In this document: piece after piece, positions 1 through 64,000 of the stretch | How the letters are laid out: each line of letters opens with the position of its first letter | Position numbering within the stretch: position 1 is the first letter of the stretch | From: a virus | Reading direction: 5' to 3' (one strand) | Virus record (IMG/VR): IMGVR_UViG_3300038336_000025 | Length of the DNA stretch: 64,000 nucleotides | The notes under the pieces: model-generated | Database searches by the model: none | Seen by the model: only the letters and a program-made list of their open reading frames with translations | Told to the model about the DNA's origin: nothing | Position numbers and translations under genes: made by a program

Positions 1-120
1 TATTTAATGCTATTTAATGCTATTTAATGCTATTTAATGCTATTTAATGCTATTTAATGCTATTTAATGCTATTTAATGCTATTTAATGCTATTTAATGC
101 TATTTAATGCTATTTAATGC
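1..120. repeat. Perfect tandem array, 12 x TATTTAATGC (10-bp unit), starting at the window edge
   Basis: Read directly: 1-120 is 12 identical 10-mers; the array may continue upstream of the window. Confidence 0.95.
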
Positions 121-200
121 TATTTAACATGACTTAACACAACTAATCACGACTTAGCACTATTTAATGCTACTCTGCACAACTAAGCACTATTCTAGGA
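121..200. repeat. Eight degenerate 10-bp-phased units continuing the array
   Basis: TATTTAACAT GACTTAACAC AACTAATCAC GACTTAGCAC TATTTAATGC TACTCTGCAC AACTAAGCAC TATTCTAGGA; period kept, sequence decays. Confidence 0.8.
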
Positions 201-472
201 TGATATACAAAACAACAAATTTGTAAAGCCCTTATTCTAGCCTTATTCTAAGCTGATTGTACAAATTAGCTTATTCTAATATACCTTATTCTAGGATTAT
301 TCTGTACGTTTTTTTGTCCAACCGTTGTACCATTATTCTAGGCTTATTCTACCGTTATTCTATGTTTTTATTTTACCTTATTCTAATATCGGCTTATTCT
401 AGGCTTATTTTTGTACATTCTATGCTTTTATTTTGTAATTGCCTTTATTCTAATCAGGTTATTCTAATTCTA
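192..472 (+). repeat. Iteron-like array of TTATTCTA, all in one orientation
   Basis: Exact copies start at 232,243,271,286,333,344,355,378,394,445,459; variants at 192,297,405,466; many neighbours are 11 bp apart. Confidence 0.85.
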
Positions 473-585
473 ATTGTTTAATTTTTGAACAGCAAAAGTG
501 TGCAATTTTTATACAGACTGTGCAATAAATGAGCAAAAATTGTTCAATTTTTAAACATATTTAAAATAAGGTTAACAAGCGTTAA

Positions 586-629
586 CATGCTTAAAACGCG
601 CTTATAATGCAGATTTAAGCATGTTTTTT
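586..629. other. 10-bp-stem hairpin (CATGCTTAAA/TTTAAGCATG) followed by T6A6; TATAAT in the loop
   Basis: Inverted repeat 586-595/614-623 read directly; T-run then A-run gives a bidirectional terminator-like look. Confidence 0.5.
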
Positions 630-1330
630 AAAAAAGATTATTTTTGGTACGATTGTTGCTATTATAAAGGCAAGCCATATTAGGACAATCCCAAACATGG
701 CAAGGCAAAAATACAAATTTTTAAATTTGTAAAAGCCTATCGGATTGAGTCGCTGGTACAATAGAGTTGTATAGCCTGATAAGCTAACTTAAACTTAAAA
801 AGTACTCGGGAACGTTTCAGGACGTTTTACAGCCAGCGTGGTACACAGACAGATGTACCGATGTTCAATCCTGAAAGTACGGGAGATGTACAAGCTTAAT
901 AAGCACGGCAGTACAGACTCACGGCAATTGTAAAACAGGCTGACAAAATAGCCGGTACGAGAAGTACCGATTTTGTAACAGGGTTTCAATTCGCTGTGAG
1001 TACATGATCAGGTTAACTGATTGTACGGTGAGGGATGAACGGATTGTACATTATCTCGCAGTTTCCTGAAGTACCTAGTCCATCGGATAGAAGGATACAA
1101 AAAGCATATAGAATAAATTGAATATGCAATTTTGTATTCGACAATAGGTACGAGTCGTACGACGAAACATTGTACATGGATTGCGAACGCTGTTGATGTA
1201 CAATGTGACTCTATAACGATTGAAGATACTTCAGATAATTCTGACGGTTTATACCAGACATGAACAAGCTATTCTAGCTTGAATACAATCTGGAATTGCA
1301 CCGGTACAAGCAAACAACAAAGTGAAGAAA

Positions 1331-1431
1331 GCCGGTACTTGTCTGATATCTAATCAGACAAGTACCGGCTTTTCCTATGTACAACGAGCAAGTTTATTTG
1401 CTTGAAATGTTATTTTTATGGAGAAATGTAA
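1331..1431 (+). promoter_or_regulatory. Early cassette A: terminator hairpin + T-run, TATGTA box, second hairpin, SD
   Basis: 17-bp stem GCCGGTACTTGTCTGAT/ATCAGACAAGTACCGGC; TTTTCCTATGTA (TATGTA 1376-1381); hairpin GAGCAA..TTGCTT; GGAG before ATG 1432. Confidence 0.7.
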
Positions 1432-1788
1432 ATGAAGACTTCAAAAATGATCGCAACTATGGCAATAAATGAAGTACGTGCCGCACATGAAATGTACGAA
1501 GCTCTGCTTGCCAGAGAGTACAACTTCACAGAATTGATTGCCGATATCGCAATGGAAATGAATTGTGATATCATAAATACAATTCATGCTGTGAAAAGTA
1601 CAGAAGTTGAATTCGACATGTGCAAGTACCATGAACGCTTCGACAATCTGCTGTACAAGGTTCATTCAATCCTGATGATTGCTGGGTACATCGACAGATC
1701 AGATGTAGAAGAGATGATAAGCAATATCGAAAACCAGTTTATCAAATCTATCGACAATCTGGTCGAAGAATACATGAAACCAGAATAA
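1432..1788 (+). CDS. Hypothetical early protein (118 aa)
   Basis: ORF track; GGAG SD; bracketed by cassettes A and B. Confidence 0.7.
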   Translation: MKTSKMIATMAINEVRAAHEMYEALLAREYNFTELIADIAMEMNCDIINTIHAVKSTEVEFDMCKYHERFDNLLYKVHSILMIAGYIDRSDVEEMISNIENQFIKSIDNLVEEYMKPE

Positions 1789-1799
1789 CGAAATACACA

Positions 1800-1882
1800 G
1801 CCGGTACCTAACAAGGTACCGGCGTTTTCTTATGTATATGAAGCTAATTAAATTGCTTCAAATTTATCTATGGAGTACAACC
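1800..1882 (+). promoter_or_regulatory. Early cassette B
   Basis: Stem GCCGGTACC/GGTACCGGC; TTTTCTTATGTA (1831-1836); hairpin GAAGC..GCTTC; GGAG before ATG 1883. Confidence 0.7.
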
Positions 1883-2146
1883 ATGAAAAAGATTATCACT
1901 TACCTCAAGCGTTCTAATGTACCAATGATCATCGACCACGAACTTGAATGCAATACATTCCAGTCCACAACAATCACCATTACAAACAAGAAGAAAACAG
2001 CTATCCTCACAAGGTCGTTGTTTACAATGGGAGATATCGAGGTAAGCATTGAAACACCACGTTCTGGAAAGTACGCGTGTAAACAGTTCAACTCTGAGCA
2101 GAAAGCATTGAACTACCTCTTCACTGAAGGGGTATTCCAGCCATGA
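1883..2146 (+). CDS. Hypothetical early protein (87 aa); start moved to the ATG after the SD
   Basis: Track ORF 1832-2146 begins inside the TATGTA box; ATG 1883 follows GGAGTACAACC. Confidence 0.65.
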   Translation: MKKIITYLKRSNVPMIIDHELECNTFQSTTITITNKKKTAILTRSLFTMGDIEVSIETPRSGKYACKQFNSEQKALNYLFTEGVFQP

Positions 2147-2235
2147 CAACAACACAACTTTACATAACATCAATTGTTGTCATATATTACATTCCGATTA
2201 TTATATCGGTTTTCTTTATAAAATACCATCGCTGA
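2143..2235 (+). CDS. 30-aa single-pass membrane peptide (MTTTQLYITSIVVIYYIPIIISVFFIKYHR)
   Basis: Translated by hand; ATGA start/stop overlap with the upstream gene; below the ORF-track length cut-off. Confidence 0.45.
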   Translation: MTTTQLYITSIVVIYYIPIIISVFFIKYHR

Positions 2236-2242
2236 TGTAAAC

Positions 2243-2324
2243 GCCGGGTACCAGTTCAGGCTGGTACCCGGCTTTCTTTATGTACAGGCGGTTTACGTCT
2301 GAAATAAATTAAGGAGTTTTTCAA
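2243..2324 (+). promoter_or_regulatory. Early cassette C
   Basis: Stem GCCGGGTACCAG/CTGGTACCCGGC; TTTCTTTATGTA (2279-2284); hairpin CAGGCG..CGTCTG; AAGGAG before ATG 2325. Confidence 0.7.
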
Positions 2325-3326
2325 ATGAAAAACACAGATTACATGTTCGAAGCAAAAGACAAGGATGGAAATACAATCGACTGCATCGGGTACATCTTCG
2401 CAATCGAGCTTCAGCGTAAGCTCTTCGACGTTGAAGAAGTAAAACGTGCAGCAACCGATAAAGGAATACCAACCAAGGTATTCAAGGATATCAAAAAGAG
2501 AACAGCGTTTACACAGGCGATCACTGCCATGACTAATCACATGAAGAAACGCGGATACGTTATCCACAAGGTATCTGATGATGCAAGTTCGGTTGTCTAC
2601 GCGGTCGATAAAAAGATCGTAAAAGACAAGGAATTGAACATGATCGCTTCTGATACAAACACTGAAACAACCGTGAATACTGACGCAGCAGAATATGAAA
2701 CAATTGCTAACTTCATTTACGACGTTGGAAATGATCGTGTATTGGCTGATTCACAGGATAGGCTTAAAGAGCTTGTTGCTGTACTCAACCTTTACATCAA
2801 CAGCTACACCAAGAATACATTCCGCATGAAGGTAAACGATATTATCGACTCGCTTGGTGACTGTATTGCATGGCGTCAGAAAGGCGGCGTGTATTTCGTT
2901 CCTGCAAAACACAAAAAAGCGTTGTTTGATGTTATCGAAATGGTAACTGCACTCGATGCTGGAAGCCGTGTAAAGCTTGGTGAAGTGCCAAATCTGACTC
3001 ATAGTAAGCAGGCTGTTGCAATGGCAGTAACTGAAGAGATTGGCAAAGAGGTAAAGCTTGTGAAAGAAAACCTTTCCAAGCTGTATAACTCTGGCGACCT
3101 CGACAACAAAGATATTGTAAATATCATAACAAAGCTTTCCAAACAGATACGCATAGTTGAAGAGTACCAGATACTCACTGAACGTACAATGGATGATAGC
3201 ATGAAGATCATTCAGGAAGTACAAGAATTGAGTAGAGAATTCCTAATGACCGGCAAGATTGTAAAGCCGATCATCGAAGAAGCTAAGATCGACGACGAGG
3301 TAGCCGATATACTGGCAGACCTTTAA
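2325..3326 (+). CDS. Hypothetical protein (333 aa), acidic-Leu C-terminal tail
   Basis: ORF track; AAGGAG SD; own cassette; no motif I can name. Confidence 0.75.
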   Translation: MKNTDYMFEAKDKDGNTIDCIGYIFAIELQRKLFDVEEVKRAATDKGIPTKVFKDIKKRTAFTQAITAMTNHMKKRGYVIHKVSDDASSVVYAVDKKIVKDKELNMIASDTNTETTVNTDAAEYETIANFIYDVGNDRVLADSQDRLKELVAVLNLYINSYTKNTFRMKVNDIIDSLGDCIAWRQKGGVYFVPAKHKKALFDVIEMVTALDAGSRVKLGEVPNLTHSKQAVAMAVTEEIGKEVKLVKENLSKLYNSGDLDNKDIVNIITKLSKQIRIVEEYQILTERTMDDSMKIIQEVQELSREFLMTGKIVKPIIEEAKIDDEVADILADL

Positions 3327-3341
3327 TCGTCAGATTACAAC

Positions 3342-3425
3342 GCCGGTACCTAACAAGGTACCGGCGTTTTTCTATGTATGAACGATGTTTAATTTATCGT
3401 TCAAATAAAAACAGGAGAAGTTACA
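3342..3425 (+). promoter_or_regulatory. Early cassette D
   Basis: Stem GCCGGTACC/GGTACCGGC; TTTTTCTATGTA (3373-3378); hairpin GAACGAT..ATCGTTC (3380-3402); AGGAG before ATG 3426. Confidence 0.7.
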
Positions 3426-4568
3426 ATGAAACTTCAAAACAAGTTTACAGACCTTGAAAAACAGGTCAATCAAGCGGTACTCGAAAGAGAAGACGTAATT
3501 CACCACATTATCCTTTCTTGCCTTGCGAAGCAGCACATTTTCTTGCTTGGTAAGCCGGGAGTTGGCAAATCATATATGGCGAAGAAATTCACCGAAGCAT
3601 TTGATTACATCGGTTCCGATGGATCACAGCCGTATTTCCAGATGCAAATGTCTGGCGGTACAGAAAAGTCTGAAATTTTTGGGCAGGTAAGTTTAACCAA
3701 ACTCAAAAATGATGTATTGTGGTATGAATCAGATTCGTATCTACCTAACGCAAGAATTTTCCTGCTCGATGAAATTACAAGAGCAAATAAACTTGCTCTG
3801 GACTCAGTACTTGAGCCAATCAATGAACGCACTTACAAAAACGGTGGTAAGGTGCATAAGACTCCGATTGAATTTGGCTTTGCTACAAGCAATTTCAAAT
3901 TCAACAGCGAACATTTTACCGCGCTGGCAGACAGATTTGTAAGCTGGTTCGAAATTGAGTCTCTCAGTAACGAAGGAAGAAGTTTGCTTCGACGTAAAAA
4001 GTTGAACAAAATGGCGATCACGATCAAGTTTACAGAAGTGGAATTAAAACAGGCCAGAACTGAAGCAATGGTAGTTACACTTTCTGATAAAGCTGATGAT
4101 CTAATCGGCGAAATCAGAGATGCACTTCAATCAGAACATGGTATTGAAATCAGTGACCGTAAAGAAGAAGCTCTTTGTGATCTTGTAAGAGCTGAAGCAT
4201 GGTTCAATGGTAGAACAGAAGCAATCGAAGAAGATGTATTGGCATCTATTCCTTGTTTCTGGATCGACCCGGCACATAAACCGATTGTTACAAAGCTGAT
4301 TCGTAGACTGTGCAATCCTCAGCTTGAAGTAATCGAAGAAACCAAGCTCAATGCTCTTACACTTCTGAGTAATAGCAAAGAGCAACCGACCGCTTACCCG
4401 CTTGAAGATGTAAGCGACCAGCTTAAAAGCTTTATGAAGTCTTTACAGGCAATCAATCCTACGCCAAAAAACAAGGATGTTTACGACAAGGCATTGATAA
4501 CAGTAAAGAAGCTTCAGGAAGCTGTGGCTGAATTGTTACTCGTGAAGATGAAGAAGGTGACTCAGTAA
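3426..4568 (+). CDS. MoxR-like AAA+ ATPase
   Basis: Walker A LLGKPGVGKS, Walker B IFLLDEITRAN; adjacent vWA partner. Confidence 0.8.
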   Translation: MKLQNKFTDLEKQVNQAVLEREDVIHHIILSCLAKQHIFLLGKPGVGKSYMAKKFTEAFDYIGSDGSQPYFQMQMSGGTEKSEIFGQVSLTKLKNDVLWYESDSYLPNARIFLLDEITRANKLALDSVLEPINERTYKNGGKVHKTPIEFGFATSNFKFNSEHFTALADRFVSWFEIESLSNEGRSLLRRKKLNKMAITIKFTEVELKQARTEAMVVTLSDKADDLIGEIRDALQSEHGIEISDRKEEALCDLVRAEAWFNGRTEAIEEDVLASIPCFWIDPAHKPIVTKLIRRLCNPQLEVIEETKLNALTLLSNSKEQPTAYPLEDVSDQLKSFMKSLQAINPTPKNKDVYDKALITVKKLQEAVAELLLVKMKKVTQ

Positions 4569-4574
4569 TACAAC

Positions 4575-4657
4575 GCCGGTACCTAACAAGGTACCGGCGT
4601 TTTCGTATGTAGAAGCAAGTTTAAAATGCTTTAAATCAATTAGAAAGGGGTAATACA
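4575..4657 (+). promoter_or_regulatory. Early cassette E
   Basis: Stem GCCGGTACC/GGTACCGGC; TTTTCGTATGTA (4606-4611); hairpin AAGCA..TGCTT; purine-rich SD before ATG 4658. Confidence 0.7.
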
Positions 4658-5953
4658 ATGGAAACCGTCATGCGTACAAAGCGTGAAAACGAATTCATTG
4701 AAAACCAAATCGAGCAGGATACCCAGTATGCAAACTGGGTAGACTATCGAGAATCACATTTCGGTAACTACAGAGAAGAATTTGGTGATATCTACACTTA
4801 CATGAACAAGAAGCATCCACAGTTCACAGATACACCAAATGCGTTAATGAAGACTTTCCTTGAAAGTAAAAAAGAGGATATCGAGAAGATCAAATCCTCA
4901 ACTACAGGGAAGTCGATGCAGTCTTACATGTCATCGAAGCGGCTCATGTATCTCTATGAAGATGTACTTGAGAAAACGCTGGAAGATTGTAAGAAGAAAG
5001 ACCCTGATTTTAACAACAAGAATCAGGAAGATCAGTTACAGTCTATGAATGAACTTGTAACTAAGTCTCCGCTGAAGGTTAAAATCCGCGTAAACCAGAA
5101 ACTTGAAGAAGTAAAAGACGAAATTGAAGAAGAACTCAATACACTTCAGGTAATTGGTTGTGGTGGCAATGCTGGTAAAGAAGAGAGCATCGACCGTGAA
5201 CGAGCTTTACAATTTCTTCAGATGATGAAGAAAAACTCAATGGTAAAGAAGATCATGGAACAGGCCGGTAAATTCATTAACACAGCGAAACATAAGATTA
5301 TGACTCGCTGCAAAGGTAATGAAGATGTTATCGGTGTAGAACTAGGAGATGATCTTCAGCGCATTTTACCAACTGAGATTGCTCAACTGGCATTACCTGA
5401 GTTTGAATTCTTACAGACTCTTAAATTCGTACAAAAGGAAGTGCCTCAGTATGAAAAAGAGTCTGGTGAGAGTAAAACGATTGGTGATATCGTTGTAGCT
5501 CTTGATGAGTCTGGCAGTATGAAAATAGATGACAACATCGTAAAAGCCAAAGCATTGCTTTTCGGTATCATGGAACAGGCAAAACATGATAACCGAAAGG
5601 TACAGCTGGTTGGTTTCGGTGGTAAAACAGAACACTATCTGATTAAAGATTTAACAATGGAAAAATTGTTAGATGTAATCAGCGTGTTCAAGAACTATGG
5701 TGATACCTGCTTTGAATATCCACTCTCTACAGCGATTGAGATGTGTGGTAAGTACAGCGATGTGATATTTATCACCGATGGTTACGCGCCGATAAGTGAA
5801 CGACTCAAGGCTGATGTAGAAGCTGCAAAGGAAAATCTGAATGTTAAGATAATTACAATGCAGTTTGGTTGTGTGTGTAATGAAGACCTTGAGAAGTTAA
5901 GCTCAAGCTTCAATACAACGTGGTCGCTGTTCACTGACAAGGCACTGAGATGA
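4658..5953 (+). CDS. von Willebrand factor A (vWA) domain protein
   Basis: MIDAS motif VVALDESGSM and downstream FITDG in the C-terminal half; follows the MoxR gene. Confidence 0.75.
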   Translation: METVMRTKRENEFIENQIEQDTQYANWVDYRESHFGNYREEFGDIYTYMNKKHPQFTDTPNALMKTFLESKKEDIEKIKSSTTGKSMQSYMSSKRLMYLYEDVLEKTLEDCKKKDPDFNNKNQEDQLQSMNELVTKSPLKVKIRVNQKLEEVKDEIEEELNTLQVIGCGGNAGKEESIDRERALQFLQMMKKNSMVKKIMEQAGKFINTAKHKIMTRCKGNEDVIGVELGDDLQRILPTEIAQLALPEFEFLQTLKFVQKEVPQYEKESGESKTIGDIVVALDESGSMKIDDNIVKAKALLFGIMEQAKHDNRKVQLVGFGGKTEHYLIKDLTMEKLLDVISVFKNYGDTCFEYPLSTAIEMCGKYSDVIFITDGYAPISERLKADVEAAKENLNVKIITMQFGCVCNEDLEKLSSSFNTTWSLFTDKALR

Positions 5954-5960
5954 TACAACT

Positions 5961-6042
5961 GACTGGAAGCGCGAAGCTTCCAGTCTTTTCGTATGTAGAA
6001 GCAAGTTTAATTTGCTTCAAATTTATTTAATGGAGTGTAAAT
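5961..6042 (+). promoter_or_regulatory. Early cassette F
   Basis: Stem GACTGGAAGC/GCTTCCAGTC; TTTTCGTATGTA (5992-5997); hairpin GAAGCAA..TTGCTTC (5998-6018); TTATTTAATGGAG before ATG 6043. Confidence 0.75.
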
Positions 6043-6339
6043 ATGAGTAACGAATTCGACTATAACTACAAAGAGCGTGAAATTATCAACTATGTACAGG
6101 AAGCAGTTTTACAGGAAGCAAACGTACCGATTGATAAATATTATTCAGCAATCGGTAATCTCGTTATGTGGGCAGCACATCATCCAAACTACAAGCTGCT
6201 TGTAATAGCACATGATCGTCTATGTGGTGATCTTATCGCCAACTACTACCCATCAAGAGAATCACTCAATCAGCGACCAGCGTATCAGCGTGGTGCTATC
6301 TGGCACAAAGATACCCAAGAATACAGCTTTCATTCATAA
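6043..6339 (+). CDS. Hypothetical protein (98 aa)
   Basis: ORF track; SD GGAG; cassette F upstream. Confidence 0.65.
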   Translation: MSNEFDYNYKEREIINYVQEAVLQEANVPIDKYYSAIGNLVMWAAHHPNYKLLVIAHDRLCGDLIANYYPSRESLNQRPAYQRGAIWHKDTQEYSFHS

Positions 6340-6350
6340 GGAGAAAATAA

Positions 6351-6641
6351 ATGTATTCAATTGATAAAATAACATTTGAAGGTGAATACCCAGATGGTAG
6401 AACACACTACCAAGATGTATTACATGATGGTAAATGTGTAGCAGCAATAGGACACCGACAATCTGGTTTATTAAAACCTGTTGAAATTTGGTGTCAAAAA
6501 CTTGTTCCTGATACAGAAATACCAAAATTGAAAGATCATTACATATCTGAAGACCCCGGATATGTATTTGCTGTATTTAAAGAAATGAATGATGATCTTG
6601 GTTTAACAGCACTTATCGAATACTTAAATAGAAAGGATTGA
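6351..6641 (+). CDS. Hypothetical protein (96 aa)
   Basis: ORF track; AAGGAG SD. Confidence 0.65.
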   Translation: MYSIDKITFEGEYPDGRTHYQDVLHDGKCVAAIGHRQSGLLKPVEIWCQKLVPDTEIPKLKDHYISEDPGYVFAVFKEMNDDLGLTALIEYLNRKD

Positions 6642-6652
6642 TTTACAAAAGA

Positions 6653-6737
6653 CCTACCAGTCAAAAGCTGGTAGGTATTTTCGTATGTAGAAGCAGCTTA
6701 TTTTCTGCTTTAATAAATTCATCAGGAGGTAATCATA
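6653..6737 (+). promoter_or_regulatory. Early cassette G
   Basis: Stem CCTACCAG/CTGGTAGG; TTTTCGTATGTA (6684-6689); hairpin AAGCAG..CTGCTT (compensatory change); AGGAGG before ATG 6738. Confidence 0.75.
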
Positions 6738-7073
6738 ATGATTATCAACGAAACAAAGATAGTAATCGACAGTGACAACAATTCAACTACCAACAACGGT
6801 GTTTCATATGCTCTTTACAAGAGACTTAAAAAGTCTGCAAGATTTGTTGGTCTTACAGAAGATCAACATCTTGTAATCGTCACAACAACAGACAAGATAT
6901 TGATTGGTGGACGCAACATTCACCGTGGTAAAGCAGTCGAGTTGTCGGAGAACGTGGTAATGTTCGACGGGGACAGTTATGATTACAACAAGAAAAACAA
7001 ATCAGTTATGGTTGTCAGGAAGGACAAATACAGATTTGAAAAAGCGGAGCTTTACATTCCTCTTGAAGCATGA
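6738..7073 (+). CDS. Hypothetical protein (111 aa)
   Basis: ORF track; AGGAGG SD; cassette G upstream. Confidence 0.65.
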   Translation: MIINETKIVIDSDNNSTTNNGVSYALYKRLKKSARFVGLTEDQHLVIVTTTDKILIGGRNIHRGKAVELSENVVMFDGDSYDYNKKNKSVMVVRKDKYRFEKAELYIPLEA

Positions 7074-7083
7074 TTTTACAAAG

Positions 7084-7166
7084 CCTACCAGTCAAAAGCT
7101 GGTAGGTCTTTTCGTATGTAGAAGCAAGTTAAATTGCTATCAAATTTATTTAATGGAGTTGTAACC
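7084..7166 (+). promoter_or_regulatory. Early cassette H
   Basis: Stem CCTACCAG/CTGGTAGG; TTTTCGTATGTA (7115-7120); hairpin AGCAA..TTGCT; TTATTTAATGGAG before ATG 7167. Confidence 0.75.
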
Positions 7167-7793
7167 ATGAGAACTATTCAACCAGAAACTTTCAACGTGT
7201 ACACAATAGACGAGCTTACAGACGAGAAAGCAAAGAAGAAAGCAATAGAATTCTGTAAAGAAGATGCTACAAGTGATGAGTTGTTGTTTGAAATGGTAAT
7301 TGATGAAGCGACAGAACAGCTTACAAGAATGGGGTTCTATGATCCCAAGATTTACTACAGCTGCTCTTACAGTCAGGGTGATGGTGCTTGCTTTGTAGCA
7401 GATAGAATGTGCCACTTCGATAAGCTGTTACCAGCACTCAAAAGATTATTCAATAAACAGCAATGGAAAGCATTGAGAAAGATACATCGTTCTGGTATGG
7501 AACTTGAGCTTTCACTACACCATCACGGTAATTACTACCATGAGAATTCTGTATCAGTGTCGTTGGATATCACAGATCATTACATACAGAAATTTGTCGG
7601 AGACAAACACGTTACAGAATATCTCATTGAGATTGAAAATGTAATATCTGATTGGTATAAAGACATCTCTCGTTCTATTTACAAAAAACTCTGTGCGGAA
7701 ATTGAATACTACTGGAAAGACGAAAATTGTATTCAATATGCCAAAGACAGAGAATTTGAATTTACCGAGAATGGTAAACTTTATCAGGATTGA
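7167..7793 (+). CDS. Hypothetical protein (208 aa), contains YSCSYSQGDGACF motif
   Basis: Track ORF 7134-7793 trimmed to the ATG after GGAGTTGTAACC. Confidence 0.7.
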   Translation: MRTIQPETFNVYTIDELTDEKAKKKAIEFCKEDATSDELLFEMVIDEATEQLTRMGFYDPKIYYSCSYSQGDGACFVADRMCHFDKLLPALKRLFNKQQWKALRKIHRSGMELELSLHHHGNYYHENSVSVSLDITDHYIQKFVGDKHVTEYLIEIENVISDWYKDISRSIYKKLCAEIEYYWKDENCIQYAKDREFEFTENGKLYQD

Positions 7794-7802
7794 ATGTAAC
7801 AA

Positions 7803-7884
7803 AGAGCTACCAGTCAAAAGCTGGTAGCTCTTTTCTAATGTAGAAGCAAGTTAAATTTGCTTTAAATCTTATTAGGAGTTGTAT
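7803..7884 (+). promoter_or_regulatory. Early cassette I
   Basis: Stem AGAGCTACCAG/CTGGTAGCTCT; TTTTCTAATGTA variant box; hairpin AAGCAA..TTGCTT; AGGAG before ATG 7885. Confidence 0.7.
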
Positions 7885-8097
7885 ATGAAAACGTATAAAC
7901 AGAGGATGGATCGTATTTTAAAGAACAACAAACGACAACAACTGAAAACGAAAAATCGTATGAAATGGTTGTGGAACCTTATTTACAGCAATATTCGTAA
8001 AAACAAAGGCTTGAAAAAAGAACACTTTGCAGAAAATCCAACTGTAAGAAAACTTGGTGTCCTTGCCAATAGAATTTACATAAGGAGATCATTATGA
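7885..8097 (+). CDS. Small very basic protein (70 aa)
   Basis: Track ORF starts at TTG 7879; ATG 7885 follows AGGAG. Confidence 0.6.
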   Translation: MKTYKQRMDRILKNNKRQQLKTKNRMKWLWNLIYSNIRKNKGLKKEHFAENPTVRKLGVLANRIYIRRSL

Positions 8098-8288
8098 AGT
8101 ACGCCTTAGTCAATCATGGTAATGGAGAAGGTTGGGTTTGTATGGCATTTGAAAACAAGGCAGAACTGCTTTCTTACTGCCAGAGCTATCATTACCAGCC
8201 GATATCGGCCAGAGAATCGAAAAAACACAGCGATGTAAAGATTGTTCGTTCTTTTGGTTCTGGTAATGATAAATGTTGGAAATGGTAA
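8094..8288 (+). CDS. Hypothetical protein (64 aa)
   Basis: ORF track; ATGA overlap with the upstream gene. Confidence 0.6.
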   Translation: MKYALVNHGNGEGWVCMAFENKAELLSYCQSYHYQPISARESKKHSDVKIVRSFGSGNDKCWKW

Positions 8289-8302
8289 AGGAGAAGTAAA
8301 TC

Positions 8303-8602
8303 ATGTTAGAAATTACAGGAAGAAACTATCAAAATTGCGGTAAAAGTCCTGCTGGTTCTCCCATACCAGAAACAATCAGACTGGTTGTTGATGGTTACAA
8401 ACGCGAACCTCTCTGGTTTCACAAAAAGAACCTTATGCAAACAGCTACAGGTTATGGTGGACGGCTTGTTACAGAACACATGATATGTATTGGAAAACGA
8501 TGGCACCGTGTTTACTGTGCATGTTTTTCAAACTCTGGAACTAACTACATTATCAAGAATGGTAAACACATTGTTATCGACCTTGATGACGTTGTTTGCT
8601 AA
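8303..8602 (+). CDS. Hypothetical protein (99 aa)
   Basis: ORF track; AAGGAG SD. Confidence 0.65.
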   Translation: MLEITGRNYQNCGKSPAGSPIPETIRLVVDGYKREPLWFHKKNLMQTATGYGGRLVTEHMICIGKRWHRVYCACFSNSGTNYIIKNGKHIVIDLDDVVC

Positions 8603-8616
8603 CTGGATGTAAACTT

Positions 8617-8769
8617 ATGATGGAGTTTTTGATATTGTGTGTCTGCTTTCCAGTAATTCCTGTGGTTATCTGGATGGTATTCATGTTGGCAACCCTGAGC
8701 CTTACTGCCATCATGAGTGTCATTTATTGTGTGTTGAGTATCTTTAACCCACCAAAACCAAAAGAGTGA
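8617..8769 (+). CDS. 50-aa two-helix membrane peptide
   Basis: Hand translation MMEFLILCVCFPVIPVVIWMVFMLATLSLTAIMSVIYCVLSIFNPPKPKE; not in the ORF track. Confidence 0.45.
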   Translation: MMEFLILCVCFPVIPVVIWMVFMLATLSLTAIMSVIYCVLSIFNPPKPKE

Positions 8770-8787
8770 TTTACAAAGGAGAAAGTC

Positions 8788-8988
8788 ATGACTATTGATG
8801 ATAAAAAGGTATTAAATATGTTACGAACAGTCCTTGATGATGATCAAGGTATAAGTGAGAAAGCATACAGTGCTCTAATGGACTTCATTGTTGAAGATGT
8901 TTACGATGGAGTTCATACAAAGGAAATGGTTGAACTTATAAATTCTGTAAGAATACAGGATGATCGTTATTTTATACCAAGAAACTGA
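8788..8988 (+). CDS. Hypothetical protein (66 aa)
   Basis: ORF track; AAGGAG SD. Confidence 0.6.
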   Translation: MTIDDKKVLNMLRTVLDDDQGISEKAYSALMDFIVEDVYDGVHTKEMVELINSVRIQDDRYFIPRN

Positions 8989-8998
8989 TTTACAAAAG

Positions 8999-9083
8999 CC
9001 TACCAGTCAAAAGCTGGTAGGTCTTTTCGTATGTAGAAGCAGCTTATTTCTGCTTCAATTTTAATTAGCGAGAGGTGTATTAC
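8999..9083 (+). promoter_or_regulatory. Early cassette J
   Basis: Stem CCTACCAG/CTGGTAGG; TTTTCGTATGTA (9030-9035); hairpin GAAGCAG..CTGCTTC; GAGAGG before ATG 9084. Confidence 0.75.
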
Positions 9084-9392
9084 ATGTCATCTATTGATAC
9101 TGCCGTTCTTCTCATTAAAAAAGCTCTGGAAAATGGTCTTGGTAGAAAGAATCTCACAGCCGCTTCTGTAACTGGTGGTAATATTTTCTTCAGGTTGAAG
9201 CAAACAGGATATGTTGTAGACATAGCTTCTCTTGAAGTATTCAAGACAATCGCAGAAGAAAAAGGTACTAGAGTAATGGTTGATGATTACTCAATGATTA
9301 TTCAAGAATACATTCAGAACGTTCTTAACAACGAAAATTCCGTATTGAAAATAATGGACGATATCATTGTTGAAAGAGGTATTAAACTATGA
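9084..9392 (+). CDS. Hypothetical protein (102 aa)
   Basis: Track ORF trimmed to ATG 9084; cassette J upstream. Confidence 0.65.
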   Translation: MSSIDTAVLLIKKALENGLGRKNLTAASVTGGNIFFRLKQTGYVVDIASLEVFKTIAEEKGTRVMVDDYSMIIQEYIQNVLNNENSVLKIMDDIIVERGIKL

Positions 9393-9679
9393 GTAGGCCA
9401 AAAATATGGTCAAGTGGTTGTGGTAGAATAGAACTTCCTCTTTTCAAGAAAGAGTATTCGACAGTGCCTTTAAGTGGTCGTGCTGATGATGCTGTAGAAG
9501 CTCTTATGAAACAGCCTGATATTATCAAACGATTCGATAAATACGACGATGAAACTATTTTCAAGGTCGTCAGGCCAATCTTCGGTGATTACACAGATAA
9601 AGAGCTGCAAGATAGGACAGAAAACATTCGTAAAATCCTCTGGATTGCTTGCAGTGAATTACAAGAAGGGAGATATTAA
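9389..9679 (+). CDS. Hypothetical protein (96 aa)
   Basis: ORF track; ATGA overlap. Confidence 0.6.
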   Translation: MSRPKIWSSGCGRIELPLFKKEYSTVPLSGRADDAVEALMKQPDIIKRFDKYDDETIFKVVRPIFGDYTDKELQDRTENIRKILWIACSELQEGRY

Positions 9680-9680
9680 C

Positions 9681-9941
9681 ATGCAACAGATTCTTATGTG
9701 TAACCGAGAACAGTTCTTTAAAATGTTTCCACCAGAAACAAGAAACATTACAGTTAATGGTGAAGTTGTATGCAACTTAGGATATGAAGTCATTTGCGAT
9801 CACTGTAATGGTGATGTATTCTCTGAAGAAAACGATAATGCTTTCCTGTTGTCTTACAAAGAAAATCCAATGACGACTGATGATATATCAGATGTTATCT
9901 GTGTAGACTGTGCTTTAAAACTTCAAAAAGAAGGTGAATAA
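9681..9941 (+). CDS. Small Cys-rich (zinc-ribbon-like) protein (86 aa)
   Basis: Track ORF 9549-9941 trimmed to ATG 9681 after GGGAGA; CDHCNG...CVDC. Confidence 0.6.
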   Translation: MQQILMCNREQFFKMFPPETRNITVNGEVVCNLGYEVICDHCNGDVFSEENDNAFLLSYKENPMTTDDISDVICVDCALKLQKEGE

Positions 9942-9961
9942 CTTTGAGTAAATCTGAAAAA

Positions 9962-10108
9962 ATGGTATTCCAAGACATAATGCTTTGGTGTGTAAATAAC
10001 TTAATGCCCGGTGTTGATCATGTTGTTTACAGAGGAACTATTTATTGGACTGATAGTTCCTCTGATCTACAAAAACTATATGAATTATGGCAGAACGATC
10101 AATCTTAA
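9962..10108 (+). CDS. Hypothetical small protein (48 aa; in-frame TTG 9944 is an alternative start)
   Basis: Hand translation; fills the gap before cassette K. Confidence 0.4.
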   Translation: MVFQDIMLWCVNNLMPGVDHVVYRGTIYWTDSSSDLQKLYELWQNDQS

Positions 10109-10117
10109 TTGCAAAAG

Positions 10118-10202
10118 CCTACCAGTCAAAAGCTGGTAGGTCTTTTCGTATGTAGAAGCAAGTTTAATTTGCTTTAAATTTATTTAATGGAGTGTATTAA
10201 AT
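10118..10202 (+). promoter_or_regulatory. Early cassette K
   Basis: Stem CCTACCAG/CTGGTAGG; TTTTCGTATGTA (10149-10154); hairpin AAGCAA..TTGCTT; TTATTTAATGGAG before ATG 10203. Confidence 0.75.
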
Positions 10203-10679
10203 ATGGAAAAGCGTGTAGAGCGAGCATTTGGCAAAGATTACTATCTAATTGGTTCCGACAAAGATGGTGTTTTGTATTGGTTGGAACAGAGCAAGTTCGA
10301 TTGTGATTGGTATTGGTCAATTGGATATATTGAATCATTTACATGCAACGAACATCCGTCGAAATCCAGAGATATTGCTTCCCATCGGCATCTTGATGAT
10401 CTTTTAAATACAACCAATCTCAATTGGTATGATGCAATGAAGGTTGTTTTCACTGAGCGTACATTAGATGACAAACAACTATGGACATTCTCCGAAATTA
10501 TGAAAAGTCTTTACACAATGAGGGCATACAGTGATCTGCTACACACAGGGAGTTCTGGTCTTACAAGTAATCCATGCATCATTATCAAAAATAAGGAAGA
10601 GTATAACAGAATAAATAAGATTCTAATACCAGATTTATTGAATGCTCTTTACAATCTTCTAACCTTTGGAAAGGAATAA
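10203..10679 (+). CDS. Hypothetical protein (158 aa)
   Basis: ORF track; cassette K upstream. Confidence 0.7.
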   Translation: MEKRVERAFGKDYYLIGSDKDGVLYWLEQSKFDCDWYWSIGYIESFTCNEHPSKSRDIASHRHLDDLLNTTNLNWYDAMKVVFTERTLDDKQLWTFSEIMKSLYTMRAYSDLLHTGSSGLTSNPCIIIKNKEEYNRINKILIPDLLNALYNLLTFGKE

Positions 10680-10683
10680 ATTC

Positions 10684-10761
10684 ATGAAAGACAATCGTTA
10701 TTTAATGGTGTATAATCCGATGTACAAAGTCTGGGAACTAATAAAAAGGAGAAATAAATGA
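10684..10761 (+). CDS. Possible 25-aa peptide
   Basis: Hand translation MKDNRYLMVYNPMYKVWELIKRRNK; ATGA overlap with the next gene. Confidence 0.25.
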   Translation: MKDNRYLMVYNPMYKVWELIKRRNK

Positions 10762-11204
10762 ACCAAATCGGAGACATCGTTGTATCAAAGCAAGGAAGAT
10801 TTTTAATTGTTCTTATGAGAACTGATACAATCATTGAGGAAATGGAAGAGATTATCACAACACGGGAACCAATCATCATTACGGCCCCTATCAGATTTGA
10901 CAGGTTTACAAAAGAAGGGTTCCTTGTTGTTCCTCAGTATTCAAGCATCCAAAAACCTTTCGTTGTCGAGTACTATAACCGGGAATATCTTTATGAAAGC
11001 GAGATAGCAAAAGAGATAGGGTTTGTAACGAACAGCAAAGTCATTTCAGACATTGCAAATCTTATGAAAGAAGAACATGTAGACCTTCGAAAGATTCATG
11101 GTGTCACAAGAGCTAAAAACATTTGTAAGAACCTGCTTCTTGAAAATACACGCTTTCAATTGGAACTGCGTGAAAACAATCCAGAACAGATTTATTACCA
11201 TTAA
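10758..11204 (+). CDS. Hypothetical protein (148 aa)
   Basis: ORF track; AAGGAG SD. Confidence 0.65.
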   Translation: MNQIGDIVVSKQGRFLIVLMRTDTIIEEMEEIITTREPIIITAPIRFDRFTKEGFLVVPQYSSIQKPFVVEYYNREYLYESEIAKEIGFVTNSKVISDIANLMKEEHVDLRKIHGVTRAKNICKNLLLENTRFQLELRENNPEQIYYH

Positions 11205-11232
11205 CATCTCTAACTAAAAGGAGAAAACTTGT

Positions 11233-11814
11233 ATGTATAAAAAAATAAAGTCAATTGAGATTTCCGCGACGGTTATTAAATTTGAAACAGATGAATTTAA
11301 AGGTACTGTAAGATCACCGGCACCCTTTAACTTCGATTCGAAATTAAGCAATCAACGACTTGAATACGACTGCAACGACAACTATAAGGTTGTTATATTC
11401 AAGAATAACCTTGTTATCTATGACTATCAAGATGTTGTATTGAAGTTCTATATACCAAATCCTGTCAGATATTACATAGTTAAAGATGTGAAAACCAAAG
11501 GATTGTTTTCTCTTGAATACAGAAAACACCTTCGCGGAGACTATGACTGCGATAAACACGTACTTGTGAATATGAACGGGGTTGATACAGAAAACAACCC
11601 GGCGTTTGATAGGATAGCTAAGAAGGTTGGAAAATATTCAAAGGGTATTTACAAACAACCTATATTGATTATCTTTTATGATGCACAGGACGACTTAATA
11701 CGGTACTCAATTGTTTCGGAAAATGTTGTAGTTGAGAGTGGTTGTGAAACTTATGATGAACGGATTGATCCAACAGAATTACCAAATATATTCGACACTG
11801 ATGATGTAGGATAA
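11233..11814 (+). CDS. Hypothetical protein (193 aa)
   Basis: ORF track; AAGGAG SD. Confidence 0.65.
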   Translation: MYKKIKSIEISATVIKFETDEFKGTVRSPAPFNFDSKLSNQRLEYDCNDNYKVVIFKNNLVIYDYQDVVLKFYIPNPVRYYIVKDVKTKGLFSLEYRKHLRGDYDCDKHVLVNMNGVDTENNPAFDRIAKKVGKYSKGIYKQPILIIFYDAQDDLIRYSIVSENVVVESGCETYDERIDPTELPNIFDTDDVG

Positions 11815-11820
11815 CTGCTT

Positions 11821-12063
11821 ATGATGGGATTCATAAGCACAATTCTACAACGTTGTGTTGATCTTTTTGAATTATGTATTGTCTTGTTGCAACTAGCTTG
11901 GAATCTTTATATGTTCTATTTAACATGTAAGATAGCGATATTTGTAATAAACAATGCTGTTGGGTTATTCATTCTTGTAATCATATGCCCGTCAATACTG
12001 ACATCAAGTGCAATGTTCATACGAAATGCGTTTGTGGAAATTAACGCAGGAAAGCGAGGATAA
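11821..12063 (+). CDS. Membrane protein (80 aa, 2-3 hydrophobic helices)
   Basis: ORF track; hydrophobic throughout. Confidence 0.55.
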   Translation: MMGFISTILQRCVDLFELCIVLLQLAWNLYMFYLTCKIAIFVINNAVGLFILVIICPSILTSSAMFIRNAFVEINAGKRG

Positions 12064-12108
12064 AAATACCCCCTAGTATCAACGCGGTACTAGGGGGTAT
12101 TTTTTTTT
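12062..12108. terminator. Bidirectional intrinsic terminator at the convergence of the + and - modules
   Basis: 13-bp stem ATACCCCCTAGTA/TACTAGGGGGTAT flanked by A5 and T8. Confidence 0.85.
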
Positions 12109-12109
12109 G

Positions 12110-12751
12110 TCAACTTAAATCTATTTTGCTCAGTTGTAAATCAATATCATCCATTGTGTTCTCTTCGGTCTTCTTGCTTGTTTCCAAATCAACAACTGAT
12201 TCAGGTAAATTATCTTCTGGTTGCATATCTGTATTTAATTCATCATCAATTGCTTTAAATTCTTTCTCTTTCTCTTTCAACTCATCAACTACAACAACAG
12301 CATCGCTTGTATTCGTTTTGAGAATGCTTGAAAGCTTTGTCATGATATCATTTTTCAATTGCTTAATGTCGGTAGTTTTTGCGTTGTCTTTATTCAATTC
12401 TGCGCCCATTTCAAGGGCACCTGACTGGATGTAGTTGTTCAATACGATCTCTAGCTTGTCAGTCTCTATCAAAACCTTTAAATTGAGGTTGTTGAGGTAC
12501 TTAAACAATGCGATTGCTTTGGCCGGATCAAGATCATTTATAAAAGCAGGATTAAAAATCTTTTTTTCCATATCACCCAACCATTTTTGGGTATTTTGGA
12601 TCATCGCAATTCTTGCCGTTGTAGCAGAACTTAAAGCTTGGAAAATCGCTTTCTTGCGTACATCGACAAGCTGTTTATCAATCTGGTTCATTTTATCGGC
12701 ATTTTGATCGAGTGTTTTTAAATCGGTCTTTGTAAATTTTACTAAAGACAT
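12110..12751 (-). CDS. Hypothetical coiled-coil protein with acidic C-terminus (213 aa)
   Basis: ORF track. Confidence 0.65.
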   Translation of the reverse strand: MSLVKFTKTDLKTLDQNADKMNQIDKQLVDVRKKAIFQALSSATTARIAMIQNTQKWLGDMEKKIFNPAFINDLDPAKAIALFKYLNNLNLKVLIETDKLEIVLNNYIQSGALEMGAELNKDNAKTTDIKQLKNDIMTKLSSILKTNTSDAVVVVDELKEKEKEFKAIDDELNTDMQPEDNLPESVVDLETSKKTEENTMDDIDLQLSKIDLS

Positions 12752-13049
12752 ATTCCGTTTCCATCCTTTGATCTGCCGTAAGAGGCAAGTATTTTAAACA
12801 CTGTCTCACATACCGCATTAAGTTTTGAGCATTAAAAAGAGTTTGTGTATACAATTCATTATGTCTGAAATACCGCAACAACGCAAGTTTTTGTTTATGA
12901 TTAAGAAGATTGTTATTTTTTATTTTACAAACAATTTCCTTGTGTGTTTCACACTTAGAAATTGAATTTAAAAATCCGGTCATGATAAAGTTACTAATGT
13001 TAACATTATCATCAACACCAACAATCTCTTGTAAGTTTAAATCTTGCAC
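12693..13049 (-). CDS. Hypothetical protein (118 aa); 59-nt overlap with the downstream gene
   Basis: ORF track. Confidence 0.55.
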   Translation of the reverse strand: MQDLNLQEIVGVDDNVNISNFIMTGFLNSISKCETHKEIVCKIKNNNLLNHKQKLALLRYFRHNELYTQTLFNAQNLMRYVRQCLKYLPLTADQRMETEYVFSKIYKDRFKNTRSKCR

Positions 13050-13930
13050 TTATCAAAGTCTTTAATCATATCGCTGATATCATGTTCACAGAGGTATTTA
13101 AACAGCTCAGTTCTATCGAACCTTCTTTGTCCTTGTACCTTCTGTTTAACCAAACCACGTAGAACCATATCAGTCTTAACAACATTTAAATCCATTAGTT
13201 CGCGGTTACGTTTAATAAGATCAGCACTTTCAATAACCCTTGTTTCAATGACAGACGGCTTCTTTTTACCAGCATTTTTGATCTTCAATTCTTCAACAAT
13301 CTGCTCATAGTTACCATATTCAAGAATGTAATCAGTTGCTTTCTTTTCACCAACACCGGCAATATTTGGGATATTGTCTGATGTATCGCCGGTCATGCAC
13401 TTGTAATCAAGGTAATATTTCTGCTTGAACCCAAAGATATTTTCAAAGTTTTCCTTGGTAATAGTCACCTTCTTATTAGGGTTATAAACAGAGATACGAT
13501 CATCAATTAACTGTGGAAAGTCACCATCGGTTGAGATAATTGTAACAAGATGGTTGTTACGAAGCATGAATGACAATAAAGCAATGTAATCATCTGCTTC
13601 GTAACCATCACCATCTAATACATTAAGGCCAGACTTTCTACAGATTTCTATAAAGACGGGAAAAACTTTCTGGAACATTGCGTATTGTTCTGGTGTAAGT
13701 GATGTCTTTCTGTGCCCTTTGTATTCAGGAAACAGATTTAATCTTCTTTCGCTTTTACAAGTATCGAACACCATGATTACTCTCTGGTTTTTAAGAGAGT
13801 TTTGCCGCATAAGCAGCCATGTATTCACAACACCTTTTAAAGACTTTGAGAAGTTTTTAACATCACAGTTTTGCCAGAATGTTCTATGGAAAAAGTTATT
13901 TCCATCAATTATAGAAACGCGTATACTCAT
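13037..13930 (-). CDS. Flap endonuclease / 5'-3' exonuclease (T4 RNase H / T5 D15 type)
   Basis: PIN-like N-terminus (DGNNFFHR, YKGHRK, GYEADD, STDGDFPQL) and H3TH GDTSDNIPNIAGVGEKKA. Confidence 0.9.
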   Translation of the reverse strand: MSIRVSIIDGNNFFHRTFWQNCDVKNFSKSLKGVVNTWLLMRQNSLKNQRVIMVFDTCKSERRLNLFPEYKGHRKTSLTPEQYAMFQKVFPVFIEICRKSGLNVLDGDGYEADDYIALLSFMLRNNHLVTIISTDGDFPQLIDDRISVYNPNKKVTITKENFENIFGFKQKYYLDYKCMTGDTSDNIPNIAGVGEKKATDYILEYGNYEQIVEELKIKNAGKKKPSVIETRVIESADLIKRNRELMDLNVVKTDMVLRGLVKQKVQGQRRFDRTELFKYLCEHDISDMIKDFDKCKI

Positions 13931-13947
13931 TAGTTTACCTTTCGTGT

Positions 13948-14244
13948 TTACTTCTTGAGAGCAGCCAACCTTTTTGCTTTCTTTTCATTGAAAGTAATCT
14001 GGCGTTTAGCGGCCATTTCTTTCAGCTTTTCAGGGGTGATGTTCTTTTTTACAATTGGCATAGCAGCAACATCGGCCTGTATAAGCTTTCTCATTGCATG
14101 TGCTGATTTGATGATTGCCATCAATGCCTTACGAGCAACAAGACCGGCTTTCTTCACTTTGTTGTTTTGGAGCTTATAAAGCTCACCTTTTACAACAGCA
14201 CTGTTATTGTCGATGGTTGATATATAAGATTCAAGATTATTCAT
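13948..14244 (-). CDS. Small basic protein with histone-H1-like helix motif (98 aa)
   Basis: KKAGLVARKALMAIIKSAHAMRKL; Lys/Ala-rich; own promoter upstream. Confidence 0.55.
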   Translation of the reverse strand: MNNLESYISTIDNNSAVVKGELYKLQNNKVKKAGLVARKALMAIIKSAHAMRKLIQADVAAMPIVKKNITPEKLKEMAAKRQITFNEKKAKRLAALKK

Positions 14245-14275
14245 AGATACTCCTTATCGAAAAAATTCATAAAAT

Positions 14276-14304
14276 CAATATATCAACGTATTTAACTTAT
14301 GTCA
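14276..14304 (-). promoter_or_regulatory. Sigma70-type promoter, TTGACA-N17-TATATT with TG extension
   Basis: Minus strand reads TTGACATAAGTTAAATACGTTGATATATTG. Confidence 0.6.
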
Positions 14305-14307
14305 AGA

Positions 14308-14706
14308 TTATTTCGCTGCTGTTTCCTTTTCTGCGGTTTCGATTTTTGTAATGATATCTTCGATAGCTGATTTCATTGATGCATACACTTCAGCATTGCT
14401 GTCGTTGATTACAACAATGTTGTCAATGTTGGAAGAACTGTAATAGCTTTCTGATGAAATCATCGAGCTTGTGATTACAAATTCTCGTTCTTTGCGAGTT
14501 GTTTGTATGTGACTGTCCTTTAAAGTCAGTTTGCGTTTGAGTGCTTCATACACATTGATCTTGACAAAGCCATTTTCAAAAATTGCGGCAGGGTTCATGT
14601 ATGGCATTACCAAATCAAACATTTCACCGCGCTTGTCTGTTACCGACAAAACGATTAGCTTTTCTTTGCCATTTACCGCATCCATAATCGGGTATTTCTT
14701 AGTCAT
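14308..14706 (-). CDS. Hypothetical protein (132 aa)
   Basis: ORF track. Confidence 0.65.
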   Translation of the reverse strand: MTKKYPIMDAVNGKEKLIVLSVTDKRGEMFDLVMPYMNPAAIFENGFVKINVYEALKRKLTLKDSHIQTTRKEREFVITSSMISSESYYSSSNIDNIVVINDSNAEVYASMKSAIEDIITKIETAEKETAAK

Positions 14707-15955
14707 CTGTAGTCTCCTTATCGAATCTAAATCTTTCGAAAGCTGTGTGTCTTAGACTTCCAGTTTTCGTCTCTTCCATGTAACTTATTTCAGCAATTTT
14801 GTCAAGCAATTCTTCTTTATATGACCAATATTCTTCTCTTTCATCTTTTGTATAACCTGTACCGCAACGCAGTTCTGTATTTTTATATTTAAAGATTAAA
14901 CCACCTAGACAATGCTCGATTTCTGTTCCGGGTTCTCCGGGGTAATACCCAATTATTCTCAGGTCAATTGTGTTCTTATCTTTGAACTTTAACCAATCAT
15001 TGCTTCTTTTTGTCTGGTATAGTGAATAAGGATTTTTAATGATAATCCCTTCAGCACCAGCAGCAATGTATTTACGAGCAATAGATGCTATAAGGTTGTA
15101 ATCCATCTTAACCTTAAAGTATTTAAGGAACTTAATCTTCGGTGAATCTATCTTCTTTTCAAGAGCTTCCATAAAGGCAACACGTTCATACAAAGGTAAG
15201 TGACCAAGACTCTTGATATCGAAGATGCTTAATTTCGTTGTATTACGAATGTAAATAGACGACATATCGACGTTCTTTCTATTTACAATCCTCATCAGCT
15301 TTTGAAAGTGGGTACTGGATATTTCGCAGTCTAATTCAAGACCAGCAAAATGATCTATATGCCGGGCTATTTCAGATTTGATATTCTCTACCAAGAACGG
15401 TTGTAATTCCTTACCATCTCTTGATTTGAAATCAATTATATCTGAGGATTGAACTGTCTCAACAGCACGTATACCATCCACCTTCACATTGTAGTAACAC
15501 CATTCAAGTTCAGAGAATGCGCGATTAAACCGCTTCTCATCTTGCTTAAAGGCCAGCATACAACCAAAGTCTGGTATAATTTCTTTGTTGAATGCTTTGT
15601 TTATCAACTTTTTGTTGATACCAATATTCAAGTCTTTATCAATTGCTTTAAGAAAGTAATCAATCACTTCTTTTTTACGAAGTGCTAGATTACTTCTCAA
15701 TAGTTGTATCTTGTCGTTTCTTCCGGGTGTTACCTTGATCTTTTCAAATAAATCAAATGGTATATCTTCATTAAGACCATATATCCAAGGAACCCTAATA
15801 CCGGCAGATGTCAGGCCAAATATTTCCCGATTGGAATAAGCGTACACAAGAAAGCGTTCCAGTTCATCTTGGTTGCTATATTCTCGTAATAGCTTCACCT
15901 TAACGCTGGTTCTAGGTTCGTTCTTTATTTCATTTAACAATCTGACGAGTGCCAT
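14699..15955 (-). CDS. ATP-dependent DNA ligase
   Basis: Motif I KVDGIRA, motif IV AEGIIIK, motif V DWLKFK. Confidence 0.85.
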   Translation of the reverse strand: MALVRLLNEIKNEPRTSVKVKLLREYSNQDELERFLVYAYSNREIFGLTSAGIRVPWIYGLNEDIPFDLFEKIKVTPGRNDKIQLLRSNLALRKKEVIDYFLKAIDKDLNIGINKKLINKAFNKEIIPDFGCMLAFKQDEKRFNRAFSELEWCYYNVKVDGIRAVETVQSSDIIDFKSRDGKELQPFLVENIKSEIARHIDHFAGLELDCEISSTHFQKLMRIVNRKNVDMSSIYIRNTTKLSIFDIKSLGHLPLYERVAFMEALEKKIDSPKIKFLKYFKVKMDYNLIASIARKYIAAGAEGIIIKNPYSLYQTKRSNDWLKFKDKNTIDLRIIGYYPGEPGTEIEHCLGGLIFKYKNTELRCGTGYTKDEREEYWSYKEELLDKIAEISYMEETKTGSLRHTAFERFRFDKETTDD

Positions 15956-16469
15956 TTTTAATATCCAACCTTCTATATAATCTATCTAATATTTGGAAGT
16001 CTGTTGCTCTTAAAAGAATGCGACCATTTAACACTCGTTTGTGGTGCTTCTTAACGAATTCTAGGAACTTTGCTTGTTCTATGCCATTCTTCTTTTTTAA
16101 AACGCTTCTTGCCCCGTTAACAGCGTCGAGAGTAGTCAGCACTTCATCTTTGTAATACATCCGCATCATCTCATTGAGATGTTCGAATAAGAATTCCCTT
16201 ATTCTCAAAAACTCACCAAAGCTATTTACTCCAAATTTTCCTTTTAATTGCCAGAACAGGTCAATCCCAAACTGGAATATGTAAGATGTAAATGCGGTAA
16301 TTGTGGTTGCATCTTTAAAGACTGTTTCATAAAGAATTGCAATCTTTTTGTAGAACATGGTTGGGATCATGATTACCCTTGGAATCCACTTAGCGTAACC
16401 AAGCGATAACAAAAGCTGGTCTTTTTGCTTTTGTTCAGCCTTTAACTTCGTAGACTTTGCTGATGCCAT
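15930..16469 (-). CDS. Hypothetical protein (179 aa)
   Basis: ORF track. Confidence 0.6.
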   Translation of the reverse strand: MASAKSTKLKAEQKQKDQLLLSLGYAKWIPRVIMIPTMFYKKIAILYETVFKDATTITAFTSYIFQFGIDLFWQLKGKFGVNSFGEFLRIREFLFEHLNEMMRMYYKDEVLTTLDAVNGARSVLKKKNGIEQAKFLEFVKKHHKRVLNGRILLRATDFQILDRLYRRLDIKNGTRQIVK

Positions 16470-17061
16470 TTTCCTGTTCTACCTTTATCGCTTTATCTGC
16501 TTTATGTATCAAGTCTTCTAAGTGAGTCACTATAATCATTTGCATTCCCATCTGCTTTGATGTAACAGATATCCAATCAATAGCAAATGGTAATCTCACA
16601 CCATCCAAGTTCTTGAACGGTTCATCAAGGATTAGAACCTGTCTTAATGTGCCTTTAAATATTCTCAAGTAAGAAATCCTGAGACATAAGCTGATGATAT
16701 CAAGGACACCACCACCCTTACAATCTTTGAGTGGCGTTATTTTACCATCTGTATTAATGTAAAGATCATAGAACAAACCTTTTTTATTCCGGTTTGGTAT
16801 AACCTTAAACTCCATCTTTTTATCAGGGAAAACAGCCTTTAATGCCAAATTTGACAAATTTTCGAGTTTAGACTTCACTTCGTTCCTTGTAAACTCAGAA
16901 AAGCTATAAAGGAAATCAAGAGCTTTGGAAAACTTATCAAGGCTTTCTTCATTTAATATAACCTGTTCTTTGCTTGTCTTGATCGTTCTTTCAAGGTGTT
17001 CTTTATAGGACTGAACCTTAATTAAACGTGAATGTAAGTCACTCATTGATAGTCTTCTCAA
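16435..17061 (-). CDS. Rad50/SbcC-like ATPase, C-terminal half
   Basis: Signature-like KGGGVLD, Walker B VLILDEPF, H-loop IVTH; no Walker A in this ORF. Confidence 0.7.
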   Translation of the reverse strand: MRRLSMSDLHSRLIKVQSYKEHLERTIKTSKEQVILNEESLDKFSKALDFLYSFSEFTRNEVKSKLENLSNLALKAVFPDKKMEFKVIPNRNKKGLFYDLYINTDGKITPLKDCKGGGVLDIISLCLRISYLRIFKGTLRQVLILDEPFKNLDGVRLPFAIDWISVTSKQMGMQMIIVTHLEDLIHKADKAIKVEQENGISKVYEVKG

Positions 17062-17302
17062 CTGCTGTCAAAGTTGTTTCAAATGAGGTAAGAGCCGTTT
17101 CAAGCTTGGTTTTCATTGTTGAAATATCGGTTTTCATTGTTTCGATAGTTGCTTTAACCTCGCTTGGTTCAATACCAAACTCGGTTTTAACACGATCAAC
17201 CAATGATTTTCTCTGGGTTTCAGCGACAGTGATGGTCTTTTCTACGCTGTTGAGTCGCTTTTTAAGGTCTTCAAACTTAGCTTTTAATTCATTAAGTTCC
17301 AT
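17039..17302 (-). CDS. Coiled-coil protein (87 aa)
   Basis: ORF track; heptad-like K/E/T-rich sequence; between the Mre11 gene and the Rad50 C-half. Confidence 0.55.
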   Translation of the reverse strand: MELNELKAKFEDLKKRLNSVEKTITVAETQRKSLVDRVKTEFGIEPSEVKATIETMKTDISTMKTKLETALTSFETTLTAVEKTINE

Positions 17303-18182
17303 TTTGTAATCGTTCCTTTACAAATTTAATTACATCGTCATCAACTTTGGTCGTCTTGGCAAATATATCGAGAGCATTGAATAGATTCTCGCTCATGATG
17401 CTTGTATCCATGAGTTCAACCATCTGTTTAACATTCTCAAGAACATTAACTTCCGGTGTATCATCAATAATTTTCTCAATGAACACATCGGTTTCACATG
17501 GTATTTCTTTGAGAACTACACCCTTATCAGATAGATAGGCGAACTTTGGCTTGCGGCCAACATCATGTGATGTATTCTTCCTTCTTGCCAATGCACCGGT
17601 TGAAACAAAAGTTGTTTTACCCCGCTGGATAATTCCCTGTTCTGGGTGATAATCAGCAATCAATACATAATCTGCATTTGTTTTCAAATCAGCAATCAAA
17701 TAATGCTTGTAAATAACAGGGTCTTTCACAATTATGTGGTGTGTTAATAACACATTATTTAATTCAGGTGAAAGAAATTCATCTCTTGTGTTTGGGTCTG
17801 TTACATTATCAGCAAATATCAATCTTGTTGTTGGTAAGTCCAAGTAATCCCGACCATCCGAAAGTGTTACATTCCTCATAAACATACCAAGCATTGTCAG
17901 TGGTGATGACTCAGGAGAACCATCGTGGAAATGATTACCACGAAGTATTACCATCTTCACATCTGAATACTTTTCGAACAACATTAACAATTCTATAAAG
18001 ACCAACATTGAAATGCTTGGTTTATCAAACAAATCACCACCAATTATGACGGTGCAATGGTTTTTACGAGCAACTTTGAAAGCATGTTCAAGCTTGTTTA
18101 AGATGCTTCTATTGTAATTATCCTTGCGGCTAATTGGTCGTGCCCCATAATGGGGGTCAGGAATGTATATCAGTTTGTCCAT
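17292..18182 (-). CDS. Mre11/SbcD-like nuclease (calcineurin-type phosphoesterase)
   Basis: Motifs IPDPHYG, GGDLFD, RGNHFHD. Confidence 0.85.
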   Translation of the reverse strand: MDKLIYIPDPHYGARPISRKDNYNRSILNKLEHAFKVARKNHCTVIIGGDLFDKPSISMLVFIELLMLFEKYSDVKMVILRGNHFHDGSPESSPLTMLGMFMRNVTLSDGRDYLDLPTTRLIFADNVTDPNTRDEFLSPELNNVLLTHHIIVKDPVIYKHYLIADLKTNADYVLIADYHPEQGIIQRGKTTFVSTGALARRKNTSHDVGRKPKFAYLSDKGVVLKEIPCETDVFIEKIIDDTPEVNVLENVKQMVELMDTSIMSENLFNALDIFAKTTKVDDDVIKFVKERLQNGT

Positions 18183-18203
18183 GTTTATCTTTCAATCCAT
18201 TCA

Positions 18204-18404
18204 TTATAGACTGCAACCTTTTTCGGTTGCGGTTGCAAATAACAACGATGTAACAGACTGTTGGCATTCACGACAAAGAGCTATCCATTCGTCTGTTTTC
18301 GTATGGAAATGCACGATAACTTCTTTTTTACCACACCCGTCACAAATATTCGGCTGAGTCTTATGCTGTAAGATCATTTTTAATTGTCTCAATACAACTT
18401 TCAC
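18204..18404 (-). CDS. Small zinc-ribbon protein (66 aa)
   Basis: CDGCGKK...CRECQ. Confidence 0.5.
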   Translation of the reverse strand: MKVVLRQLKMILQHKTQPNICDGCGKKEVIVHFHTKTDEWIALCRECQQSVTSLLFATATEKGCSL

Positions 18405-19680
18405 AATATTTCTGATTAGTAATCGGACAAATCATTTTATCAGAATCTATTTCTTTTTTCAAAGATTCAATCTCTTTTAAAATATTTTGTTTATCCTTTG
18501 CGTACTCTTTAAATCGGGTGTCCAGTGTTGTTAGATTGTAATCAATACATTCAAGCTGATCGAGTTTAAATTGCAAAGCATCTGGAAACTCAACCTCTGG
18601 GAACACTGGAATATCGGCAGTTATAATATTGGCTATCTTCGCAATAATTGCCATCAGCTTCATACCAACGTCTATTTTCTTGGCAAGATCGTTGATATCA
18701 TCTTCAACATCATCAAACAGAGCAAATTCCATCATGTCTATGCTATCATATTTCGATAATGATTGCAAGCTATTTTCTAATTCTTTTAAGGTTTTATAGC
18801 CAGTTTCAATGTTCTGACATTTGCCAAGCATCATGATTGCTGCATCTAACTTGGTCTTAAAGTTATCAACAGTCGGTCTATATGTGGTGACTGGTGAAAC
18901 CTTGTTTATTTCGATTTCCAGCCCTTCCAGCATGTTCAAATTGTCTTCAATGAGTTTGATGTCGTTTGCCAGTTTCGCAATCGTTTTATAGGCATCTGTT
19001 AACAGATCAACATCAGACTTAATCAGGTTCAACTGTTCTTCAGCAATCAATTGCTGTTTTGTGTAAACCTTCAACTGAGCCGATGTGTTTAACTTCTCAG
19101 ATACAAGCTCTTTAATCAGAACATCTATCTTTTCTGAATCAGGTAACAGCGTCGAAATCATCTTGTTCCGCAATGAACCGGTGTAAAGATCAGATACAAA
19201 GAACATCGGTTCATGCTGTTCAGCAAAGTTTAAAAAGATTTCGTTGTCAAGGAACTGAATCGGTTTAATCCGAGTGAAGTCTGTAATAAATTCAGGAAGC
19301 TTAACACCAAACCTGTCACGGCGTTCATCGTTAAGCATGTAGAACTCTTCAGAACTTTTGGCTGATAGAAATTCGCCACATGATTCACAAACTTGATCTT
19401 CTGCCTTGACTTTCTCTTTACAGTTAGGACACTTTTGTATCTTCGTTTTGGTGAAGCTTCTTGAAATTGTATCATCGTTGTCAAATACGATTGTATTCTT
19501 ACCGGTTTCAGCATCCCAATTCAAATAGAATGGAGCTTTCCTTAATACAGCATCCAAGCCTCTAAGAAAAGCAGATTTACCAGAATCAGATAATCCTTGA
19601 ATTACATTGATTGAAGGATGTAATTCAACTTTTGTATTAACATGTGGTTGAAAGTTCTGAAGTTCGACAGATTTAATCAT
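18361..19680 (-). CDS. Rad50/SbcC-like ATPase, N-terminal half with coiled coil
   Basis: MIKSVELQNFQ..., Walker A GLSDSGKS; CxxC pairs CPNC...CESC and C-terminal CPITNQKYCESC; start trimmed to ATG 19680. Confidence 0.7.
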   Translation of the reverse strand: MIKSVELQNFQPHVNTKVELHPSINVIQGLSDSGKSAFLRGLDAVLRKAPFYLNWDAETGKNTIVFDNDDTISRSFTKTKIQKCPNCKEKVKAEDQVCESCGEFLSAKSSEEFYMLNDERRDRFGVKLPEFITDFTRIKPIQFLDNEIFLNFAEQHEPMFFVSDLYTGSLRNKMISTLLPDSEKIDVLIKELVSEKLNTSAQLKVYTKQQLIAEEQLNLIKSDVDLLTDAYKTIAKLANDIKLIEDNLNMLEGLEIEINKVSPVTTYRPTVDNFKTKLDAAIMMLGKCQNIETGYKTLKELENSLQSLSKYDSIDMMEFALFDDVEDDINDLAKKIDVGMKLMAIIAKIANIITADIPVFPEVEFPDALQFKLDQLECIDYNLTTLDTRFKEYAKDKQNILKEIESLKKEIDSDKMICPITNQKYCESCIETIKNDLTA

Positions 19681-19750
19681 TATTTCACCAACAATTTTTC
19701 TTGTCGTGCAAACATAGCCAAACAAAGGCTTTCGGCCATATCATCATGAG

Positions 19751-20326
19751 TCAAAATTCGCGACATAAATATACTCCCTGTTTTTGGTCAAAATAAATTA
19801 TGTCACATTCGATAAGTTTTTTAACACATTTATTTAGTGACCCATGAGATAAAAAATGATCCGTGTTTGTTTTAAAAATATGTAAATTTTCAATACGATT
19901 GTCCTTTTTGTCCATGTTGATGTGATGAACAATCTCTGTATCTTCCAAATATCGCCCAATATGTTGTTCGACTACATATCTATGTTCTGATATCCAACCC
20001 TTTTTTGCAAATGGATGATTTATTTGCTTTATGAGAATATGCCCATCCATCTCAATCCTACCCCTCTTGTTCTTTTTAGCTCCATCTGGGACTGAACTAA
20101 TTACACGTCTACAATCAATGCTATTGCAGATAATGTTCTTGCTTCTTTTAAAATTTGAAAGATTTGCATATATTTCTTTTCCACAAACCGAGCAATTTGT
20201 TTTTACAAGATATCTATTTGCTGGTAAACCATTTTTTCTTAGATATGGGATTTTGTAAAGATTATCTCTTACAAAAACAAGTTTATTATTATTTTCTTCT
20301 GGTCTTTTTTTATTTACCATCATCAA
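19751..20326 (-). mobile_element. Free-standing HNH homing-type endonuclease gene
   Basis: HHINMDKKDNRIENLHIFKTNTDH; Cys-rich N-terminus; sits between recombination genes next to a 20-bp palindrome. Confidence 0.7.
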
Positions 20327-20340
20327 TCTCCATGCTTTTT

Positions 20341-20392
20341 AAATTAAACATTGACAATATCATAATAAAAAAATATTGTCAATGTTTAATTT
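20341..20392. repeat. Perfect 20-bp inverted repeat with 12-nt A-rich loop
   Basis: AAATTAAACATTGACAATAT / ATATTGTCAATGTTTAATTT; each arm carries TTGACA on one strand. Confidence 0.9.
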
Positions 20393-20399
20393 GTAACAG

Positions 20400-20792
20400 T
20401 TATTGTGATGTAATTGATGCACTTTCAATCACGATACTCCCGGTAATTGCCCAGTATTTTGCAACAGTTATTTGCCATATGTGAGCATCCTCATCATGAA
20501 CCGCGTCAGAAAGTGCCTTTAACATGTTATCGAGATCGGGTCTCTGTTGGTGTGGCTTACCTATCATTTCATTTTGCTTCTTCTTACTCCAGCTTTTCGG
20601 AATCGGTATATTGAATGTTACCTTTGCTCCTGCTTCCGGTAGTTTTGCACCAAGCTCTCTGAGCATATTACAGTAATCATAGTATCGGACAATGATAGGT
20701 CTTTTACGCCACTTGTCTGAGCGAGTCATACGTGGTTTGGGTTGTGGGTCTATGTTTAAAATTTGTATATTGTTCGGTAACTGCTGTTCCAT
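20400..20792 (-). CDS. rusA: RusA-type Holliday junction resolvase
   Basis: KPRMTRSDKW..., RPDLDNMLKALSDAV catalytic Asp block; track TTG start trimmed to ATG 20792. Confidence 0.7.
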   Translation of the reverse strand: MEQQLPNNIQILNIDPQPKPRMTRSDKWRKRPIIVRYYDYCNMLRELGAKLPEAGAKVTFNIPIPKSWSKKKQNEMIGKPHQQRPDLDNMLKALSDAVHDEDAHIWQITVAKYWAITGSIVIESASITSQ

Positions 20793-20861
20793 TGATAAAA
20801 CTTCCTTTGAATAAGAATATACCAATTATAGCACATTAAAGGAAAGTTTTAAAGTAATAAA

Positions 20862-21218
20862 TTACACATCAATTAATTGCTTTATTTTCTCTATTTTGGT
20901 GTTTTGTTGTGATATTCTTTCTTTCAATATGTTGATATATTTTGCTTGATCGATGAGAGTATTATCTTTAATGTGATGATCAATGAAAACCGCTTCTTCT
21001 GATTTACCACTAACATATGATATAATTTTGTTTAAATGATGTGCTTTTAAAATAGCTATATTTTGTGGTAGTTCTGGTAAACTTTCATTATGTGAAATGC
21101 AAAGAAGAATGTGTTTTTCTGGATTTTCTAATGCCATTTTAATAGCATCACAAATCATTCTTGTTGTTTGGCCGCATTTTCTTGCCTGTGTGCTTAAAAC
21201 TGTTCCAATACAAGTCAT
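20862..21218 (-). CDS. Hypothetical protein (118 aa)
   Basis: ORF track. Confidence 0.6.
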   Translation of the reverse strand: MTCIGTVLSTQARKCGQTTRMICDAIKMALENPEKHILLCISHNESLPELPQNIAILKAHHLNKIISYVSGKSEEAVFIDHHIKDNTLIDQAKYINILKERISQQNTKIEKIKQLIDV

Positions 21219-21397
21219 TATAACAATTCCTTTATTAAGTTCATTGCTTCTGGAAGTGCAGGATTCTGACTGTTTCTAACAGCTATATTCCTGTTTAACC
21301 AACGGACATTATCTTTATTCTTGATGGTCTTTCTGTAAAATGGGATATCCATCTTCGCAATGATTGCTTCCAGCTTAGAAACTAATTCCTTATTCAT
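21218..21397 (-). CDS. Hypothetical protein (59 aa)
   Basis: Track ORF starts at TTG 21409; trimmed to ATG 21397. Confidence 0.5.
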   Translation of the reverse strand: MNKELVSKLEAIIAKMDIPFYRKTIKNKDNVRWLNRNIAVRNSQNPALPEAMNLIKELL

Positions 21398-21401
21398 AAT
21401 G

Positions 21402-21509
21402 TTAATCAATTACCTCCGTATCATCTGAACCACAATGAGGACACTCAGCATCAATAGGTGATGGGTCTTCGAAATCTTCATCACAAGCATTACAATGATA
21501 TGTAATCAT
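21402..21509 (-). CDS. 35-aa zinc-ribbon mini-protein
   Basis: Hand translation MITYHCNACDEDFEDPSPIDAECPHCGSDDTEVID; AAGGAG SD. Confidence 0.5.
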   Translation of the reverse strand: MITYHCNACDEDFEDPSPIDAECPHCGSDDTEVID

Positions 21510-21526
21510 TTAATAATCTCCTTAAT

Positions 21527-21667
21527 TTATTTCTTCCAAATGTTTGTAGCATAGAACATTGGTTGATTTGGCACACCACCTTCACGCGGTTTAACCAATT
21601 CAACATTTACAATCAATACCTTGTCGGAAACTAAGTCTTTTCGCTCAACTATTAACAGATTGTTCAT
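21527..21667 (-). CDS. Hypothetical 46-aa protein
   Basis: Hand translation MNNLLIVERKDLVSDKVLIVNVELVKPREGGVPNQPMFYATNIWKK. Confidence 0.4.
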   Translation of the reverse strand: MNNLLIVERKDLVSDKVLIVNVELVKPREGGVPNQPMFYATNIWKK

Positions 21668-21669
21668 GT

Positions 21670-22032
21670 CTATTTAACTCCATAGATATAATACGAAATA
21701 TAGTTGCTTACATAACCATCAAATAATTTCTGTCTTGTTTCTAAGATGTAGTCTATGCGGTAATACTCGTCAAAAATTTTGATGATTTCGTCAATTATTG
21801 GTTTTTTACGATCTTGAGGTAATGCAGATAATGGTTTGTCTAAATCGTATTTACGTCTTATTTTTAATTTATGCAAATATGGAACCCTTATGTCTGTACC
21901 AGACACTTCACAAACTCGTTCCTGAAAGAATTTAACCGGTATTCTATCCTCCCAAGCAAGATCGTTATTCGGGTCTTCAACAATGATGCCCTGTTTAAGC
22001 AGTTCTTCAACATCTATATTGAGAATATGCAT
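21670..22032 (-). CDS. Hypothetical protein (120 aa)
   Basis: Track TTG start trimmed to ATG 22032 after AAAGGAA. Confidence 0.6.
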   Translation of the reverse strand: MHILNIDVEELLKQGIIVEDPNNDLAWEDRIPVKFFQERVCEVSGTDIRVPYLHKLKIRRKYDLDKPLSALPQDRKKPIIDEIIKIFDEYYRIDYILETRQKLFDGYVSNYISYYIYGVK

Positions 22033-22045
22033 TTGATTTATTCCT

Positions 22046-22264
22046 TTACCCAATATAGCCGTTGAATGTATTAAATTCTTCTTCGCTGATTTCTTGCCAG
22101 CTCAACACAGTGTATGTTTCCATGTTTTTATATGATTCATTACAATCTAACTGCCATTGGAGTGGGTGTCTACCAACTAAAAGAGCCTGTCTGTATGGTT
22201 GTGCGAAGTTTGTTCGACAACCATGTTTTTCACACAAATAAACAACAAAATAATATTTCCTCAT
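22046..22264 (-). CDS. Hypothetical protein (72 aa)
   Basis: ORF track; AAAGGAA SD. Confidence 0.6.
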   Translation of the reverse strand: MRKYYFVVYLCEKHGCRTNFAQPYRQALLVGRHPLQWQLDCNESYKNMETYTVLSWQEISEEEFNTFNGYIG

Positions 22265-22293
22265 TTTATTCCTTTATGTATTTAATTCAAAAC

Positions 22294-22374
22294 ATTGCCA
22301 GATAAGGGAGTCGAACCCTTATGCTTTCGCGCTGAAGCTTAAATTCAGTGTGTATTCCATTTCACCAATCTGGC
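22294..22374 (-). tRNA. tRNA-Leu (anticodon UAA), class II; no encoded CCA
   Basis: Hand-folded: acceptor GCCAGAT/ATCTGGC, anticodon loop TTTAAGC, 11-nt variable region, T-arm AAGGG-TTCGACT-CCCTT, A73 then ATG. Confidence 0.85.
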
Positions 22375-22520
22375 AAGTGGTAAGGCGGCAATTGCTTGCC
22401 GCCTACCGATTATAACATCAACCTTTCAGGGCTGCAATTTCCTTGTCAATATCTTCTACAGACATTGCTTCAAGTGATGCATTCAACAGATTAACCATAA
22501 CATATTTTAAATCGTCTGTC

Positions 22521-22556
22521 AAGAAAAAACATCGTTTAAATCATTTAAACGATGTT
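22521..22556 (-). terminator. Intrinsic terminator-like hairpin downstream of tRNA-Leu(CAA)
   Basis: 13-bp stem AACATCGTTTAAA/TTTAAACGATGTT followed on the minus strand by TTTTCTT. Confidence 0.6.
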
Positions 22557-22584
22557 TAAAGAGAGGATTTTCGGACAAACGAAT

Positions 22585-22666
22585 TAGCAAGGGTGGGACT
22601 TGAACCCACAAGCCTCTCGGCGACTGCTTTTGAAACAGCTACGTCTACCAATTTCGTCACCCTGCC
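22585..22666 (-). tRNA. tRNA-Leu (anticodon CAA), class II; no encoded CCA
   Basis: Acceptor GGCAGGG/CCTTGCT (two G-U pairs), Leu-type D-arm ACGAAATTGGTAGACGT, loop TTCAAAA, long variable arm, T-arm GTGGG-TTCAAGT-CCCAC. Confidence 0.85.
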
Positions 22667-22789
22667 ATAGAAAAGGTACCACCGAACTACCGTCTATTTT
22701 GTAAATGGTTGGATTATGAGTCCAACGTTACAAAATGCGTTAGTGCGAAACGTAACGGTTGACACAAATAGTTCAGTAAAAATGTTCGA

Positions 22790-23077
22790 TTATTTCTTGG
22801 AACTCTTCAAACCATTATCAAAAGACCGTTGATACATCTGTTTGTCGGCCAGAACGATTTGAAAAGCTTCTTCTCTTGTAAAGCCAGAGGCCATCAAGAG
22901 TTCAAACTTTTCTTTCACGTATTCAACAGACTTCTTGATGAATAACTTCCTAAAAGCCGGTTCAATGACAGAACCAAATTCTTCCAACACTTCAACAACT
23001 TCTGAAACGAATGGCAATAGCCTGTCCTTTTCTTCTTTGAGTTCTTTTACAATTGCCGCTACCTGATTAAAATCCAC
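22790..23077 (-). CDS. Hypothetical protein (95 aa); start moved to the GTG after GGAGGT
   Basis: The track ORF (to 23155) would run into tRNA-Gln; GTG 23077 has a strong SD. Confidence 0.55.
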   Translation of the reverse strand: MDFNQVAAIVKELKEEKDRLLPFVSEVVEVLEEFGSVIEPAFRKLFIKKSVEYVKEKFELLMASGFTREEAFQIVLADKQMYQRSFDNGLKSSKK

Positions 23078-23110
23078 GAATATACCTCCGAAATAAATTG
23101 TAAAACACGG

Positions 23111-23182
23111 CAGGGGTACAAGGATTCGAACCCTGATTACATGCGCCAAAGGCATGTGTCCTAGCCATTGGACGATACCCCT
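23111..23182 (-). tRNA. tRNA-Gln (anticodon UUG)
   Basis: Acceptor AGGGGTA/TACCCCT, loop CTTTGGC, T-arm CAGGG-TTCGAAT-CCTTG; G73 followed by CCG. Confidence 0.85.
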
Positions 23183-23316
23183 AGATGGTGTAATGGATGG
23201 CTTAATTCCACTACACCGTAAAACAAGAACGGGTTTGAGTTCACGTATCGTTATTGAGCAAAATATTGATAAAAGATTTCAAACCAATGTAACCGGCACA
23301 GCCAGCGTTACATCAA

Positions 23317-23388
23317 AGCCGAAAATAGGATTTGAACCTAAAACCTATGCATTACAAGTGCATTGCTCTACCGTTGAGCTATTTCGGC
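23317..23388 (-). tRNA. tRNA-Thr (anticodon UGU)
   Basis: Acceptor GCCGAAA/TTTCGGC, D-arm GCTC-AACGGTA-GAGC, loop CTTGTAA; no CCA. Confidence 0.85.
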
Positions 23389-23571
23389 AAAGCCGGGAGA
23401 TTTATCAATTTGCAACCCTATTCAATGAGTGCCAACTGCGATTAAATAGGTTTCTCCCGGCAAATTCGGCATATCGACCCTAATCTATCATCTTGTATAG
23501 TTGGTTTGCAACCCAAAAATACACACCAAACAATTATGATGTTTGTCATGAATAGCCGAGCCGACACACAT

Positions 23572-23646
23572 TGCCAGTGATAGGATTCGAACCTACAAGT
23601 TAGTAGTTCCTAAGACTACCGTGTCTACCATTTGCACCACACTGGC
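23572..23646 (-). tRNA. tRNA with anticodon UAG (Leu CUA/CUG reader), Leu-type D-arm, but only a 6-nt variable region
   Basis: GCCAGTG TG GTG-CAAATGGTAGA-CAC G GTAGT-CTTAGGA-ACTAC TAACTT GTAGG-TTCGAAT-CCTAT CACTGGC A; no CCA. Confidence 0.7.
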
Positions 23647-23743
23647 GATCTTTGGTATAGTCCTGTTCACAACAATGACTAACAGGAGTAAGCATGTCAT
23701 TGTTTTCGTAGCCTACATCAACCAAAGCTGGCTACCTACGCGG

Positions 23744-23828
23744 CGAAAAGTGAAGGATTCGAACCTTCGGTACCTTTCGGTACACAAGTTTAGCAAACTT
23801 GCTGTTTAAACCACTCACACAACTTTTC
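23744..23828 (-). tRNA. tRNA-Ser (anticodon GCU), class II
   Basis: Acceptor GAAAAGT/ACTTTTC, loop TTGCTAA, variable arm GTACC-GAAA-GGTAC, T-arm GAAGG-TTCGAAT-CCTTC; G73 then CCG. Confidence 0.85.
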
Positions 23829-23887
23829 GAAAATGGGTAGGTGAGGCACTACCCGCGAAATACTCTCACATTAACTGCACAATACAA

Positions 23888-23959
23888 AGGGGAATGGTGG
23901 ATTTGAACCATCGACCTAGCGGTTAACAGCCGCTTGCTCTACCACTGAGCTAATTCCCC
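23888..23959 (-). tRNA. tRNA-Asn (anticodon GUU)
   Basis: Acceptor GGGGAAT/ATTCCCC, D-arm GCTC-AGTGGTA-GAGC, loop CTGTTAA; no CCA. Confidence 0.85.
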
Positions 23960-24043
23960 AAACAGTTGTAAATTGGTGGCAATATTAATGACCTTTGCTC
24001 TTACCTCTTGGAACGGTCAAGCAAGCGGCCAATTTACAACTTC

Positions 24044-24412
24044 GGTGGAAGTGACGGGAATTGAACCCGTGTCCGAACAGATTTACATTCATCCATCTAC
24101 ATCGTTATCTTTTTTGTTATCTTTTGGAACACAGGATAAAAAGCTAAAGTTCCAATGTTTCCAGCAACCACAGTAGGCACTCATGTAGGGTCACAGTGAT
24201 AATCTCCCCTAGCCACTAGCTGCTTTTATGTTACACCTAGCCTGAATCGTCGCAGCAACTATTCAGGTAGATGGTTGTAGCGGCTTACGCGGCTACAGCG
24301 TTGTATGATTCTTCGTTGGCGTTTAAAGCCTGACCGACTTTTAACGTAGCCTCTCGGTCAACTACGCGATGCAAGATGAGTTTCAACTGCCCGTCGAAAC
24401 CATTTCACCCCC
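24044..24412 (-). ncRNA. ssrA: tmRNA (SsrA), one-piece; tag reading frame ANEESYNAVAA-stop at 24285-24320
   Basis: 5' GGGGGTGAAATGGTTTCGACGGG, 3' GGACACGGGTTCAATTCCCGTCACTTCCACC; G3-U70 Ala identity pair; GCC AAC GAA GAA TCA TAC AAC GCT GTA GCC GCG TAA. Confidence 0.9.
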
Positions 24413-24557
24413 AGAATTACACATTTGTCTATCAAATTTGTTAAAAAGTGAGAGACAATTGTGTTTGTCCTTCATATATGATTGTCGTTTCAATCCACGT
24501 ACCAAATTATTGATACGACATTTCATCAATGTTATTGTCAAAGATCAAAAGAATCGG

Positions 24558-24630
24558 TTGCTAGGGCAGGATTCGAACCTACGTAATGATGGTTTATGAT
24601 ACCATTGTCTTACCACTTGACGACCTAGCA
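24558..24630 (-). tRNA. tRNA with anticodon CAU (Met, or Ile2 if lysidinylated)
   Basis: Acceptor TGCTAGG/CCTAGCA, loop ATCATAA, T-arm GTAGG-TTCGAAT-CCTGC; A73 followed by CCG. Confidence 0.75.
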
Positions 24631-24642
24631 ATGAAATTCAAC

Positions 24643-25116
24643 TTATAATCGAGAATTGTGTAGTGCATTGTGATGCTTCTGACACAACCATTTTATTTCC
24701 AGAGGTTTATTGTAATCATCATGATGTGCATGTGCAGAACTTTTACCACAAACTTCACAACAACCACGAGCTAATCTACCAGCCCTAATCTCAAGAGCAA
24801 CGATTCGTCTTGCATTTATTTTTTCTGGGTATCTTTCGATTTGTAGTTTTTTATAATGATAATTGTTCTTTGATATCCCGCCGCGCCAGTTTGGGTTTTG
24901 CTCCCCTTTAGATTCTATGTTGTTATTGCGGTTTATAGCCGATTGTGACATAAAACTAAACACGATATCTTTTGGTAGAATCAAACCGAGTCGTTTCATC
25001 TTCATTTTTACGGCATGAGGGCTGCGTTTTAAGTGTTGTGAAATTACCACACTATTCATTTTTAAATAGTTTTCCTTGATAAATTTAATTTCAACATCAC
25101 TCCAACGATTATTCAT
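24643..25116 (-). mobile_element. HNH endonuclease gene abutting the tRNA island
   Basis: CCEVCGKSSAHAHHDDYNKPLEIKWLCQKHHNALH; ends 13 nt from tRNA-CAU. Confidence 0.75.
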
Positions 25117-25201
25117 ACCACAAAAACCCTTATAATTTATTTATATGGATTGTGTTGTCAAAGGACTGACAACACACCCATCAAAAACACCGTGACACTC
25201 T

Positions 25202-25651
25202 TCAAGAAACAGTGTTGTTTGCGCCTTTAAAAGCTGCAATCCTGACCTTAATTTTTTCAACTTCGGCCTTAATGCGCTTTGTAAAGTTCTCAACCTTGCG
25301 AGTCTGTTCACTATGAAGCTGTTTCTGAATACCAATGATGATATTAGCAACATTCTTCGTGAACTTTAGTTTCGCAAGTCTGGTACCTTTCAGTTCTTCA
25401 AATGTATCATCGGGATTGCACTTAGCCATACCGACACACTTTGCCAACTGGAAGCACAAGGTAGCAAGGGTTTTATGACGAACGTTTTTACCGTTCTGAA
25501 CGAGTAATTTGATTGTCTGTGGACAGAACTTTACAATCAACTTATTCTCGTTACGAATCATTTCGTAATTTGTATTTGGGCTGATGGCTCCGAACTGTGA
25601 AAGCAGTTCATTGAGCATCTTGCTTTGTCTTTTTGAAAATTCAACCTTCAT
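25202..25651 (-). CDS. Hypothetical protein (149 aa)
   Basis: ORF track; promoter plus AAAGGA SD upstream. Confidence 0.65.
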   Translation of the reverse strand: MKVEFSKRQSKMLNELLSQFGAISPNTNYEMIRNENKLIVKFCPQTIKLLVQNGKNVRHKTLATLCFQLAKCVGMAKCNPDDTFEELKGTRLAKLKFTKNVANIIIGIQKQLHSEQTRKVENFTKRIKAEVEKIKVRIAAFKGANNTVS

Positions 25652-25680
25652 TTATTTAATCCTTTCGTTTCGATATTTTG

Positions 25681-25710
25681 ATTATATCATTGCTTAACAA
25701 ACTTTGTCAA
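25681..25710 (-). promoter_or_regulatory. Near-consensus sigma70 promoter TTGACA-N18-TATAAT with TG extension
   Basis: Minus strand reads TTGACAAAGTTTGTTAAGCAATGATATAATCAA. Confidence 0.75.
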
Positions 25711-25732
25711 CAAAAATCTTTATCTAATTTTT

Positions 25733-25766
25733 AAAGGCCGGTGAAAATTGCTTCCCACCGGCCTTT
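25733..25766. terminator. Hairpin AAAGGCCGGTG/CACCGGCCTTT downstream of gene 25776-25970
   Basis: 11-bp GC-rich stem flanked by A/T runs on both sides. Confidence 0.55.
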
Positions 25767-25775
25767 AGACGTTAA

Positions 25776-25970
25776 TTAGCCGACAACTTCAACAGACAGT
25801 TTGCGGAAGTCTTTAAACAACTTTGTGAGGTTGTTTGTTGCGCCTCTGGCGCGTCTTGTGGCCATTTTGTTGCCCTTTTCGGCGGCTTTCTTTGAGTCTT
25901 CATTGAAAATGACCAACTCGGCTTCGATTTCTTTCAACAGTGATTCCAGTTTGCTATCCATTGTGTACAC
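25776..25970 (-). CDS. Small basic protein sharing the histone-H1-like helix motif with 13948-14244
   Basis: NKMATRRARGATNNLTKLFKDFRKL. Confidence 0.55.
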   Translation of the reverse strand: MYTMDSKLESLLKEIEAELVIFNEDSKKAAEKGNKMATRRARGATNNLTKLFKDFRKLSVEVVG

Positions 25971-25979
25971 CTTTCGTTA

Positions 25980-27131
25980 TTAGATTGCAATGCTTTCTTC
26001 AAGCAATGATTCCGGTACTTCAACATCATTTGTTTTCAGATAGTTGTTAATTGCATTAACATCTTTCTTCAAATCATCGGTGATTGCAAGAATACCTTTT
26101 TCCTTAAAGTATTCAATGATCTGTGAAAGAAGATGTTTATTCTTCAGATTCTTTGCAATGATGTCTTTGGGTAAAGTTATCATCTTAACTGGTATGGCGA
26201 TGTCATCAAGGCTCAATTCATCATCCCCATCAAGTGATAAGCTTTCAGTATCAAGAGAGATATCATTATCACTGTCAAGTGAGAGATTGTCAAGTGATAA
26301 ATCATCTTCTTTTGGTTTAGCCGTTGTTTTTGGAGCTGTAGATGGCTGAATCTTCGGTGCTGTTTTTGGATCAGCAGTTTTGGTCTTTGATGAAGTGTTT
26401 ACATCATCAAGACTGGTAACTTCATCTTCGTCAAGTTCAGCATCAGATTCTTCTTCTGAGTGAGCTTTTGTAAGGTAGTCATGAAGCTGTTCATAAGTCT
26501 GTGTTTTACCATAGACCTTTTCCAGATCAATCGGGCCACCCTGTTCAAACGTTCTACCCCAGAGGAAGTCGTAGTTTTCCTTGAGTTCATGTGCTCTTGC
26601 ATCATCAGTTGATTCTGTAAGGCTGTATGAAACACGGTCACTACCATCTTTATTCTTGGACATCGTTTTCTTGTAAGACCAGATAATACCATCAATCGGG
26701 TCTTTTTCGATGATTGCAAGGATTTCTTTCAGTCTGGACGCTGTGAACTTAATAGCGATGAATTTCTGTTCTTTGTCATTAAGATCAATGGCATTTACCC
26801 AGTACTTCTCATCAACTATCTTGTTGATAACACCCTGAATTTTTGTCTTTTCGTCTTTGTTGGATGTTTCGCGCCATTCTTTCCATAGTTCCTGAATGAA
26901 GTCGCATACCGGGCACTTCTCGTTAAGTTCCGGGCTTGTATTCATGCACCAGCAGCTTTTTGCGTTGCTCTTAACGATTGGAACCATGTGAAGGTTGAAG
27001 TGTTTTCGTGCATAGAAAAACTGTTCATTTGGAATCCACAGTTTTACAGTTCCTTCATGCTTCAATTCTCGACTGTTGCGAGAACCACCGGACATTTTTG
27101 ATTTTAGTTCTTTTGCTGTAAAGTACCCCAT
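25980..27131 (-). CDS. gp32-like ssDNA-binding protein with acidic LSLD repeats and an extra C-terminal domain
   Basis: Zn-site-like CWC...CPVCDF (compare T4 gp32 CPVCQY); acidic DDLSLDNLSLDSDNDISLD... at aa 275-311. Confidence 0.65.
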   Translation of the reverse strand: MGYFTAKELKSKMSGGSRNSRELKHEGTVKLWIPNEQFFYARKHFNLHMVPIVKSNAKSCWCMNTSPELNEKCPVCDFIQELWKEWRETSNKDEKTKIQGVINKIVDEKYWVNAIDLNDKEQKFIAIKFTASRLKEILAIIEKDPIDGIIWSYKKTMSKNKDGSDRVSYSLTESTDDARAHELKENYDFLWGRTFEQGGPIDLEKVYGKTQTYEQLHDYLTKAHSEEESDAELDEDEVTSLDDVNTSSKTKTADPKTAPKIQPSTAPKTTAKPKEDDLSLDNLSLDSDNDISLDTESLSLDGDDELSLDDIAIPVKMITLPKDIIAKNLKNKHLLSQIIEYFKEKGILAITDDLKKDVNAINNYLKTNDVEVPESLLEESIAI

Positions 27132-27913
27132 TATTCTACCTCCATTGTATTTATGTTAAAGAAATAGTCTTTACCATTTGTAAGAAGCCATGCCATATCC
27201 GACACGTACAACTTAACTCTGTCTTTGGGATTGCTGTCTTTAATGGCTTTAATCATTTCCTTAAAGCCCATTCCAACCATCGTTACCGGGATGTTATCAA
27301 GACTACCGATGAAATCTTTGTCGGCAATCGTTCTGGTAAAGTTTTCACCAGTTGAATTGTTTTCAATGCGGCATTTCATCATACCTTTTGCCGGTGTCAT
27401 CTTGAATGTTTCATAGCTGAACGCTTTGGCATCATCGACAACATCTTGCAAAGTACCAATCGGGAGTTCAACACCGTTTTCATAAACGATTTTGCCACGA
27501 TTATATGTCAGTGCATCTTTGTCGAAGAAGTCAAGAATACCATCAATTGCCTGATAAGATTCTACAATTTCAGCATCAGAGGTTTGAGCCATATTCGAAT
27601 GAATTTTGCCAACGCCTGTACCGTCACTGAGAAGGAATGCATCAACAGATGATTTGATTCTTAACATTTCAGAATCGGTTCTGTTTACTGCGGCAATCAA
27701 TTTCTGAAGATTTGGAACTTTGATGTTCCCTTCTTCTGTAACTTTAACACCGTCACAATAAACTTCTGCGTACATTGTGACCATTTTGTCAGTTACTTTA
27801 GCCATGATTCGGTTATTCGGTGCTGTGTGAATAACAAGATCACGGATAATATTTCCGAGAGCGCAACGCCCTAAGAATTGTTTAAAGTTCGCTGTGTTCA
27901 ACTGGATATCCAT
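27131..27913 (-). CDS. Putative sliding clamp (processivity factor)
   Basis: 260 aa, located between the SSB and helicase genes, gp45-like length and N-terminus; no diagnostic motif. Confidence 0.4.
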   Translation of the reverse strand: MDIQLNTANFKQFLGRCALGNIIRDLVIHTAPNNRIMAKVTDKMVTMYAEVYCDGVKVTEEGNIKVPNLQKLIAAVNRTDSEMLRIKSSVDAFLLSDGTGVGKIHSNMAQTSDAEIVESYQAIDGILDFFDKDALTYNRGKIVYENGVELPIGTLQDVVDDAKAFSYETFKMTPAKGMMKCRIENNSTGENFTRTIADKDFIGSLDNIPVTMVGMGFKEMIKAIKDSNPKDRVKLYVSDMAWLLTNGKDYFFNINTMEVE

Positions 27914-27959
27914 AGTTTAAAAACCTCCATAAACATTATAACAACATAGAATTGTTTTA

Positions 27960-29447
27960 TTAGTCAAGCAAATTTATTTCTTCTTCTTGAGAACATTTTG
28001 ACAGTTTTCCTTCTTTAGCAATAGGTATTTCGCCTCCTGCTACCTTCTCTCCTTCTTCTTTTACCTTCTGTTTTTTGGTTTTCATACTGCTGAAACCAAC
28101 CGCCATCATTTCTTCTTGTTCTTTTTCGATAAATGTCATTTTGTGAAACTGTGGGATTACTTGGGTTCTACATTTTGGTATATTCCTTCCTTTAATAATT
28201 GAGATACTCATTCTGCCATTGTAAACAACTCCTTCAAACTCTGTCATAAAATCTTCATCTTCTTTTGTAATCTCAAGCGCAATCATTATATCGGCCTTAT
28301 GTGAGGCAATATCTGACCACGATCCTGACTCTGTATCAACCTTCTTAACACCACGTTTAGTTTGCTGTGCAGAGTATACCACACAATTGAATTCACCAGC
28401 AAACTCTTTTAGTGACGAATAAATAACACCAAAGGCAGCGGCGTCATAATCGGAAACACCATTAATACCGGACTTCATATCACCAGCATAGTCAATGATT
28501 ATAAAGTCTGGGTTAAACGGATTATTCGCAATGATGCTTCGTACCTTTGCCGGTGTGCAACCGCTTGGTACCCAATAAACTAACAGGTCTTCATCTCTGG
28601 AACTGACACAGGAAATCCGGTTATCCCATCGCTTCATCAAATCTGTATCAGTTGTAATAGAACCAGATGAGAATTGCTTATGTTCTATACCGGTAATATT
28701 TGAATCCATTCGATACAAATACTGACTGGCACTCATTTCAATTGTGATAATTATTCCACGTAAACCACGCTTATAATTATGTAATGCCGTGTGCATCAAG
28801 AACATTGATTTACCAGTGTTTGTTCTGGCCTGATAAAGAACAAATTCGCCGGGAGCCTGTCTACCAATATATTTGTCGATGTTCTTAAAACCAAGTTCAC
28901 ACATACCAACCTTGTCTGGGTTGTCGTGTATATCTTTGGCTAATGATTGTCGATCTTTTAAACTGTTCTTTAAACCCATTACAGTTTGTACCTGCTTTGG
29001 GTTCTTCATTCTCCTGATTTCGGAAAAGCTCTTTTCCAAATCAGTCATAGTACCATCAAAGTTCTTATCAACGTAATCTATCGAATTGTTTAATGCACCC
29101 AAGAACTTTCTTCGACAAGCAAACTCTGTCAGTGCAATACAGTGAACCTTGAAGTCTTCAATCGTGCAAGGTCGTGTCTTTATTGCTCTTAATGCTTCCA
29201 AGACCTTTAAGTTTTCCTTCTCTGGTCTTTCCTGCATGTTCTTGTAATATGTCAGGAACCCTTGAGTAGAAAGGACATCACCTTTTCGTAATCGTTCACA
29301 AAGGATTAAAACTATTTCACGGTTTACAAGATTTGCGAATTGTTCTTCTTTAGCAGGTGACGCATCAAATACTTTAATTGCATCCTTGCCGTATTTAAAC
29401 AGCCCAAACATTAGAGATAGTTCTGTATCAATACATTCAACCTTCAT
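27960..29447 (-). CDS. DnaB-like replicative helicase
   Basis: RecA-fold C-terminal domain: Walker A ARTNTGKSMF, Walker B-like FIIIDYAGDM. Confidence 0.75.
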   Translation of the reverse strand: MKVECIDTELSLMFGLFKYGKDAIKVFDASPAKEEQFANLVNREIVLILCERLRKGDVLSTQGFLTYYKNMQERPEKENLKVLEALRAIKTRPCTIEDFKVHCIALTEFACRRKFLGALNNSIDYVDKNFDGTMTDLEKSFSEIRRMKNPKQVQTVMGLKNSLKDRQSLAKDIHDNPDKVGMCELGFKNIDKYIGRQAPGEFVLYQARTNTGKSMFLMHTALHNYKRGLRGIIITIEMSASQYLYRMDSNITGIEHKQFSSGSITTDTDLMKRWDNRISCVSSRDEDLLVYWVPSGCTPAKVRSIIANNPFNPDFIIIDYAGDMKSGINGVSDYDAAAFGVIYSSLKEFAGEFNCVVYSAQQTKRGVKKVDTESGSWSDIASHKADIMIALEITKEDEDFMTEFEGVVYNGRMSISIIKGRNIPKCRTQVIPQFHKMTFIEKEQEEMMAVGFSSMKTKKQKVKEEGEKVAGGEIPIAKEGKLSKCSQEEEINLLD

Positions 29448-30298
29448 AATGTCCTACCTCTGTTTGGGATTCTCTGCTTTGAAACCGGTCTGACAGACTC
29501 ACCTTCAGATGAGCTTACCTTTTTATCTGAGAACAGCTTGACAAATTCTGGGTTTAATTCGTTCAACCGTTCTAAGGCACTCTGCTTCTTTTTATCAATG
29601 CTGACTTCGAACTTTAAACAATCCAAGACGAAGTATTCAATCAGTGATGTGCAATACTTTTTCTTCAAATCATCTAATATTAAATCACCAACAATTATCG
29701 TTATACAATTCATACTTGAACGTAAATTCAATAAGTTCATGAAACGTGTTGTAACAAATGATTCTTCTTCGGCTAATTGTTTATTATTCTCTTGCCCGAA
29801 ACCATCAACGATGAGAAACTTAGTCTCTACCAGTGAATCCCAACCCTTCTCATCTCTTTCAAAGTTGAAGAATGTATCAATGAGTTCATGTGATTTAATC
29901 ATCGCTGCATCATGTTCACTATCAATCAGATTAACCGCGATTAGACTGGCAATAAACGATGTTGCATAGTCCTTTCGTTCTTTACAGTGTATGAATATGT
30001 TTGTCGCTTCTGTGAGCTGCCTAATCATCTTGATTAACAGTTTCACATTTTCCTGACACTCTTTTGTAAATGTCTCGACAAATTTTCCATTACTGCCATT
30101 GAACAGAACTAACGGGACACCGATCTTTATGTATTCTTTGTTCTTGAGAAATGCCTTTGTACAATCACAATCGACGTATGTTTGTTCGTCTTTCATGATA
30201 TGACCAAGATGGTCACACTTGGTACATTCCTTCTTTAACTTCTCGTAATAATCCTGACAAACCCCAAAATATTTTTCCTTGAAAAACTCTGGTAGCAT
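29444..30298 (-). CDS. Hypothetical protein, possible helicase loader/partner (Cys/His-rich N-terminus)
   Basis: Translationally coupled to the helicase; FLIVDGFGQE Walker-B-like, but no Walker A seen. Confidence 0.6.
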   Translation of the reverse strand: MLPEFFKEKYFGVCQDYYEKLKKECTKCDHLGHIMKDEQTYVDCDCTKAFLKNKEYIKIGVPLVLFNGSNGKFVETFTKECQENVKLLIKMIRQLTEATNIFIHCKERKDYATSFIASLIAVNLIDSEHDAAMIKSHELIDTFFNFERDEKGWDSLVETKFLIVDGFGQENNKQLAEEESFVTTRFMNLLNLRSSMNCITIIVGDLILDDLKKKYCTSLIEYFVLDCLKFEVSIDKKKQSALERLNELNPEFVKLFSDKKVSSSEGESVRPVSKQRIPNRGRTL

Positions 30299-30313
30299 TA
30301 GAACAATTCCTTT

Positions 30314-31261
30314 TTAATTGTTGTCTATTTGAGCACATTCATGAAAGATTCCTACATTTTTCAGTCGTTTAACCTGATCTTCACAGTATTGTTTAGACAC
30401 ATCAATACTGACATAATATCGGTTCATCGACTTTGCCATAACTGCCGTTGTACCTGAACCACCGAACGGATCAACAACTATATCGCCGGGATTTGTCCAT
30501 GTAAGGATATGGTCACGAACAAGTTCCTCTGGGAATACTGCGGGATGATCATTGGATAGCTTTAAATATTTGTCATATGTATTCTTGACAGCCCAAACAT
30601 CACAACGTTTACCATTTGGGTCAAGAATAATATAACCACGATTTACATATTCAAGAATTTTGTCGTGTGTGAGTTCTTCTGGTTTCTCATTGTTTGCCGG
30701 GTAAGCCCACACATTCCACCTTGCGCCAACATCTTTATATTTCTTACCTGTTGTGCAAGCCTCTTTCTTTGTTCCATCGGCCTGACGTTCTCTACCGGGT
30801 ACCAAACAACCACCCCAAAGGTTCTGACGATCTTCGATGATGTTGATTGTTTTTGGTTTACCCTTGCTGAAAACAAACATATATTCAAATGAATTGTGGT
30901 ATCTGATTTTCTCAGGGTATTTAAGGAATGTTTTCTGCCAGATCATTGTATCGTGGATATTTAAACCGCATTTCTGTTTGAAATACAACGCCTGTTTAAA
31001 CGATGTTCCAGATTCAGAACCATCAATAACTGTATCTTGAACTACCCAAACAATTACCCCGCCGGGTTTTAATGCTCTGGCTAATTCCTGTGCAATTGTA
31101 CAAAAATCAAACGCATAACCTTCATACGATCGAGCATAATCATAGGGTGGTGACATTATACCAAAATCAATAGACTCATCTGGCAATAGCCTTAACTTTT
31201 CGGCAGAATCACCATGGTAAACTTTATTAACAAGGAGTTTCATTTCTTCAGGAAGATTCAT
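30314..31261 (-). CDS. Beta-class DNA amino-methyltransferase with SPPY motif (m4C- or m6A-type)
   Basis: Motif IV MSPPYDY near the N-terminus, motif I DPFGGSGTT near the C-terminus. Confidence 0.8.
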   Translation of the reverse strand: MNLPEEMKLLVNKVYHGDSAEKLRLLPDESIDFGIMSPPYDYARSYEGYAFDFCTIAQELARALKPGGVIVWVVQDTVIDGSESGTSFKQALYFKQKCGLNIHDTMIWQKTFLKYPEKIRYHNSFEYMFVFSKGKPKTINIIEDRQNLWGGCLVPGRERQADGTKKEACTTGKKYKDVGARWNVWAYPANNEKPEELTHDKILEYVNRGYIILDPNGKRCDVWAVKNTYDKYLKLSNDHPAVFPEELVRDHILTWTNPGDIVVDPFGGSGTTAVMAKSMNRYYVSIDVSKQYCEDQVKRLKNVGIFHECAQIDNN

Positions 31262-31357
31262 ATAGGGAAATGTCCTTTTATTGCTTGTTTAAAGGGGATT
31301 TTGTGGTCTGGTGCATCATGATAACACACCAGAACCACTTTAATCAATGCTTATTCG

Positions 31358-34300
31358 TCAATTCCATAAAAAGCTTCGACCGGCTTTAGCAGAACCCGAT
31401 GAATTGCCCTTGACATAATATTCATTCCATTTCAATGTCGGATAGGCAACGACCAACAGCCTTTCAAACGCCGGGAATATCTTGTTATTCCAATAGTAAG
31501 ATTCATTGTATTTACCAGTGAATGCATAGAGTGGCCTTGGTAGCGGCTTCTGTCTTGTGTCAAAGCTTTCAATGAAGTATTGAACCTTGTCACCAACCCA
31601 GAAGTCTTTACCATCTTTAAGCATCTGAGCAGCTACTTTTGTGTGCATCATCGGTTTATCATATTGATCAATAGGCTTTGTAACCTTCTGAGCAAACATC
31701 AGTTCATCCAATGGAAGCTTGCTGGAAAATACTTTGGTTTGTTTATCAAGAATCCATGCCCGGATATCAATTGGTGATGGTGGTTCATCTGACAGAATCC
31801 ATTCAAGAATTTCTTTCTGGTATTTCTTAACGAAACCACATTGATCTGTTCTGACATATTCAAAACCAGTGATCTTCAGTTTACAAGGATTAACTTCATG
31901 ACCATCAAGGTAGTCGAGATAACCAGCGTAACGCTTTTTGGCATTAACGATTAAGAATGTTCTGAATCCTTTATCATAGGACATTTCCAGTGTACAAACA
32001 TCTGCATTAAATTCTTCTTTGGCAATTTTATCGCACAACTTCTGAATCTTACCCAAGAGGTCTATGACATCATCTACCGATTTGATCTTGTCTACAAACA
32101 ATGAATCTGTATTGTGTAATAGAATTGAACCCATTGCATCAACAAAGTTGTGATTATCGGCTACCGACAAATCATAAAGATAATCATCATAATCAATTGG
32201 TTTGCAAATATTTTCTATCAAGTGCTTACCATATCCTTCATTGATCAGATTCTTAACGGTATAGGTCTTTTTATTAAAGTTACTCTGACAAACAACCACC
32301 ATACCAACCTGTTTCATGAGAGTAGACAATCCAGAAATCAACTTAATTGAAGCTGATTCGAAATCATAGTTCGTGCCGCTTTTTATTTCTGTAATTGAAC
32401 CATCACCAATCATTAGCTGTTGGATGAAATGTTTCTTTTGCTCCAACGACAATCTATAAACAAAGTTTGGTATTCTTTTTTGGTCATATTTTTGTCCACA
32501 AAGTTGTCTAAATACAATAGCCTGTAAACAAGTCATCATCTGTAGTTTATTATTACCATCAGATTGACACAATAATCCATTTTCTGCATTTTTGAATAGC
32601 CAGTCTGTTGTTTGTTTTAATTGATTTAACAACCAGAAATCTCTTGACGCAATTGATGTACCTTTACGACTTTGTGTTGTTTCCGGGGTCGATGATGAAC
32701 CATTACATATATAGTGCGCCAACAAACTTAAAAAGCCATTGAACATCGGGTCATTAACATTGAGATGCCGCAACATTGTTGTCTTTTTGACTTGATTGTG
32801 TGATAAGAAAATCTTTTCACTATCTGCGGTTAAATAGACATCCCCACCACGCTTTCTTGTGTAAGAATATGGTTCCATATAATCTAATAGGTCGATTGTC
32901 GTGATTGGTTGTATGTCTGGTAATTGAGTTAAACTGAATGCATTAAAGCCGTCTGTTGGCTTAAAACATTGCCCCTCTGAATTTATCAATGAATGATCTT
33001 TTGATACTTCAGTAACGCCATGTCGGTATCTATAGTGGTAGACTTCTTTTTTAACTTTATGTCTTATGACACAATCAACCGACTTCCATTCGGAATCATG
33101 TGTTTGAAAGTTGTATGAGAGTGCTGTTACATTTTCATCAAAACTTCCATATTCTTTTCCATCCTTGATATATCGCTTGGTTGTTTTATTGAACAATTCT
33201 TCAAAGGATACAACGGAAACATCATCATTTGTTTTAATAATCGTACATCTGTCTTTAGTTACACTATCACCGTAAATTATAATGTATCCTTCATCCTCTA
33301 GGAACTTAGCACCAGCTTTATTAAAATACTGACCACCAAGAGTTACAGATTCAGCAACCCTTGTATCATAAAATCTTGTATGTGACTCGCCTAGTGCTCC
33401 GTAAAATGAAAGACCAAATGATTTGTAAACATATTGAAGGTTATCATATGTTTTATGCATCAGAGAACCGGGAGATTCTTTACTCATTAGGTCTTTGTAG
33501 AAATCTCTCTTCTCTTTCATTCTGGTAATAACTTTTGGAAGGATGCCAATAAAATCTTTCCTGAATCTATGACCACTTGGGGTTTTGATACACATTTCAT
33601 CAGGAACGCTATCATCTGTAACAAGAGTATCAGGTGAAATATTCAGTGTTTTGATGACGTTTGGGTAAAGTGATGAATAGTCAAATACTTTAACATTCTT
33701 GTATCTTCCGGGCTTTGGTGGGAATACATAAGCCCCTTCAAATTTATCATCATCTTCGTCATCGTCTTGTATCAACTGACCATTTTCATCGTATTCCCTG
33801 ATGATCGTTTTAAAGTGATAATGTTTATCTTCCTGTGCCTGTTTAACGATGAGATTGTCAACTTTTCGAGTGATAAACAAGTCATCACAAGGACACATAC
33901 CGATAGCATTTACGTTTCTTGCAACAGCTAGATACTTTGTTTTCATTTCAAGTTCATATTGCCGTCTTACGTCAACTCTATTGTATTTCTCAAGAAGTTC
34001 TGGGTGGTTAAGCCACATCTCATAAACACCAATACCTTCATGTTGAACCTTACCTTCGCCGAGGTATTCTTGTGAAACATTTTCAAGAGAGTATGAACGC
34101 AATGATACAGACTTCTGAAATACCTTCATCTGATCCTGATGAAATATTTTACGCCAATCGAGTTGTATTCCATATCTCATCATCCTCGATTTCACGTATG
34201 GTAAGTCAAAGGATATCCCGTTCCATGAGATGATTACATCATATGAGTTAAAGATTTTACCAATCTTAATAAGTAATTCTTTCTCTTCTTCATCTGTATC

Positions 34301-34852
34301 TTCAGCAATTTTCAAAAATGCTTCTTTACCATCAACCAAATCCTTGAAAGCAACCGATAAAATGCGGAATTCTCCGGGGATTGGCTGACCGTTCTTAATG
34401 CGATCATCAGTTTCAATATCGAAGAATAAACATTTGTAATCCTGTTCAAACTCTACGTTATCCTGCAAGGCAAATCGTTTGTGTGGTGGTATATCAGCTT
34501 CAAATGTTTCACATTCAAGCATCTTCAGCTTTTCAAGCATGTCATTGAATGCGAATGTCTTGTAACCCCAATCTCTTTCCATTTCCTTGTTTAAGGACTC
34601 TGTTTTGTGTGGGTAATCAGCATAAATCTTAACGTATTTACCATCAGGTTCAACCGAGTTGATGACGTTGTTGCTTGTGAACTGGTTAAACTTGCTTCTT
34701 AACCGTTCATAATCTTCGGCTAAGACGTAGAAAAACCAAGCAAACTTTGTTTCACCGATTCCCTTTTTACCTGTCTCTGGATTCCTGTAGACGTAGGCTA
34801 TTTTATTTAAGCCTCTATCCCATGCTCTCATTATCTTGAACTTTTCGGCCAT
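31358..34852 (-). CDS. Family B DNA polymerase, intein-containing precursor
   Basis: Exo I FFDIETD, Exo II SWNGISFDLPY, motif A DYSSLYPNVI, motif B KSFGLSFYGALG, motif C YGD//TDS split by an insert. Confidence 0.95.
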   Translation of the reverse strand: MAEKFKIMRAWDRGLNKIAYVYRNPETGKKGIGETKFAWFFYVLAEDYERLRSKFNQFTSNNVINSVEPDGKYVKIYADYPHKTESLNKEMERDWGYKTFAFNDMLEKLKMLECETFEADIPPHKRFALQDNVEFEQDYKCLFFDIETDDRIKNGQPIPGEFRILSVAFKDLVDGKEAFLKIAEDTDEEEKELLIKIGKIFNSYDVIISWNGISFDLPYVKSRMMRYGIQLDWRKIFHQDQMKVFQKSVSLRSYSLENVSQEYLGEGKVQHEGIGVYEMWLNHPELLEKYNRVDVRRQYELEMKTKYLAVARNVNAIGMCPCDDLFITRKVDNLIVKQAQEDKHYHFKTIIREYDENGQLIQDDDEDDDKFEGAYVFPPKPGRYKNVKVFDYSSLYPNVIKTLNISPDTLVTDDSVPDEMCIKTPSGHRFRKDFIGILPKVITRMKEKRDFYKDLMSKESPGSLMHKTYDNLQYVYKSFGLSFYGALGESHTRFYDTRVAESVTLGGQYFNKAGAKFLEDEGYIIIYGDSVTKDRCTIIKTNDDVSVVSFEELFNKTTKRYIKDGKEYGSFDENVTALSYNFQTHDSEWKSVDCVIRHKVKKEVYHYRYRHGVTEVSKDHSLINSEGQCFKPTDGFNAFSLTQLPDIQPITTIDLLDYMEPYSYTRKRGGDVYLTADSEKIFLSHNQVKKTTMLRHLNVNDPMFNGFLSLLAHYICNGSSSTPETTQSRKGTSIASRDFWLLNQLKQTTDWLFKNAENGLLCQSDGNNKLQMMTCLQAIVFRQLCGQKYDQKRIPNFVYRLSLEQKKHFIQQLMIGDGSITEIKSGTNYDFESASIKLISGLSTLMKQVGMVVVCQSNFNKKTYTVKNLINEGYGKHLIENICKPIDYDDYLYDLSVADNHNFVDAMGSILLHNTDSLFVDKIKSVDDVIDLLGKIQKLCDKIAKEEFNADVCTLEMSYDKGFRTFLIVNAKKRYAGYLDYLDGHEVNPCKLKITGFEYVRTDQCGFVKKYQKEILEWILSDEPPSPIDIRAWILDKQTKVFSSKLPLDELMFAQKVTKPIDQYDKPMMHTKVAAQMLKDGKDFWVGDKVQYFIESFDTRQKPLPRPLYAFTGKYNESYYWNNKIFPAFERLLVVAYPTLKWNEYYVKGNSSGSAKAGRSFLWN
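32111..33265 (-). mobile_element. Intein (385 aa) with LAGLIDADG homing endonuclease, inserted between YGD and TDS of PolB motif C
   Basis: Starts with Ser530 (YGD|SVTKD), block B TEVSKDH, dodecapeptides LSLLAHYICNGS and QQLMIGDGS, ends ...DNHNFVDAMGSILLHN|TDS. Confidence 0.85.
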
Positions 34853-34871
34853 AACTGATATAAACTCCTTT

Positions 34872-35132
34872 TTAATCTATGAAACCTGCGAAACCTTTAT
34901 CTGTAGTCAGTTCTGTGAAAAACGGTTCTGGAATGTTCTCACCCCGCGATAACTTGAATGTAGCGACACCATAAACCATTTTAGTTTTCCTATCCTTGAA
35001 TAATGGGTCAAAACCATCATAAACCATAGCAACACCATCATCGGTATTAATATGAAAACATGTGTTCAATTCTTTACCATCAATAAATGGATGCACCACA
35101 AACGCATAATTATGATCCGCTGTTATTATCAT
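34872..35132 (-). CDS. Hypothetical protein (86 aa)
   Basis: Track TTG start trimmed to ATG 35132. Confidence 0.55.
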   Translation of the reverse strand: MIITADHNYAFVVHPFIDGKELNTCFHINTDDGVAMVYDGFDPLFKDRKTKMVYGVATFKLSRGENIPEPFFTELTTDKGFAGFID

Positions 35133-35136
35133 TTTG

Positions 35137-35310
35137 TTAATCCTCAAACAAACTCAATATAAATGATCCAACCATACAGGATATGGCAACAATCAATGAT
35201 ATAATTGTTGATATAACAGCGATTGCCACCCCGATCAACATTATTAAACCTATCAATGCGAATGGTACAAGAGCCAGACAAACGATTACTAACAATGCAT
35301 CCATTATCAT
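35137..35310 (-). CDS. 57-aa membrane protein (2 helices)
   Basis: Hand translation MIMDALLVIVCLALVPFALIGLIMLIGVAIAVISTIISLIVAISCMVGSFILSLFED; GAGGT SD; preferred over the + strand track ORF 35183-35392. Confidence 0.5.
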   Translation of the reverse strand: MIMDALLVIVCLALVPFALIGLIMLIGVAIAVISTIISLIVAISCMVGSFILSLFED

Positions 35311-35319
35311 TAATTTACC

Positions 35320-35940
35320 TCATTTTGTAATAACGAAGTTTACCCAATCATATTCCTTAGCCATCTTATTACTTTGGAATCTATCTTTGTAGAAACCAAA
35401 AGCATTTCTGAACTTTGCTGTAAGGAAAAAGGCTTCCCACTTTTCTCTTGTAAACAACGAAACATGTGTCGGGTCTACGTCTATAGTACCAGGTAACAGA
35501 GGCCCAACGGTTGCTATGTAAATAATACCTCCGGGCATTAGTACACGATACAGCTCATTTAAAACACCGGGAATAAGTTCTTCGGGGATATGTTCAATAA
35601 CCTGCCCCATGTGTATGAAATAGAATGTATCGTTTGAAAAAGGTATCTTCCCATCTTCCACATTACACAAACGATCTCTGATTTCTGGGAATGGTGTGTT
35701 TTGAATGTACCAGTCAGATACATCGCCACCAAACACATTATCATAACCATGTCGCCTAAATGTTTCAACTAAAACTCCGGTTGCAGAACCCATGTCAAAC
35801 ATCTTATGCTTCTTTGTAATGTGTTCTTCAAAGATATCTTTAAGCATATGGAAGTATTGTGTTTGCCATTCACCAATACAATTCATGTTGAAGTTATTCG
35901 TGTTTTTACAAAAATCAAAGTATTCTTTGCCAAATTTCAT
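35320..35940 (-). CDS. Class I SAM-dependent methyltransferase (substrate unknown)
   Basis: Motif I MFDMGSATG, later LMPGGIIYI. Confidence 0.6.
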   Translation of the reverse strand: MKFGKEYFDFCKNTNNFNMNCIGEWQTQYFHMLKDIFEEHITKKHKMFDMGSATGVLVETFRRHGYDNVFGGDVSDWYIQNTPFPEIRDRLCNVEDGKIPFSNDTFYFIHMGQVIEHIPEELIPGVLNELYRVLMPGGIIYIATVGPLLPGTIDVDPTHVSLFTREKWEAFFLTAKFRNAFGFYKDRFQSNKMAKEYDWVNFVITK

Positions 35941-36107
35941 TGTTTTTTCTCCGGTTTATAGCAACGTGTTTCTTTGTATAAAGACGTATCCATATCCAAT
36001 TCTATCGCTCGTTTCTGATGCTTTTCATGGAAATATTTAACACAAGTTTCTCTGTGTATACAATCATCCTGTGTACAAAAGCTCCGGTCACGATAAATTG
36101 GTTTCAT
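35937..36107 (-). CDS. 56-aa Cys/His-rich protein
   Basis: Hand translation MKPIYRDRSFCTQDDCIHRETCVKYFHEKH...; ATGA coupling to the next gene. Confidence 0.45.
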   Translation of the reverse strand: MKPIYRDRSFCTQDDCIHRETCVKYFHEKHQKRAIELDMDTSLYKETRCYKPEKKQ

Positions 36108-36109
36108 AT

Positions 36110-36358
36110 TTAATCCTCATCAATAGGTAAGTCTTCATCAATAACAGTAATGCGTGGTTTTACTTTCTGCACTGTTGGTTCAGGCTTTTCAGGTTCTTCA
36201 GCTATCTCAACTGAATCAATCTGTGTCAATTCTATCCTAAAGCGGTATAAAGGACAAGTCTTTATTGGACAATTTATAATCTCATCCTTTTGACCATTAG
36301 AACACTCTTGACACTTCATACGAATAGCATCAAGCGGGGTCTTTGGTTTCTTAGCCAT
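36110..36358 (-). CDS. Small zinc-ribbon protein with acidic tail (82 aa)
   Basis: CQECSNG...CPIKTCPLY. Confidence 0.6.
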   Translation of the reverse strand: MAKKPKTPLDAIRMKCQECSNGQKDEIINCPIKTCPLYRFRIELTQIDSVEIAEEPEKPEPTVQKVKPRITVIDEDLPIDED

Positions 36359-36645
36359 TATATAACGCCCTTCATTACCTCAATCTCGACTCGTTTGATC
36401 TTCGCGCCGTTTAACGCTGTTTCAATAGATTCAATCTTGTTAATAATTGAGTTAATTCTTCTCAGGATATACAAACCGAGTGTCATTAGAAACAGAAATA
36501 TATCTGAGAAAAACATAGGATTCTGGGTAATAATATGAAAACATGCCCAAACAAACGATATATAAGCTGCGTAATAATCGGCGTCAATTATATAAAGATA
36601 TAAATTAGCCAGAAACTTTGCTAATATTGTTCTAAGATTGTCCAT
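36358..36645 (-). CDS. Membrane protein (95 aa)
   Basis: ORF track; two hydrophobic helices. Confidence 0.55.
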   Translation of the reverse strand: MDNLRTILAKFLANLYLYIIDADYYAAYISFVWACFHIITQNPMFFSDIFLFLMTLGLYILRRINSIINKIESIETALNGAKIKRVEIEVMKGVI

Positions 36646-36902
36646 TACAACTCCTTGTTCAGATCAAGTGATTCCTGTGAAATGTAAAACACACGACAAC
36701 CAGAACCATAATTGTGTTTTACATCAATGAGTTTAAGTTTCATGATCTTATTCGCAAGACATTTTGGTAATCTTGGGGTAGCTTGCCAAAACCGAATAGT
36801 CTTTTCTTTCGACTGTGTTAAAAGCTGAAGACATGCTCCATTATCTAAGAATCTATCATCAGTCGTTATCTCGTATTCTTTTCGATTGATTTTAACTTTC
36901 AT
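36645..36902 (-). CDS. Hypothetical protein (85 aa)
   Basis: ORF track. Confidence 0.6.
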   Translation of the reverse strand: MKVKINRKEYEITTDDRFLDNGACLQLLTQSKEKTIRFWQATPRLPKCLANKIMKLKLIDVKHNYGSGCRVFYISQESLDLNKEL

Positions 36903-36913
36903 TTATTTACCTC

Positions 36914-37774
36914 TTAAAAATGTGATTCAAGAAGATTTGCAAGGAATAATGTTTTATGCACAGCATTATTCATCTTGTGGTTACAATCGGCCAATGGAAC
37001 CAGCTTATCCCAAGCTTTTTCCTTCTGTACAATTTCCCACAGTTTCCCGAATATGTAATCAGGGTCAGCAGAAAATGCAATATTTATCTTTTCATCACGC
37101 TCCATTGAATTGATAGACGCGATTGTCAGCTTGTCAATAAACTCGGATGATGAACTGCTCACATTTCCTTCAAGATTGTTGATAGCAAGGCGCATGTCAC
37201 CATTTGCCATCTTAGCAAACTGTATCAACTGTTGATCTGTGAAAACCATTTTATGCTTGATTGCAATGCGTTTAAGATGATTTGCGATTGTCTTAGTATC
37301 AATAGCGTCAAACTGAATTTGAACGCAGCGAGAAAGCAATGGAGTCACCAGTTTGAAAGGATAATTGGCAGTCAAAATAAACTTGGTGGTTCTGCCGTTA
37401 AGCTCCATGATACGACGTAAACACATCTGAGCATCGGCTGTAATGTTATCGGCTTCATCAAGAAGGATAATCTTGTAAGGAGCACCACCCAACGGACGGC
37501 GTTTAGCTATTTCACCACCAATTTCATTTCTGATGAAATCAATACCTCTTGTTGATGAGGCATTAAATTCGAAGAAATTGGATTTCTTGTTATCTCCGAG
37601 TATTTCATTGGCAATCGCGATAGCCGCTGTTGTTTTGCCAGTACCAGCTTTACCAGACAATAGAATATGTGGTATTCCATCTGGCCTTGCTATCATGTCC
37701 TGAATCTGTTTGATTTCCTTATCGCGGCCTACAATCTGTTTAAGCGTTGATGGTCTTTCTGTTTCGAATAACAT
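36914..37774 (-). CDS. Clamp loader AAA+ subunit (RFC small subunit / gp44-like)
   Basis: Walker A SGKAGTGKTT, Walker B ILLDEADNIT, SRC motif LLSRCVQ. Confidence 0.85.
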   Translation of the reverse strand: MLFETERPSTLKQIVGRDKEIKQIQDMIARPDGIPHILLSGKAGTGKTTAAIAIANEILGDNKKSNFFEFNASSTRGIDFIRNEIGGEIAKRRPLGGAPYKIILLDEADNITADAQMCLRRIMELNGRTTKFILTANYPFKLVTPLLSRCVQIQFDAIDTKTIANHLKRIAIKHKMVFTDQQLIQFAKMANGDMRLAINNLEGNVSSSSSEFIDKLTIASINSMERDEKINIAFSADPDYIFGKLWEIVQKEKAWDKLVPLADCNHKMNNAVHKTLFLANLLESHF

Positions 37775-37791
37775 TTGTATTTATGCTCCTT

Positions 37792-38280
37792 TTAACTTCG
37801 AATACCTTTATTAGCTAAGTAATCAGCTCGTTCATTGTATGCATTACCAGCATGGCCTTTAACCCAGACCCACGATATTTCGTGTTTTAAGGTAAGCGCA
37901 TACAACTGTTTCCATAAATCATCATTCTTCAATGGTTTAACTGTATTCAGCTTCCAACCATTTCGTTTCCAGTTACTAATCCAATCATGGTTAAAAGCAT
38001 GAATTACATATTGGCTATCACTGTAAATAGTGATATCACAAGGTTCCTTCAATGCTTCAAGACCCTTAATAACCGCTGTAAGTTCCATACGATTATTTGT
38101 AGTTCGCTGTTCACCACCATAAAGCTCTTTCTTGGTTTCACCATGTAAAAGGATTACACCCCAACCACCGACTCCGGGGTTGTTCTTACAAGCACCATCG
38201 GCATATATCTTAACGAGTTTCAAATCATTAAGAGGCTTGACCATTGGTTCAAGAAAGCTTCTACCACCACGATTATACAT
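37792..38280 (-). CDS. rnhA: Ribonuclease HI
   Basis: DGACKNNPG, NNRMELTAV, YSDSQYV, WVKGHAGNAYNERADYLA; start trimmed to ATG 38280 after GGAG. Confidence 0.9.
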   Translation of the reverse strand: MYNRGGRSFLEPMVKPLNDLKLVKIYADGACKNNPGVGGWGVILLHGETKKELYGGEQRTTNNRMELTAVIKGLEALKEPCDITIYSDSQYVIHAFNHDWISNWKRNGWKLNTVKPLKNDDLWKQLYALTLKHEISWVWVKGHAGNAYNERADYLANKGIRS

Positions 38281-38299
38281 TTCTACTCCGGGTGCAACC

Positions 38300-38866
38300 T
38301 TAATCCACTGCGGCTGCTTTTTTGGGATACAACCAAGGTAAGAACTTGATTTCTGGTTGTGGTTTGATTTTATGGGCGATGACGGCATAAAGAATCTCCG
38401 GGTTTACTTTCCACTGATGCATGTCTAACCAAGCTACCCACTGTCTGTTGGGCTTTGTAATCTTTGTCATACCACCAATCAATGCTTTAATTAGCATAAA
38501 CATCTGAGGTCTGTTGTTCATCAGGAAATCGAAAAGGTAATCACGATCTCTGATATTTAAACAGGCTGCTGCTAATGCAAACGGGGATAAATCCTTCGCA
38601 TTACCTTCTTCATAATGGATTTTGAGGTTCTTGCCCTGCCGTAATCCCTTTGTCAGTGATGTTGATTGAACAATGATTTTAACATTCTTGTTCGCATTTT
38701 TAATAATGAAATCAACCTGTTCCTTGTTTAACCCAAGATGATCAGCGTAAAGAACGATTGATTTACCATCATCTATTTTCTTTTTATAGACAATATCTGG
38801 GAAGAAATAGTCATGAACAATTTCATCTTTTTTCGGCGAATAGTCGCCAACGATTATATCAACCAT
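38300..38866 (-). CDS. Hypothetical protein (188 aa)
   Basis: ORF track. Confidence 0.6.
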   Translation of the reverse strand: MVDIIVGDYSPKKDEIVHDYFFPDIVYKKKIDDGKSIVLYADHLGLNKEQVDFIIKNANKNVKIIVQSTSLTKGLRQGKNLKIHYEEGNAKDLSPFALAAACLNIRDRDYLFDFLMNNRPQMFMLIKALIGGMTKITKPNRQWVAWLDMHQWKVNPEILYAVIAHKIKPQPEIKFLPWLYPKKAAAVD

Positions 38867-38937
38867 TTTATCAGGCTCCCTTTAATGAAGAAAATCATAA
38901 CACATGTTTGTTTATTAAGCAAGAAATTAAATAATCA

Positions 38938-39141
38938 TTATTTATCAGCACAAATGGCTAGAAATTTGGGTTCGTTAAGTGTTTTAATCTTCTCATAATC
39001 CAACCAATCAATTATTCCACCATCCTCAATCGGTCTACCAAGATATTCTTCATATGCTTTGTAAATATCTTCAATCGGGCCACAGAGAATGCCAAAACGA
39101 ATACCGATTATCACCGCTTGTTCTCTTGTAAGTTTTTCCAT
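38938..39141 (-). CDS. Hypothetical protein (67 aa)
   Basis: ORF track. Confidence 0.55.
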   Translation of the reverse strand: MEKLTREQAVIIGIRFGILCGPIEDIYKAYEEYLGRPIEDGGIIDWLDYEKIKTLNEPKFLAICADK

Positions 39142-39144
39142 AAG

Positions 39145-39318
39145 TTACCTTCCAATTGTGTTTGGTGGAAAGACCGGCTTATTCGGCGGGTCTATCTCAT
39201 TCTTTGTTGAAACAAATGATTTATTTGCTGGAATATCTGGAACCATTTGAATAAACTGATATATAACACCAGCAATGAAACCGATTCCCATTGCCAAAAC
39301 GATGTCCATTATATCATA
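39145..39318 (-). CDS. 57-aa protein with N-terminal TM helix
   Basis: Hand translation MYDIMDIVLAMGIGFIAGVIYQFIQMVPDIP... Confidence 0.4.
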   Translation of the reverse strand, partial: YDIMDIVLAMGIGFIAGVIYQFIQMVPDIPANKSFVSTKNEIDPPNKPVFPPNTIGR

Positions 39319-39326
39319 CATTTTAT

Positions 39327-40103
39327 TTACCTCACTTTTAGTTCATTATAACGTGTTAAAATGCGATTTTTTGCTATTGAAAAATAGTTATCATCTTTTT
39401 CAATACCAATAAAATTCCTACCACTATTTAAACAAGCTATTCCTGTAGTACCAGAACCCATAGTAAAATCCAAAACGATTTCACCTTCGTTGGTGTAAGT
39501 TTTAATCAGGTATTCCATCAGGGCAACCGGCTTTTGGGTTGGGTGGAGTCCTCGTTCTCTATTGTCAGAATTACCAATTCTTAATATATTCGTTGGATAG
39601 TTTTCAAATTCGATAATCCTTTCTAGTTTATGCGAGTCCCTTTTGAGTCCGTGTCCGTTCTCATAATTTCGTGGTCTTGACCATTTTTTATCTACTTTAA
39701 TAATTCCTTGCGGATTGTATCTCATTCTTTTTTCACCTAACTGTATATTGTGTCCTATTGGTGCTTCGCTAAATACAATCAGACTTTCTGTGAACTTTAT
39801 AGGCATATTTTTAGCGTGAGTGAAATTACATCCTTTTGACTTCTCCCACACCCACTCATACTTAAACATCTTTGGGTTGCTCATCACAAGTGCTGAAGTA
39901 AAAGGCTGCGAACCAAAAAGCACAATCGCCCCATTAGGCTTAATAATGCGCTTCAACTGTTCCCACATCGGTTCAAATGGAATAATAGAATCCCACTTAC
40001 AAGATGTCGTTCCATATGGTATGTCAGCAATAATCGCATCGACTGAATGATCTGGGATTTCCTTCATTCTTACAAGGCAATCACCTTTCATCAACTTAAT
40101 CAT
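39327..40103 (-). CDS. Beta-class DNA amino-methyltransferase, paralog A (DIPY variant of motif IV)
   Basis: MIKLMKGDCLVRMKEIPD..IADIPYG N-terminus; motif I FTMGSGTTGIACLN; termini shared with paralogs B and C. Confidence 0.85.
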   Translation of the reverse strand: MIKLMKGDCLVRMKEIPDHSVDAIIADIPYGTTSCKWDSIIPFEPMWEQLKRIIKPNGAIVLFGSQPFTSALVMSNPKMFKYEWVWEKSKGCNFTHAKNMPIKFTESLIVFSEAPIGHNIQLGEKRMRYNPQGIIKVDKKWSRPRNYENGHGLKRDSHKLERIIEFENYPTNILRIGNSDNRERGLHPTQKPVALMEYLIKTYTNEGEIVLDFTMGSGTTGIACLNSGRNFIGIEKDDNYFSIAKNRILTRYNELKVR

Positions 40104-40375
40104 TTGTTAAACACCTTTAAAATGGCATCTTTCTTATCACGGATTTCAATCAGTTTTGCAATCAGTTCATCAAGTTCACCACCAACGGTAGACACATGAT
40201 ACATTGTTTCATGCATACCATCAGCATCTTTCAAACCCTGACAAAGCCATACCGAGATGTGTTTGTGTGGTGTTTTTCTATCTGACCCAAGCGGTGTAAT
40301 GACTATTTCTGATAGACCATCACAAATTGATTGCTTAATTTCCTTTGTCATTTTCTTCCTCGTCATACAAATCAA
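40100..40375 (-). CDS. Hypothetical protein (91 aa)
   Basis: ORF track. Confidence 0.55.
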   Translation of the reverse strand: MICMTRKKMTKEIKQSICDGLSEIVITPLGSDRKTPHKHISVWLCQGLKDADGMHETMYHVSTVGGELDELIAKLIEIRDKKDAILKVFNK

Positions 40376-40976
40376 TCTTGGTTGTCATGTCAGGAATGTA
40401 AAGGTTGATAGGATTATCACATTGAATATCCATCTTAAACACTTTTGTAAACTGAGATTTGTCGAATGGTTTTGTAATCAGATGAACACCATTCTTCGTT
40501 AGTAACTCAATGATAACCTTGTTTGTATCTTCTGGTCTACAGTTGTTGTTAATGTGATCTTTTACAGACTCAATAACAATCGGGTCTTTCTCATCAATAT
40601 CGACAATCCACTTTTTATCATTGTCATTGTGGCATTGTCCACAGGCTTTAGAAAACGCTTGTTTTGTTGAATGAAAATCTTCTTGCATCATCTGAGAAGT
40701 AATATTCAACATAGTTCTGAACGATACCTTCTTAAATGATCGTTTATTCAACCTTAAACCAGCTCTTGCACCAAAGAAGTTGCATAAAGCTTTAATCTCT
40801 GGATATTTTTTCTCAAAATAATCAAGAGAATGAATATAATAATCCTTGATGATAATTGTGTTCTTCTTTGCTCCATTTGGCATGTCCTTACGCCTTTGAA
40901 ACACTTGAACATAGTAGAAGTCATCTGGTGTGTCGAAACTCAATAAGGGCTTAATCTGTTCAAATACATCAATCAT
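40335..40976 (-). CDS. Hypothetical protein with AEP/primase-polymerase-like motifs
   Basis: WIVDIDEKD (DxD) and TKNGVHLIT (GxH) in AEP order; weak motif-level evidence only. Confidence 0.6.
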   Translation of the reverse strand: MIDVFEQIKPLLSFDTPDDFYYVQVFQRRKDMPNGAKKNTIIIKDYYIHSLDYFEKKYPEIKALCNFFGARAGLRLNKRSFKKVSFRTMLNITSQMMQEDFHSTKQAFSKACGQCHNDNDKKWIVDIDEKDPIVIESVKDHINNNCRPEDTNKVIIELLTKNGVHLITKPFDKSQFTKVFKMDIQCDNPINLYIPDMTTKIDLYDEEENDKGN

Positions 40977-41287
40977 TATATTTTACCACCTTCTATTGGT
41001 TTATTATCATTAAGACACCATTCGTTTAACCAATAATAATGCTCCCATTCATCGGGCGTTGCATTATATTGTTTCAATTTATCTTCTGTGAATTTGGCTG
41101 AATCTTTACCAGCTTCTTTCATCGTTTCAAGAGCCTGAACAAGTGCTAATACAAACCCATCACCAATCAATTGTTTCTCTTTTTCAGGCCAGCGTTCACC
41201 ATGCCTGTAAACTTCAAGAATTCCGTTGTTATTTTTAACTTGGTATTTTCCATCATAAAGTGGAATTAGTTCTGGGTTATTGGTCAT
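40976..41287 (-). CDS. Hypothetical protein (103 aa)
   Basis: ORF track. Confidence 0.6.
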   Translation of the reverse strand: MTNNPELIPLYDGKYQVKNNNGILEVYRHGERWPEKEKQLIGDGFVLALVQALETMKEAGKDSAKFTEDKLKQYNATPDEWEHYYWLNEWCLNDNKPIEGGKI

Positions 41288-41424
41288 TTATTCTTTACCT
41301 CAACATTATCTGGTAATAAGTCTTTATCAACAAGAATAGGCCCAACATCTAAGTGTTGGCCTCGATCACAACCTACAAAGATTAAGATGATGAACAGAAT
41401 TAATACAACTTTTTTCATTCCCAT
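41284..41424 (-). CDS. 46-aa predicted lipoprotein
   Basis: Hand translation MGMKKVVLILFIILIFVGCDRGQ...; lipobox FVGC; ATGA coupling. Confidence 0.5.
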   Translation of the reverse strand: MGMKKVVLILFIILIFVGCDRGQHLDVGPILVDKDLLPDNVEVKNK

Positions 41425-41429
41425 TCACT

Positions 41430-41747
41430 TCAACCACCGCGCTCGATTGCGTCACGTCTCATGAGTTCTTCATACATAATCAGAACCGCCGATTTTCCAT
41501 GTAATTCCGAAAGTGTTACAATGTCTTTTATCTGTATATTACCAGTTTGTAATATATTTCCATTAACATCTTTCAGTGTCATTGAAACCGTGTTGACAAC
41601 ACCACGTTTGACAGGCTCTTTGACGTAAAACACCGTCGTCTTATCTTTGTGTTTACAATCTTGACATATTGAATCACCATTGAGTCGTCTTTCACTTGCA
41701 ATATTTTCACTTCCACATTTAGGACATTTTGGATTAGACATGTTCAC
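41430..41747 (-). CDS. Zinc-ribbon protein (105 aa)
   Basis: CPKCGS...CQDCKH. Confidence 0.6.
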   Translation of the reverse strand: MNMSNPKCPKCGSENIASERRLNGDSICQDCKHKDKTTVFYVKEPVKRGVVNTVSMTLKDVNGNILQTGNIQIKDIVTLSELHGKSAVLIMYEELMRRDAIERGG

Positions 41748-43573
41748 ACTTCCTTTTCAAATTGTTTCAAAATATTAGCTTCCATTTCAGCAACGATATC
41801 ACCAAGATTGTCATCGCTGGAATCATCACCCAAACTTTCAATTACCTTATCAATAAGGTCTTTCTTTGTTTCCCATTGTTTATGAATGATTTCTTCAACC
41901 GTTCCTACTGTAATAAACCGATAAAGATGAACATCATGATCTTGGCCGCTTCTATAAGCTCTACCAGCTCGTTGCATTGTAATTGCTGGTTTAATAGGTA
42001 TATCCCATTCTATTACAATTCTTGCAGATTGTATGTTCTGACCATAGTTGATTTTATCAGTTGTTACAAGAGCTTTAATGTCTGGTGTATTATTAAACTC
42101 CTGAACGACTTTCAAAGCATCTTTACCATCACCTCCCATACATGTAATGTATTTGAATCCAAGCTGCTTTAACTTCCTTGCTATAGCAGCTACACCGCAC
42201 TTAAAGAATGTAAAGATAATAACTTTATCACTGGTCTGACCAATAATATCTTCCAGTAATTCAAACTTCGGATTCTCATCCCACCCACCACGACTTGTAT
42301 CGCAAAGAAATTGTCTGGCGTTTACATATCTTGCACTACCAACAAATTGCTTTTTATACTCGATGTAACTCTGATGAAATCTGGCAGACGGTTCCACAAA
42401 TACATCATGCCTGTATAACTTAACCGGCAAATCAAGTTTCTTCTTGATGATGTAAGGCGCAATCAGGTTCTTAACGTATTGGTGGTTTTTAAAGCCAACA
42501 GCAACGATTTCTGTCTTGAAGAAAACCTGCTTAGACCCTTTCATTCGAAATGGTGTCTGGCGTTCTTCATATTCTACAAAGTTTGTTTCAAAAAACTTGT
42601 GACCACCAAGAATCTTCCCATCATCAAGCAGCTTAAACACTGGGTAAATATCAAACAATTTATTCTCAATTGGTGTTCCTGACATTGGATAACGGTAACG
42701 AGGTTTCCAACAATCCTGAACCAACTGGAAAAAGTTGATACTTCGTTGAGCTGAAATAAAGTTCTTCATCTTGTGAAATTCATCTACAACGATCATATCA
42801 AAGCTTAAATTCTTCAGATGATGAACATCAAAATTACATTTTTCATAGTTTGTAATAAGTGTCTTGTATTGAGAAACACCTTTAAACATTTGATACATAG
42901 CTTCGCGTTTCTTTGGTGGTTCTGTTGTAATTTTAAACATTTCGCCATCACCAAAGAATTTACCATAGTCAGAGTAAAAGTTTTCTACAAGTGATGCTGG
43001 TAACATGATAAGTGTCTTTTTCACACCACCATATTTTTTGAGGTATTTATCGACTGTTAAAGCAACAAGCGTTTTACCTGTTCCAATGTCATTGCCGATA
43101 ATAATACGTTCACCAATTATGCTGTAAACGATTGTTTCGACTTGGTTCCCATAATATTGAAAGTCTTTTCTGTAAAGTCTGAAGAAACGTTCTTTAATGT
43201 GTAATTCGCATTCAAGAATAAAGTTAAGAATCTGCTTTACATCTTCATCAGCCGCAGAGTATTTACGTTCCTTTAATTCAACCAATCGTTTGCGATGGTT
43301 TGTATAATCGTCATATTTCTCTTTTAAACCATCGGTGAACTTGATTGGATATTTAATTTCTTTAAGCCGGTTAATCAACACAGGCAAGGCAATAAACGGT
43401 ACTTCATATTTGCTGTTACGAAAACGAGCACAAAGAGCATAAGAACATTTATCCTGAACGGTTAAAAACTGTTCGTTCGTTTCTTCGCTAATAGTTATTT
43501 GATGATTTTTCTCGTTATAACCTAATTGCACACTGATTTCTCGGTTTTCAAAAGATTTCGTTAAGCATAGCAT
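41744..43573 (-). CDS. SNF2-family helicase/translocase
   Basis: Motif I GTGKT, motif II VVDEFHKMKN, motif VI QRAGRAYRSGQ. Confidence 0.9.
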   Translation of the reverse strand: MLCLTKSFENREISVQLGYNEKNHQITISEETNEQFLTVQDKCSYALCARFRNSKYEVPFIALPVLINRLKEIKYPIKFTDGLKEKYDDYTNHRKRLVELKERKYSAADEDVKQILNFILECELHIKERFFRLYRKDFQYYGNQVETIVYSIIGERIIIGNDIGTGKTLVALTVDKYLKKYGGVKKTLIMLPASLVENFYSDYGKFFGDGEMFKITTEPPKKREAMYQMFKGVSQYKTLITNYEKCNFDVHHLKNLSFDMIVVDEFHKMKNFISAQRSINFFQLVQDCWKPRYRYPMSGTPIENKLFDIYPVFKLLDDGKILGGHKFFETNFVEYEERQTPFRMKGSKQVFFKTEIVAVGFKNHQYVKNLIAPYIIKKKLDLPVKLYRHDVFVEPSARFHQSYIEYKKQFVGSARYVNARQFLCDTSRGGWDENPKFELLEDIIGQTSDKVIIFTFFKCGVAAIARKLKQLGFKYITCMGGDGKDALKVVQEFNNTPDIKALVTTDKINYGQNIQSARIVIEWDIPIKPAITMQRAGRAYRSGQDHDVHLYRFITVGTVEEIIHKQWETKKDLIDKVIESLGDDSSDDNLGDIVAEMEANILKQFEKEV

Positions 43574-43617
43574 ATAACAAGTTTAAACGCAACTAAAAAA
43601 CTTATCTAAAATTTTTC

Positions 43618-43650
43618 TTGACGAAAAGCTTTAGCCTATGATATTATCAT
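43618..43650 (+). promoter_or_regulatory. Strong sigma70-type promoter: TTGACG, 18-nt spacer, extended -10 TGATATTAT
   Basis: TTGACGAAAAGCTTTAGCCTATGATATTATCAT; near-palindrome ATGATA-T-TATCAT (43638-43650) overlaps the -10; points into the ORF-free region. Confidence 0.7.
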
Positions 43651-43653
43651 TTT

Positions 43654-44175
43654 GCGGTCGTAAGATCGAGGTGAGCATCTCTAGCGATAAGTGTAAATTT
43701 ATCGTGATGCATGATAAAACCGAAGGGAAAACTGACCTTCTCTGTCCTACTTGTGTTCCCGTCTTAATCAAACGGATTCAACACGGTACTGACGGGCCTC
43801 GAAACTGCTTTCTAAACAGTAACAGGTTAATAAATGCTCTTGTTGGACACCAATCGGTATAAGACAAACAGCTATATTAACAGCCAACAGCTTGCAGGGA
43901 TGTGAGTATAAGGGTTGAAATTATATCCTTGGTTGGTAAGCGAGATTTAATTGACGGGCAGCTTAACAGCTTAACTTGATTTCATCGGACTCTGAAGTCA
44001 CTAGATTGTAAGTCGAGAAGATTCTTAAAGGCACCTGCCATATCTGTTATGATTTGGTCGTGGTGTGGTGATGAATAATTGCCGCACCCATCAAATGTAA
44101 ACACAGTTAGATATGGTAGGAAACTGATTTGTCGTACCCGATAGTTAAAAGTGGTCATAAAACAAATCAGTTAAA
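43654..44175 (+). ncRNA. Candidate large structured non-coding RNA (about 0.5 kb; ends are approximate)
   Basis: No credible ORF; promoter just upstream; hairpin 43674-43711; 12-bp helix 44034-44045/44109-44120; adjacent 11-bp helix 44121-44131/44160-44170; visibly more G+C than the flanks. Confidence 0.45.
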
Positions 44176-44482
44176 AGCTTATATAAGATTCTTATGTATA
44201 ATTGGCATGGCATTTATATAATGCGTAGTTACAGTGTTATACATATAGAAATTTATGTATTGCTTGTCATTAACCAGAAATGGTGTTGAGAATACAGGTT
44301 CATTTGGAAGAAATTCTAAAAAAGAAGGAACCTACGGAGGATGATTTCCTCTGCTAAAAATTGACGAAGTCAAGTTTTTAGTTAAATACCAGTAATTACA
44401 GGAAATTACCAATATTACACAGAATACTGTTTTAATTGTGGATTACTAGATTTTTTACTGGTTTATTAAAAAGGATAAATAA

Positions 44483-44710
44483 ATGCTTAATTATATATTA
44501 ATTACTATTGGTTATTTAACAATTGGCTTTGTTGTTGCGGTAGTTACTTTAATTTATGATCATAGTGATGACATAGATCGAGACAATTTTATAAAATTGT
44601 CTATCTTTTTATGGCCGATTGTTTTGTTAATCTTGTCGTGGTTGTCTGTATCATCATTCATATGTGAGAAAACGATAAAATTGGTTAATTATTTGAAAAA
44701 GCGATTATGA
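44483..44710 (+). CDS. Membrane protein (75 aa)
   Basis: ORF track; AAAGGA SD; two TM helices. Confidence 0.6.
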   Translation: MLNYILITIGYLTIGFVVAVVTLIYDHSDDIDRDNFIKLSIFLWPIVLLILSWLSVSSFICEKTIKLVNYLKKRL

Positions 44711-44973
44711 TACAATTACCGCCATTTAAACATATCTTTCCAATTAATAGAACAAGGATATTCCCAAGTTGGGGAAATTCTTATGTAGACAATTGGGTAA
44801 GATTTGAAACATTTATTGGTGGTGTTGATGTCAATGATAGTTGTGTTATGTATTTTGGAACGCCGAGCCAACCGGATAGACCTGACATTTGGGAACGATT
44901 TGCTAACTGTCAGGCTCCTAGAATGGTGGATGTTTGTGTTGCTTCTTTTCCACATCCGGGCAGAACACCTTAA
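44707..44973 (+). CDS. Hypothetical protein (88 aa)
   Basis: ORF track; ATGA coupling. Confidence 0.55.
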   Translation: MIQLPPFKHIFPINRTRIFPSWGNSYVDNWVRFETFIGGVDVNDSCVMYFGTPSQPDRPDIWERFANCQAPRMVDVCVASFPHPGRTP

Positions 44974-44983
44974 ATAAATTTTC

Positions 44984-45012
44984 TTGACAAAGTTTAAATG
45001 ATGTGCTATTCT
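44984..45012 (+). promoter_or_regulatory. Sigma70-type promoter TTGACA-N17-TATTCT with TG extension
   Basis: TTGACAAAGTTTAAATGATGTGCTATTCT. Confidence 0.5.
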
Positions 45013-45047
45013 ATAATAGACGTTTAAATCCATAGGAGTTTATCAAA

Positions 45048-45584
45048 ATGAAAATAACCGAAATTCAACCGTTCAAAACAATTGCTGGTACACTTGAAAA
45101 ACAAAAACAATTAATAGATTTGTTTGTTAAAAAAGGTGGTTTATGTTTAACACCATCCAATGATATTAATTATGGGTCATTATTTTGTATTCATAGATCA
45201 ATAAAGAATGACCGGATGTTAATATCTAATTATGCTAATTTGGTCGATTTTGAAAATTGTGATTTACCATATATGTCTTTTAAAGGAACAATTGAGCTTT
45301 TTGAATCTTTGGAAGATCACCAAACAGGTAAATTTGTAGAATTCGATATTGATTCAGATGGTAGATACCAGATACCAAATACAGCAATTCTTTCGTGGCA
45401 GGATTATATGACTTATGAACATGGCAATAAAAGAATATTTGGTGGGTGGTTGTGGTCACATAATGGTAAAGAATTCTGGCGTGGTCGTTGTGGACTCAAT
45501 GGGTCTGGTAAAATCGTAAATGATTGCGATAAATGGGTAAAACCATTAGTTCCCAAGAAAATACGCTTCTGGGTAGAGGAATAA
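45048..45584 (+). CDS. Hypothetical protein (178 aa)
   Basis: ORF track; AGGAG SD. Confidence 0.65.
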   Translation: MKITEIQPFKTIAGTLEKQKQLIDLFVKKGGLCLTPSNDINYGSLFCIHRSIKNDRMLISNYANLVDFENCDLPYMSFKGTIELFESLEDHQTGKFVEFDIDSDGRYQIPNTAILSWQDYMTYEHGNKRIFGGWLWSHNGKEFWRGRCGLNGSGKIVNDCDKWVKPLVPKKIRFWVEE

Positions 45585-45590
45585 CAACAA

Positions 45591-45950
45591 ATGATTACAA
45601 ACATCATTATTAACATAATCATTTCTGGTGTTATCTCATTCATCATCGGTTATATCATTGGTCGAGTGACTTACAAGCCAACAAGAACATTCATATCTAT
45701 TGATGAAGCAAACCAGAGAATTGGTAAATATGGCACTCTGTTTGACAATCAAAAGAAACGAATTGAAGCTAAAGATTCACCATTTTCACCAGAAACAACA
45801 CAGTCTATAGAAAATACCCGGAAAATGGGTGAGAAATTAATTAACAGGTTAAATCGCGACCAAGAACCTAAATTAGAAATCATTGATGTTCGCGATATAG
45901 GCAAAGAAGAGGCTGACAACATAATTAAAAGGTTAAATAACCATGAATAA
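45591..45950 (+). CDS. N-terminally membrane-anchored protein (119 aa)
   Basis: ORF track; hydrophobic N-terminus. Confidence 0.6.
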   Translation: MITNIIINIIISGVISFIIGYIIGRVTYKPTRTFISIDEANQRIGKYGTLFDNQKKRIEAKDSPFSPETTQSIENTRKMGEKLINRLNRDQEPKLEIIDVRDIGKEEADNIIKRLNNHE

Positions 45951-46179
45951 ATTGTTAAAAAGACGTTTCCACAAACACCCAATGTATTTGATCCTATGGG
46001 AATTCTATGTATCAGAACACACCATCAGGCAGACTGTTAGTAGATCGTTGAAAATGCGATTAAAGAATATCACAGATGTTTATCTTAAAAAGTTGTGTCA
46101 TCAAAATTCTTTTTACGATGTATATGGTCACAAGGTTCAATATGAACCAACCGATATTTCTATACAAAAATTAGATTAA
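45943..46179 (+). CDS. Hypothetical protein (78 aa)
   Basis: ORF track. Confidence 0.55.
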   Translation: MNKLLKRRFHKHPMYLILWEFYVSEHTIRQTVSRSLKMRLKNITDVYLKKLCHQNSFYDVYGHKVQYEPTDISIQKLD

Positions 46180-46191
46180 AGGAAATAATCA

Positions 46192-46635
46192 ATGATTATA
46201 ATTAAAAAAAGTATAACAGCAGATAGTAGAACTTGTGATTGTAAGAACATTCCAATTGATGTTCTTGAACGTTCAACATACCAACACAAAGATGATGTTG
46301 AAAAAGCAATGGTATTTTTTCAAAGGCTGATGAGGATTGAAGGTTGGAGTCATGATGACCACAAGCTTCGCACAATGAAGGAATTTCACAAGGCTTTCCA
46401 AGGTGGGTTTGTTGATGAAACATGGTGGAATGAACACAAGAAGGAACTACATCATTTACCACCGGATGCAGATATAAATATGGTTCATGTATTTGCATTC
46501 ATATGTGATTGTGTAATGGCTGGTCTTGGCAGAACTGGTAAAATAAGACCTATCACAATTGACAGTGAAGTTCTACAGAAAGCCTTTCGAAACACTGTTA
46601 ATCTTTTGGTTAGCAATGTAAAAGTTGAGGAATAA
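46192..46635 (+). CDS. Hypothetical His-rich protein (147 aa), possible metal-dependent hydrolase fold
   Basis: WSHDDHKL ... NEHKKELHH; motif-level only. Confidence 0.6.
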   Translation: MIIIKKSITADSRTCDCKNIPIDVLERSTYQHKDDVEKAMVFFQRLMRIEGWSHDDHKLRTMKEFHKAFQGGFVDETWWNEHKKELHHLPPDADINMVHVFAFICDCVMAGLGRTGKIRPITIDSEVLQKAFRNTVNLLVSNVKVEE

Positions 46636-46639
46636 AATC

Positions 46640-46912
46640 ATGACAGATGAAGAATTGATGAACTTAACCGCCACGAAAGCCAGAGAGATACAATTAATCG
46701 AACAAAATGATAAAACCGATAAACAATTAATTGCTATCTTGAAACAAGTTAGAGAAACAATTTCCAAAACAGATAAGGATCATTTGTGGTGGTATGATGT
46801 TTTGGAAGCCAGAACAATTGAGAGATTACGGTTGATGAAATATGTTGTTGTAAATGCATCCAATCAACATGACGGAACCGGCTACAAAATTTCATGGGGA
46901 GAACATGATTAA
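46640..46912 (+). CDS. Hypothetical protein (90 aa)
   Basis: Track TTG start trimmed to ATG 46640 after GAGGAA. Confidence 0.6.
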   Translation: MTDEELMNLTATKAREIQLIEQNDKTDKQLIAILKQVRETISKTDKDHLWWYDVLEARTIERLRLMKYVVVNASNQHDGTGYKISWGEHD

Positions 46913-47139
46913 TGTCAGAAATTAATGCAATATCAATGAGAGCTATTGTAGCTTCAAGAGTTGATCAACAAGAGCTGAACGTGATATTAAACGAAATTCG
47001 CACAGCGGCAATGGCTGGATTGGTAAATATCAAAACAAATTGTAGTTCTCCCGGCATCCACAGGGAACTTATCAATCGTGGTTTCGTTATTGAAGATATT
47101 TCATCAACAGCATCTAAGTGGTATAAAATTCATTGGTAA
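46912..47139 (+). CDS. Hypothetical protein (75 aa)
   Basis: ORF track. Confidence 0.55.
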   Translation: MSEINAISMRAIVASRVDQQELNVILNEIRTAAMAGLVNIKTNCSSPGIHRELINRGFVIEDISSTASKWYKIHW

Positions 47140-47149
47140 AGGATAACAT

Positions 47150-47347
47150 ATGTCACGTTATGCAGGAAAGATCAAGGTTATCTGTGCTAACAATATGTGT
47201 TTTCCTGTTAATACAAATCTGGAACCTTGTGGGTGTGAATGTTATGACCCCTACCCAAGATTACCAGATGATGCAATCGAACATATAAGTTATTACGATT
47301 ATTTACAAAGAAAATTTGGAGTTGAAATAAATGTCCAGCGTAGGTAG
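47150..47347 (+). CDS. Cys-rich small protein (65 aa)
   Basis: ORF track. Confidence 0.55.
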   Translation: MSRYAGKIKVICANNMCFPVNTNLEPCGCECYDPYPRLPDDAIEHISYYDYLQRKFGVEINVQRR

Positions 47348-47564
47348 AAATCAAACAGTTGGTTATACAAAGAGACAGTCTGGCACAAACATGGACTTTT
47401 CAAGGCGATCACTTGAAGCTATGGAAATCCCAGAACTTGAAGAAATGTTGGAATACCTGAAAACCAATGGTAATCGTTCTTCAAGAAAGCTTGTAGAGAA
47501 GATATTGAATTCCAAACTTAATGAAAATAATTTAACATTTAAACTCAGGTTAGAAAAGGATTAA
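47331..47564 (+). CDS. Hypothetical protein (77 aa)
   Basis: ORF track. Confidence 0.55.
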   Translation: MSSVGRNQTVGYTKRQSGTNMDFSRRSLEAMEIPELEEMLEYLKTNGNRSSRKLVEKILNSKLNENNLTFKLRLEKD

Positions 47565-47568
47565 ACGA

Positions 47569-47664
47569 ATGTTGGAAAAAGGAATTCTGTTAACAATTGT
47601 TGTCATTTTATTATCTGTGGTTATTACATCGACTCCACCGGTAACAGCAGAGAAACCACCATAA
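47569..47664 (+). CDS. 31-aa membrane/signal-like peptide
   Basis: Hand translation MLEKGILLTIVVILLSVVITSTPPVTAEKPP. Confidence 0.35.
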   Translation: MLEKGILLTIVVILLSVVITSTPPVTAEKPP

Positions 47665-47685
47665 GTTGTAAAACCTACAAACAGA

Positions 47686-47814
47686 ATGAGTCTGATAGAA
47701 TCCAATGATCTTGATAACAAAACATCACTATTCCTCATCGCTTTGGATAACAAAGAATATCTTGTTTGTTCTAGTTGGGATGGTGGAATTACAATTGTTG
47801 AGGTAACTAAATGA
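47686..47814 (+). CDS. 42-aa hypothetical protein
   Basis: Hand translation MSLIESNDLDNKTSLFLIALDNKEYLVCSSWDGGITIVEVTK; preferred over the antisense track ORF 47550-47831. Confidence 0.35.
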   Translation: MSLIESNDLDNKTSLFLIALDNKEYLVCSSWDGGITIVEVTK

Positions 47815-47975
47815 AAATAGAAATAAATCAATCCAACTTACAAATGCAATTATGGATTATCATCGCTGGTTATTTATCATGGATTACACACCATTCATTT
47901 GGTTTGTGTGTTTTTCATGGATTGTTAAATGTGTTTTACATTCTTTATTGGCTTTGGAATAACTCTATTACATAA
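47811..47975 (+). CDS. 54-aa membrane protein
   Basis: Hand translation MKIEINQSNLQMQLWIIIAGYLSWITHHSFGLCVFHGLLNVFYILYWLWNNSIT; ATGA coupling. Confidence 0.4.
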   Translation: MKIEINQSNLQMQLWIIIAGYLSWITHHSFGLCVFHGLLNVFYILYWLWNNSIT

Positions 47976-47987
47976 AAGGATAAACAA

Positions 47988-48500
47988 ATGGAAACCAAAA
48001 CAGCATTTTCTGTAGATTTGTTGGAATTTGAACGTGGGTGGGGTAGCAAGGTAGACGACACAATCATCTTCTTGGATGCCAACAAAGCTTATAAATACGT
48101 TGAAGAATTTAATGCCAAGAACAATGCAGACAAAGTTCCTGACTGGTATATGACGGCAGAAAAGCCAGTTGATATCAAGCTGGCGACAGAATCTTATGAT
48201 ATCATTGACAAAACTGTTGAAAAATACATGAGTGAACGGGAACTACGCGATCAGTTAATGGCTAAAAACAAGCCAGAAGACACGAAACCAAGACCATTAA
48301 CATGTGCTGGTTGTCTACAAGAATTGAAACCACCACTTAAAGGATTGCCTGATTGGTATGCTTTTAAACTATCCTATACCAACATAGCAAACCCACTCAC
48401 TGATAATGAAGCGTGTATACAACTCATTCCATTATTCACAGGTGATAAATATTTCTGTAATAAGAAGTGTTTAATTGAATGGTTAAATAAACTAAAATAA
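47988..48500 (+). CDS. Hypothetical protein (170 aa) with C-terminal Cys cluster
   Basis: ORF track; AAAGGA SD. Confidence 0.65.
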   Translation: METKTAFSVDLLEFERGWGSKVDDTIIFLDANKAYKYVEEFNAKNNADKVPDWYMTAEKPVDIKLATESYDIIDKTVEKYMSERELRDQLMAKNKPEDTKPRPLTCAGCLQELKPPLKGLPDWYAFKLSYTNIANPLTDNEACIQLIPLFTGDKYFCNKKCLIEWLNKLK

Positions 48501-48512
48501 AGGAACTGAACC

Positions 48513-49961
48513 ATGCTTTCTAAATTAAAAACATTTGCTCAAGACATTAACAAAGAACTTGATGGTATACTCTATCTAGTGGGTGGTTCTGTTCGCGATA
48601 TGATTATGAACATAGCACCAAAGGATTACGATCTTGAACTGTTTAGAGTCTGGCCGAAAGACTTTGTTAAATACCTCGATAAAAAGAAAATCCCATTTAA
48701 GTTTAACAGCGATGCAAAATTCCCTGTTTACCGTGTCTGTATTGTGAATAACCTTCTTGACGATGAAGAATGGGTTGAAGTTGGTTTCCCTCGTGTAGAC
48801 AACAAGACAGGCCCGAAACATTCAGACTTTGAATGTCTTGTAGACCCATTTATGTCGGTTATTGATGCCGCGATGAGAAGGGATTTCACAATCAATGCTG
48901 TTTATTACAACCTTTTAAAAGATGATTACGAGAATCATGGCTTTGTTAGCCATATAACACACAGTAGGGAATTATCCCCTGTTCACATGGAGAAGTTTAA
49001 GGAAGACCCACTTCGTATTATGCGCGGGTTCCAATTTGCTTCTCGTTTTGGGCTATATACGGCTGATACTCTTGAAACCGTTGATGTAGATATGATCAAT
49101 GGATTATCACATGTAGACCCAAGCGGCATCTACGCTGAATTTGTTAAGGGAATTACAAAGGCAAAGAACATCACAAATGCTCTTGAATACCTTTGTTCAA
49201 TAGCATTACGAAATAACGGTTCTGAATTCTTTAAACCTATTACAGAAATGTTTTATTGCTTACAGAACGCCAGACACCATTTCGAAGGTAATGTTTGGGA
49301 ACACACAAAACTCGTTATCAAGAATGCTATTGAACTGGCAGATACCGATGATGAAAAGGTTCTCCTGTTCTTCGCTGCTTTCTTCCATGACATAGGCAAG
49401 ATACCAACATTTAAACTTGATACCGCCGGGAATCCAACTGCTCATGGTCACGATGTAGAAGGTGATGATCTGGTTGAACTTTATGGTAGTCGTTTCGGAT
49501 TACCAAAGAAGATGATTAAACAGATTATCGTTTTGAAACACTGCCACATGATTGGTAATGATGCCAAGAATAAGAAGCTTTATTTAATGGCAGAAGAATT
49601 AGAGAAAGTCGGCCTGAATTTCGATATCCTTTGTAAGCTGATGCTTGCTGATGTTTATGGGTCTGTTAAGGAATATTTCAGAAGCACTGTTAGAAGTCAT
49701 GGCGAAATCTACAATTTCATGGCGAAAATTAAATCTCTTGGAATTGAGCTTAAACCATTGCGAATGTTTGTCAGTGGGGATGATATTCTTTACCACAGTA
49801 ACGGTAAAATCAAAGGTAAGAAACTTGGTGATCTGCTTTATGAAATGAAGATGTTGCAGATTAACAATCGTGTTGCAACACGACAGGAAGCATTTGATTT
49901 TATGAAAAAACGCATCGAAAATATTTTGGAGAAAATAGTTGACAAAGAAACGCCTGAATGA
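48513..49961 (+). CDS. cca: tRNA nucleotidyltransferase (CCA-adding enzyme) with HD domain
   Basis: GGSVRDMIM..DYDLE, RRDFTINAV, HD domain FFHDIGK. Confidence 0.8.
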   Translation: MLSKLKTFAQDINKELDGILYLVGGSVRDMIMNIAPKDYDLELFRVWPKDFVKYLDKKKIPFKFNSDAKFPVYRVCIVNNLLDDEEWVEVGFPRVDNKTGPKHSDFECLVDPFMSVIDAAMRRDFTINAVYYNLLKDDYENHGFVSHITHSRELSPVHMEKFKEDPLRIMRGFQFASRFGLYTADTLETVDVDMINGLSHVDPSGIYAEFVKGITKAKNITNALEYLCSIALRNNGSEFFKPITEMFYCLQNARHHFEGNVWEHTKLVIKNAIELADTDDEKVLLFFAAFFHDIGKIPTFKLDTAGNPTAHGHDVEGDDLVELYGSRFGLPKKMIKQIIVLKHCHMIGNDAKNKKLYLMAEELEKVGLNFDILCKLMLADVYGSVKEYFRSTVRSHGEIYNFMAKIKSLGIELKPLRMFVSGDDILYHSNGKIKGKKLGDLLYEMKMLQINNRVATRQEAFDFMKKRIENILEKIVDKETPE

Positions 49962-49997
49962 TAAATTGATTATGCCATAACAGCTCCATGATTTCTG

Positions 49998-50036
49998 AAA
50001 ACCCGCTAGTTTCTTCCTTTTCTAGCGGGTTTTCTC
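49998..50036 (+). terminator. Intrinsic terminator after the cca gene
   Basis: Stem AACCCGCTAG/CTAGCGGGTT followed by TTTCTC. Confidence 0.75.
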
Positions 50037-50107
50037 ATTTCCGGGGAATTTCGGTTGGATTTAGTTTAATGTTAAATTAGTCTAACCGTTGGACAAAAAG
50101 AATTTGA

Positions 50108-50137
50108 TTGACAAACCTTATTAAACGATGATATAAT
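50108..50137 (+). promoter_or_regulatory. Consensus sigma70 promoter TTGACA-N18-TATAAT with TG extension; -10 ends 6 nt before ATG 50144
   Basis: TTGACAAACCTTATTAAACGATGATATAATCAATATATG. Confidence 0.75.
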
Positions 50138-50143
50138 CAATAT

Positions 50144-50518
50144 ATGAAGAAAGATAAATTAGATGGAATTCCTTTGCTTATCGACCCTGAAGAATTTTTT
50201 AAACATGCTTTAATTCTCAGGGAACTTGACCAAGTTGGTTATTTGAATGTTGAGATAACCGATAAGGAATGTTTGGAAAAGCTGAAGATTCCAGAAGCTC
50301 TTTACAAATTTGCTTCTGAAACAAATACACCAGTTGGAGAAATGATTAATGTTATTTTAAGAGATTGGTGTATTAGAATGTTTGAAGGTGAATCTAAATA
50401 CAGGAAAGGGCTTTTGTTCAAAATAGTTAAATGTCCGTCTAGTGTATTGACTGATGAACAGAAGAATAAATTGATTGTATTTTTACACAAGGATATACCA
50501 GAGTTGCAGAAACGATAG
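50144..50518 (+). CDS. Hypothetical protein (124 aa), probably translated from a leaderless mRNA
   Basis: ORF track; no SD; predicted TSS coincides with the ATG. Confidence 0.55.
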   Translation: MKKDKLDGIPLLIDPEEFFKHALILRELDQVGYLNVEITDKECLEKLKIPEALYKFASETNTPVGEMINVILRDWCIRMFEGESKYRKGLLFKIVKCPSSVLTDEQKNKLIVFLHKDIPELQKR

Positions 50519-50586
50519 ACAAAGATTAGCTTGAACATTGTTTATTTATATGTTAATGTTGATGAACACAAACAAAGGATTTGATC

Positions 50587-50940
50587 ATGACTAATGATGA
50601 AGCGATTGAAGCAATCGAAAAGTTTCAAAGATGCCGAACAACCCTTGAAAACTTTGATAACCTGACAATCATTGGTAATCATGATGAAATCAATGATAAT
50701 GAACATCGTTTAAAGCATTTTCAGGTTAAGCTAAGTGAAATATTTAAAGATAATATTATCACTTTCCGGGTATCAATTGTTCAAGATACATTCTTTTGTT
50801 GTGTTGTTACACGATATAATAAAAGCACGTTCGTTACTGATAAAAATTTTGTTGATAAACTGATATCTGGCGAAGAGCCAGTTACAGATAGAATCAGATT
50901 ATTTCTAAATAGTGATACAATGAATAAATTAATTTCATAA
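50587..50940 (+). CDS. Hypothetical protein (117 aa) immediately upstream of tnpB; not a Y1 (HUH) transposase
   Basis: Track TTG start trimmed to ATG 50587; no HUH or catalytic-Tyr pattern. Confidence 0.6.
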   Translation: MTNDEAIEAIEKFQRCRTTLENFDNLTIIGNHDEINDNEHRLKHFQVKLSEIFKDNIITFRVSIVQDTFFCCVVTRYNKSTFVTDKNFVDKLISGEEPVTDRIRLFLNSDTMNKLIS

Positions 50941-50944
50941 AAAC

Positions 50945-52066
50945 ATGAATAAAACATTTAAATATAGAATTTACCCAACAAAGTCACAAGTTAAAAAACT
51001 GAATGACAACATTCGGGCTTGTCGATTTGTTTGGAATACCTTTCTTAATGAAAGGAAAGTTCTGTATGAAACGGAAAAGAAGCAAATCTCTTGCTTTGAT
51101 CAAACAGCAAAACTAACTGAGCTGAAAAAAGAATTCCCATTTTTAAAAAATGCGTATTCACAGTCATTACAACAAATTGTTATCAAATTAGATTTGTCCT
51201 TTAAGTCATTTTTTAGACGCATCCAAAACGGAGAAACACCGGGGTATCCGAGATTTAAAGGATGTTATCGACTAAGTTCTATATATTTCACCCAATTTGG
51301 TAAGGGTTGTAAAATAGCTAATGGAAAGTTAGCCGTTTCTAAAATTGGTGATATAAAACTAGTTTATCATCGCGAATTAATAGGAACTCCAAAAACAGCA
51401 ACGATTAAACGTACACCAACTGGTAAATGGTTTGTATCTATCTGTTGTGAAACTGATAATACCATATTGCAAACAAACGACTTATCTGTTGGTATTGATT
51501 TGGGTATTAGCAAGTTTGCTACTTTTTCTGACGGAACAGTTATTGAAAATCCGAGATTCTTCAAAGAAGAAGAAATCAAAATCAAGAAAGCTCAGAGTAA
51601 AACAGACAAACTTGTTAAAGGTTCTAAAGAACGATTTAAAGCTAGAAAGGTTGTTAATCGTATTTATGAACGTTTAAGCTGGAAGCGAGACAATTTTTCT
51701 CATCAAGAGAGTAGGAAGGTGATAAATAAATATCAAAATATCATTCTTGAAAAGTTGGAGATATATAAATTGATACACAATGGATACCCAAACTTAAACA
51801 AATGTATAACAGATGTAGCATGGAATAAATTTACAAGTTTGGTACAATACAAAGCGGTAGAAGCTGGTAGAACTGTCATTCTTGTAAATCCTAAAAATAC
51901 CACAAAAACTTGTAGTCAATGTGGTAAGATTGTTGATAAATCTCTAAGTGAACGAGTACATAATTGCTCTTGTGGACTTGTATTAGATAGAGATTTAAAC
52001 GCAGCTATTAACATTTTAAGATTGGGAACACAATCTTTACAAAGACTCTGCCTCTCGGCAGAGTAA
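50945..52066 (+). mobile_element. tnpB: TnpB (IS200/IS605-family OrfB) RNA-guided nuclease gene, catalytic triad intact, no TnpA nearby
   Basis: N-terminus KYRIYPTKSQVKKLNDNIRACRFVWN; RuvC-I VGIDLGI; RuvC-II ILEKLE; Zn finger CSQCG...CSCG; RuvC-III DRDLNAAINI. Confidence 0.85.
52018..52063 (+). ncRNA. Two adjacent hairpins in the last 49 nt of tnpB: candidate 3' end of the omega (re)RNA scaffold / IS right end
   Basis: AAGATTG-GGAACA-CAATCTT (52018-52037) and CTCTGCC-TCTC-GGCAGAG (52046-52063), ending at the TAA stop. Confidence 0.4.
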
Positions 52067-52085
52067 TGTTCACAAGGAGTTAACA

Positions 52086-53633
52086 ATGACAACGGATGTA
52101 ATTACCTCACTGACCGATCTCGATGATTTAGACCTCGATCTTGAAACCGATGGAGTCAGTGAAATCACAGATGCAACAACGCTTGATTCTGTGGCCTCAA
52201 AAACCGATTCTGATGATGACCTGACCTTAGATGACCTTGAGGAAGACACGGTGCAGCCAGCGGCCTCTAATTCGCAGGAAACAGATGAATTGAAACTTGA
52301 CGATGAAACCAGTTCAATTGATGATTTGACACTGGAAGATAACATCGTTGACCCACCGGTTGATACCGCGAAGCCAGAACTCAACAAACCGGTTTTGAAT
52401 CTTGATGAAGAAATCGAACTTGACCTTGATGTAAACGAAGGTATCACAAAGAAGACCGAAGTAACCATAAATGGGAAAACGCCGGGAGAATTTGTTAAAG
52501 ATGCTTTCGATGCGGCGGTAACACCACCGGTTGAAGAAAAGAAGAAGCGTGGTAGAAAGCCAAAAGAAGTTAAGCCAGAAGTTGTTACATCGGCTCCTGT
52601 CGATACTTCAAAATTCATTGATCCTAATTTCCCACTGGCTGTCCTCAATGTTGATAAATACGCCACTCGTTCAACTATTCGTTCTGATGAAGAAGTTACT
52701 GAACTGGCCGAAAAGATTAAGTTGCAAGGCCAAGCCGAACCTATTCATGTTTACATCGCCGATGATGGCGTTGCTTACCTTCTTGCTGGTCTTGGTAGAA
52801 AGATGGCAATTCAGGATAAACTCGGCAGAGAAACCGCTGAAGCTATCGTACATAAAGGCTTAACAGAAGCCGATATCTACAAGATTTGCACAGGAACTAA
52901 TGAACCAAGAACCAAGTTAACCGAATGGGATAAGATTGTTTCCATTGGTAAATACACAGACGCACATCCCGGTGTTTCTATTGATGATGAGAATGATACA
53001 AACTCAGTTGTTCGTGTATTTGGTTATTCAAGAAGTGCGGTTTATCAGTATTTAAAGGCTTGGAATGTGTTGAAAAACAGTTCTGAATTCATTGAATACT
53101 TTAACAGAAACGGCCAGAAAATCGCTGGCTACACTTATCAGATTCTTGCCAATACCATCACAGCACTTGCCGAACACAAATTGTCTGCCGCTGAATGGAT
53201 AGTCATTTTCAATGAGATTTATGCTATTTCCACCAGACAATCATTTGCAACAATGTTGATTGATGCCGCGAATACATATCTTGTTATGAAGAAACCGGCA
53301 TCAGTACTTGCTACAGAGGTTGATGATGGTTTAAGTAAAACTGATGAAAAAATCATCGACAGGGCTGTTAAAGAGACAAAAGAAAATGATACCGTTGAAG
53401 ATATCGACAATACAATGGTTGATAAACTTGAACAGGAAATCGCGGTTGAACAGGACTCCAAAGAAGTCATTGACGGCTGTTATCAAAGTGTGTTATTAAC
53501 ATTAACACAGGCACGTTCAGGCATTGAAAGTTTGATCGCTATTGAGAAATATCAGGAACTTAAAACCCCTGCTGAAATCAAGAAAATCAAAGAAATGATA
53601 ATGATGGTTGCCGAATCTGCTAAAAAACTTTGA
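52086..53633 (+). CDS. ParB/Srx-like domain protein with a long acidic Leu-repeat N-terminus
   Basis: EPIHVY...YLLAGLGRKMA (ParB N-terminal GxxR box); N-terminal 120 aa of D/E-L-x-L-D repeats. Confidence 0.6.
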   Translation: MTTDVITSLTDLDDLDLDLETDGVSEITDATTLDSVASKTDSDDDLTLDDLEEDTVQPAASNSQETDELKLDDETSSIDDLTLEDNIVDPPVDTAKPELNKPVLNLDEEIELDLDVNEGITKKTEVTINGKTPGEFVKDAFDAAVTPPVEEKKKRGRKPKEVKPEVVTSAPVDTSKFIDPNFPLAVLNVDKYATRSTIRSDEEVTELAEKIKLQGQAEPIHVYIADDGVAYLLAGLGRKMAIQDKLGRETAEAIVHKGLTEADIYKICTGTNEPRTKLTEWDKIVSIGKYTDAHPGVSIDDENDTNSVVRVFGYSRSAVYQYLKAWNVLKNSSEFIEYFNRNGQKIAGYTYQILANTITALAEHKLSAAEWIVIFNEIYAISTRQSFATMLIDAANTYLVMKKPASVLATEVDDGLSKTDEKIIDRAVKETKENDTVEDIDNTMVDKLEQEIAVEQDSKEVIDGCYQSVLLTLTQARSGIESLIAIEKYQELKTPAEIKKIKEMIMMVAESAKKL

Positions 53634-53649
53634 GAAATATGGTAATACA

Positions 53650-54150
53650 ATGGATAAACAACCGGTATTCAAATTTCATGTTCTCTCGCTTGGTGCATCA
53701 AACCAGCAGTTAGGTGAGAGTAATAACTATATCAATCGCCCATTTTTACAAATCGACGAGCTTCGTAAAAAGTGGGGAGATGAATATATAGTTCTTAATT
53801 CGCCGCTTGGTGACTTTGATAAACCTAAGACATACCTTGGTTGTATTGATCTTGATAAAAAGAATCGCAAATATTTAAAGCTTTTCAAAGAACTGGACTT
53901 CCCGATTGAGAACCCGGATTACTTTGTTTTGAATATTTGCTTCTCTGGTAGCAAGATTGATAAGGTACAGGACTTCTTTAAACACGACGATGAATCATTT
54001 TCATGCATCCTTTCATCTGCCTACAACAAGGAAGGTGAAGTTTATACAACTGATATGCTTGTCATCTGCAAAGATGGTGATGGAATCGTTGTTGATGGTG
54101 TAATGCACTTCTTTAACAAAGAAATCGGCACGTTTGAAGAAGATAATTAA
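53650..54150 (+). CDS. Hypothetical protein (166 aa)
   Basis: Track TTG start trimmed to ATG 53650. Confidence 0.6.
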   Translation: MDKQPVFKFHVLSLGASNQQLGESNNYINRPFLQIDELRKKWGDEYIVLNSPLGDFDKPKTYLGCIDLDKKNRKYLKLFKELDFPIENPDYFVLNICFSGSKIDKVQDFFKHDDESFSCILSSAYNKEGEVYTTDMLVICKDGDGIVVDGVMHFFNKEIGTFEEDN

Positions 54151-54160
54151 CTGACTTGTT

Positions 54161-54196
54161 AAGAGAGGGAGCCTTAAAAACTCCCTCTCTTTTATA
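54161..54196 (+). terminator. Intrinsic terminator
   Basis: Stem AAGAGAGGGAG/CTCCCTCTCTT followed by TTTAT. Confidence 0.8.
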
Positions 54197-54216
54197 AATT
54201 AAAGGAATAAATTAAC

Positions 54217-54507
54217 ATGTGGTACCCAACAGGCGCAACAACAGAAGCGACTAATTATGTTGGTAATTCGACTTGGGTTGGTGTTGTCCGAATTGATCCA
54301 GTGCCAGAATCGCCCCCAGATTGGCGAAATATAAAGAAGATAGATAAAGAGGCCAAGCGGATTAAAACGATTGAAGGTATCAAGACTTCAAAAAGATTAC
54401 ATTCGAAAACACCAGTGTTTAAAGTGTTTGATAGACGATTTTCTAAACCATACAAGAGGGAACCAAGAATGACACAACAATTTGCCATGAGACAGGTGAT
54501 TCTATGA
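54217..54507 (+). CDS. Hypothetical protein (96 aa)
   Basis: ORF track; AAAGGAA SD. Confidence 0.6.
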   Translation: MWYPTGATTEATNYVGNSTWVGVVRIDPVPESPPDWRNIKKIDKEAKRIKTIEGIKTSKRLHSKTPVFKVFDRRFSKPYKREPRMTQQFAMRQVIL

Positions 54508-55196
54508 TTAAGTTGATGAAAGGTGATTGCCTTGTAAGAATGAAAGAGATTCCAGATAAAAGTGTTGATTGCGTGATAGCAGATCCACCATATATTATGA
54601 CAAAACGTGGCAAAAGTTGTAGCCCAAACTGGATGCCTGATAATATGGGCGAAAATGTTTTTGATGGTGATATCCCGAATTTTTACGATTGGCTTTTTTT
54701 GTGTTATCAAAAATTAAAAAACGATTCACATATTTATATATTCACAAATACCGTTTCATTACAAAGAATTTTGAATGATGCTACCGCCATTGGTTTTAAG
54801 TTACATAACATAATAACAATGATAAAAGATACAAACATGCCAAATCGGTGGTATTTAAAGTGTTGTGAATTAGTTTTATTTATGAGAAAGGGATTGGCAT
54901 ATCCGATCAATGATATGACTTCAAAAGATTGGTTACATGTTGTAATGCCAAAACAAAAAGATGGAAAGTTACATGTAACACAAAAGCCAGTTAAGCCTGT
55001 TAGAATGTTTGTACATAATTCAACACCATTGAATGGTATAATCCTTGACCCATTCATGGGTTCTGGTACTACAGGTATAGCTTGTTTAAATACTGGTAGG
55101 AATTTTATTGGTATTGAAAAAGATGATAACTATTTCTCAATAGCAAAAAATCGTATTTTAACACGTTATAATGAACTTCAAAGAGGCATTAAATGA
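54504..55196 (+). CDS. Beta-class DNA amino-methyltransferase, paralog B (DPPY)
   Basis: MIKLMKGDCLVRMKEIPD..IADPPYI; motif I PFMGSGTTGIACLN; C-terminus IGIEKDDNYFSIAKNRILTRYNEL identical to paralog A. Confidence 0.85.
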   Translation: MIKLMKGDCLVRMKEIPDKSVDCVIADPPYIMTKRGKSCSPNWMPDNMGENVFDGDIPNFYDWLFLCYQKLKNDSHIYIFTNTVSLQRILNDATAIGFKLHNIITMIKDTNMPNRWYLKCCELVLFMRKGLAYPINDMTSKDWLHVVMPKQKDGKLHVTQKPVKPVRMFVHNSTPLNGIILDPFMGSGTTGIACLNTGRNFIGIEKDDNYFSIAKNRILTRYNELQRGIK

Positions 55197-56191
55197 GCGT
55201 TGTCCATGCTATTTTTGAGAAGTTACAAATTGAATACGTCGAACATAAAAACGGTGAAGAACTGAGGTTCAGATGTATCAACCCAAAACACAGCGATTCA
55301 AGCCCTTCTGCTGATATCAACACATTAACAGGTGCTTGGCTTTGCCGTTCATGTGGTTTCAAAGGTAATCTTGAACGCCTTATTAAAGTTGTTTCTGGTG
55401 AAGATGTTGACCTTTCACAATACGTCTCACTTGATGAGGAATTTAGATTCAAGGTACAAAACATCTACAAACAAAGCCTCAAAGGGATTTCCCGCTATGA
55501 TGACATCGTTCAGTTCGATGATACAATGGGAACCGAACTGAAGAATTTTAAACCGGCTATGGAATGTGAGGAAGCTGTTAAATATCTGACCGGTGTAAAG
55601 CGTAAGCTTACAGAAGAAACTATCACAAATCATAAACTCCATTATTCATCTGATGGTGATTATAAAAACAGGGTTATCATTCCATACTTCAAGAATGGAA
55701 AGTTGATCGGATTTAACAGTCGATTTATTTATGATGGTAATAAGAAGTTCAGATACATGTATTTCTTATCTCATTCACAGTTTGAGGACTATGTTTACAA
55801 CTTGGAAAATGTTGTAGATAATGATTATTGTATTCTTGTAGAAGGCCCATTTGATCTTATGATTCTCAGACAACTTGGATATAAAAATGTAATAAGCACA
55901 TTATCAACAAGGGTCAGTGAAAAACATTTACAACATATCATTTCATTTAAGAAGATAATTTTCTGTTTCGATGATGATAAAGAGTCTAAAGCTGGACAGA
56001 AAGCCGTTATAAATGCTTCCAATCTGATTCTGGAAATCTCACCCACGAAACAGCTTTACTACTGCAAATTGCCTGAAGGGAAAGACCCTACAGAGGCCAG
56101 CGAAGATGAGTTGAAATCAGCGTTTAATAAACTGATAAGGATTAAAAAGAAGGAGGTACACACCATAGGGTGGGTTTTAACAAATGATTAA
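55193..56191 (+). CDS. DnaG-type DNA primase (CHC2 zinc finger + TOPRIM)
   Basis: CINPKHSD...CRSCGFKGN; TOPRIM ILVEGPFDLM and FCFDDDKESKAG. Confidence 0.85.
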   Translation: MSVVHAIFEKLQIEYVEHKNGEELRFRCINPKHSDSSPSADINTLTGAWLCRSCGFKGNLERLIKVVSGEDVDLSQYVSLDEEFRFKVQNIYKQSLKGISRYDDIVQFDDTMGTELKNFKPAMECEEAVKYLTGVKRKLTEETITNHKLHYSSDGDYKNRVIIPYFKNGKLIGFNSRFIYDGNKKFRYMYFLSHSQFEDYVYNLENVVDNDYCILVEGPFDLMILRQLGYKNVISTLSTRVSEKHLQHIISFKKIIFCFDDDKESKAGQKAVINASNLILEISPTKQLYYCKLPEGKDPTEASEDELKSAFNKLIRIKKKEVHTIGWVLTND

Positions 56192-57166
56192 ACTATTAAA
56201 AGGCGATTGTCTTGTAAGAATGAAAGAAATCCCAGATAATTCAATTGATTTAATTTTAACAGACCCACCCTATGGTTAGTTAGCACAACTGCATGTAAAT
56301 GGGATTCTATTATTCCACTGGAACCAATGTGGGAGCAGTTGAAGCGCATTATTAAACCGAACGGGGCGATTGTTATGACAGCTTCACAGCCGTTTACAAG
56401 TGCGCTGATAATGAGTAATGCAAAGATGTTTAAATATGAGTGGGTATGGGAGAAAAGCACCGTTACTGGATTCCAAAGAAGCAATTATCAACCACTAAAA
56501 AATACTGAAAATATTTGCGTATTTTACCCAACTGAGTTTATAAATGACATGCGAAGCGGGTCAAAAGAAGGAGAAATCAAGGGGAAGATGAAAAAAGCGT
56601 TTCGCGGTTCTGGATTAACAACAAAAGAACTCAATGCCTTGTGTGGTTTTGAAGCATCTGGGTATTTGAGAACATCGTCGAGTTGGTCGAACGTATTGCC
56701 GAACGGGGAAAAGCGTTTGATTTTAGAAAATGTTTTGAAGATTAAAATAGAAGAAATTACAGAAAAAAAAGAAATTACATTTAACCCACAAGGAATAGTT
56801 CTATGCAACAAAAAAAATAAAAGAGGGAGGGTCGGCGAGAATTGGGCAGAGATGAAGTCAAATGAATATAACCAAGAGTTTACAAATTACCCAAGACATT
56901 TATTATATTTCAAAAGTGAAACTGGTCTACACCCAACTCAAAAACCCGTAGTCCTGATGGAATACCTGATTAAAACTTACACCAACGAAGGCGAGATTGT
57001 GCTAGATTTCACAATGGGTTCTGGTACTACAGGAATAGCTTGTTTAAATACAAAAAGAAATTTCATCGGTATTGAAAAAGATGATAAATATTTCTCAATA
57101 GCGAAAGATCGGATAACAAAACATTACAATGAACTGAAAAAGAAATCTTTGTTTTTAAAAGCGTAA
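56184..57166 (+). pseudogene. DNA methyltransferase paralog C, reading frame broken by an 8-nt insertion right after DPPYG
   Basis: MIKLLKGDCLVRMKEIPDNSIDLILTDPPYG-TAG at 56277; homology to paralog A (TTACKWDSIIPLEPMWEQLK...) resumes at 56285 in another frame. Confidence 0.7.
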
Positions 57167-57197
57167 TATATTTTAATTAGAAAAAGGATAAATAAAC

Positions 57198-57521
57198 ATG
57201 AGCACAACGACTTTTAGACCAATCACGATTTACAACTTGGAAAACCAAAGACCAAATAAGCGACCATTTATAAGAATTGGTGCTGGCCCTGTTTGTATGA
57301 ATGGTATGCGCGGAACTACAAGTGGAACAGCTTTTAACATAAACGAGGCTAGAGAGATAATTGATATTTATGAATCTACAAGGAATCCAAGAATCCGTTT
57401 TGCGGATATGGATGATATTACATTGAGTAAAGAAGATATAGAAGATTTAAAATTCTTTGTTTTCTTTATGAAAAACTTTGAATATAAACCTAACCTTACA
57501 GGGGTGAAGCCCCTGAGTTAA
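57198..57521 (+). CDS. Hypothetical protein (107 aa)
   Basis: ORF track; AAAGGA SD. Confidence 0.6.
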   Translation: MSTTTFRPITIYNLENQRPNKRPFIRIGAGPVCMNGMRGTTSGTAFNINEAREIIDIYESTRNPRIRFADMDDITLSKEDIEDLKFFVFFMKNFEYKPNLTGVKPLS

Positions 57522-57534
57522 AAACAGGGGCTTC
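57506..57534. terminator. GC-rich hairpin at the convergence of the + and - modules
   Basis: GAAGCCCCTG/CAGGGGCTTC; no clean T-run, so only a candidate terminator. Confidence 0.4.
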
Positions 57535-57613
57535 GTGGTGAGAGAGGCACATCAATTTTTTGGAGGCATGATTGTTAAAGGTTAACACAAGCCAAACAAC
57601 ATGTCAACTAAAA

Positions 57614-58021
57614 TTATCTACCAGCAATTAAGGCCGCGCCAACAATGATTGTGAAGAGAATTGTTTTTGCTTTATCTCTGCGTCTTAATTGTTTTAATGA
57701 TCGTTTCGCACTCGTTAATGATTTTGATTGCTCCGTCAACATCTTCTGTTGATTTCCCAATTTCAATAGAAACGTGTTCGATTCGTTCTCGGCTTTTACT
57801 AATTTCAGTTCTGACTGTTGTAATTCCTGCGCTGTGACTTGCAACATCTGCCTGTAACTGTCTAGTTTCTGACGCAAGTTCGTTATTATTTCTTTCAAGC
57901 TTGTCAAGTTCTGACTCAAGCTTGCCACTTGTGCCCCGGTAATAGTATATGATTCCCGCGCAAATAATGGAAATGAGCAGGATAACGACAATAATACCAA
58001 TAATATTATTACTCGTTTCAT
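57614..58021 (-). CDS. Alternative +1 frame ORF (135 aa): signal-like N-terminus with Cys15, coiled coil, C-terminal TM helix
   Basis: ATGA coupling to the upstream gene; overlaps 57672-58021 in another frame; only its last ~19 codons are unique and look coding. Confidence 0.35.
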   Translation of the reverse strand: MKRVIILLVLLSLSCSFPLFARESYTITGAQVASLSQNLTSLKEIITNLRQKLDSYRQMLQVTAQELQQSELKLVKAENESNTFLLKLGNQQKMLTEQSKSLTSAKRSLKQLRRRDKAKTILFTIIVGAALIAGR

Positions 58022-58025
58022 TCAC
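57672..58025 (-). CDS. i-spanin-like protein: N-terminal TM helix + coiled coil (117 aa, GTG start)
   Basis: GTG overlaps the upstream stop (GTGAATGA); purine-rich first codon positions and GAA/ATT/ACA codon use match neighbouring genes. Confidence 0.55.
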   Translation of the reverse strand: MNETSNNIIGIIVVILLISIICAGIIYYYRGTSGKLESELDKLERNNNELASETRQLQADVASHSAGITTVRTEISKSRERIEHVSIEIGKSTEDVDGAIKIINECETIIKTIKTQR

Positions 58026-58293
58026 AGGTAACTCCGGTTTCAACGACAGCAGATGCCGCAGTGGTGTATGAACGAACATTCAACCACTTATCAACAACTC
58101 TCATACTTGAACTTGAGGCGGCAGAAAGGATTGCGAAAAGCTCATAATTGAATTTTTCTGGATTGTAAATAGCAGTCCAAATTGAAATAAAAATGAACAG
58201 ACCATAACCGATGAATGACATCAGCTTTGTGCTACTTACAATCCCATCATTACCAAGAAACATACCAAAAATAGATTTGAAAAAAGCCCTCAT
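58018..58293 (-). CDS. Holin-like small membrane protein (91 aa)
   Basis: Hydrophobic helix LMSFIGYGLFIFISIWTAIY; sits between the amidase and spanin-like genes. Confidence 0.5.
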   Translation of the reverse strand: MRAFFKSIFGMFLGNDGIVSSTKLMSFIGYGLFIFISIWTAIYNPEKFNYELFAILSAASSSSMRVVDKWLNVRSYTTAASAVVETGVTCE

Positions 58294-58296
58294 AAT

Positions 58297-58836
58297 TCAC
58301 TCCTCGAAATTCCAGTTTCGTAACTTCATTATGTTAATCAGATTGCTCAGGTTGTGGCCCGGACAAAGTGTTAATTCATAATCTCTGTGGTTTTTTATAC
58401 ATTTTGGTATATTCAAGTGTTTGTACTTTTCTTTAATATATCTTAACAAAAGGATAAATGATTTCAATGATCGTTTATCAACCTGTTCTACATTATAGTT
58501 TCCATAGAACATAATTGCAATCGTTGTGTTATCATAACTCTTACAATGACAACCAGCAGTTCCTAGAGGACGACCTTCATAAACAGTTCCATCCTGACAA
58601 ATGATAAAATGATATTTTATATCATTTAAACCAAGTTTCTTAATGTGTTTGTTCTGTAAATAAAGGATTGAGTCTGGGCCTTTATAGTATTTAGAAGTGA
58701 TCGTCCTTGGTCTACCAACTTCCATACCATAATGATGAATAACAATTCGTTCAGGAAAGATGTTTATATAAGGAAATTTTGGAGTAATCGCACCCCATTC
58801 TGCACGTTTTATTATTCGAAAAGCAGAGGAAGTCAT
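58297..58836 (-). CDS. N-acetylmuramoyl-L-alanine amidase (PGRP/Amidase_2 type) endolysin
   Basis: IVIHHYG, AGCHC, TLCPGHN motifs. Confidence 0.75.
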   Translation of the reverse strand: MTSSAFRIIKRAEWGAITPKFPYINIFPERIVIHHYGMEVGRPRTITSKYYKGPDSILYLQNKHIKKLGLNDIKYHFIICQDGTVYEGRPLGTAGCHCKSYDNTTIAIMFYGNYNVEQVDKRSLKSFILLLRYIKEKYKHLNIPKCIKNHRDYELTLCPGHNLSNLINIMKLRNWNFEE

Positions 58837-59891
58837 TTTGTAAAGAACCTTTTATAGAAGTCGATTGATCTCTGTAATGATGTTGTTTCTTTTGAGAACT
58901 TATCGTTTTCAAAGATTTCAACATATTTTTCATGTGTGTAATCTGTTAATGGAATAACAGGAATGTCTAGTTCTTCTCCAGCGATTGCCCGTGTATCTAC
59001 ACGAACAAGAACAACTTTACCACCAATTCCATGAATAGGTAAACCAAAATGAAGTCTTGTTGTAACACAATATTCAACGTGTTTATAGTAATCAATTATA
59101 TCCATCGCATTATCGACATGTACTATATGATTACCAAACCATTCTTTGAGATGTGATAGATCGCTTTTCTTAACCTGTGCAAAGTATAAACACGGCTTAC
59201 CTGTTTTTAATTCCAGATATTCCTTTGTCTTTTTAAACTCTTCTACCAATCTATCTCGATCTTCTCTATGTTCAAAGTATGCAGCAGTTAAACAGATGGC
59301 GTTGATTGTATTATCTGTTTTTTCAACTCCACGAAATCTACAAGCAAATGTACCAGAACATGGTAGCAGTGTAGATTCTACATTCTGGCTATCAAGGAAT
59401 GCCTGTGCCATTTTATCGCGAGTTGTAATAAGTTTTGTATGTAATAGACTTTTTTGTAAAACCATTTTTGTCAGTTCTGATTTATTCAAATGATCTGAAA
59501 ATTCTTGTGGTGTCCAAAATTCAGATGGATAACCACCACCACCGGCAAGTCTTAGAATTGGAACGTTCAATTCATTTAGATCGTCCCATATTTCATCGTC
59601 ATAATACAACTTCCAATCGTCAAGATTATTATACTGTGGCATACCACCATAGATAATGAAATCACATGATTTCATGGTGTTTAAATCTTGTTGTGAAAGT
59701 TTTGAAAACCGACTTATCAAATGCCATTCTATGCGTTCTGGCTTCAGTGCTTCGTTTAAAATGTGCTGCAAACCAAACCGGATAAAAACATCACCGATGT
59801 TAATGTGGCCGGTGTAGTCTTGAATTAAATTTGTCAGAATGGCAATTTTCATTCGATGTCTACTCCAATTAGAAATTTGTTTTAAGTTCAC
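58833..59891 (-). CDS. Possible polysaccharide pyruvyl-transferase-like enzyme
   Basis: N-terminal KIAILTN...HINIGDVF pattern and size; weak. Confidence 0.6.
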   Translation of the reverse strand: MNLKQISNWSRHRMKIAILTNLIQDYTGHINIGDVFIRFGLQHILNEALKPERIEWHLISRFSKLSQQDLNTMKSCDFIIYGGMPQYNNLDDWKLYYDDEIWDDLNELNVPILRLAGGGGYPSEFWTPQEFSDHLNKSELTKMVLQKSLLHTKLITTRDKMAQAFLDSQNVESTLLPCSGTFACRFRGVEKTDNTINAICLTAAYFEHREDRDRLVEEFKKTKEYLELKTGKPCLYFAQVKKSDLSHLKEWFGNHIVHVDNAMDIIDYYKHVEYCVTTRLHFGLPIHGIGGKVVLVRVDTRAIAGEELDIPVIPLTDYTHEKYVEIFENDKFSKETTSLQRSIDFYKRFFTK

Positions 59892-60399
59892 CAGTTACAA
59901 ACAAGTGAGCCTCGGATTTACGTCTTCGTACAAGACCAGCAAGAACCTTCCCGCCGCCTTTATTCCATCTAAGGAACTGTGCAGGAACTTCATCATATTT
60001 CCCTTGATTCAAGAGCTTTAATAGTGTAGAAGATGCAAATGCACCAGCACCAACATTGAAAGTGAATGATACAAGTGCATCAAATTGGTTCTGTGAAAGC
60101 GGCACTTTAACATGTTTAGTTACAACATCTTCAAATTTCGCCATATCCTTTTTCAAAAGAGTCTCAGCATCAAAATCACTTATTGTCATACCCTGTGGTG
60201 TTGGTTTACCAAGAGTTGGGCCAGTATGTCCATAACCAATAGTCCACACATTAGCAGGGCACAGATAACCCTTGTTATGCTTTCCTTCAAATGCTTTAAT
60301 AAGCTGTAATCCAACATCGCTGATATGTGGAGGAATTTGCAACCCATGAGATACAGCCGGTTTAACTTCATCAGTGTAACCACATTTAGGACATTTCAT
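59869..60399 (-). CDS. GH24 lysozyme (T4 e / lambda R-like fold) with an N-terminal CxxC mini zinc-ribbon
   Basis: LIKAFEGKHNKGYLCPANVWTIGYGHT; N-terminus MKCPKCGY. Confidence 0.85.
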   Translation of the reverse strand: MKCPKCGYTDEVKPAVSHGLQIPPHISDVGLQLIKAFEGKHNKGYLCPANVWTIGYGHTGPTLGKPTPQGMTISDFDAETLLKKDMAKFEDVVTKHVKVPLSQNQFDALVSFTFNVGAGAFASSTLLKLLNQGKYDEVPAQFLRWNKGGGKVLAGLVRRRKSEAHLFVTGELKTNF

Positions 60400-60551
60400 T
60401 TCTTTACTCCTTTTAACAACATATCAAGAATGATTTCGTCCCAAGCATCGGCTATTTCTTTCGCCTGTTTTGAGAAGTCAAGTCCACGATCTGCGAATAA
60501 TGTATCATCTGTCAACTTTTTTAATTTGACACTTGGTTCAACGTATTCCAT
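60396..60551 (-). CDS. 51-aa hypothetical protein
   Basis: Hand translation MEYVEPSVKLKKLTDDTLFADRGLDFSKQAKEIADAWDEIILDMLLKGVKK; ATGA coupling. Confidence 0.4.
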   Translation of the reverse strand: MEYVEPSVKLKKLTDDTLFADRGLDFSKQAKEIADAWDEIILDMLLKGVKK

Positions 60552-60555
60552 TCAT

Positions 60556-60807
60556 TTAATCCTTGTTATACACAGTGTAACATTGTCCACATTTGAGAAC
60601 ACCATTTCCAAGATCAAACAATTCGACATTTTCACATGTTAGATTACCACAATAACATATTCCGTCTATCTTTAACAACCTTGGGGTTTTTCTTTTTTCT
60701 ATTTGTGGTGGTTCAACGTCCTTATTACTACCAGATTTATAGTCACCATACGCCATTTCTGTCAGATTCTTGTGTTTCTTACGAATCTCATGTGGTCGTT
60801 TTGTCAT
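60556..60807 (-). CDS. Zinc-ribbon protein (83 aa)
   Basis: CYCGNLTC...CGQC. Confidence 0.55.
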   Translation of the reverse strand: MTKRPHEIRKKHKNLTEMAYGDYKSGSNKDVEPPQIEKRKTPRLLKIDGICYCGNLTCENVELFDLGNGVLKCGQCYTVYNKD

Positions 60808-60827
60808 GCAGACGAACCTGCTTTCAA

Positions 60828-61202
60828 TTATTTAGGAATTGGAATACCAAAAAAATAAGCAAATATCATGATAACCAGAACAACAATACCTTTAATTATA
60901 TCTGGTTTGACACCGAGTACCAATGAGCTTGTTTCATTTGTTTCTTTATTTTTATCTTCTATTAATTTATGGGAGATGCAGTTATTTTTTATACCATTTA
61001 CGCTTACTGAAAGACTTTCAAGGGTCTTGTTTAAATTATCGAATTCTTTGGAATTCATATCTTTTATGTCTTTTACTTTTTCAACAAGGTTGCTGATAAC
61101 AACTTTCTGCTCAGCTTGTGTTTCTATCATCTTTACAAACTGTTCATCAAACCGAAAGTTATTTTTTTGTTGTTCGTCGTTGTAGCCCATATTATCACTC
61201 AC
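60828..61202 (-). CDS. Coiled-coil protein with C-terminal TM anchor (124 aa)
   Basis: ORF track; C-terminus GIVVLVIMIFAYFFGIPI. Confidence 0.6.
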   Translation of the reverse strand: MSDNMGYNDEQQKNNFRFDEQFVKMIETQAEQKVVISNLVEKVKDIKDMNSKEFDNLNKTLESLSVSVNGIKNNCISHKLIEDKNKETNETSSLVLGVKPDIIKGIVVLVIMIFAYFFGIPIPK

Positions 61203-61786
61203 TTTCTAAAAGAACTTTTAATTTTTTCAACAACGTTTATTATAAATGCGTACAACTTCGAATACCAAGGATTTGAATCCGTGTGTTCACCAACACCTAT
61301 TGTATAAACACATTGTGGTGTGGCGTTTATTAACATATCTTCAAATTCTGAGAATGAAAATTTACGTAAAGTACCATCACCCCACCAAACAATTACATGT
61401 CTTGATTTTATCTGAATGCTGTGCAGAATACACCAATGTTGTTTTAATAACCCAAACAAGCTTTTAATGAGTTTTGGTAAATTTGGAGTATCATGGACTA
61501 ATATAATCGTTCTATTATTTGGCAGTTTACCTGAAAAAAGTTGTTCTTTGATTGGCTTAATAAGATTATAGTTTAGATTAAATTCAGGGTAAGCTTTTGC
61601 ATATTCATTTATAACACGTTCATGTTCAGCAGGATTATCATCTAAATCATTGTCATCATATTCCATAATCGTTTTAAGGTGGTTATAGACTTCATCATAT
61701 GGTTTACCAAGAATATCCGCAACAACCCACGCCATCGCGGTTAATCCACAATCTTTTTTGGTTTTCATTAATGGAGCTGTTTGCAT
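61199..61786 (-). CDS. Possible papain-like/C39-type cysteine peptidase
   Basis: DCGLTAMAWV (Cys) and QHWCILHS (His) in the expected order; weak. Confidence 0.6.
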   Translation of the reverse strand: MQTAPLMKTKKDCGLTAMAWVVADILGKPYDEVYNHLKTIMEYDDNDLDDNPAEHERVINEYAKAYPEFNLNYNLIKPIKEQLFSGKLPNNRTIILVHDTPNLPKLIKSLFGLLKQHWCILHSIQIKSRHVIVWWGDGTLRKFSFSEFEDMLINATPQCVYTIGVGEHTDSNPWYSKLYAFIINVVEKIKSSFRK

Positions 61787-61797
61787 AACATTCGCCT

Positions 61798-61859
61798 AAA
61801 ATAATTGATTTACCCACATCTTTCATTATACATGAAATTGCAGGTAAATCAATTATTTT
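61798..61859. repeat. 17-bp inverted repeat with 28-nt loop, intergenic
   Basis: AAAATAATTGATTTACC / GGTAAATCAATTATTTT; the loop carries TATAAT on the minus strand. Confidence 0.85.
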
Positions 61860-61889
61860 TTCTGTTTAAATGAAGTTTCTGGAAATGTA

Positions 61890-62909
61890 TTATTCTTTGT
61901 CTTTGTTGTTCTTTTTCAGATTCTTTTCAAAGGATTCCAGCTTATCAACCGCATTTACTTCAAGAAATTTCCTGATAACAGTTGTTGGATCGTACTTCAT
62001 ACATTTACCACCGACTACACAACGCCACGGCTGACCGTTTCCACCAAAGTCAAACATGAATGTGTTCGGCCTATTGCAATGAATTGATGTACAAAGGTCT
62101 TGCTGTGACAGGTTCTTATTGGTTGTGTAACCAAGCGTTTTCGGGTCAGTACCGCCCCAGAGAACGATTGCATCACGTTTACCAAGAGCAGCCCAAGCAT
62201 GTTGTGCAAATGAATCAATGAATATACCAAATTCACATTCTGCCAGAAGTGCGAAGATATAACGAGGATTCATTGGTTCTTTGTCAGACAGTTTGTAACA
62301 GTTCTGCAAGTCTGGTTCAGTTGGCAAACCAATATGAACTACTGCGAAACCAAGTTCTGTCAGATGATTAACAATCGCCTGTGCAGCTTCTTTCTTGAGT
62401 TCCCTGTAGTGCTGTGGCCTTACCGGGTTCTGAGCTTCCTGTGGTGAGTAATACGAAGTACCACCGAATGGCTGAAAGGCTACAAGCGGTCTGTCAACTT
62501 TCCACTGAAGTTTAATCTGTTTTGCAACAGCTTTTTCTTCATCAGAGAGTTCAATGATACCAGATAGAGAGCTTGGAGCCTGAATACCAAGCATTTTGCA
62601 CCATGATTCAATCAGGTGAAGGTTGCCTTTGCGGTAATCAATGTCTGTGTAAGGTTCAGCTTCAAGAACAGCATAATCCTTGTGGTCTTCATAGAAGTGA
62701 GGAACTACATTAAGCATGTATGTTCTGTCAATGAATTCCAGATTGGTAAATGCTTCTGGATAACTGGTCATCGCATGGATAACTGCTTTTGGTTTCTGTG
62801 AACGAAGGGCTTTCAATACGGCGGTTGCCATAATCTGTTTACCAAGACCACCACCAGAACGCCAGTTAATGTATTCGATTTCGGGGAAATCTTTTTTAGC
62901 CTTTGTCAT
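61890..62909 (-). CDS. Glycosyltransferase family 9 (heptosyltransferase)-like protein
   Basis: N-terminus SGGGLGKQIMATAVLKALRSQKPKAVIH resembles the GT9 pattern; size fits. Confidence 0.6.
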   Translation of the reverse strand: MTKAKKDFPEIEYINWRSGGGLGKQIMATAVLKALRSQKPKAVIHAMTSYPEAFTNLEFIDRTYMLNVVPHFYEDHKDYAVLEAEPYTDIDYRKGNLHLIESWCKMLGIQAPSSLSGIIELSDEEKAVAKQIKLQWKVDRPLVAFQPFGGTSYYSPQEAQNPVRPQHYRELKKEAAQAIVNHLTELGFAVVHIGLPTEPDLQNCYKLSDKEPMNPRYIFALLAECEFGIFIDSFAQHAWAALGKRDAIVLWGGTDPKTLGYTTNKNLSQQDLCTSIHCNRPNTFMFDFGGNGQPWRCVVGGKCMKYDPTTVIRKFLEVNAVDKLESFEKNLKKNNKDKE

Positions 62910-63088
62910 ATATCAATCTTCACTCCATATTTGTTTAAAATAGCTTCAGCAGCTTCTTGAAGCGGTTTCATTTCAGATTTTGTAAGTTTACCAACGATAT
63001 CATGAAAACCATTCTCAACACAATACAAAGTTAATGCGTCGAAAATAGCATCTGCAATATCTTCACGCTTAACAGTGATGTCATGCAT
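62906..63088 (-). CDS. Hypothetical protein (60 aa); internal start of the track ORF
   Basis: The first 91 codons of track ORF 62906-63361 overlap 63081-63416 out of frame; ATG 63088 overlaps that gene's stop. Confidence 0.5.
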   Translation of the reverse strand: MHDITVKREDIADAIFDALTLYCVENGFHDIVGKLTKSEMKPLQEAAEAILNKYGVKIDI

Positions 63089-63416
63089 TTTGGAATATTG
63101 GTTCTGTTGCTTGAAGAACAGCTTCAATCGCGGCAACCATACCAGCACCAGATAACGTGTCAACAGCAGCGTCAACATCTGCTTTCTTAACGCTGAATGA
63201 ACGATTGAGAACCATACTTCGCTCAAGATCATGGTACTCGTTCTTTTCAAGTTTTGCTTTGTATGCATTATATGCATATTCATCGGCGAAACCAATGACT
63301 CTGACATCCATTTCGGCGCGGCGAACATCATAATTGAATGATTCAACAACAAATACAGCATTTGTGAATTCGTAGCTTAATGGACTATTTTCTCGTTTTA
63401 AAGTGCCTGTGAACAT
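63081..63416 (-). CDS. Hypothetical protein (111 aa)
   Basis: ORF track. Confidence 0.6.
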   Translation of the reverse strand: MFTGTLKRENSPLSYEFTNAVFVVESFNYDVRRAEMDVRVIGFADEYAYNAYKAKLEKNEYHDLERSMVLNRSFSVKKADVDAAVDTLSGAGMVAAIEAVLQATEPIFQNA

Positions 63417-63531
63417 TTTAACTCTCCATATGGTGAATTTTGTTACATTCTATCACACTTAATTCATTTCGACAACAAGAAGAAACGAAGCAAGAACTTT
63501 AGAATATCGTTTTGTGACATTGGTTAAATCC

Positions 63532-64000
63532 TTATAGAGTGTGATTATCTATTTCAAATACAAATGAGCCAACAATTTGACCAGCAAGATGATCATTCAA
63601 ATATCTCCACCCAAAATAAGCATTATCGAATGTACTAATTGGAATGATAAAGATATTATCAGCATCTGCAACCATTGTGCTATATGTTGTAGTATTTATT
63701 CCAATAAAAGAAACCGGTATGAAGGTTATAGGGTCTTCTAACATCCGCAATGTAGCATTTAAAACAAAAAGCGGGCACTTTAATATTTTTCCACTCGCTG
63801 ATAAGATATTCGCTTTTTTTGATGCCATTGAATATACATAAATCCGAGTATTATCAACGGTTGTATAGGGTGTCATTCCGTCACAATAATCCTGATGTGT
63901 TCGCGCTGAAAAACATGCAAATGTATTATTTGTCAATTTTCCATACAAAATTGTACCAAATGGATTAGAACCTGTGAATAATTGGAAAAATGTATCTCCG
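63532..64000 (-). CDS. Hypothetical protein, 5'-truncated by the window edge
   Basis: The frame stays open from 63948 to 64000 (…GDTFFQLFTGSNPFGTI-LYGKL…); the track start is only a TTG. Confidence 0.6.
   Translation of the reverse strand, partial: GDTFFQLFTGSNPFGTILYGKLTNNTFACFSARTHQDYCDGMTPYTTVDNTRIYVYSMASKKANILSASGKILKCPLFVLNATLRMLEDPITFIPVSFIGINTTTYSTMVADADNIFIIPISTFDNAYFGWRYLNDHLAGQIVGSFVFEIDNHTL

Follow-up and report, generated by a model that had tools for sequence, protein, structure and literature searches.

The closest known concept to the locus described here is the promoter-early stem-loop (PeSL) cassette of T4-like phages, a composite terminator/promoter element found in RB49, phi1, PST, and nt-1 that mediates modular shuffling (PMC2839356, PMC4122927). 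PeSLs combine a small intergenic terminator stem-loop, usually with a GGGG...CCCC stem, with an upstream A/T region and a strong sigma70-type -35/-10 promoter. A related layout is seen in the host-takeover module of the SPO1 terminal redundancy, in which many short genes near the genome end are each equipped with a terminator, a strong ribosome-binding site, and a promoter of the strong host sigma-A type. SPO1 is not known to have a repeated cassette in which a leader hairpin covaries, and its comparison with the present locus, which was drawn in the original prediction, holds as an analogy of layout and extends no further.

Several phage start signals other than the -35/-10 type are also relevant. 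Promoters of the T7/SP6 type end in ...TATA|G. In phiKZ late promoters the motif is TATG, with G as +1 (PMC4666361). The gp36-dependent middle/late promoters of phiEco32 (tAATGTAtA) start 6-8 bp downstream of the element (PMC8948821). At the level of the message, the 5' hairpin of T4 gene 32 is an example of a 5'-terminal stem-loop stabilizer (cited in PMC8948821).

In the uncultured phage analyzed here (genome of ~123 kb), one genome end is split into small gene units by eleven copies of a cassette that is largely PeSL-like. Our analysis covered a 64,000-nucleotide stretch of this genome (the window) and a 21-kb locus, L099, which corresponds to approximately window positions 52-73 kb and reaches ~9 kb past the window end. 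The eleven predicted cassettes were each located on the + strand between genes (1328-10205), co-oriented with the genes, and the composite is real: a GC-rich hairpin with a T-run (H1), a box, and a second hairpin (H2) were recovered at every site, followed by AAAT, an A/T spacer, GGAG, and ATG. The box has the form TTTTCnT(A/T)TGTA across the cassettes, with H2 beginning 0-3 nt later, and only ~12 nt lie between the terminator and H2; AAAT and GGAG are 7-11 nt apart (counted from the cassette sequences). Each cassette follows a stop codon and keeps a constant spacing to the ribosome-binding site. The features are as follows.

Cassette 1, 1328..1434, + strand: H1 1328-1372, 20-bp stem including A/T flanks; box TTTTCCTATGTA 1370-1381; H2 CGAGCAA/TTGCTTG 1385-1404; GGAG ~1420; ATG 1432; covariance model E=6.6e-4.
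Cassette 2, 1796..1885, + strand: H1 GCCGGTACC...GGTACCGGC 1800-1823; box TTTTCTTATGTA 1825-1836; H2 TGAAGC/GCTTCA 1839-1860; ATG 1883.
Cassette 3, 2240..2327, + strand: H1 2243-2272; box TTTCTTTATGTA 2273-2284; H2 CAGGCG/CGTCTG 2285-2301, with a G·U pair; ATG 2325 (DUF6744 gene); covariance model E=0.33.
Cassette 4, 3338..3428, + strand: H1 3339-3368; box TTTTTCTATGTA 3367-3378; H2 TGAACGAT/ATCGTTCA 3379-3403; ATG 3426 (bpMoxR ATPase).
Cassette 5, 4571..4660, + strand: H1 4572-4601; box TTTTCGTATGTA 4600-4611; H2 GAAGCA/TGCTTT 4612-4632; ATG 4658 (VWA protein).
Cassette 6, 5958..6045, + strand: H1 GACTGGAAGC...GCTTCCAGTC 5961-5985; box 5986-5997; H2 GAAGCAA/TTGCTTC 5998-6018; ATG 6043; covariance model 61.6 bits; left partner of the natural deletion in L035.
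Cassette 7, 6650..6740, + strand: H1 ACCTACCAG...CTGGTAGGT 6652-6676; box 6678-6689; H2 GAAGCAG/CTGCTTT 6690-6711; ATG 6738.
Cassette 8, 7081..7169, + strand: H1 7083-7107; box 7109-7120; H2 GAAGCAA/TTGCT(A)TC, one bulge, 7121-7141; ATG 7167.
Cassette 9, 7801..7887, + strand: H1 GAGCTACCAG...CTGGTAGCTC 7804-7830; box TTTTCTAATGTA 7831-7842; H2 7843-7863; ATG 7885.
Cassette 10, 8996..9086, + strand: H1 8998-9022; box 9024-9035; H2 GAAGCAG/CTGCTTC 9036-9056; ATG 9084.
Cassette 11, 10115..10205, + strand: H1 10117-10141; box 10143-10154; H2 GAAGCAA/TTGCTTT 10155-10175; ATG 10203; covariance model 61.3 bits; right partner of the natural deletion in L035.
Two-way terminator-like hairpin, 12062..12104: strong, 17-19 bp, no box, no H2.

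Not all of the units are single-gene units as had been proposed, since the eleven cassettes serve ~21-26 small genes (e.g., those at 7885-8988 and 9084-10108), most of them without family matches; the region is presumably expressed early. Upstream of cassette 1 is 1.3 kb of non-coding DNA with no gene, and the two-way hairpin at 12062..12104 closes the + strand cassette region against a converging - strand module.

The cassettes are confined to this region. Covariance model R1 matches only 1370-10179 on the + strand within the window, with no match inside genes, elsewhere in the window, or in L099; it misses cassette 4 at E<=1 because the stem is offset by 1 nt. The occurrence of TTCTTATGTATAA at 44189, previously pointed out as a similar element, is in an 850-nt ORF-free stretch, lacks both hairpins, and gives no covariance model match. 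Uncultured relatives carry the same layout, which is kept over bpMoxR identities of 93-28% while the sequence drifts, and their boxes are clade-specific (TATGTA, GGGTGTA, or CCTTGTTTGA), which fits a phage-specific reader.

H1, with its three stem families as originally described, has the features of an intrinsic terminator, i.e., a GC-rich stem-loop followed by a U-run and folded in the transcript strand, and likely functions as one. Folding energies range from -16 to -32 kcal/mol (mean z -6.5 vs. shuffles), and a terminator scan of 1-13000 returned 28 sites vs. 7.5 expected. Wobble pairs in H1 are G·T rather than A·C by 19:5, and therefore the hairpin folds in the sense strand. The T-runs are short (4-5 T) and in several copies paired with an upstream A-run, fully so in cassettes 1 and 9; H1 may for these reasons be a leaky attenuator.

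H2 has folding energies of -3.9 to -9.8 kcal/mol (mean z -3.7 vs. shuffles; loops of 5-12 nt), and it is kept as a structure and not as a sequence, with real compensatory changes, as had been predicted. Together, the window and relatives supplied 44 distinct copies. In most of these H2 begins 0-3 nt past TGTA; the hairpin is followed by (A)AAT, and double-sided changes occur at 7/7 pairs. The alignment behind these counts was made with the covariance model and so was fitted to the structure, and it includes many copies that arose from one another by duplication. In it, 97% of cells form pairs vs. 83.8% in shuffles, and 33 cells are compensatory vs. 5.2 expected, a signal that is lost when partner columns are slid. 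The G·T vs. A·C count of 15:1 places H2 on the sense-strand RNA, and both covariation and RNA-type wobble reach the first pair (G-C/G·U). Of the two roles suggested for it, a 5' stabilizing hairpin or an operator, this sense-strand bias favors the leader or stabilizer and speaks against a DNA operator. H2 is thus probably a 5'-proximal leader stem-loop with a stabilizing role.

The box between the two hairpins is strongly enriched: TTTYNTATGTA has 10 exact matches in the window vs. 1.01 +/- 0.93 in shuffles, nine of them on the + strand within 1371-10154, while cassettes 3 and 9 carry variants with one mismatch each. Only TGTA is invariant, preceded by a T/C-rich run. A sigma70/sigma-A -10 element was considered and rejected, given that the final base of "TATGTA" is A, position 2 is A, T, or G, the positions matching -11A and -7T are not kept, and neither a TGn nor a conserved -35/-10 pair is present between H1 and the Shine-Dalgarno sequence in the cassettes. 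The claim that the box has no -35 partner is thereby supported, as is its difference from the consensus TTGACA-N17/18-TGnTATAAT promoters elsewhere in the window, which are at 14305 and 25710 on the - strand and at 43618, 44984, and 50108 on the + strand. Moreover, the sigma70-type start, 6-8 nt downstream, would fall within H2; because H2 starts 0-3 nt past TGTA, the box cannot be a conventional -10 hexamer if H2 is transcribed whole. We infer that the box is a promoter, in the form of a non-canonical start signal, with transcription most likely starting within or just after TGTA. The phiKZ late and T7/SP6-type promoters share the geometry needed for whole-H2 transcription, i.e., a conserved motif abutting the start site, but they need phage-encoded polymerases, and the box shares only 4 nt of sequence with them. 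The ORFs tested, which represent ~74 kb of the ~123-kb genome, yielded neither a phage RNA polymerase nor a sigma factor; if this region is the first to be expressed, a non-host signal would need its factor to arrive along with the DNA, and none was seen.

We favor, at slightly better than even confidence, the interpretation of every copy as a compact portable expression cassette in which a terminator, a start signal, a leader hairpin, and a recombination joint are brought together. H1 and its T-run would end the upstream unit and leave a protective hairpin at its 3' end, and the box would mark the start of the next transcript by a signal not of the host -35/-10 type. H2, a few nt from the 5' end, would most likely shield the message from 5'-end-dependent decay, while the A/U-rich AAAT spacer and GGAG would form an open ribosome-binding region. 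This arrangement resembles 5'-terminal stabilizers of the ompA type, in which a stable hairpin at most ~4 nt from the mRNA 5' end prolongs half-life and is likewise followed by an open A/U-rich ribosome-binding region; their geometry is compatible with H2 if transcription starts within TGTA, although the 5' end here is presumed and the stabilizing role putative. More tentatively, the box could represent a new lineage-specific promoter class whose reader, an unrecognized phage-encoded polymerase or sigma-like factor, initiates inside TGTA; we regard this as possible rather than probable. If so, only ~10 nt would lie between one terminator and the next start, and a protective hairpin would follow that start immediately. 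The end of one transcript and the beginning of the next would then be physically coupled, and the whole unit would serve as a portable module for gene expression and recombination.

The main rival to a promoter role is RNA processing, in which a polycistronic read-through RNA would be cut at the single-stranded UUUUCGUAUGUA linker between the hairpins by a host enzyme of the RNase E/RNase Y type or by a phage endoribonuclease, leaving H1 to protect the 3' end and H2 the 5' end. Both hairpins are indeed under RNA-level selection on the same strand, and the H1 stem runs through UACAAAAG/CUUUU(C)GUA, leaving only UGUA unpaired before H2, with the box exactly at the expected cut place. Read-through is plausible because the T-runs are short, and RNase Y in staphylococci, whose cleavage is guided by a downstream hairpin, prefers G-containing A/U-rich sites. 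However, the DNA ahead of cassette 1, in the window as well as in the relative L039, has no + strand promoter with at least 10/12 matches, so that a single long transcript would lack a visible source, and passage through a series of eleven stable hairpins, each with its T-run, should stop most transcription. Cassette 1 has a 20-bp H1 despite the absence of an upstream gene, and clade-to-clade variation of the kind seen in the box would be unexpected for a host RNase site. We consider processing unlikely. Somewhat less likely again is a single-element, -10-like promoter at which host core polymerase would be directed by a phage sigma factor lacking region 4, in the style of phiEco32 gp36. Like the gp36-dependent promoters, the box is a single short ATGTA-containing element without a -35, and in the TATGTA clade T(A/T)ATGTA(G/T)A agrees with tAATGTAtA at 6-8 of 9 positions; further, a gene for a 153-aa Sigma70_r2 protein is present on a phage contig that also has bpMoxR but is more distant. 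But the present element is joined to both a terminator and a hairpin, and with initiation 6-8 nt downstream the RNA would begin inside H2 and lose its 5' arm. H2 could then function solely in read-through RNA or at the DNA level, yet the wobble bias and covariation reach the first pair. Other clades have GGGTGTA or CCTTGTTTGA instead, no gp36 homolog was found (best E=0.21; phmmer, ORFs >=50 aa of the window, L099, and relatives), and the scanned ORFs of the window and relatives contain no Pfam sigma domain.

Two further explanations were weighed. It is very improbable that the copies are mainly selfish or structural, whether as a REP/MITE-like repeat or as a recombination hotspot, contribute little to expression, and spread with the flanking inverted repeat TACAAAAG...CTTTTGTA. 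The H1 flanks are inverted repeats, the copies recombine, a TnpB gene is present at 50945-52066, and the GTAG/GTAC directly before H2 loosely recalls REP elements, in which a hairpin with a conserved 5' tetranucleotide goes together with a Y1 (RAYT) transposase. Nevertheless, such a repeat would not account for the uniform orientation with the genes, the fixed placement between stop codon and ribosome-binding site, the absence of copies in genes or elsewhere, and a layout that outlasts sequence drift across clades; no Y1/RAYT transposase was recognized by eye among the ORF translations adjoining the TnpB gene. In an N4-type promoter, supercoiling extrudes a DNA hairpin, with a 5-7 bp stem and a 3-nt loop on the template strand, which a giant polymerase carried in the virion then reads. 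This explanation is already disfavored and seems barely credible. The hairpin is kept as a structure, and its commonest stem, GAAGC/GCTTC, resembles that of the N4 P2 hairpin. However, loop lengths here are 5-12 nt and not 3, the G·T bias on the coding strand means that the template strand would hold A·C mismatches, and no giant polymerase was seen; the protein encoded beyond the window (at least 1957 aa) resembles a tail protein and lacks a DxDGD motif.

The proposed portable expression cassette shares several features with PeSLs. The phage itself cannot be recognized as a T4 relative (its PolB shares 23-28% identity with anything in GenBank phages). In both systems a terminator stem-loop and a start signal are combined in a small intergenic element that recurs many times among small, non-essential genes without a known function, and, judging from the sequence, every unit here would likewise be transcriptionally insulated. 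Unlike PeSLs, the element has no strong sigma70-like early promoter inside it and carries a second, covarying RNA hairpin; what sets it apart is the unusual start signal and the extra RNA hairpin in an otherwise PeSL-like cassette. The PeSL match and the recombination between copies were not part of the original prediction. As in PeSLs, recombination between copies deletes, inserts, and replaces gene-plus-cassette modules between close relatives. With 30-80 nt of near identity common to them, the copies act as homology patches at which recombination can remove, add, and reorder such modules. The cassette copies do serve as recombination joints: relatives vary in the gene-plus-cassette modules they carry, the window, L092, L093, L094, and L039 show a mosaic gene order, and L092 has an extra 61-aa gene between two cassettes. 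In the natural variant L035, H1 of cassette 6 is joined to the leader of cassette 11 with the loss of 6043-10202, and the crossover is inside 33 nt common to the two cassettes.

The window lies at the end of a metagenomic contig of 123.5 kb (ENA ERZ27239240 k141_164039), the source of which is an uncultured tailed phage. A megablast search with the cassette region against GenBank phages gave no match, the PolB of this phage shares only 23-28% identity with any GenBank phage, and tblastn with its DUF6744 protein and phage-type MoxR ATPase (bpMoxR) found only remote relatives among them, at 24-32% identity. A plus-strand gene block at 1432-12063, with 1.3 kb of repeat-rich non-coding DNA upstream, encodes these two proteins and a VWA protein, along with some 20 small proteins that match no family. 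As originally predicted, the same composite unit is present in 11 intergenic gaps of this block (cassettes 1-11 in window order). Each consists of a GC-rich first hairpin (H1, in three stem families) with a T-run, a box (TTTTCnT(A/T)TGTA), a second hairpin (H2) beginning 0-3 nt downstream of the box, (A)AAT, 7-11 nt of A/T, GGAG, and ATG.

Exact copies of the box number 10, where 1.0 would be expected, and nine of the 10 are co-oriented within 1371-10154. Terminator-like sites are likewise enriched in the first 13 kb (28 observed, 7.5 expected). The predicted folding energies are -16 to -32 kcal/mol for H1 (mean z -6.5) and -3.9 to -9.8 kcal/mol for H2 (mean z -3.7). A covariance model of the box and H2, built from 15 same-register copies since MAFFT alone failed on the differing loop lengths of H2, recovers 10 of the 11 cassettes and matches nothing else on the two strands of the 64-kb window, nor anything in L099, a 21-kb locus that runs on for about 9 kb beyond the window; the similar element that had been proposed at 44189 is not a cassette copy. 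Rfam has no match for the cassettes. A conserved TACAAAAG just 3' of the upstream stop codon flanks H1 in all cassettes (e.g., 6644-6689) and is complementary to CTTTT(C)GTA after H1, so that the stem reaches into the box; in the transcript, UACAAAAG pairs with CUUUU(C)GUA and UGUA is the sole unpaired piece between the two hairpins. The minus-strand reading of H1 is also terminator-like (CTTTTGTAAA). In cassettes 5-8, 10, and 11 the box contains ATG TAG, a start codon with an immediate stop (e.g., 5992-5997); no ribosome-binding site precedes it, and it is probably incidental.

H2 was predicted to be maintained at the structure level, and this is borne out by 44 distinct copies aligned to the model, in which all seven H2 pairs show two-sided changes. 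In these related copies, with an alignment fitted to the structure, 97% of H2 cells are paired (83.8% in shuffles) and 33 are compensatory (5.2 expected); the signal collapses when the partner columns are slid by 1-3 positions. The stems include GAAGCAA/TTGCTTC, GAAGCAG/CTGCTTC, GAAGCAC/GTGCTTC, GAAGAGA/TCTCTTC, GAGACA/TGTCTT, GAACGAT/ATCGTTC, CAGGCG/CGTCTG, and CAAGCG/TGCTTG, among others. Using a stem finder that scores G·T and A·C equally, we counted 15 G·T and one A·C wobble pairs in 31 unique H2 stems, and 19 G·T and five A·C in H1 stems. As G·U is tolerated only where the plus strand folds, both hairpins act in the transcript. Of the two roles originally considered for H2, a stabilizing or an operator hairpin, the wobble bias thus fits action in RNA and argues against a DNA operator, as it does against an N4-type template-strand hairpin. 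The same strand bias offers a way of deciding, by sequence alone, whether a hairpin acts in RNA or is a DNA operator.

The box had been described as lacking a -35 partner and differing from consensus promoters, and our analysis agrees. TGTA is its sole invariant part; position 2 of TATGTA varies among A, T, and G, and the final base is A. The most important positions of a sigma70 -10 element are A at position 2 and T at position 6, and judged by sequence the box is unlike such an element. A conserved -35 is lacking, since the space where it would lie is taken up by the three H1 families. Host-type TTGACA-N17/18-TGnTATAAT promoters are found elsewhere in the same genome, at 14305(-), 25710(-), 43618(+), 44984(+), and 50108(+), which makes their absence from the cassettes meaningful. 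Selection on H2 as RNA extends to the first pair of the stem (G-C or G·U), directly 3' of TGTA, so the transcript cannot begin downstream of the H2 base, and a start 6-8 nt downstream of a -10 would cut H2.

A promoter role of the box is plausible, and we favor a non-host start signal that would abut the start site. The main rival is RNA processing, with UGUA between two protective hairpins as an endonuclease site, and a sole unpaired UGUA in that position is what such a site would be expected to look like. However, no promoter that could feed a processed transcript is visible: in the upstream non-coding DNA of the window or of L039, a relative, none matching 10 or more of 12 positions is directed toward the cassettes, and a single long transcript, apparently without a source, would meet eleven terminators. 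Cassette 1 carries a 20-bp H1 though no gene lies upstream of it, and the box differs from clade to clade. For these reasons we rate processing lower than a start signal. Several known signals were also considered and rejected. The fit to a Bacteroidota-type promoter (TTTG...TAnnTTTG) is poor and inconsistent, with GGAG at nearly every gene and perfect TTGACA/TGnTATAAT promoters also speaking against it; sigma54, sigma-B, MotA-box, and lambda nut (boxA/boxB) elements showed by eye no conserved spacing or sequence; and a two-part promoter (TGTA...AAAT) with H2 as its spacer is at odds with a distance varying from 17 to 27 nt.

The start-abutting geometry proposed for the box is that of T7-like promoters and of the phiKZ late promoters, where the motif is TATG and G is +1 (PMC4666361). 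The phiEco32 gp36 promoter, a single element tAATGTAtA, resembles the box in sequence but differs in starting 6-8 bp downstream (PMC8948821). No homolog of gp36 was found by phmmer, nor any polymerase or sigma factor among about 55 ORFs searched with Pfam or PHROGs, within 74 kb of the 123.5-kb contig. Beyond the window, L099 1-4471 encodes a protein of at least 1957 aa adjoining a 920-aa collagen-like fiber gene. Pfam gave no match for it and PHROGs only a weak one, to tail proteins. Checks of its sequence, of the PDB, and of motifs gave nothing to suggest a polymerase or sigma factor; it looks like a tail protein.

Through homologs of the MoxR protein we traced uncultured relatives that match the window in gene order and carry cassettes of this kind.

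MoxR identity of the cassette-bearing relatives
L092-L095: 92-95% (L092, 95%)
L039: 81%; 105.7-kb contig, NCBI GCA_033813855.1
L040: 78%
L043 and L096: 38-39%
L041: 28%; 106.7-kb IMG/VR contig

The layout of hairpin with T/C-run, short box, hairpin, A/T spacer, and SD is constant in all of them, and the box is clade-specific: TATGTA, TAATGTA, or TTTTGTA in the closer relatives, GGGTGTA in L043/L096, and CCTTGTTTGA in L041. No repeated 11-mer of the cassette type occurs at 48 distant bpMoxR loci (GTDB, IMG/VR), so the cassette belongs to one clade and not to the bpMoxR gene. The exact box-plus-stem pattern gave 31 single matches in IMG/VR, close to chance expectation; no contig carried more than one copy.

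The cassettes also mark recombination joints. In L035, a deletion variant from a sister sample (ERZ27239242), H1 of cassette 6 is fused to the leader of cassette 11 by a crossover within the shared CTTTTCGTATGTAGAAGCAAGTTTAATTTGCTT, with loss of 6043-10202 (about 15 ORFs). The assembler k-mer, judged from the k141 contig names, was 141, and the shared repeat is shorter, making assembly collapse unlikely. L092 has an additional 61-aa gene with a cassette on each side, and L040 a half-cassette scar joined to coding sequence. The DUF6744-MoxR-VWA core trio is fixed across the window, L092, L093, L094, and L039, while genes downstream of it are inserted, lost, and reordered. Promoter-early stem-loop cassettes (PeSLs) of T4-like phages behave this way, with recombination between copies and gene shuffling (PMC2839356, PMC4122927). 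The cassette here works like a PeSL but lacks the sigma70 promoter of one, and it has a covarying leader hairpin in addition; we class it as a new type of PeSL-like cassette for regulation and recombination. The idea of portable gene-shuffling cassettes is thereby extended to an unrelated, uncultured clade of 105-125-kb bioreactor-metagenome phages, with natural recombinants found in sister samples. The approximately 50 distinct copies define a compact terminator/start/leader unit with a putative start signal unlike host promoters. This offers a concrete lead toward a new phage transcription factor or polymerase, and the unit may also serve as a small insulating expression part.

The repeats at window 1-480, where the contig ends, could be an origin, packaging, partition, or terminal-repeat region. 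GTAC is also strongly clustered (window 750-2300), with 37 of the window's 142 sites in the first 2 kb, seven within the first gene, and a spacing of often 22-25 nt between 841 and 1200. Many H1 stems, including those of the distant clade L043/L096, contain GTAC twice (GGTACC). The pattern suggests that the DNA here is bound or modified at a series of sites. A new non-coding RNA may be encoded in the stretch from 43618 to 44480, where Rfam matched nothing up to E<=1. No Y1 transposase was recognized near the TnpB gene.

Other features of the window
1-120: 12 perfect tandem copies of TATTTAATGC, degenerating into 10-mers until about 190
230-470: about 14 copies of the TTATTCTA box
22295-24630, minus strand: phage-encoded tmRNA (24043-24412; 156 bits; tag ANEESYNAVAA) with eight tRNAs, the whole set lying 3' of the consensus promoter at 25710
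43618, plus strand: consensus-like promoter TTGACG-N17-TGaTATTAT, then about 850 nt without a credible ORF
50945-52066, plus strand: lone TnpB (IS605 OrfB/Cas12f-like) gene, 3' of a perfect sigma70 promoter at 50108
30314-31261, 39327-40103, 54504-55196, 56327-57166, and 35320-35940: genes for four N6/N4 DNA methylases and for one further SAM methyltransferase

An N-terminal DNA repeat (54504 and 56184, 76% identity) is common to two of these methylase genes.

Follow-up and report, generated by a model that had tools for sequence, protein, structure and literature searches.

An array of tRNA and tmRNA genes and a predicted CCA-adding enzyme in an uncultured tailed phage

The uncultured tailed phage of record IMGVR_UViG_3300038336_000025 carries tRNA and tmRNA genes that lack a full encoded 3′ CCA, together with a gene for a nucleotidyltransferase. 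Do these form a self-sufficient route by which the phage matures and repairs its own tRNAs, as a preliminary description of the locus had proposed, or are they the genes that large tailed phages ordinarily carry in support of translation, with the CCA enzyme finishing the tRNA ends? We consider the second reading the probable one. The window that was analysed is a stretch of 64,000 nucleotides from an assembly of 123,535 bp with an identical 10-bp repeat at either end, and the phage genome is complete at ~123.5 kb. Tailed-phage genes are present for a major head protein, protease, portal, terminase, tail fibre, RIIA, DnaB and a gp32-like SSB.

The RNA gene array

Eight tRNA genes and a one-piece tmRNA lie on the minus strand at 22295-24630, inside the replication and recombination gene cluster. 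Rfam covariance models were run at the gathering threshold (29 bits for tRNA, RF00005; 47 bits for tmRNA, RF00023) and agree with ARAGORN on all nine genes. All eight tRNAs score 48.5-72.2 bits and each is also called by ARAGORN; the set put forward in the preliminary description was thus borne out in number and strand, and no call was rejected. No further tRNAs or Rfam families were found in the window or in the remaining phage sequence. The features of the region are listed below.

22295..22375, minus strand: tRNA-Leu(UAA); ARAGORN and Rfam, 52.8 bits; class II, variable arm short (11 nt); then ATG
22522-22494, minus strand: promoter-like site TTGACA-17-TATGGT; consensus scan, pattern match only
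22557-22527, minus strand: terminator-like hairpin, 14 bp with a T-run; consensus scan, pattern match only
22584..22667, minus strand: tRNA-Leu(CAA); ARAGORN and Rfam, 48.5 bits; class II; then ATT
22790..23077, minus strand: small ORF within the array, 95 aa; GTG start preceded by GGAGG
23109..23182, minus strand: tRNA-Gln(UUG); ARAGORN and Rfam, 61.4 bits; discriminator G, then CCG
23317..23388, minus strand: tRNA-Thr(UGU); ARAGORN and Rfam, 72.2 bits; then TTG
23572..23646, minus strand: UAG-anticodon tRNA, 75 nt; ARAGORN and Rfam, 55.3 bits; then ATG
23742..23828, minus strand: tRNA-Ser(GCU); ARAGORN and Rfam, 55.3 bits; class II; then CCG
23888..23959, minus strand: tRNA-Asn(GUU); ARAGORN and Rfam, 70.4 bits; then TTG
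24043..24412, minus strand: one-piece tmRNA; Rfam RF00023, 156.4 bits, and ARAGORN; then CCG
24556..24630, minus strand: CAU-anticodon tRNA; ARAGORN and Rfam, 56.5 bits; then CCG
24643..25116, minus strand: ORF of an HNH-type endonuclease, immediately upstream of the array; phrog_2340 endonuclease, 2e-18

The tmRNA match spans model positions 1-374 of 374 and is therefore full length. Its tag, ANEESYNAVAA, lies in a reading frame closed by a stop, and its acceptor stem (GGGGGUG/CACUUCC) includes a G3:U70 pair and is followed by discriminator A. The CAU tRNA is either an elongator Met tRNA or Ile2; it is not an initiator, because it has a U-A pair at 1:72 and its anticodon stem does not have three G-C pairs in a run. 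The UAG-anticodon tRNA resembles Leu tRNAs in its 3-bp D-stem and its D-loop and has A73, yet its variable region is just 5 nt. The 95-aa ORF has no Pfam or PHROG match.

The hairpin and the promoter-like site (22494..22557), both pattern matches, are predicted to set tRNA-Leu(UAA) apart from the remaining array, as a transcription unit separate from the other array genes. The array would mostly be transcribed as a single unit on the minus strand, starting upstream of the HNH gene and ending at the putative terminator.

The content of the array differs between close relatives. In the 95%-identical relative L111 the UAG-anticodon tRNA is absent, and the block comprising the HNH ORF and the CAU tRNA is swapped for a Tyr tRNA and a different CAU tRNA. 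For annotation, this means that near-identical strains exchange tRNA cassettes. Near and distant DNA searches of GenBank phages with the array and tmRNA returned nothing beyond a 33-nt T-arm match.

Unfinished 3′ ends and the nucleotidyltransferase

None of the nine RNA genes encodes CCA, whether the 3′ ends are read from the sequence or by script. As first described, CCG follows the discriminator in Gln, Ser, CAU and the tmRNA (4/9), and the other five, with Rfam ends, run into ATG (Leu(UAA) and the UAG tRNA), ATT (Leu(CAA)) or TTG (Thr and Asn). Each transcript must therefore gain A or CCA post-transcriptionally; from the predicted ends, the four CC-encoding RNAs must receive A alone and the other five the full CCA. 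CCA-less tRNA genes are nevertheless the norm, and their absence of CCA is no special signal, because it recurs in 37 of the 42 tRNA genes of the co-binned bacterium, in 75% of 300 tRNA genes from the fetched loci of other phage contigs carrying an enzyme homologue, and in all nine RNA genes of L111. Encoded CCA is rare in such phage tRNA arrays, and annotators should not take its absence as a signal. Ribozyme-assisted 3′ processing, a lead taken from work on HDV-like and theta ribozymes downstream of tRNAs (PMC10879173), was rejected for this array: a permissive Rfam scan of 21800-25200 returned nothing but the tRNAs, the tmRNA and sub-threshold noise.

The candidate for the missing extension is encoded elsewhere in the window.

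48513..49961, plus strand: cca, class II tRNA nucleotidyltransferase with HD domain, 482 aa; Pfam, phrog_2244, motifs, AlphaFold2 and Foldseek

The original assignment of this gene to the class II nucleotidyltransferases with an HD domain held up, with both Pfam domains above their cut-offs: the PolyA_pol head domain PF01743 (49.8 bits against 23; residues 20-137) and the HD domain PF01966 (39.9 bits against 22). The phrog_2244 profile, 'tRNA nucleotidyltransferase', matches residues 20-452 at 3e-44. Across 14 relatives (39-93% identity) the GGxVRD, RRDFT(I/M)N, E164-D165-x2-R168 and H292-D293 motifs are invariant, which covers G24, G25, V27, R28 and D29 of motif A with D38 and D40, R122, R123 and D124 of motif B, and E164, D165 and R168 of motif D. 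The HD residues H256, H264, H292-D293, H313, H345 and D380 are likewise invariant across relatives. An AlphaFold2 model (pLDDT 90.1, pTM 0.86) matched 9kma, 3wfr, 4x4w, 1miv and 3h37 in Foldseek, each with probability 1.00, over 460-540 columns and with query-normalised TM-scores of 0.53-0.66; 9kma, 1miv, 3h37 and 4x4w are solved CCA-adding enzymes and 3wfr is an Aquifex tRNA-processing enzyme. The modelled protein has the head-neck-body-tail fold of class II enzymes. Judged by sequence and predicted fold, phage Cca bears all the hallmarks expected of class II CCA-adding enzymes that carry an HD phosphohydrolase domain.

The assignment is at family level only, because the scores are far under all NCBIfam equivalog cut-offs (TIGR02692, the best, 95.4 against 438.8 bits; NF008137, 78.2 against 451), and at this level the predicted CCA-adding activity is not separable from A-adding or poly(A) activity. 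The protein could thus fall short of full CCA addition and instead add A only, or act on other RNAs as a poly(A) polymerase. Besides the missed cut-offs, this would fit with the best single PDB sequence match, the Aquifex A-adding entry 3wfo, with the additional match to E. coli poly(A) polymerase, and with the four of nine phage RNAs that need only A. However, five phage tRNAs require all three nucleotides, and the NCBIfam A-adding model reaches 19.7 bits against 78-95 bits for the CCA models. Furthermore, the protein has the loop that joins motif A to motif B as well as an intact EDxxR template motif, and in fold comparisons it comes closest to full CCA-adding enzymes. We regard a purely A-adding or polyadenylating role as highly unlikely, and the phage enzyme would be a sensible provider of the A or CCA missing from the phage transcripts.

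Relatives of the enzyme are numerous and distant. The family is common in phages, with homologues in 345 GenBank phage records, each no more than 31% identical. When named genomes were scanned for a possible donor, only homologues of at most 33% identity turned up, across many phyla. In IMG/VR, scans with Cca or SSB as single proteins revealed no close relative; an alignment-based scan was needed to find the homologue loci, which number 79. A tmRNA above the Rfam cut-off is present in 18 of 50 IMG/VR records with an enzyme homologue. Phage Cca falls in a small clade, about 18 proteins at 39-92% identity and all from metagenomes, and its closest IMG/VR relatives sit on 4-20 kb fragments that carry no tRNAs. 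Recent capture from the co-binned bacterium was rejected: the tRNAs are 65-78% identical, the CCA enzymes 25%, and the tmRNA tags differ (ANEESYNAVAA in the phage, GETNYALAA in the bacterium).

Maturation, repair and codon usage

The co-binned bacterium is perhaps not the true host, because Shine-Dalgarno sites are used by the phage genes and not by those of the bacterium. A search for nucleotide or spacer-like matches between the two was negative, and 200 further genomes of the bacterium's family yielded no relative of the major head protein. A link between phage and bacterium is not supported.

Self-sufficiency, as originally suggested for the maturation and repair route, did not survive the search for the other genes that it would involve. 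No SmpB, RNA ligase, RtcB, PNK-type kinase, TilS, peptidyl-tRNA hydrolase or S21 was found on the 110 kb of phage searched; for SmpB (PF01668) this means phage contig C13 from beyond the first 13 kb of the phage. RNase P RNA has no Rfam match in the phage, and among the families searched there is no aminoacyl-tRNA synthetase or other translation factor. With none of these found, the host must take on 5′ processing and 3′ trimming as well as modification, charging and the delivery of tmRNA. A repair kit against anticodon nucleases like that of T4 was also considered and rejected, as the phage contig is without RNA ligase, RtcB and AAA_33 kinase.

Under the reading we favour, transcripts would be trimmed and then extended by A (four) or CCA (five), a requirement read directly from the encoded ends, and the phage enzyme would probably perform the extension. 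It may also restore worn or clipped 3′ ends on phage and host tRNAs, adding capacity that is independent of ongoing host gene expression, and its HD domain may remove blocking 3′ phosphates, as in E. coli Cca. The host would provide RNase P, 3′ nucleases, modification, aminoacylation and, for the tmRNA, SmpB. Several observations weigh against this account. There is no physical link between cca and the array, which are ~24 kb apart on opposite strands, and the enzyme is assigned at family level. The tRNA-free fragments that carry its closest relatives do not make the pairing visible in the lineage. The co-binned bacterium encodes its own CCA enzyme and SmpB (PF01668, on contig C53), and with such an enzyme in place the phage copy is not strictly required for maturation.

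The enzyme could instead serve mainly in counter-defence, with Cca/HD rebuilding tRNA 3′ tails that host immunity has cut or blocked (Cas12a3-type nucleases, 3′-end toxins) and the phage tRNAs standing in for host tRNAs that are cleaved or depleted. Cleavage of the CCA tails of tRNAs has been described for a CRISPR effector, and the authors of that work call the means of phage resistance unknown (PMC12851939); comparative genomics has led others to propose that the CCA enzymes of phages act in repair (PMC7824862). The conserved HD catalytic residues are consistent with such a role, as are phages in which most tRNA genes encode CCA and the enzyme is nevertheless retained (L088, 10/12; L096, 7/10; L066, 11/20), which fits repair better than maturation. 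However, RNA ligase, RtcB and PNK-type kinase are missing from the phage, no matching host defence system can be pointed to, and a role as capacity booster explains the enzyme equally well. The repair and counter-defence idea is plausible for phage Cca and already published (PMC7824862, PMC7162821); as the main function here we find it rather unlikely. A more specific version appears very unlikely, namely that Cca/HD is a dedicated counter to tRNA-tail immunity of the Cas12a3 type, that the unfinished ends, including the recurrent CC-G, reflect reliance on the enzyme, and that the Leu-type tRNA, lacking the long variable arm, is an escape variant from a nuclease that recognises class II tRNAs. 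The finding would matter only if phage CCA/HD enzymes undo tRNA-tail damage inflicted by immunity, a question raised by Cas12a3 (PMC12851939). The present phage is ill suited to answering it, because the bin assignment may be wrong.

The eight tRNAs might instead be kept because the phage uses their cognate codons above the level of the host, the CCA enzyme simply maturing them. The codon comparison invited by the preliminary description gave a divided answer: ACA, read by Thr(UGU), is 1.6-fold commoner in phage ORFs than in ORFs of the co-binned bacterium, which may not be the host, and is the sole cognate codon clearly enriched. AAC is 1.2-fold commoner. The remaining cognate codons, at 0.76-1.09, are not enriched (phage/bin TTA 1.06, TTG 0.82, CTA 0.99, CAA 0.83, AGC 0.76, ATG 1.06, ATA 1.09), and the phage has no tRNA for its most enriched codons (TGT 2.95, AAG 2.07, GGT 1.59, AGA 1.52). 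Furthermore, tRNA content varies between 95%-identical strains, which favours fast turnover over tuned selection. Codon compensation by the phage tRNAs is weak, and as the reason for their retention it seems improbable.

Comparison with known systems

CCA-adding enzymes are known from large phages, together with tmRNAs and tRNAs (Al-Shayeb et al. 2020, PMC7162821), and the repair and counter-defence rationale for their CCA enzyme kits has been stated already (Iyer et al. 2021, PMC7824862). The translation sets of huge and jumbo phages described in these studies likewise combine multiple tRNAs, a tmRNA and a CCA enzyme in one genome. The present genome differs in that, at ~123.5 kb, it is under the 200-kb 'huge' threshold, has only eight tRNAs and, among the families searched, is without SmpB, aminoacyl-tRNA synthetase, S21 or other translation factor.

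With the multifunctional Cca of E. coli (NF008137) the phage enzyme shares the two-domain layout and the GGxVRD, DxD, RRD, EDxxR and HD motifs, and the segment that separates motif A from motif B probably resembles the E. coli type. In contrast to E. coli Cca, which it matches far below the cut-off of that model, the phage enzyme has a C-terminal extension of ~90 residues that aligns with the C-terminus of Aquifex 3wfo. It fits the profile of PHROG 2244, the family of Erwinia phage phiEa21-4, FelixO1-like Salmonella phages and Acinetobacter phage ABPH49, whose GenBank homologues are annotated as tRNA nucleotidyltransferase; identity to each of these phages is at most 31%, and phage Cca stands in its own metagenome-only clade.

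The tRNA cluster of T4 also has eight tRNA genes, some without CCA, among small ORFs and homing-endonuclease genes. T4 pre-tRNAs require the host tRNA nucleotidyltransferase (PMC11143913) and T4 has no tmRNA, whereas the present phage encodes its own enzyme and a tmRNA. The combination of tRNAs, tmRNA and CCA enzyme is already well known in large phages and the present case is an ordinary one, which adds one more uncultured phage to the long list of those with tRNAs, a tmRNA and a CCA-adding enzyme.

Array of tRNA and tmRNA genes

Nine RNA genes occupy 22295-24630 on the minus strand, within a cluster of replication and recombination genes on that strand, and all of them are called by both ARAGORN and Rfam (gathering thresholds). 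The tRNAs score 48.5-72.2 bits against an Rfam cut-off of 29. The tmRNA encodes the tag ANEESYNAVAA. No additional tRNAs or Rfam families were detected by these tools in the window or the remaining 60 kb of the phage.

Features of the array region
within 22295-24630, minus strand: eight tRNAs, Leu-UAA, Leu-CAA, Gln-UUG, Thr-UGU, UAG-anticodon, Ser-GCU, Asn-GUU and CAU (ARAGORN and Rfam)
23572-23646, minus strand: the UAG-anticodon tRNA, Leu-type arm, variable region of only 5 nt
24043-24412, minus strand: one-piece tmRNA (Rfam, 156.4 bits against a cut-off of 47, entire model covered)
25161: promoter-like site TTGACA (consensus scan, pattern match only)
22557-22527: 14-bp hairpin with T-run (consensus scan, pattern match only)
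22522-22494: second promoter-like site, after the hairpin (consensus scan, pattern match only)

The 3' ends were determined twice, by direct reading of the sequence and by script. CCA follows the discriminator in none of the nine genes. The Gln, Ser and CAU tRNAs and the tmRNA carry CCG (3' ends 23109, 23742, 24556 and 24043, minus strand), and the other five tRNAs end in ATG, ATT, TTG, ATG and TTG. The preliminary description, which had placed eight CCA-less tRNAs and a CCA-less tmRNA here with CCG on four of them, was exact. Position 74 is A or T in 5/9 genes, and all those with C74-C75 have G at position 76, never A; this G76 may reflect drift once A76 is added by an enzyme. Such CC-not-A ends in other phages are split between CCG (five) and CCT (five).

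The hairpin and the promoter-like site that follows it make separate transcription of Leu-UAA possible, and on these pattern matches alone it may be transcribed apart from the other eight genes. The UAG tRNA looks like a tRNA-Leu minus the long extra arm, sharing with both neighbouring Leu tRNAs a 3-bp D-stem, a AAAUGGUAGA-type D-loop, A73 and G37. Similarly short Leu-anticodon tRNAs account for 2 of 23 in other phage loci (L049, 74 nt; L057, 77 nt).

A close relative is found on L111, a 7.8-kb metagenome contig whose SSB is 97% identical to that of this phage. In blocks, its nucleotide sequence is 87-96% identical to the array region (window 22000-27200, L111 3681-7804), and the L111 order is Tyr, a different CAU tRNA, the same tmRNA, Asp, Thr-GGU, Asn, Ser, Thr-UGU and Gln. 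An HNH ORF and CAU tRNA block in our phage is replaced by Tyr and another CAU tRNA in L111, which lacks the HNH ORF, this CAU tRNA and the UAG tRNA, and has Asp and Thr-GGU inserted after the tmRNA. The Thr-UGU genes are only 87% identical. The Thr-GGU call (L111 6777-6870, ARAGORN) is 94 nt, far beyond normal class I tRNA length, and may contain an insertion or intron, or be a miscall. None of the nine L111 RNA genes encodes CCA; CCG follows its CAU, Ser and Gln genes (5897, 7199 and 7776), its tmRNA has CAG, and its CCG-ending CAU tRNA is unrelated to ours. Whole cassettes thus differ between strains about 95% identical elsewhere, and the array, like other phage tRNA clusters, is a place where genes come and go in cassette fashion.

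Phage genome and its putative host

Window 13257-64000 corresponds to positions 1-50744 of C13, a contig of the 4.2-Mb, 195-contig bacterial assembly with which the phage was binned (the bin). The first 13,256 bases of the window and C13 together give 123,535 bp, and ORF 13037-13930 crosses the junction. Both ends (window positions 1-120; final ~110 bases of C13) lie in one and the same perfect 10-bp tandem repeat, (TATTTAATGC)n. The phage genome is therefore either closed into a circle or terminally redundant, and is not integrated; the assembly broke within the repeat. The phage encodes a major head protein, prohead protease, portal, terminase and tail fibre, as well as a DnaB-like helicase, gp32-like SSB, RusA, HNH endonucleases and the two proteins below, of which the reductase suggests an anaerobic host or habitat.

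Genes on fetched phage stretches (phage coordinates)
100273-102114 (L193 17118-18959), plus strand: anaerobic ribonucleotide reductase large subunit (phrog_25611, 7e-101)
104481-106547 (L194 1426-3492), plus strand: RIIA-like protein (phrog_612, 3e-63)

A GGAG/GAGG/AGGA core lies 4-20 nt upstream of the start in 41% of phage ORFs of at least 100 aa (background 5%), with a G peak at -11, whereas bin ORFs have this core in 6% (background 8.6%) and are instead A-rich from -14 to -10. That pattern, together with the bin tmRNA tag GETNYALAA, we take to be Bacteroidota-like. There were no nucleotide or spacer-like matches between phage and bin, and a search of 200 further genomes from the bin's family gave no relative of the phage head protein. 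On the strength of this Shine-Dalgarno contrast and these absent matches and relatives, the phage may have a host other than the bin, and C13 may be mis-binned. The RNA gene trailers also differ, C74 being missing in 5/9 phage RNA genes versus 1/42 bin tRNA genes. Comparisons based on the bin are consequently provisional; those between phages are unaffected.

Codon usage was compared with the long ORFs of the bin, which may not be the host. Enrichment in the phage is confined, among the cognate codons, to ACA (1.60-fold) and, marginally, AAC (1.20-fold); TTA, TTG, CTA, CAA, AGC, ATG and ATA have phage/bin ratios of 0.76-1.09. No phage tRNA matches the codons with the highest phage enrichment (TGT, AAG, GGT and AGA), and codon compensation by the array is therefore weakly supported.

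The probable CCA enzyme and the limits of the kit

48513-49961, plus strand: cca ORF, 482 aa (Pfam PolyA_pol head domain and HD domain, both above thresholds)

The product matches phrog_2244 'tRNA nucleotidyltransferase' (3e-44). When the protein is aligned with 13 relatives from metagenomes (39-93% identity), GGxVRD, D38/D40, R122-R123-D124, E164-D165-x2-R168 and the metal-binding HD residues (H292-D293 among them) are invariant. Solved structures of class II CCA-adding enzymes (Arabidopsis, Geobacillus, Thermotoga, human mitochondria) and of an Aquifex tRNA-processing enzyme align with the full length of an AlphaFold2 model of the protein (pLDDT 90.1). Every NCBIfam equivalog cut-off is missed by a wide margin, so the protein is assigned at family level to the class II tRNA nucleotidyltransferases, as had been proposed, a level at which sequence alone does not separate CCA-adding, A-adding and poly(A) activities. 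The presence of the motif A-motif B loop and the NCBIfam scores (78-95 bits for CCA models versus 19.7 for the A-adding model) favour a full CCA-adding enzyme. ORF 47988-48500, upstream of cca, and the downstream ORFs gave no informative match.

The proposal of self-sufficient tRNA maturation and repair is not supported: searches of 110 kb of the phage found no SmpB, RNA ligase, RtcB, AAA_33-type kinase, TilS, peptidyl-tRNA hydrolase or S21, and no Rfam match to RNase P RNA or a ribozyme was obtained on the phage. The kit comprises the RNAs and one enzyme, and the host must supply everything else. A role in countering host attack on tRNAs is a plausible hypothesis. In 2026 a CRISPR effector was described that cleaves the CCA tails of tRNAs, its authors calling the viral escape route unknown (PMC12851939).

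Absent CCA and comparison with known phages

The absence of encoded CCA had been taken, together with the phage enzyme, to suggest a self-sufficient maturation and repair route; the observation stands, and the interpretation has partial support. Bin tRNA genes lack CCA in 37/42 cases (encoded in 5/42, C74 in 41/42), and the bin itself encodes a CCA enzyme that shares the phage protein's architecture, a tmRNA and SmpB. Independently of the bin, we fetched 79 IMG/VR loci with an enzyme homologue: 225 of 300 tRNA genes in these stretches are CCA-less (75 encode it, 25%), as are 8/14 tmRNA genes, and C74 is present in 92% of 314 tRNA and tmRNA genes of other phage loci even without encoded CCA. 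Absent CCA in the array thus carries no special meaning. Nor is the enzyme gene simply a companion of CCA-less tRNAs, since phages whose tRNAs mostly encode CCA retain it (10/12 in locus L088, 7/10 in L096).

Enzyme homologues occur in 345 GenBank phage records, usually annotated as tRNA nucleotidyltransferase, and a tmRNA exceeds the Rfam cut-off in 18/50 IMG/VR records with an enzyme homologue, including 9/25 rated at least 90% complete. The need of T4 tRNA precursors for tRNA nucleotidyltransferase is long known (PMC11143913), a repair rationale for such enzymes has been set out for jumbo phages (PMC7824862), and the tRNA, tmRNA and CCA-enzyme combination has been described in huge phages (PMC7162821); this locus is one more example of that combination.

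Follow-up and report, generated by a model that had tools for sequence, protein, structure and literature searches.

On our best reading of the sequence, the gap at positions 43574–44482 of the window (the whole 64,000-nucleotide stretch of phage DNA analysed here) holds a new class of large phage non-coding RNA, placed in an origin-like control region and not a member of the GOLLD or ROOL classes. We consider it somewhat probable that the gap is an independent gene whose folded product of about 726 nt (about 43654–44379, + strand) is a free, abundant, early RNA that acts in trans. Comparison with related loci and with Rfam demonstrates a conserved promoter, the non-coding nature of the region, a conserved + strand structure, the absence of the RNA from Rfam and the existence of modular variants. 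Judged by these comparisons, the RNA and its relatives form a small, previously undescribed RNA family in a clade of uncultured phages with genomes of about 120 kb.

The gap lies where transcription diverges. To its left, on the − strand, is an SNF2-family helicase gene (41744–43573; Pfam SNF2-rel_dom, DEAD, ResIII and Helicase_C; homologs P0001–P0049), which heads a leftward replication module and is always found beside the RNA gene. To its right, small ORFs run on the + strand from 44483. The first of these (44483–44710, 75 aa, with the Shine–Dalgarno (SD) sequence AAGGA) does not stay with the RNA in relatives: it is missing in locus L014, and other genes take its place in the RNA types called B and C below. 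No credible protein gene is present in 43574–44482, and the large ORF-free gap noted in a preliminary description of this DNA is real: 43863–44482 is the longest ORF-free stretch of the window at a 60-aa cutoff, the runners-up being inside the tRNA/tmRNA island. The same description held the first 500 or so nucleotides to be richer in G+C than their flanks, which is mildly true, with a G+C fraction of 0.40–0.43 over 43600–44100, 0.32–0.35 leftward and 0.24–0.31 rightward (window mean 0.363).

Related loci were reached in metagenomes via homologs of the neighbouring helicase, and their RNAs are of four types, A to D, the window carrying type A. Three distinct type A sequences are available, namely the window, L014 (with the nearly identical L015) and L045; loci L001, L002 and L061 are copies of the window.

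The promoter consists of the −35 hexamer TTGACG (43618–43623, + strand), an 18-nt spacer and TATTAT with an upstream TG, which together make up the extended −10 element TGATATTAT (TGnTATTAT, 43639–43647, + strand). This is the best sigma-70 match in 43300–44800, with a score of 10/12. All related loci keep both hexamers, as TTGAC[AG] in types A–D and as TGnTAnnnT in the relatives, together with a spacing of 17–18 nt, while the sequence of the spacer varies. The near-consensus promoter of the preliminary description is thereby confirmed, and the near-palindrome said to overlap the −10 does exist (ATGATATTATCAT, 43638–43650) but is not conserved in relatives. Promoters of the same class (TTGACA...TGATATAAT) are found at 50108, 44984, 25710, 14305 and 20382. 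Those five run straight into an SD sequence and a start codon, and only the promoter of the RNA gene runs into hairpins. By its distance from the −10, about 7 nt, the transcription start site would be at about 43654.

Two ORFs might be taken to encode small conserved proteins, one on each strand. The + strand ORF (43638–43862) begins inside the −10 and has no SD sequence, as had been described, and the relatives have it in truncated or frameshifted form. The − strand ORF (43982–44158) is open in L014 and L045 at 70–80% amino-acid identity, which speaks for a protein, but it too lacks an SD sequence. Moreover, counted by codon position (1/2/3), it has 3/12/7 and 4/11/5 substitutions, so that position 2 rather than position 3 is the most changed, the reverse of coding constraint, and the L045 copy has frameshifting deletions of 2 nt and 1 nt. 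Across the region as a whole, substitutions among type A sequences are distributed 67/75/54 by phase, with no 3-periodicity, and the type A indels of 2, 7, 21, 31, 1, 3 and 11 nt are mostly not multiples of three. A hidden gene read by stop-codon recoding was rejected on these same two grounds and because the window has no suppressor tRNA. Thus, the lack of periodicity, the non-triplet indels, the unconserved ORFs and the missing suppressor tRNA indicate that the region is non-coding, and we give the protein reading almost no weight. Two other identities were discarded: ARAGORN found no tRNA-like element inside the RNA, and the RNA body lacks the repeats of a tandem-repeat RNA such as a ToxI-like antitoxin.

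Folding energies favour an RNA read from the + strand. Against shuffled sequence, the fold z-score of 43650–44200 is −3.96 on the + strand versus −0.89 on the − strand, and the respective values for 43654–44379 are −5.5 and −2.7. The three type A sequences can be aligned over about 800 nt and are about 80% identical in blocks, with blocks of near-100% identity, such as the 80 nt of 43736–43815, alternating with variable stretches. RNAalifold predicts 251 pairs from this alignment, and 28 of them carry compensatory changes, compared with 10.6 ± 2.7 in column shuffles (0 of 500 shuffles reach 28) and 2–3 in slid controls, for which pairing partners were moved by 1–3 columns; these statistics rest on few events because there are only three distinct sequences, two of them close. 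To avoid circularity, a fold of the window sequence by itself was used as a second structure. Projected onto the alignment, it has 23 compensatory pairs, versus 8.3 ± 2.3 in shuffles and 0–5 in slid controls. Many G.U pairs are invariant, and because the opposite strand would have A.C at these positions, it is the + strand RNA that folds.

These data also bear on the possibility that the gap is regulatory DNA or spacer, its apparent structure a by-product of DNA palindromes or of relatedness. The small number of independent sequences leaves some room for this reading, as does the fact that shuffle controls can be beaten without any structure when sequences are related. Slid controls, however, keep the relatedness and yet yield 0–5 compensatory pairs rather than 23–28. 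The strand asymmetry of the z-scores and the conserved G.U pairs likewise argue against it, as do near-identical blocks as long as 80 nt within a region that is otherwise about 80% identical. We regard this reading as very improbable, and explanations by coding or artefact are nearly excluded. The preliminary description had named covariation in homologs as a check on its helices, and the many compensatory changes found here support the structure.

The predicted RNA begins with three hairpins. H1 (CGGUC/GAUCG, 43655–43668) covaries across types A and B and keeps a G.U pair in five of five sequences. H2 (43675–43710) has an outer stem GCAUC/GAUGC (43675–79/43706–10), in which types A, B and C show covariation at 6/6 pairs, and an inner stem CGAUAA/UUAUCG (43685–90/43699–704). 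H3 (43722–43740) is the conserved stem GAAGG/CCUUC (43722–26/43736–40). Both H2, first placed at 43674–43711, and H3 had been pointed out in the preliminary description. They are followed by a four-helix stack, termed D1 (43741–43796), which is nearly invariant within type A and ends in the apical loop CUUAAUCAA (43763–43771).

A long-range closing helix is predicted by RNAalifold between 5′ strands in 43797–43829 (CCUCGAAACUGCUUUCU and GGUUA) and 3′ strands in 44271–44291 (UAACC and AGAAAUGGUGUUGAGA), with 43797–43813 pairing with 44276–44291 and 43825–29 with 44271–75. A UGGUGU block on the 3′ side is also present in type C. Because its pairs are mostly invariant, covariation offers no proof of this helix and it stays a prediction. 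Between its strands lie central sub-domains (helices 10–18, 43834–44032), which have few compensatory pairs and variable loops, and the three best-supported elements of the RNA. These are a long bent hairpin (helices 19 and 20, 44034–44120) with three compensatory pairs; a hairpin (44122–44172) whose 11-bp stem AACUGAUUUGU/ACAAAUCAGUU (44122–32/44162–72) has compensatory changes in five of 11 pairs; and a long A+U-rich hairpin (helices 23–26, 44175–44265) with about 10 compensatory pairs. Near the 3′ end is a hairpin CGGAGGA/UCCUCUG (44335–44353), which lies within a G-rich motif common to types A–D. Two helices singled out from the single sequence therefore needed adjustment. The 12-bp helix (44034–45/44109–20) is present and belongs to the long bent hairpin, but two of its central pairs are lost in relatives, and the 11-bp helix is real but its true site is 1–2 nt away from where it had been drawn. 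The last of the five helices proposed there, a pairing of TGTTGG with CCAACA (43840/43884), is not supported: both folds pair CCAACA with a GTTGGT that lies further downstream, and relatives do not conserve TGTTGG.

The family is a rare one, and its roughly ten loci are all metagenomic. A blastn search of the region against INPHARED (GenBank phages) gave no match, and scanning IMG/VR and 185,579 genomes for motifs returned only the known contig or chance matches in coding sequence. Among helicase relatives of at most 56% identity, ordinary genes lie upstream of the helicase and the RNA is absent. Type B (L013; L003 and the nearly identical L046; L004) is about 450 nt long with 21 compensatory pairs, type C (L005; L006, which equals L063; L062) is about 430 nt long with nine, and type D (L016) sits in a gap of about 1150 nt that contains no ORF. 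All four types share the same genomic place, the promoter, the 5′ hairpins H1 and H2 and a 3′ motif that is G-rich and continues with UCU[GC][CU]nAA, while their cores differ. In a hand alignment of H1 and H2 across types, 8/12 pairs covary and the G.U pair of H1 is invariant.

Types A and C are also alike in having H3 and the four-helix D1 with the loop CUUAAYCAA. Between them, 9/19 pairs of D1 are compensatory, with 95.9% paired, in a hand alignment that leans towards structure. Type C has GGCGAAG/CUUCGCC at the position of H3 and GGUUAUUGU/ACAAUAAC at that of the long-range helix. When type A sequences alone were used for a covariance model (R1), it matched exactly the D1 spot in L006 and L005, at E values of 0.6–1.7; the model is too sequence-specific to give significant type C matches, and hand alignments were therefore used to compare A with C. 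At the L013 locus, the helicase is 97% identical to that of the window and the RNA is nonetheless type B, which indicates that the core has been swapped between near-identical phages. Genes downstream of the RNA differ between loci.

The preliminary description likened the candidate to GOLLD and ROOL and suggested a comparison with the Rfam models of these and other large RNAs. Rfam cmscan, run on the window and on its relatives, found no family in the window at gathering score, in 43400–44700 at E ≤ 10 or in relatives at E ≤ 1. The 4227 models gave only chance-level eukaryotic snoRNA and miRNA matches in 43400–44700 (E values of 2.7–7.4). There was no covariance-model match to GOLLD (RF01998), ROOL (RF03087), OLE, HEARO or raiA, nor to group I or II introns, RNase P, tmRNA or 6S RNA. 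In the absence of any Rfam match, the RNA is not GOLLD or ROOL, and the known families are excluded. GOLLD is usually adjacent to tRNA genes or contains them; the tRNAs of the window are at 22295–24630, about 19–20 kb distant, and none lies within the RNA region. The resemblance thus stands as one of kind (large, phage-borne and ornate) and not of membership. With covariation, no coding signal and no Rfam match, the proposal of a large structured RNA transcribed from a strong promoter and possibly of a new class is supported.

GOLLD and ROOL are RNA-only homo-oligomeric nanocages, and GOLLD has one conserved half and one that is less conserved (PMC12286853). The window RNA is similar to them in size class (about 0.45–0.8 kb), in its several domains, in combining conserved with variable parts and in being a phage-borne transcription unit of its own in a phage with a tRNA island. 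It differs in heading a replication module beside a repeat array. Abundant orphan phage non-coding RNAs of similar size exist (PMC7567579; PMC12286853): phage ICP1 has an orphan non-coding RNA of about 800 nt in an ORF-less gap of about 1 kb (PMC7567579), and phage K has long non-coding RNAs, orphan transcripts in ORF-less gaps (PMC9241854). Like these, the window RNA would be a large orphan transcript occupying an ORF-less gap of unusual length in a lytic phage. The ICP1 and phage K RNAs were found by RNA-seq, with conserved structure not reported for them, whereas the window RNA was found by comparative structure.

A weak hairpin resembling an intrinsic terminator (A5-UUGAC-GAA-GUCAA-G-U5, 44356–44379, + strand) can be read from the sequence after the 3′ motif. 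In L014 and L045, its UUGAC/GUCAA stem and U5 tract become AUGAU/AUCAU and U6. The type A terminator, though weak, thus appears to be kept by compensatory change, and the 3′ end of the RNA would be at the T-run, about 44379. The terminator scan did not call the hairpin at 44356–44379, which is below its threshold of three G–C pairs, and types B and C have no clear terminator.

Between the terminator and the first rightward gene is an A+T-rich segment (44380–44482) with TTAC-type sites about 10 bp apart; the G+C fraction is 0.236 over 44356–44482, terminator included. The segment contains TTAAATACCAG (44382–92), an inverted pair ACCAGTAA/TTACTGGT and the box TTACTGGTTTATTA (44455–68), which within the window is unique to the RNA locus. 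The box TTACYNGTTTAYTA was rejected as a general phage promoter motif, as it is not enriched in the window. Repeats in the window are degenerate, with a spacing of about 10 bp, and clear 11-bp arrays occur in relatives only. There, the same TTAC-type unit forms tandem arrays of 6–13.5 copies, with 13.5 in L005 and others in L006/L063. Even loci that differ in both RNA core and downstream gene retain the array.

Two readings other than a free RNA deserve weight. In one, the rightward early operon would have the RNA as its long cis-acting leader, and the structure and weak terminator of the RNA would set the read-through into 44483 and beyond. Because the sigma-70 scan detected no promoter in 44380–44482, between the weak terminator and the first rightward gene, the RNA may also serve as a leader, and H1 and H2, which directly follow the promoter in all types, could in such a case be a put/nut-like element, or the body a sensor. 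A terminator too weak for the scan threshold would suit read-through. Against this, the downstream gene differs between loci of the same RNA type and is missing in L014, a size of 450–730 nt is far beyond that of known leaders, no clear terminator is seen in types B and C, and the gene that comes next, at 45048, is served by a promoter of its own at 44984. The variation of the downstream genes makes a leader less likely, and we hold this reading, with either of its specific versions, to be improbable.

The other reading, the main rival, makes the RNA an origin transcript, that is, a structured pre-primer or activator of an adjacent origin comparable to those of T4 oriF, oriG and oriE or to ColE1 RNA II. 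It draws on the terminator, the iteron-like array and the origin-like setting, which the preliminary description does not mention and which make for a serious alternative function. An early promoter would fire towards the A+T-rich segment as an unwinding element, the G-rich 3′ part would nucleate an R-loop and the phage RNase H would process it. Both the general proposal and this particular version seem to us unlikely, if clearly less so than a leader. The location fits: the site is at the transcription divergence, the cumulative GC skew turns at about 43.7–43.9 kb (at this locus, skew is confounded with gene orientation), and the leftward module on the − strand encodes a family-B DNA polymerase with an intein, a DnaB-like helicase, a gp32-like protein, a ligase and RNase H. 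The A+T-rich DNA with its phased repeats, the arrays of the relatives and the unique box would also be in keeping with an origin, as would the conservation in all types of a G-rich motif just upstream of such DNA. ColE1 RNA II is a pre-primer of about 0.55 kb, transcribed towards the origin, whose secondary structure is functionally required; its G-rich segment is important for hybrid formation, and the hybrid is processed by RNase H. By this general description the window RNA is similar, as a structured transcript with a G-rich segment in a phage that encodes RNase H. It differs from RNA II in lacking an antisense RNA I promoter (no − strand promoter-like site was found within 43650–44380) and any Rfam or sequence relation, in belonging to a phage rather than a plasmid, and in having a core that can be swapped.

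Among the T4 origins, oriE combines an early promoter with evenly spaced 12-nt repeats, and T4 origins are located at transcriptional divergence and skew shifts (PMC3016281). Like oriE, oriF and oriG, the window locus lies where transcription diverges and the skew shifts, has a promoter directed into an A+T-rich element (an early or middle promoter in T4) and is near genes for a T4-like replisome and an RNase H. The short direct repeats of oriE have a clear counterpart in the 11-bp arrays of relatives, and in the window itself only in degenerate sites about 10 bp apart. T4 origin transcripts, however, prime from R-loops and need no specific structure (PMC3016281), whereas about 700 nt are structurally constrained here, with a type A terminator standing between the RNA body and the repeats. 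The free exchange of cores among near-identical phages also argues against an origin transcript. An origin would explain where the RNA lies, why repeats adjoin it and why its 3′ end is G-rich, but not the need for a 700-nt fold or the terminator before the repeats.

We favour a free folded RNA acting in trans because structural selection extends over its whole length, it has a terminator of its own, it is not tied to a downstream gene and its core is exchangeable in the manner of an accessory element. Under this free-RNA model, host RNA polymerase would start at the conserved early-type sigma-70 promoter with its extended −10, and the transcript would fold into the 5′ hairpins H1–H3, then the four-helix D1 and then several long hairpins, which the long-range helix probably closes. 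Transcription would end at the 3′ purine/pyrimidine hairpin and the weak A/U-rich terminator. A constant frame of promoter, 5′ hairpins and G-rich 3′ motif around an exchangeable core would give rise to types A–D. The mode of action may be that of GOLLD and ROOL RNAs and of the ICP1 RNA of about 800 nt, and we infer a stable transcript that acts in trans on any target it may have. By analogy with these RNAs, it could be a scaffold, a decoy or an assembly rather than an mRNA or a gene-specific leader. An antisense or target-pairing regulator was rejected for the window, which holds no significant complementarity to the RNA elsewhere and no complement of the D1 loop.

More tentatively, and with a good deal less confidence than in the free RNA itself, the variants could represent a new modular family of ornate phage RNAs in which constant termini, namely the promoter-proximal hairpins and a G-rich 3′ hairpin beside an iteron array, flank exchanged cores of 300–600 nt. 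If so, a phage with a T4-type replisome may here provide the first case of a structured, ColE1-like origin pre-primer or specificity determinant; another function that would fit is that of a self-assembling or decoy RNA, with host defence as the pressure under which its core diversifies. Bacterial and phage RNA classes longer than 400 nt with complex conserved folds are, to our knowledge, very few, and every one studied so far gave unexpected biology, the GOLLD and ROOL nanocages being an example. The locus adds a well-delimited candidate, with promoter, body and terminator, and its three to four natural core variants in a constant frame are a ready-made swap system for core function. Its position beside an origin-like array and a T4-type replisome would allow a role of structured RNA in phage origin firing to be tested.

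The window is part of a contig of about 123.5 kb (ENA ERZ27239240 k141_164039), which was also deposited in a bin labelled Bacteroidetes. Its gene content is plainly that of a phage: besides the replication genes of the − strand, the window carries an island of eight tRNAs and a tmRNA at 22.3–24.6 kb, and the + strand also encodes a CCA-adding enzyme and TnpB.

Variation of the RNA gene among relatives is illustrated by a pairwise comparison between the window and the metagenomic locus L013 (Ga0265294_10054747). The SNF2-family helicase that neighbours the RNA gene in L013 is 97% identical to its counterpart in the window, yet the RNA core differs and is of type B rather than type A. The gene that follows the RNA also differs, as L013 encodes a 206-aa, PD-(D/E)xK-looking protein at the place where the window has a 75-aa ORF. 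Relative to window positions 43574–44482, the features that are still similar in L013 are the promoter, the 5′ hairpins H1 and H2, and roughly 60 nt preceding the first rightward start codon. From the sequences, this difference looks like a cassette exchange inside a constant frame.

A 58-aa antisense ORF within the RNA gene (window 43982–44158, minus strand) is open in all three type-A loci. The substitution pattern, along with frameshifts, rules out this ORF as a protein gene, and the open reading frame is one preserved by conservation at the RNA level.

The RNA gene is followed by an iteron-like array (window 44380–44482) whose unit, TTAAATAYYAG, recurs in degenerate copies with a period of about 10–11 bp. 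A tandem array of this type occupies positions 2309–2456 of the type-C locus L005 with 13.5 copies, whereas only a few copies are present in its close relative L062, indicating that array copy number changes fast. Two distinct 11-bp arrays lie upstream of the helicase in the type-C locus L063 (the same as L006), comprising six copies of AGTTAAATACT and eight of AAACAGGTAAA. The type-D locus L016 carries a second, different repeat set within the same helicase–RNA intergenic region. Here, the DNA that separates the helicase from the RNA promoter contains, about 190–400 nt upstream of the helicase start, three long direct repeats with the sequences GGTTAGACT/GGTTGGACT plus TTTTATAAATAATTnTTTATAATTTT.

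Bin labels for the whole contig and its relatives (protein records P0001 and P0071) name Bacteroidetes and Methanoculleus. This host assignment is doubtful because promoters in the window are of the classical TTGACA/TATAAT form with an extended −10 element, unlike the Bacteroidetes type.

Elsewhere in the phage genome, a tmRNA (24043–24412, minus strand; 156 bits; tag ANEESYNAVAA) is embedded in an island of eight tRNAs (three Leu, Gln, Thr, Ser, Asn and Met; 22295–24630, minus strand). The 1,164-aa family-B DNA polymerase (31358–34852, minus strand) may carry an intein, as suggested by a weak intein-splicing-domain match at residues 548–914 (26 bits, against a Pfam cutoff of 35.8 bits). A TnpB-type ORF (50945–52066, plus strand) has HTH_OrfB_IS605, OrfB_IS605 and Cas12f1-like TNB domains; one would expect the corresponding guide (omega/re) RNA at the 3′ end of the ORF, where there is no Rfam match. 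A MoxR-type AAA ATPase (bpMoxR) is paired with a VWA-domain protein (3426–5953, plus strand). Finally, 4 kb downstream from the RNA gene lies the gene for a CCA-adding-type nucleotidyltransferase with a PolyA_pol head plus HD (48513–49961, plus strand), which is also kept in the type-B locus L004.
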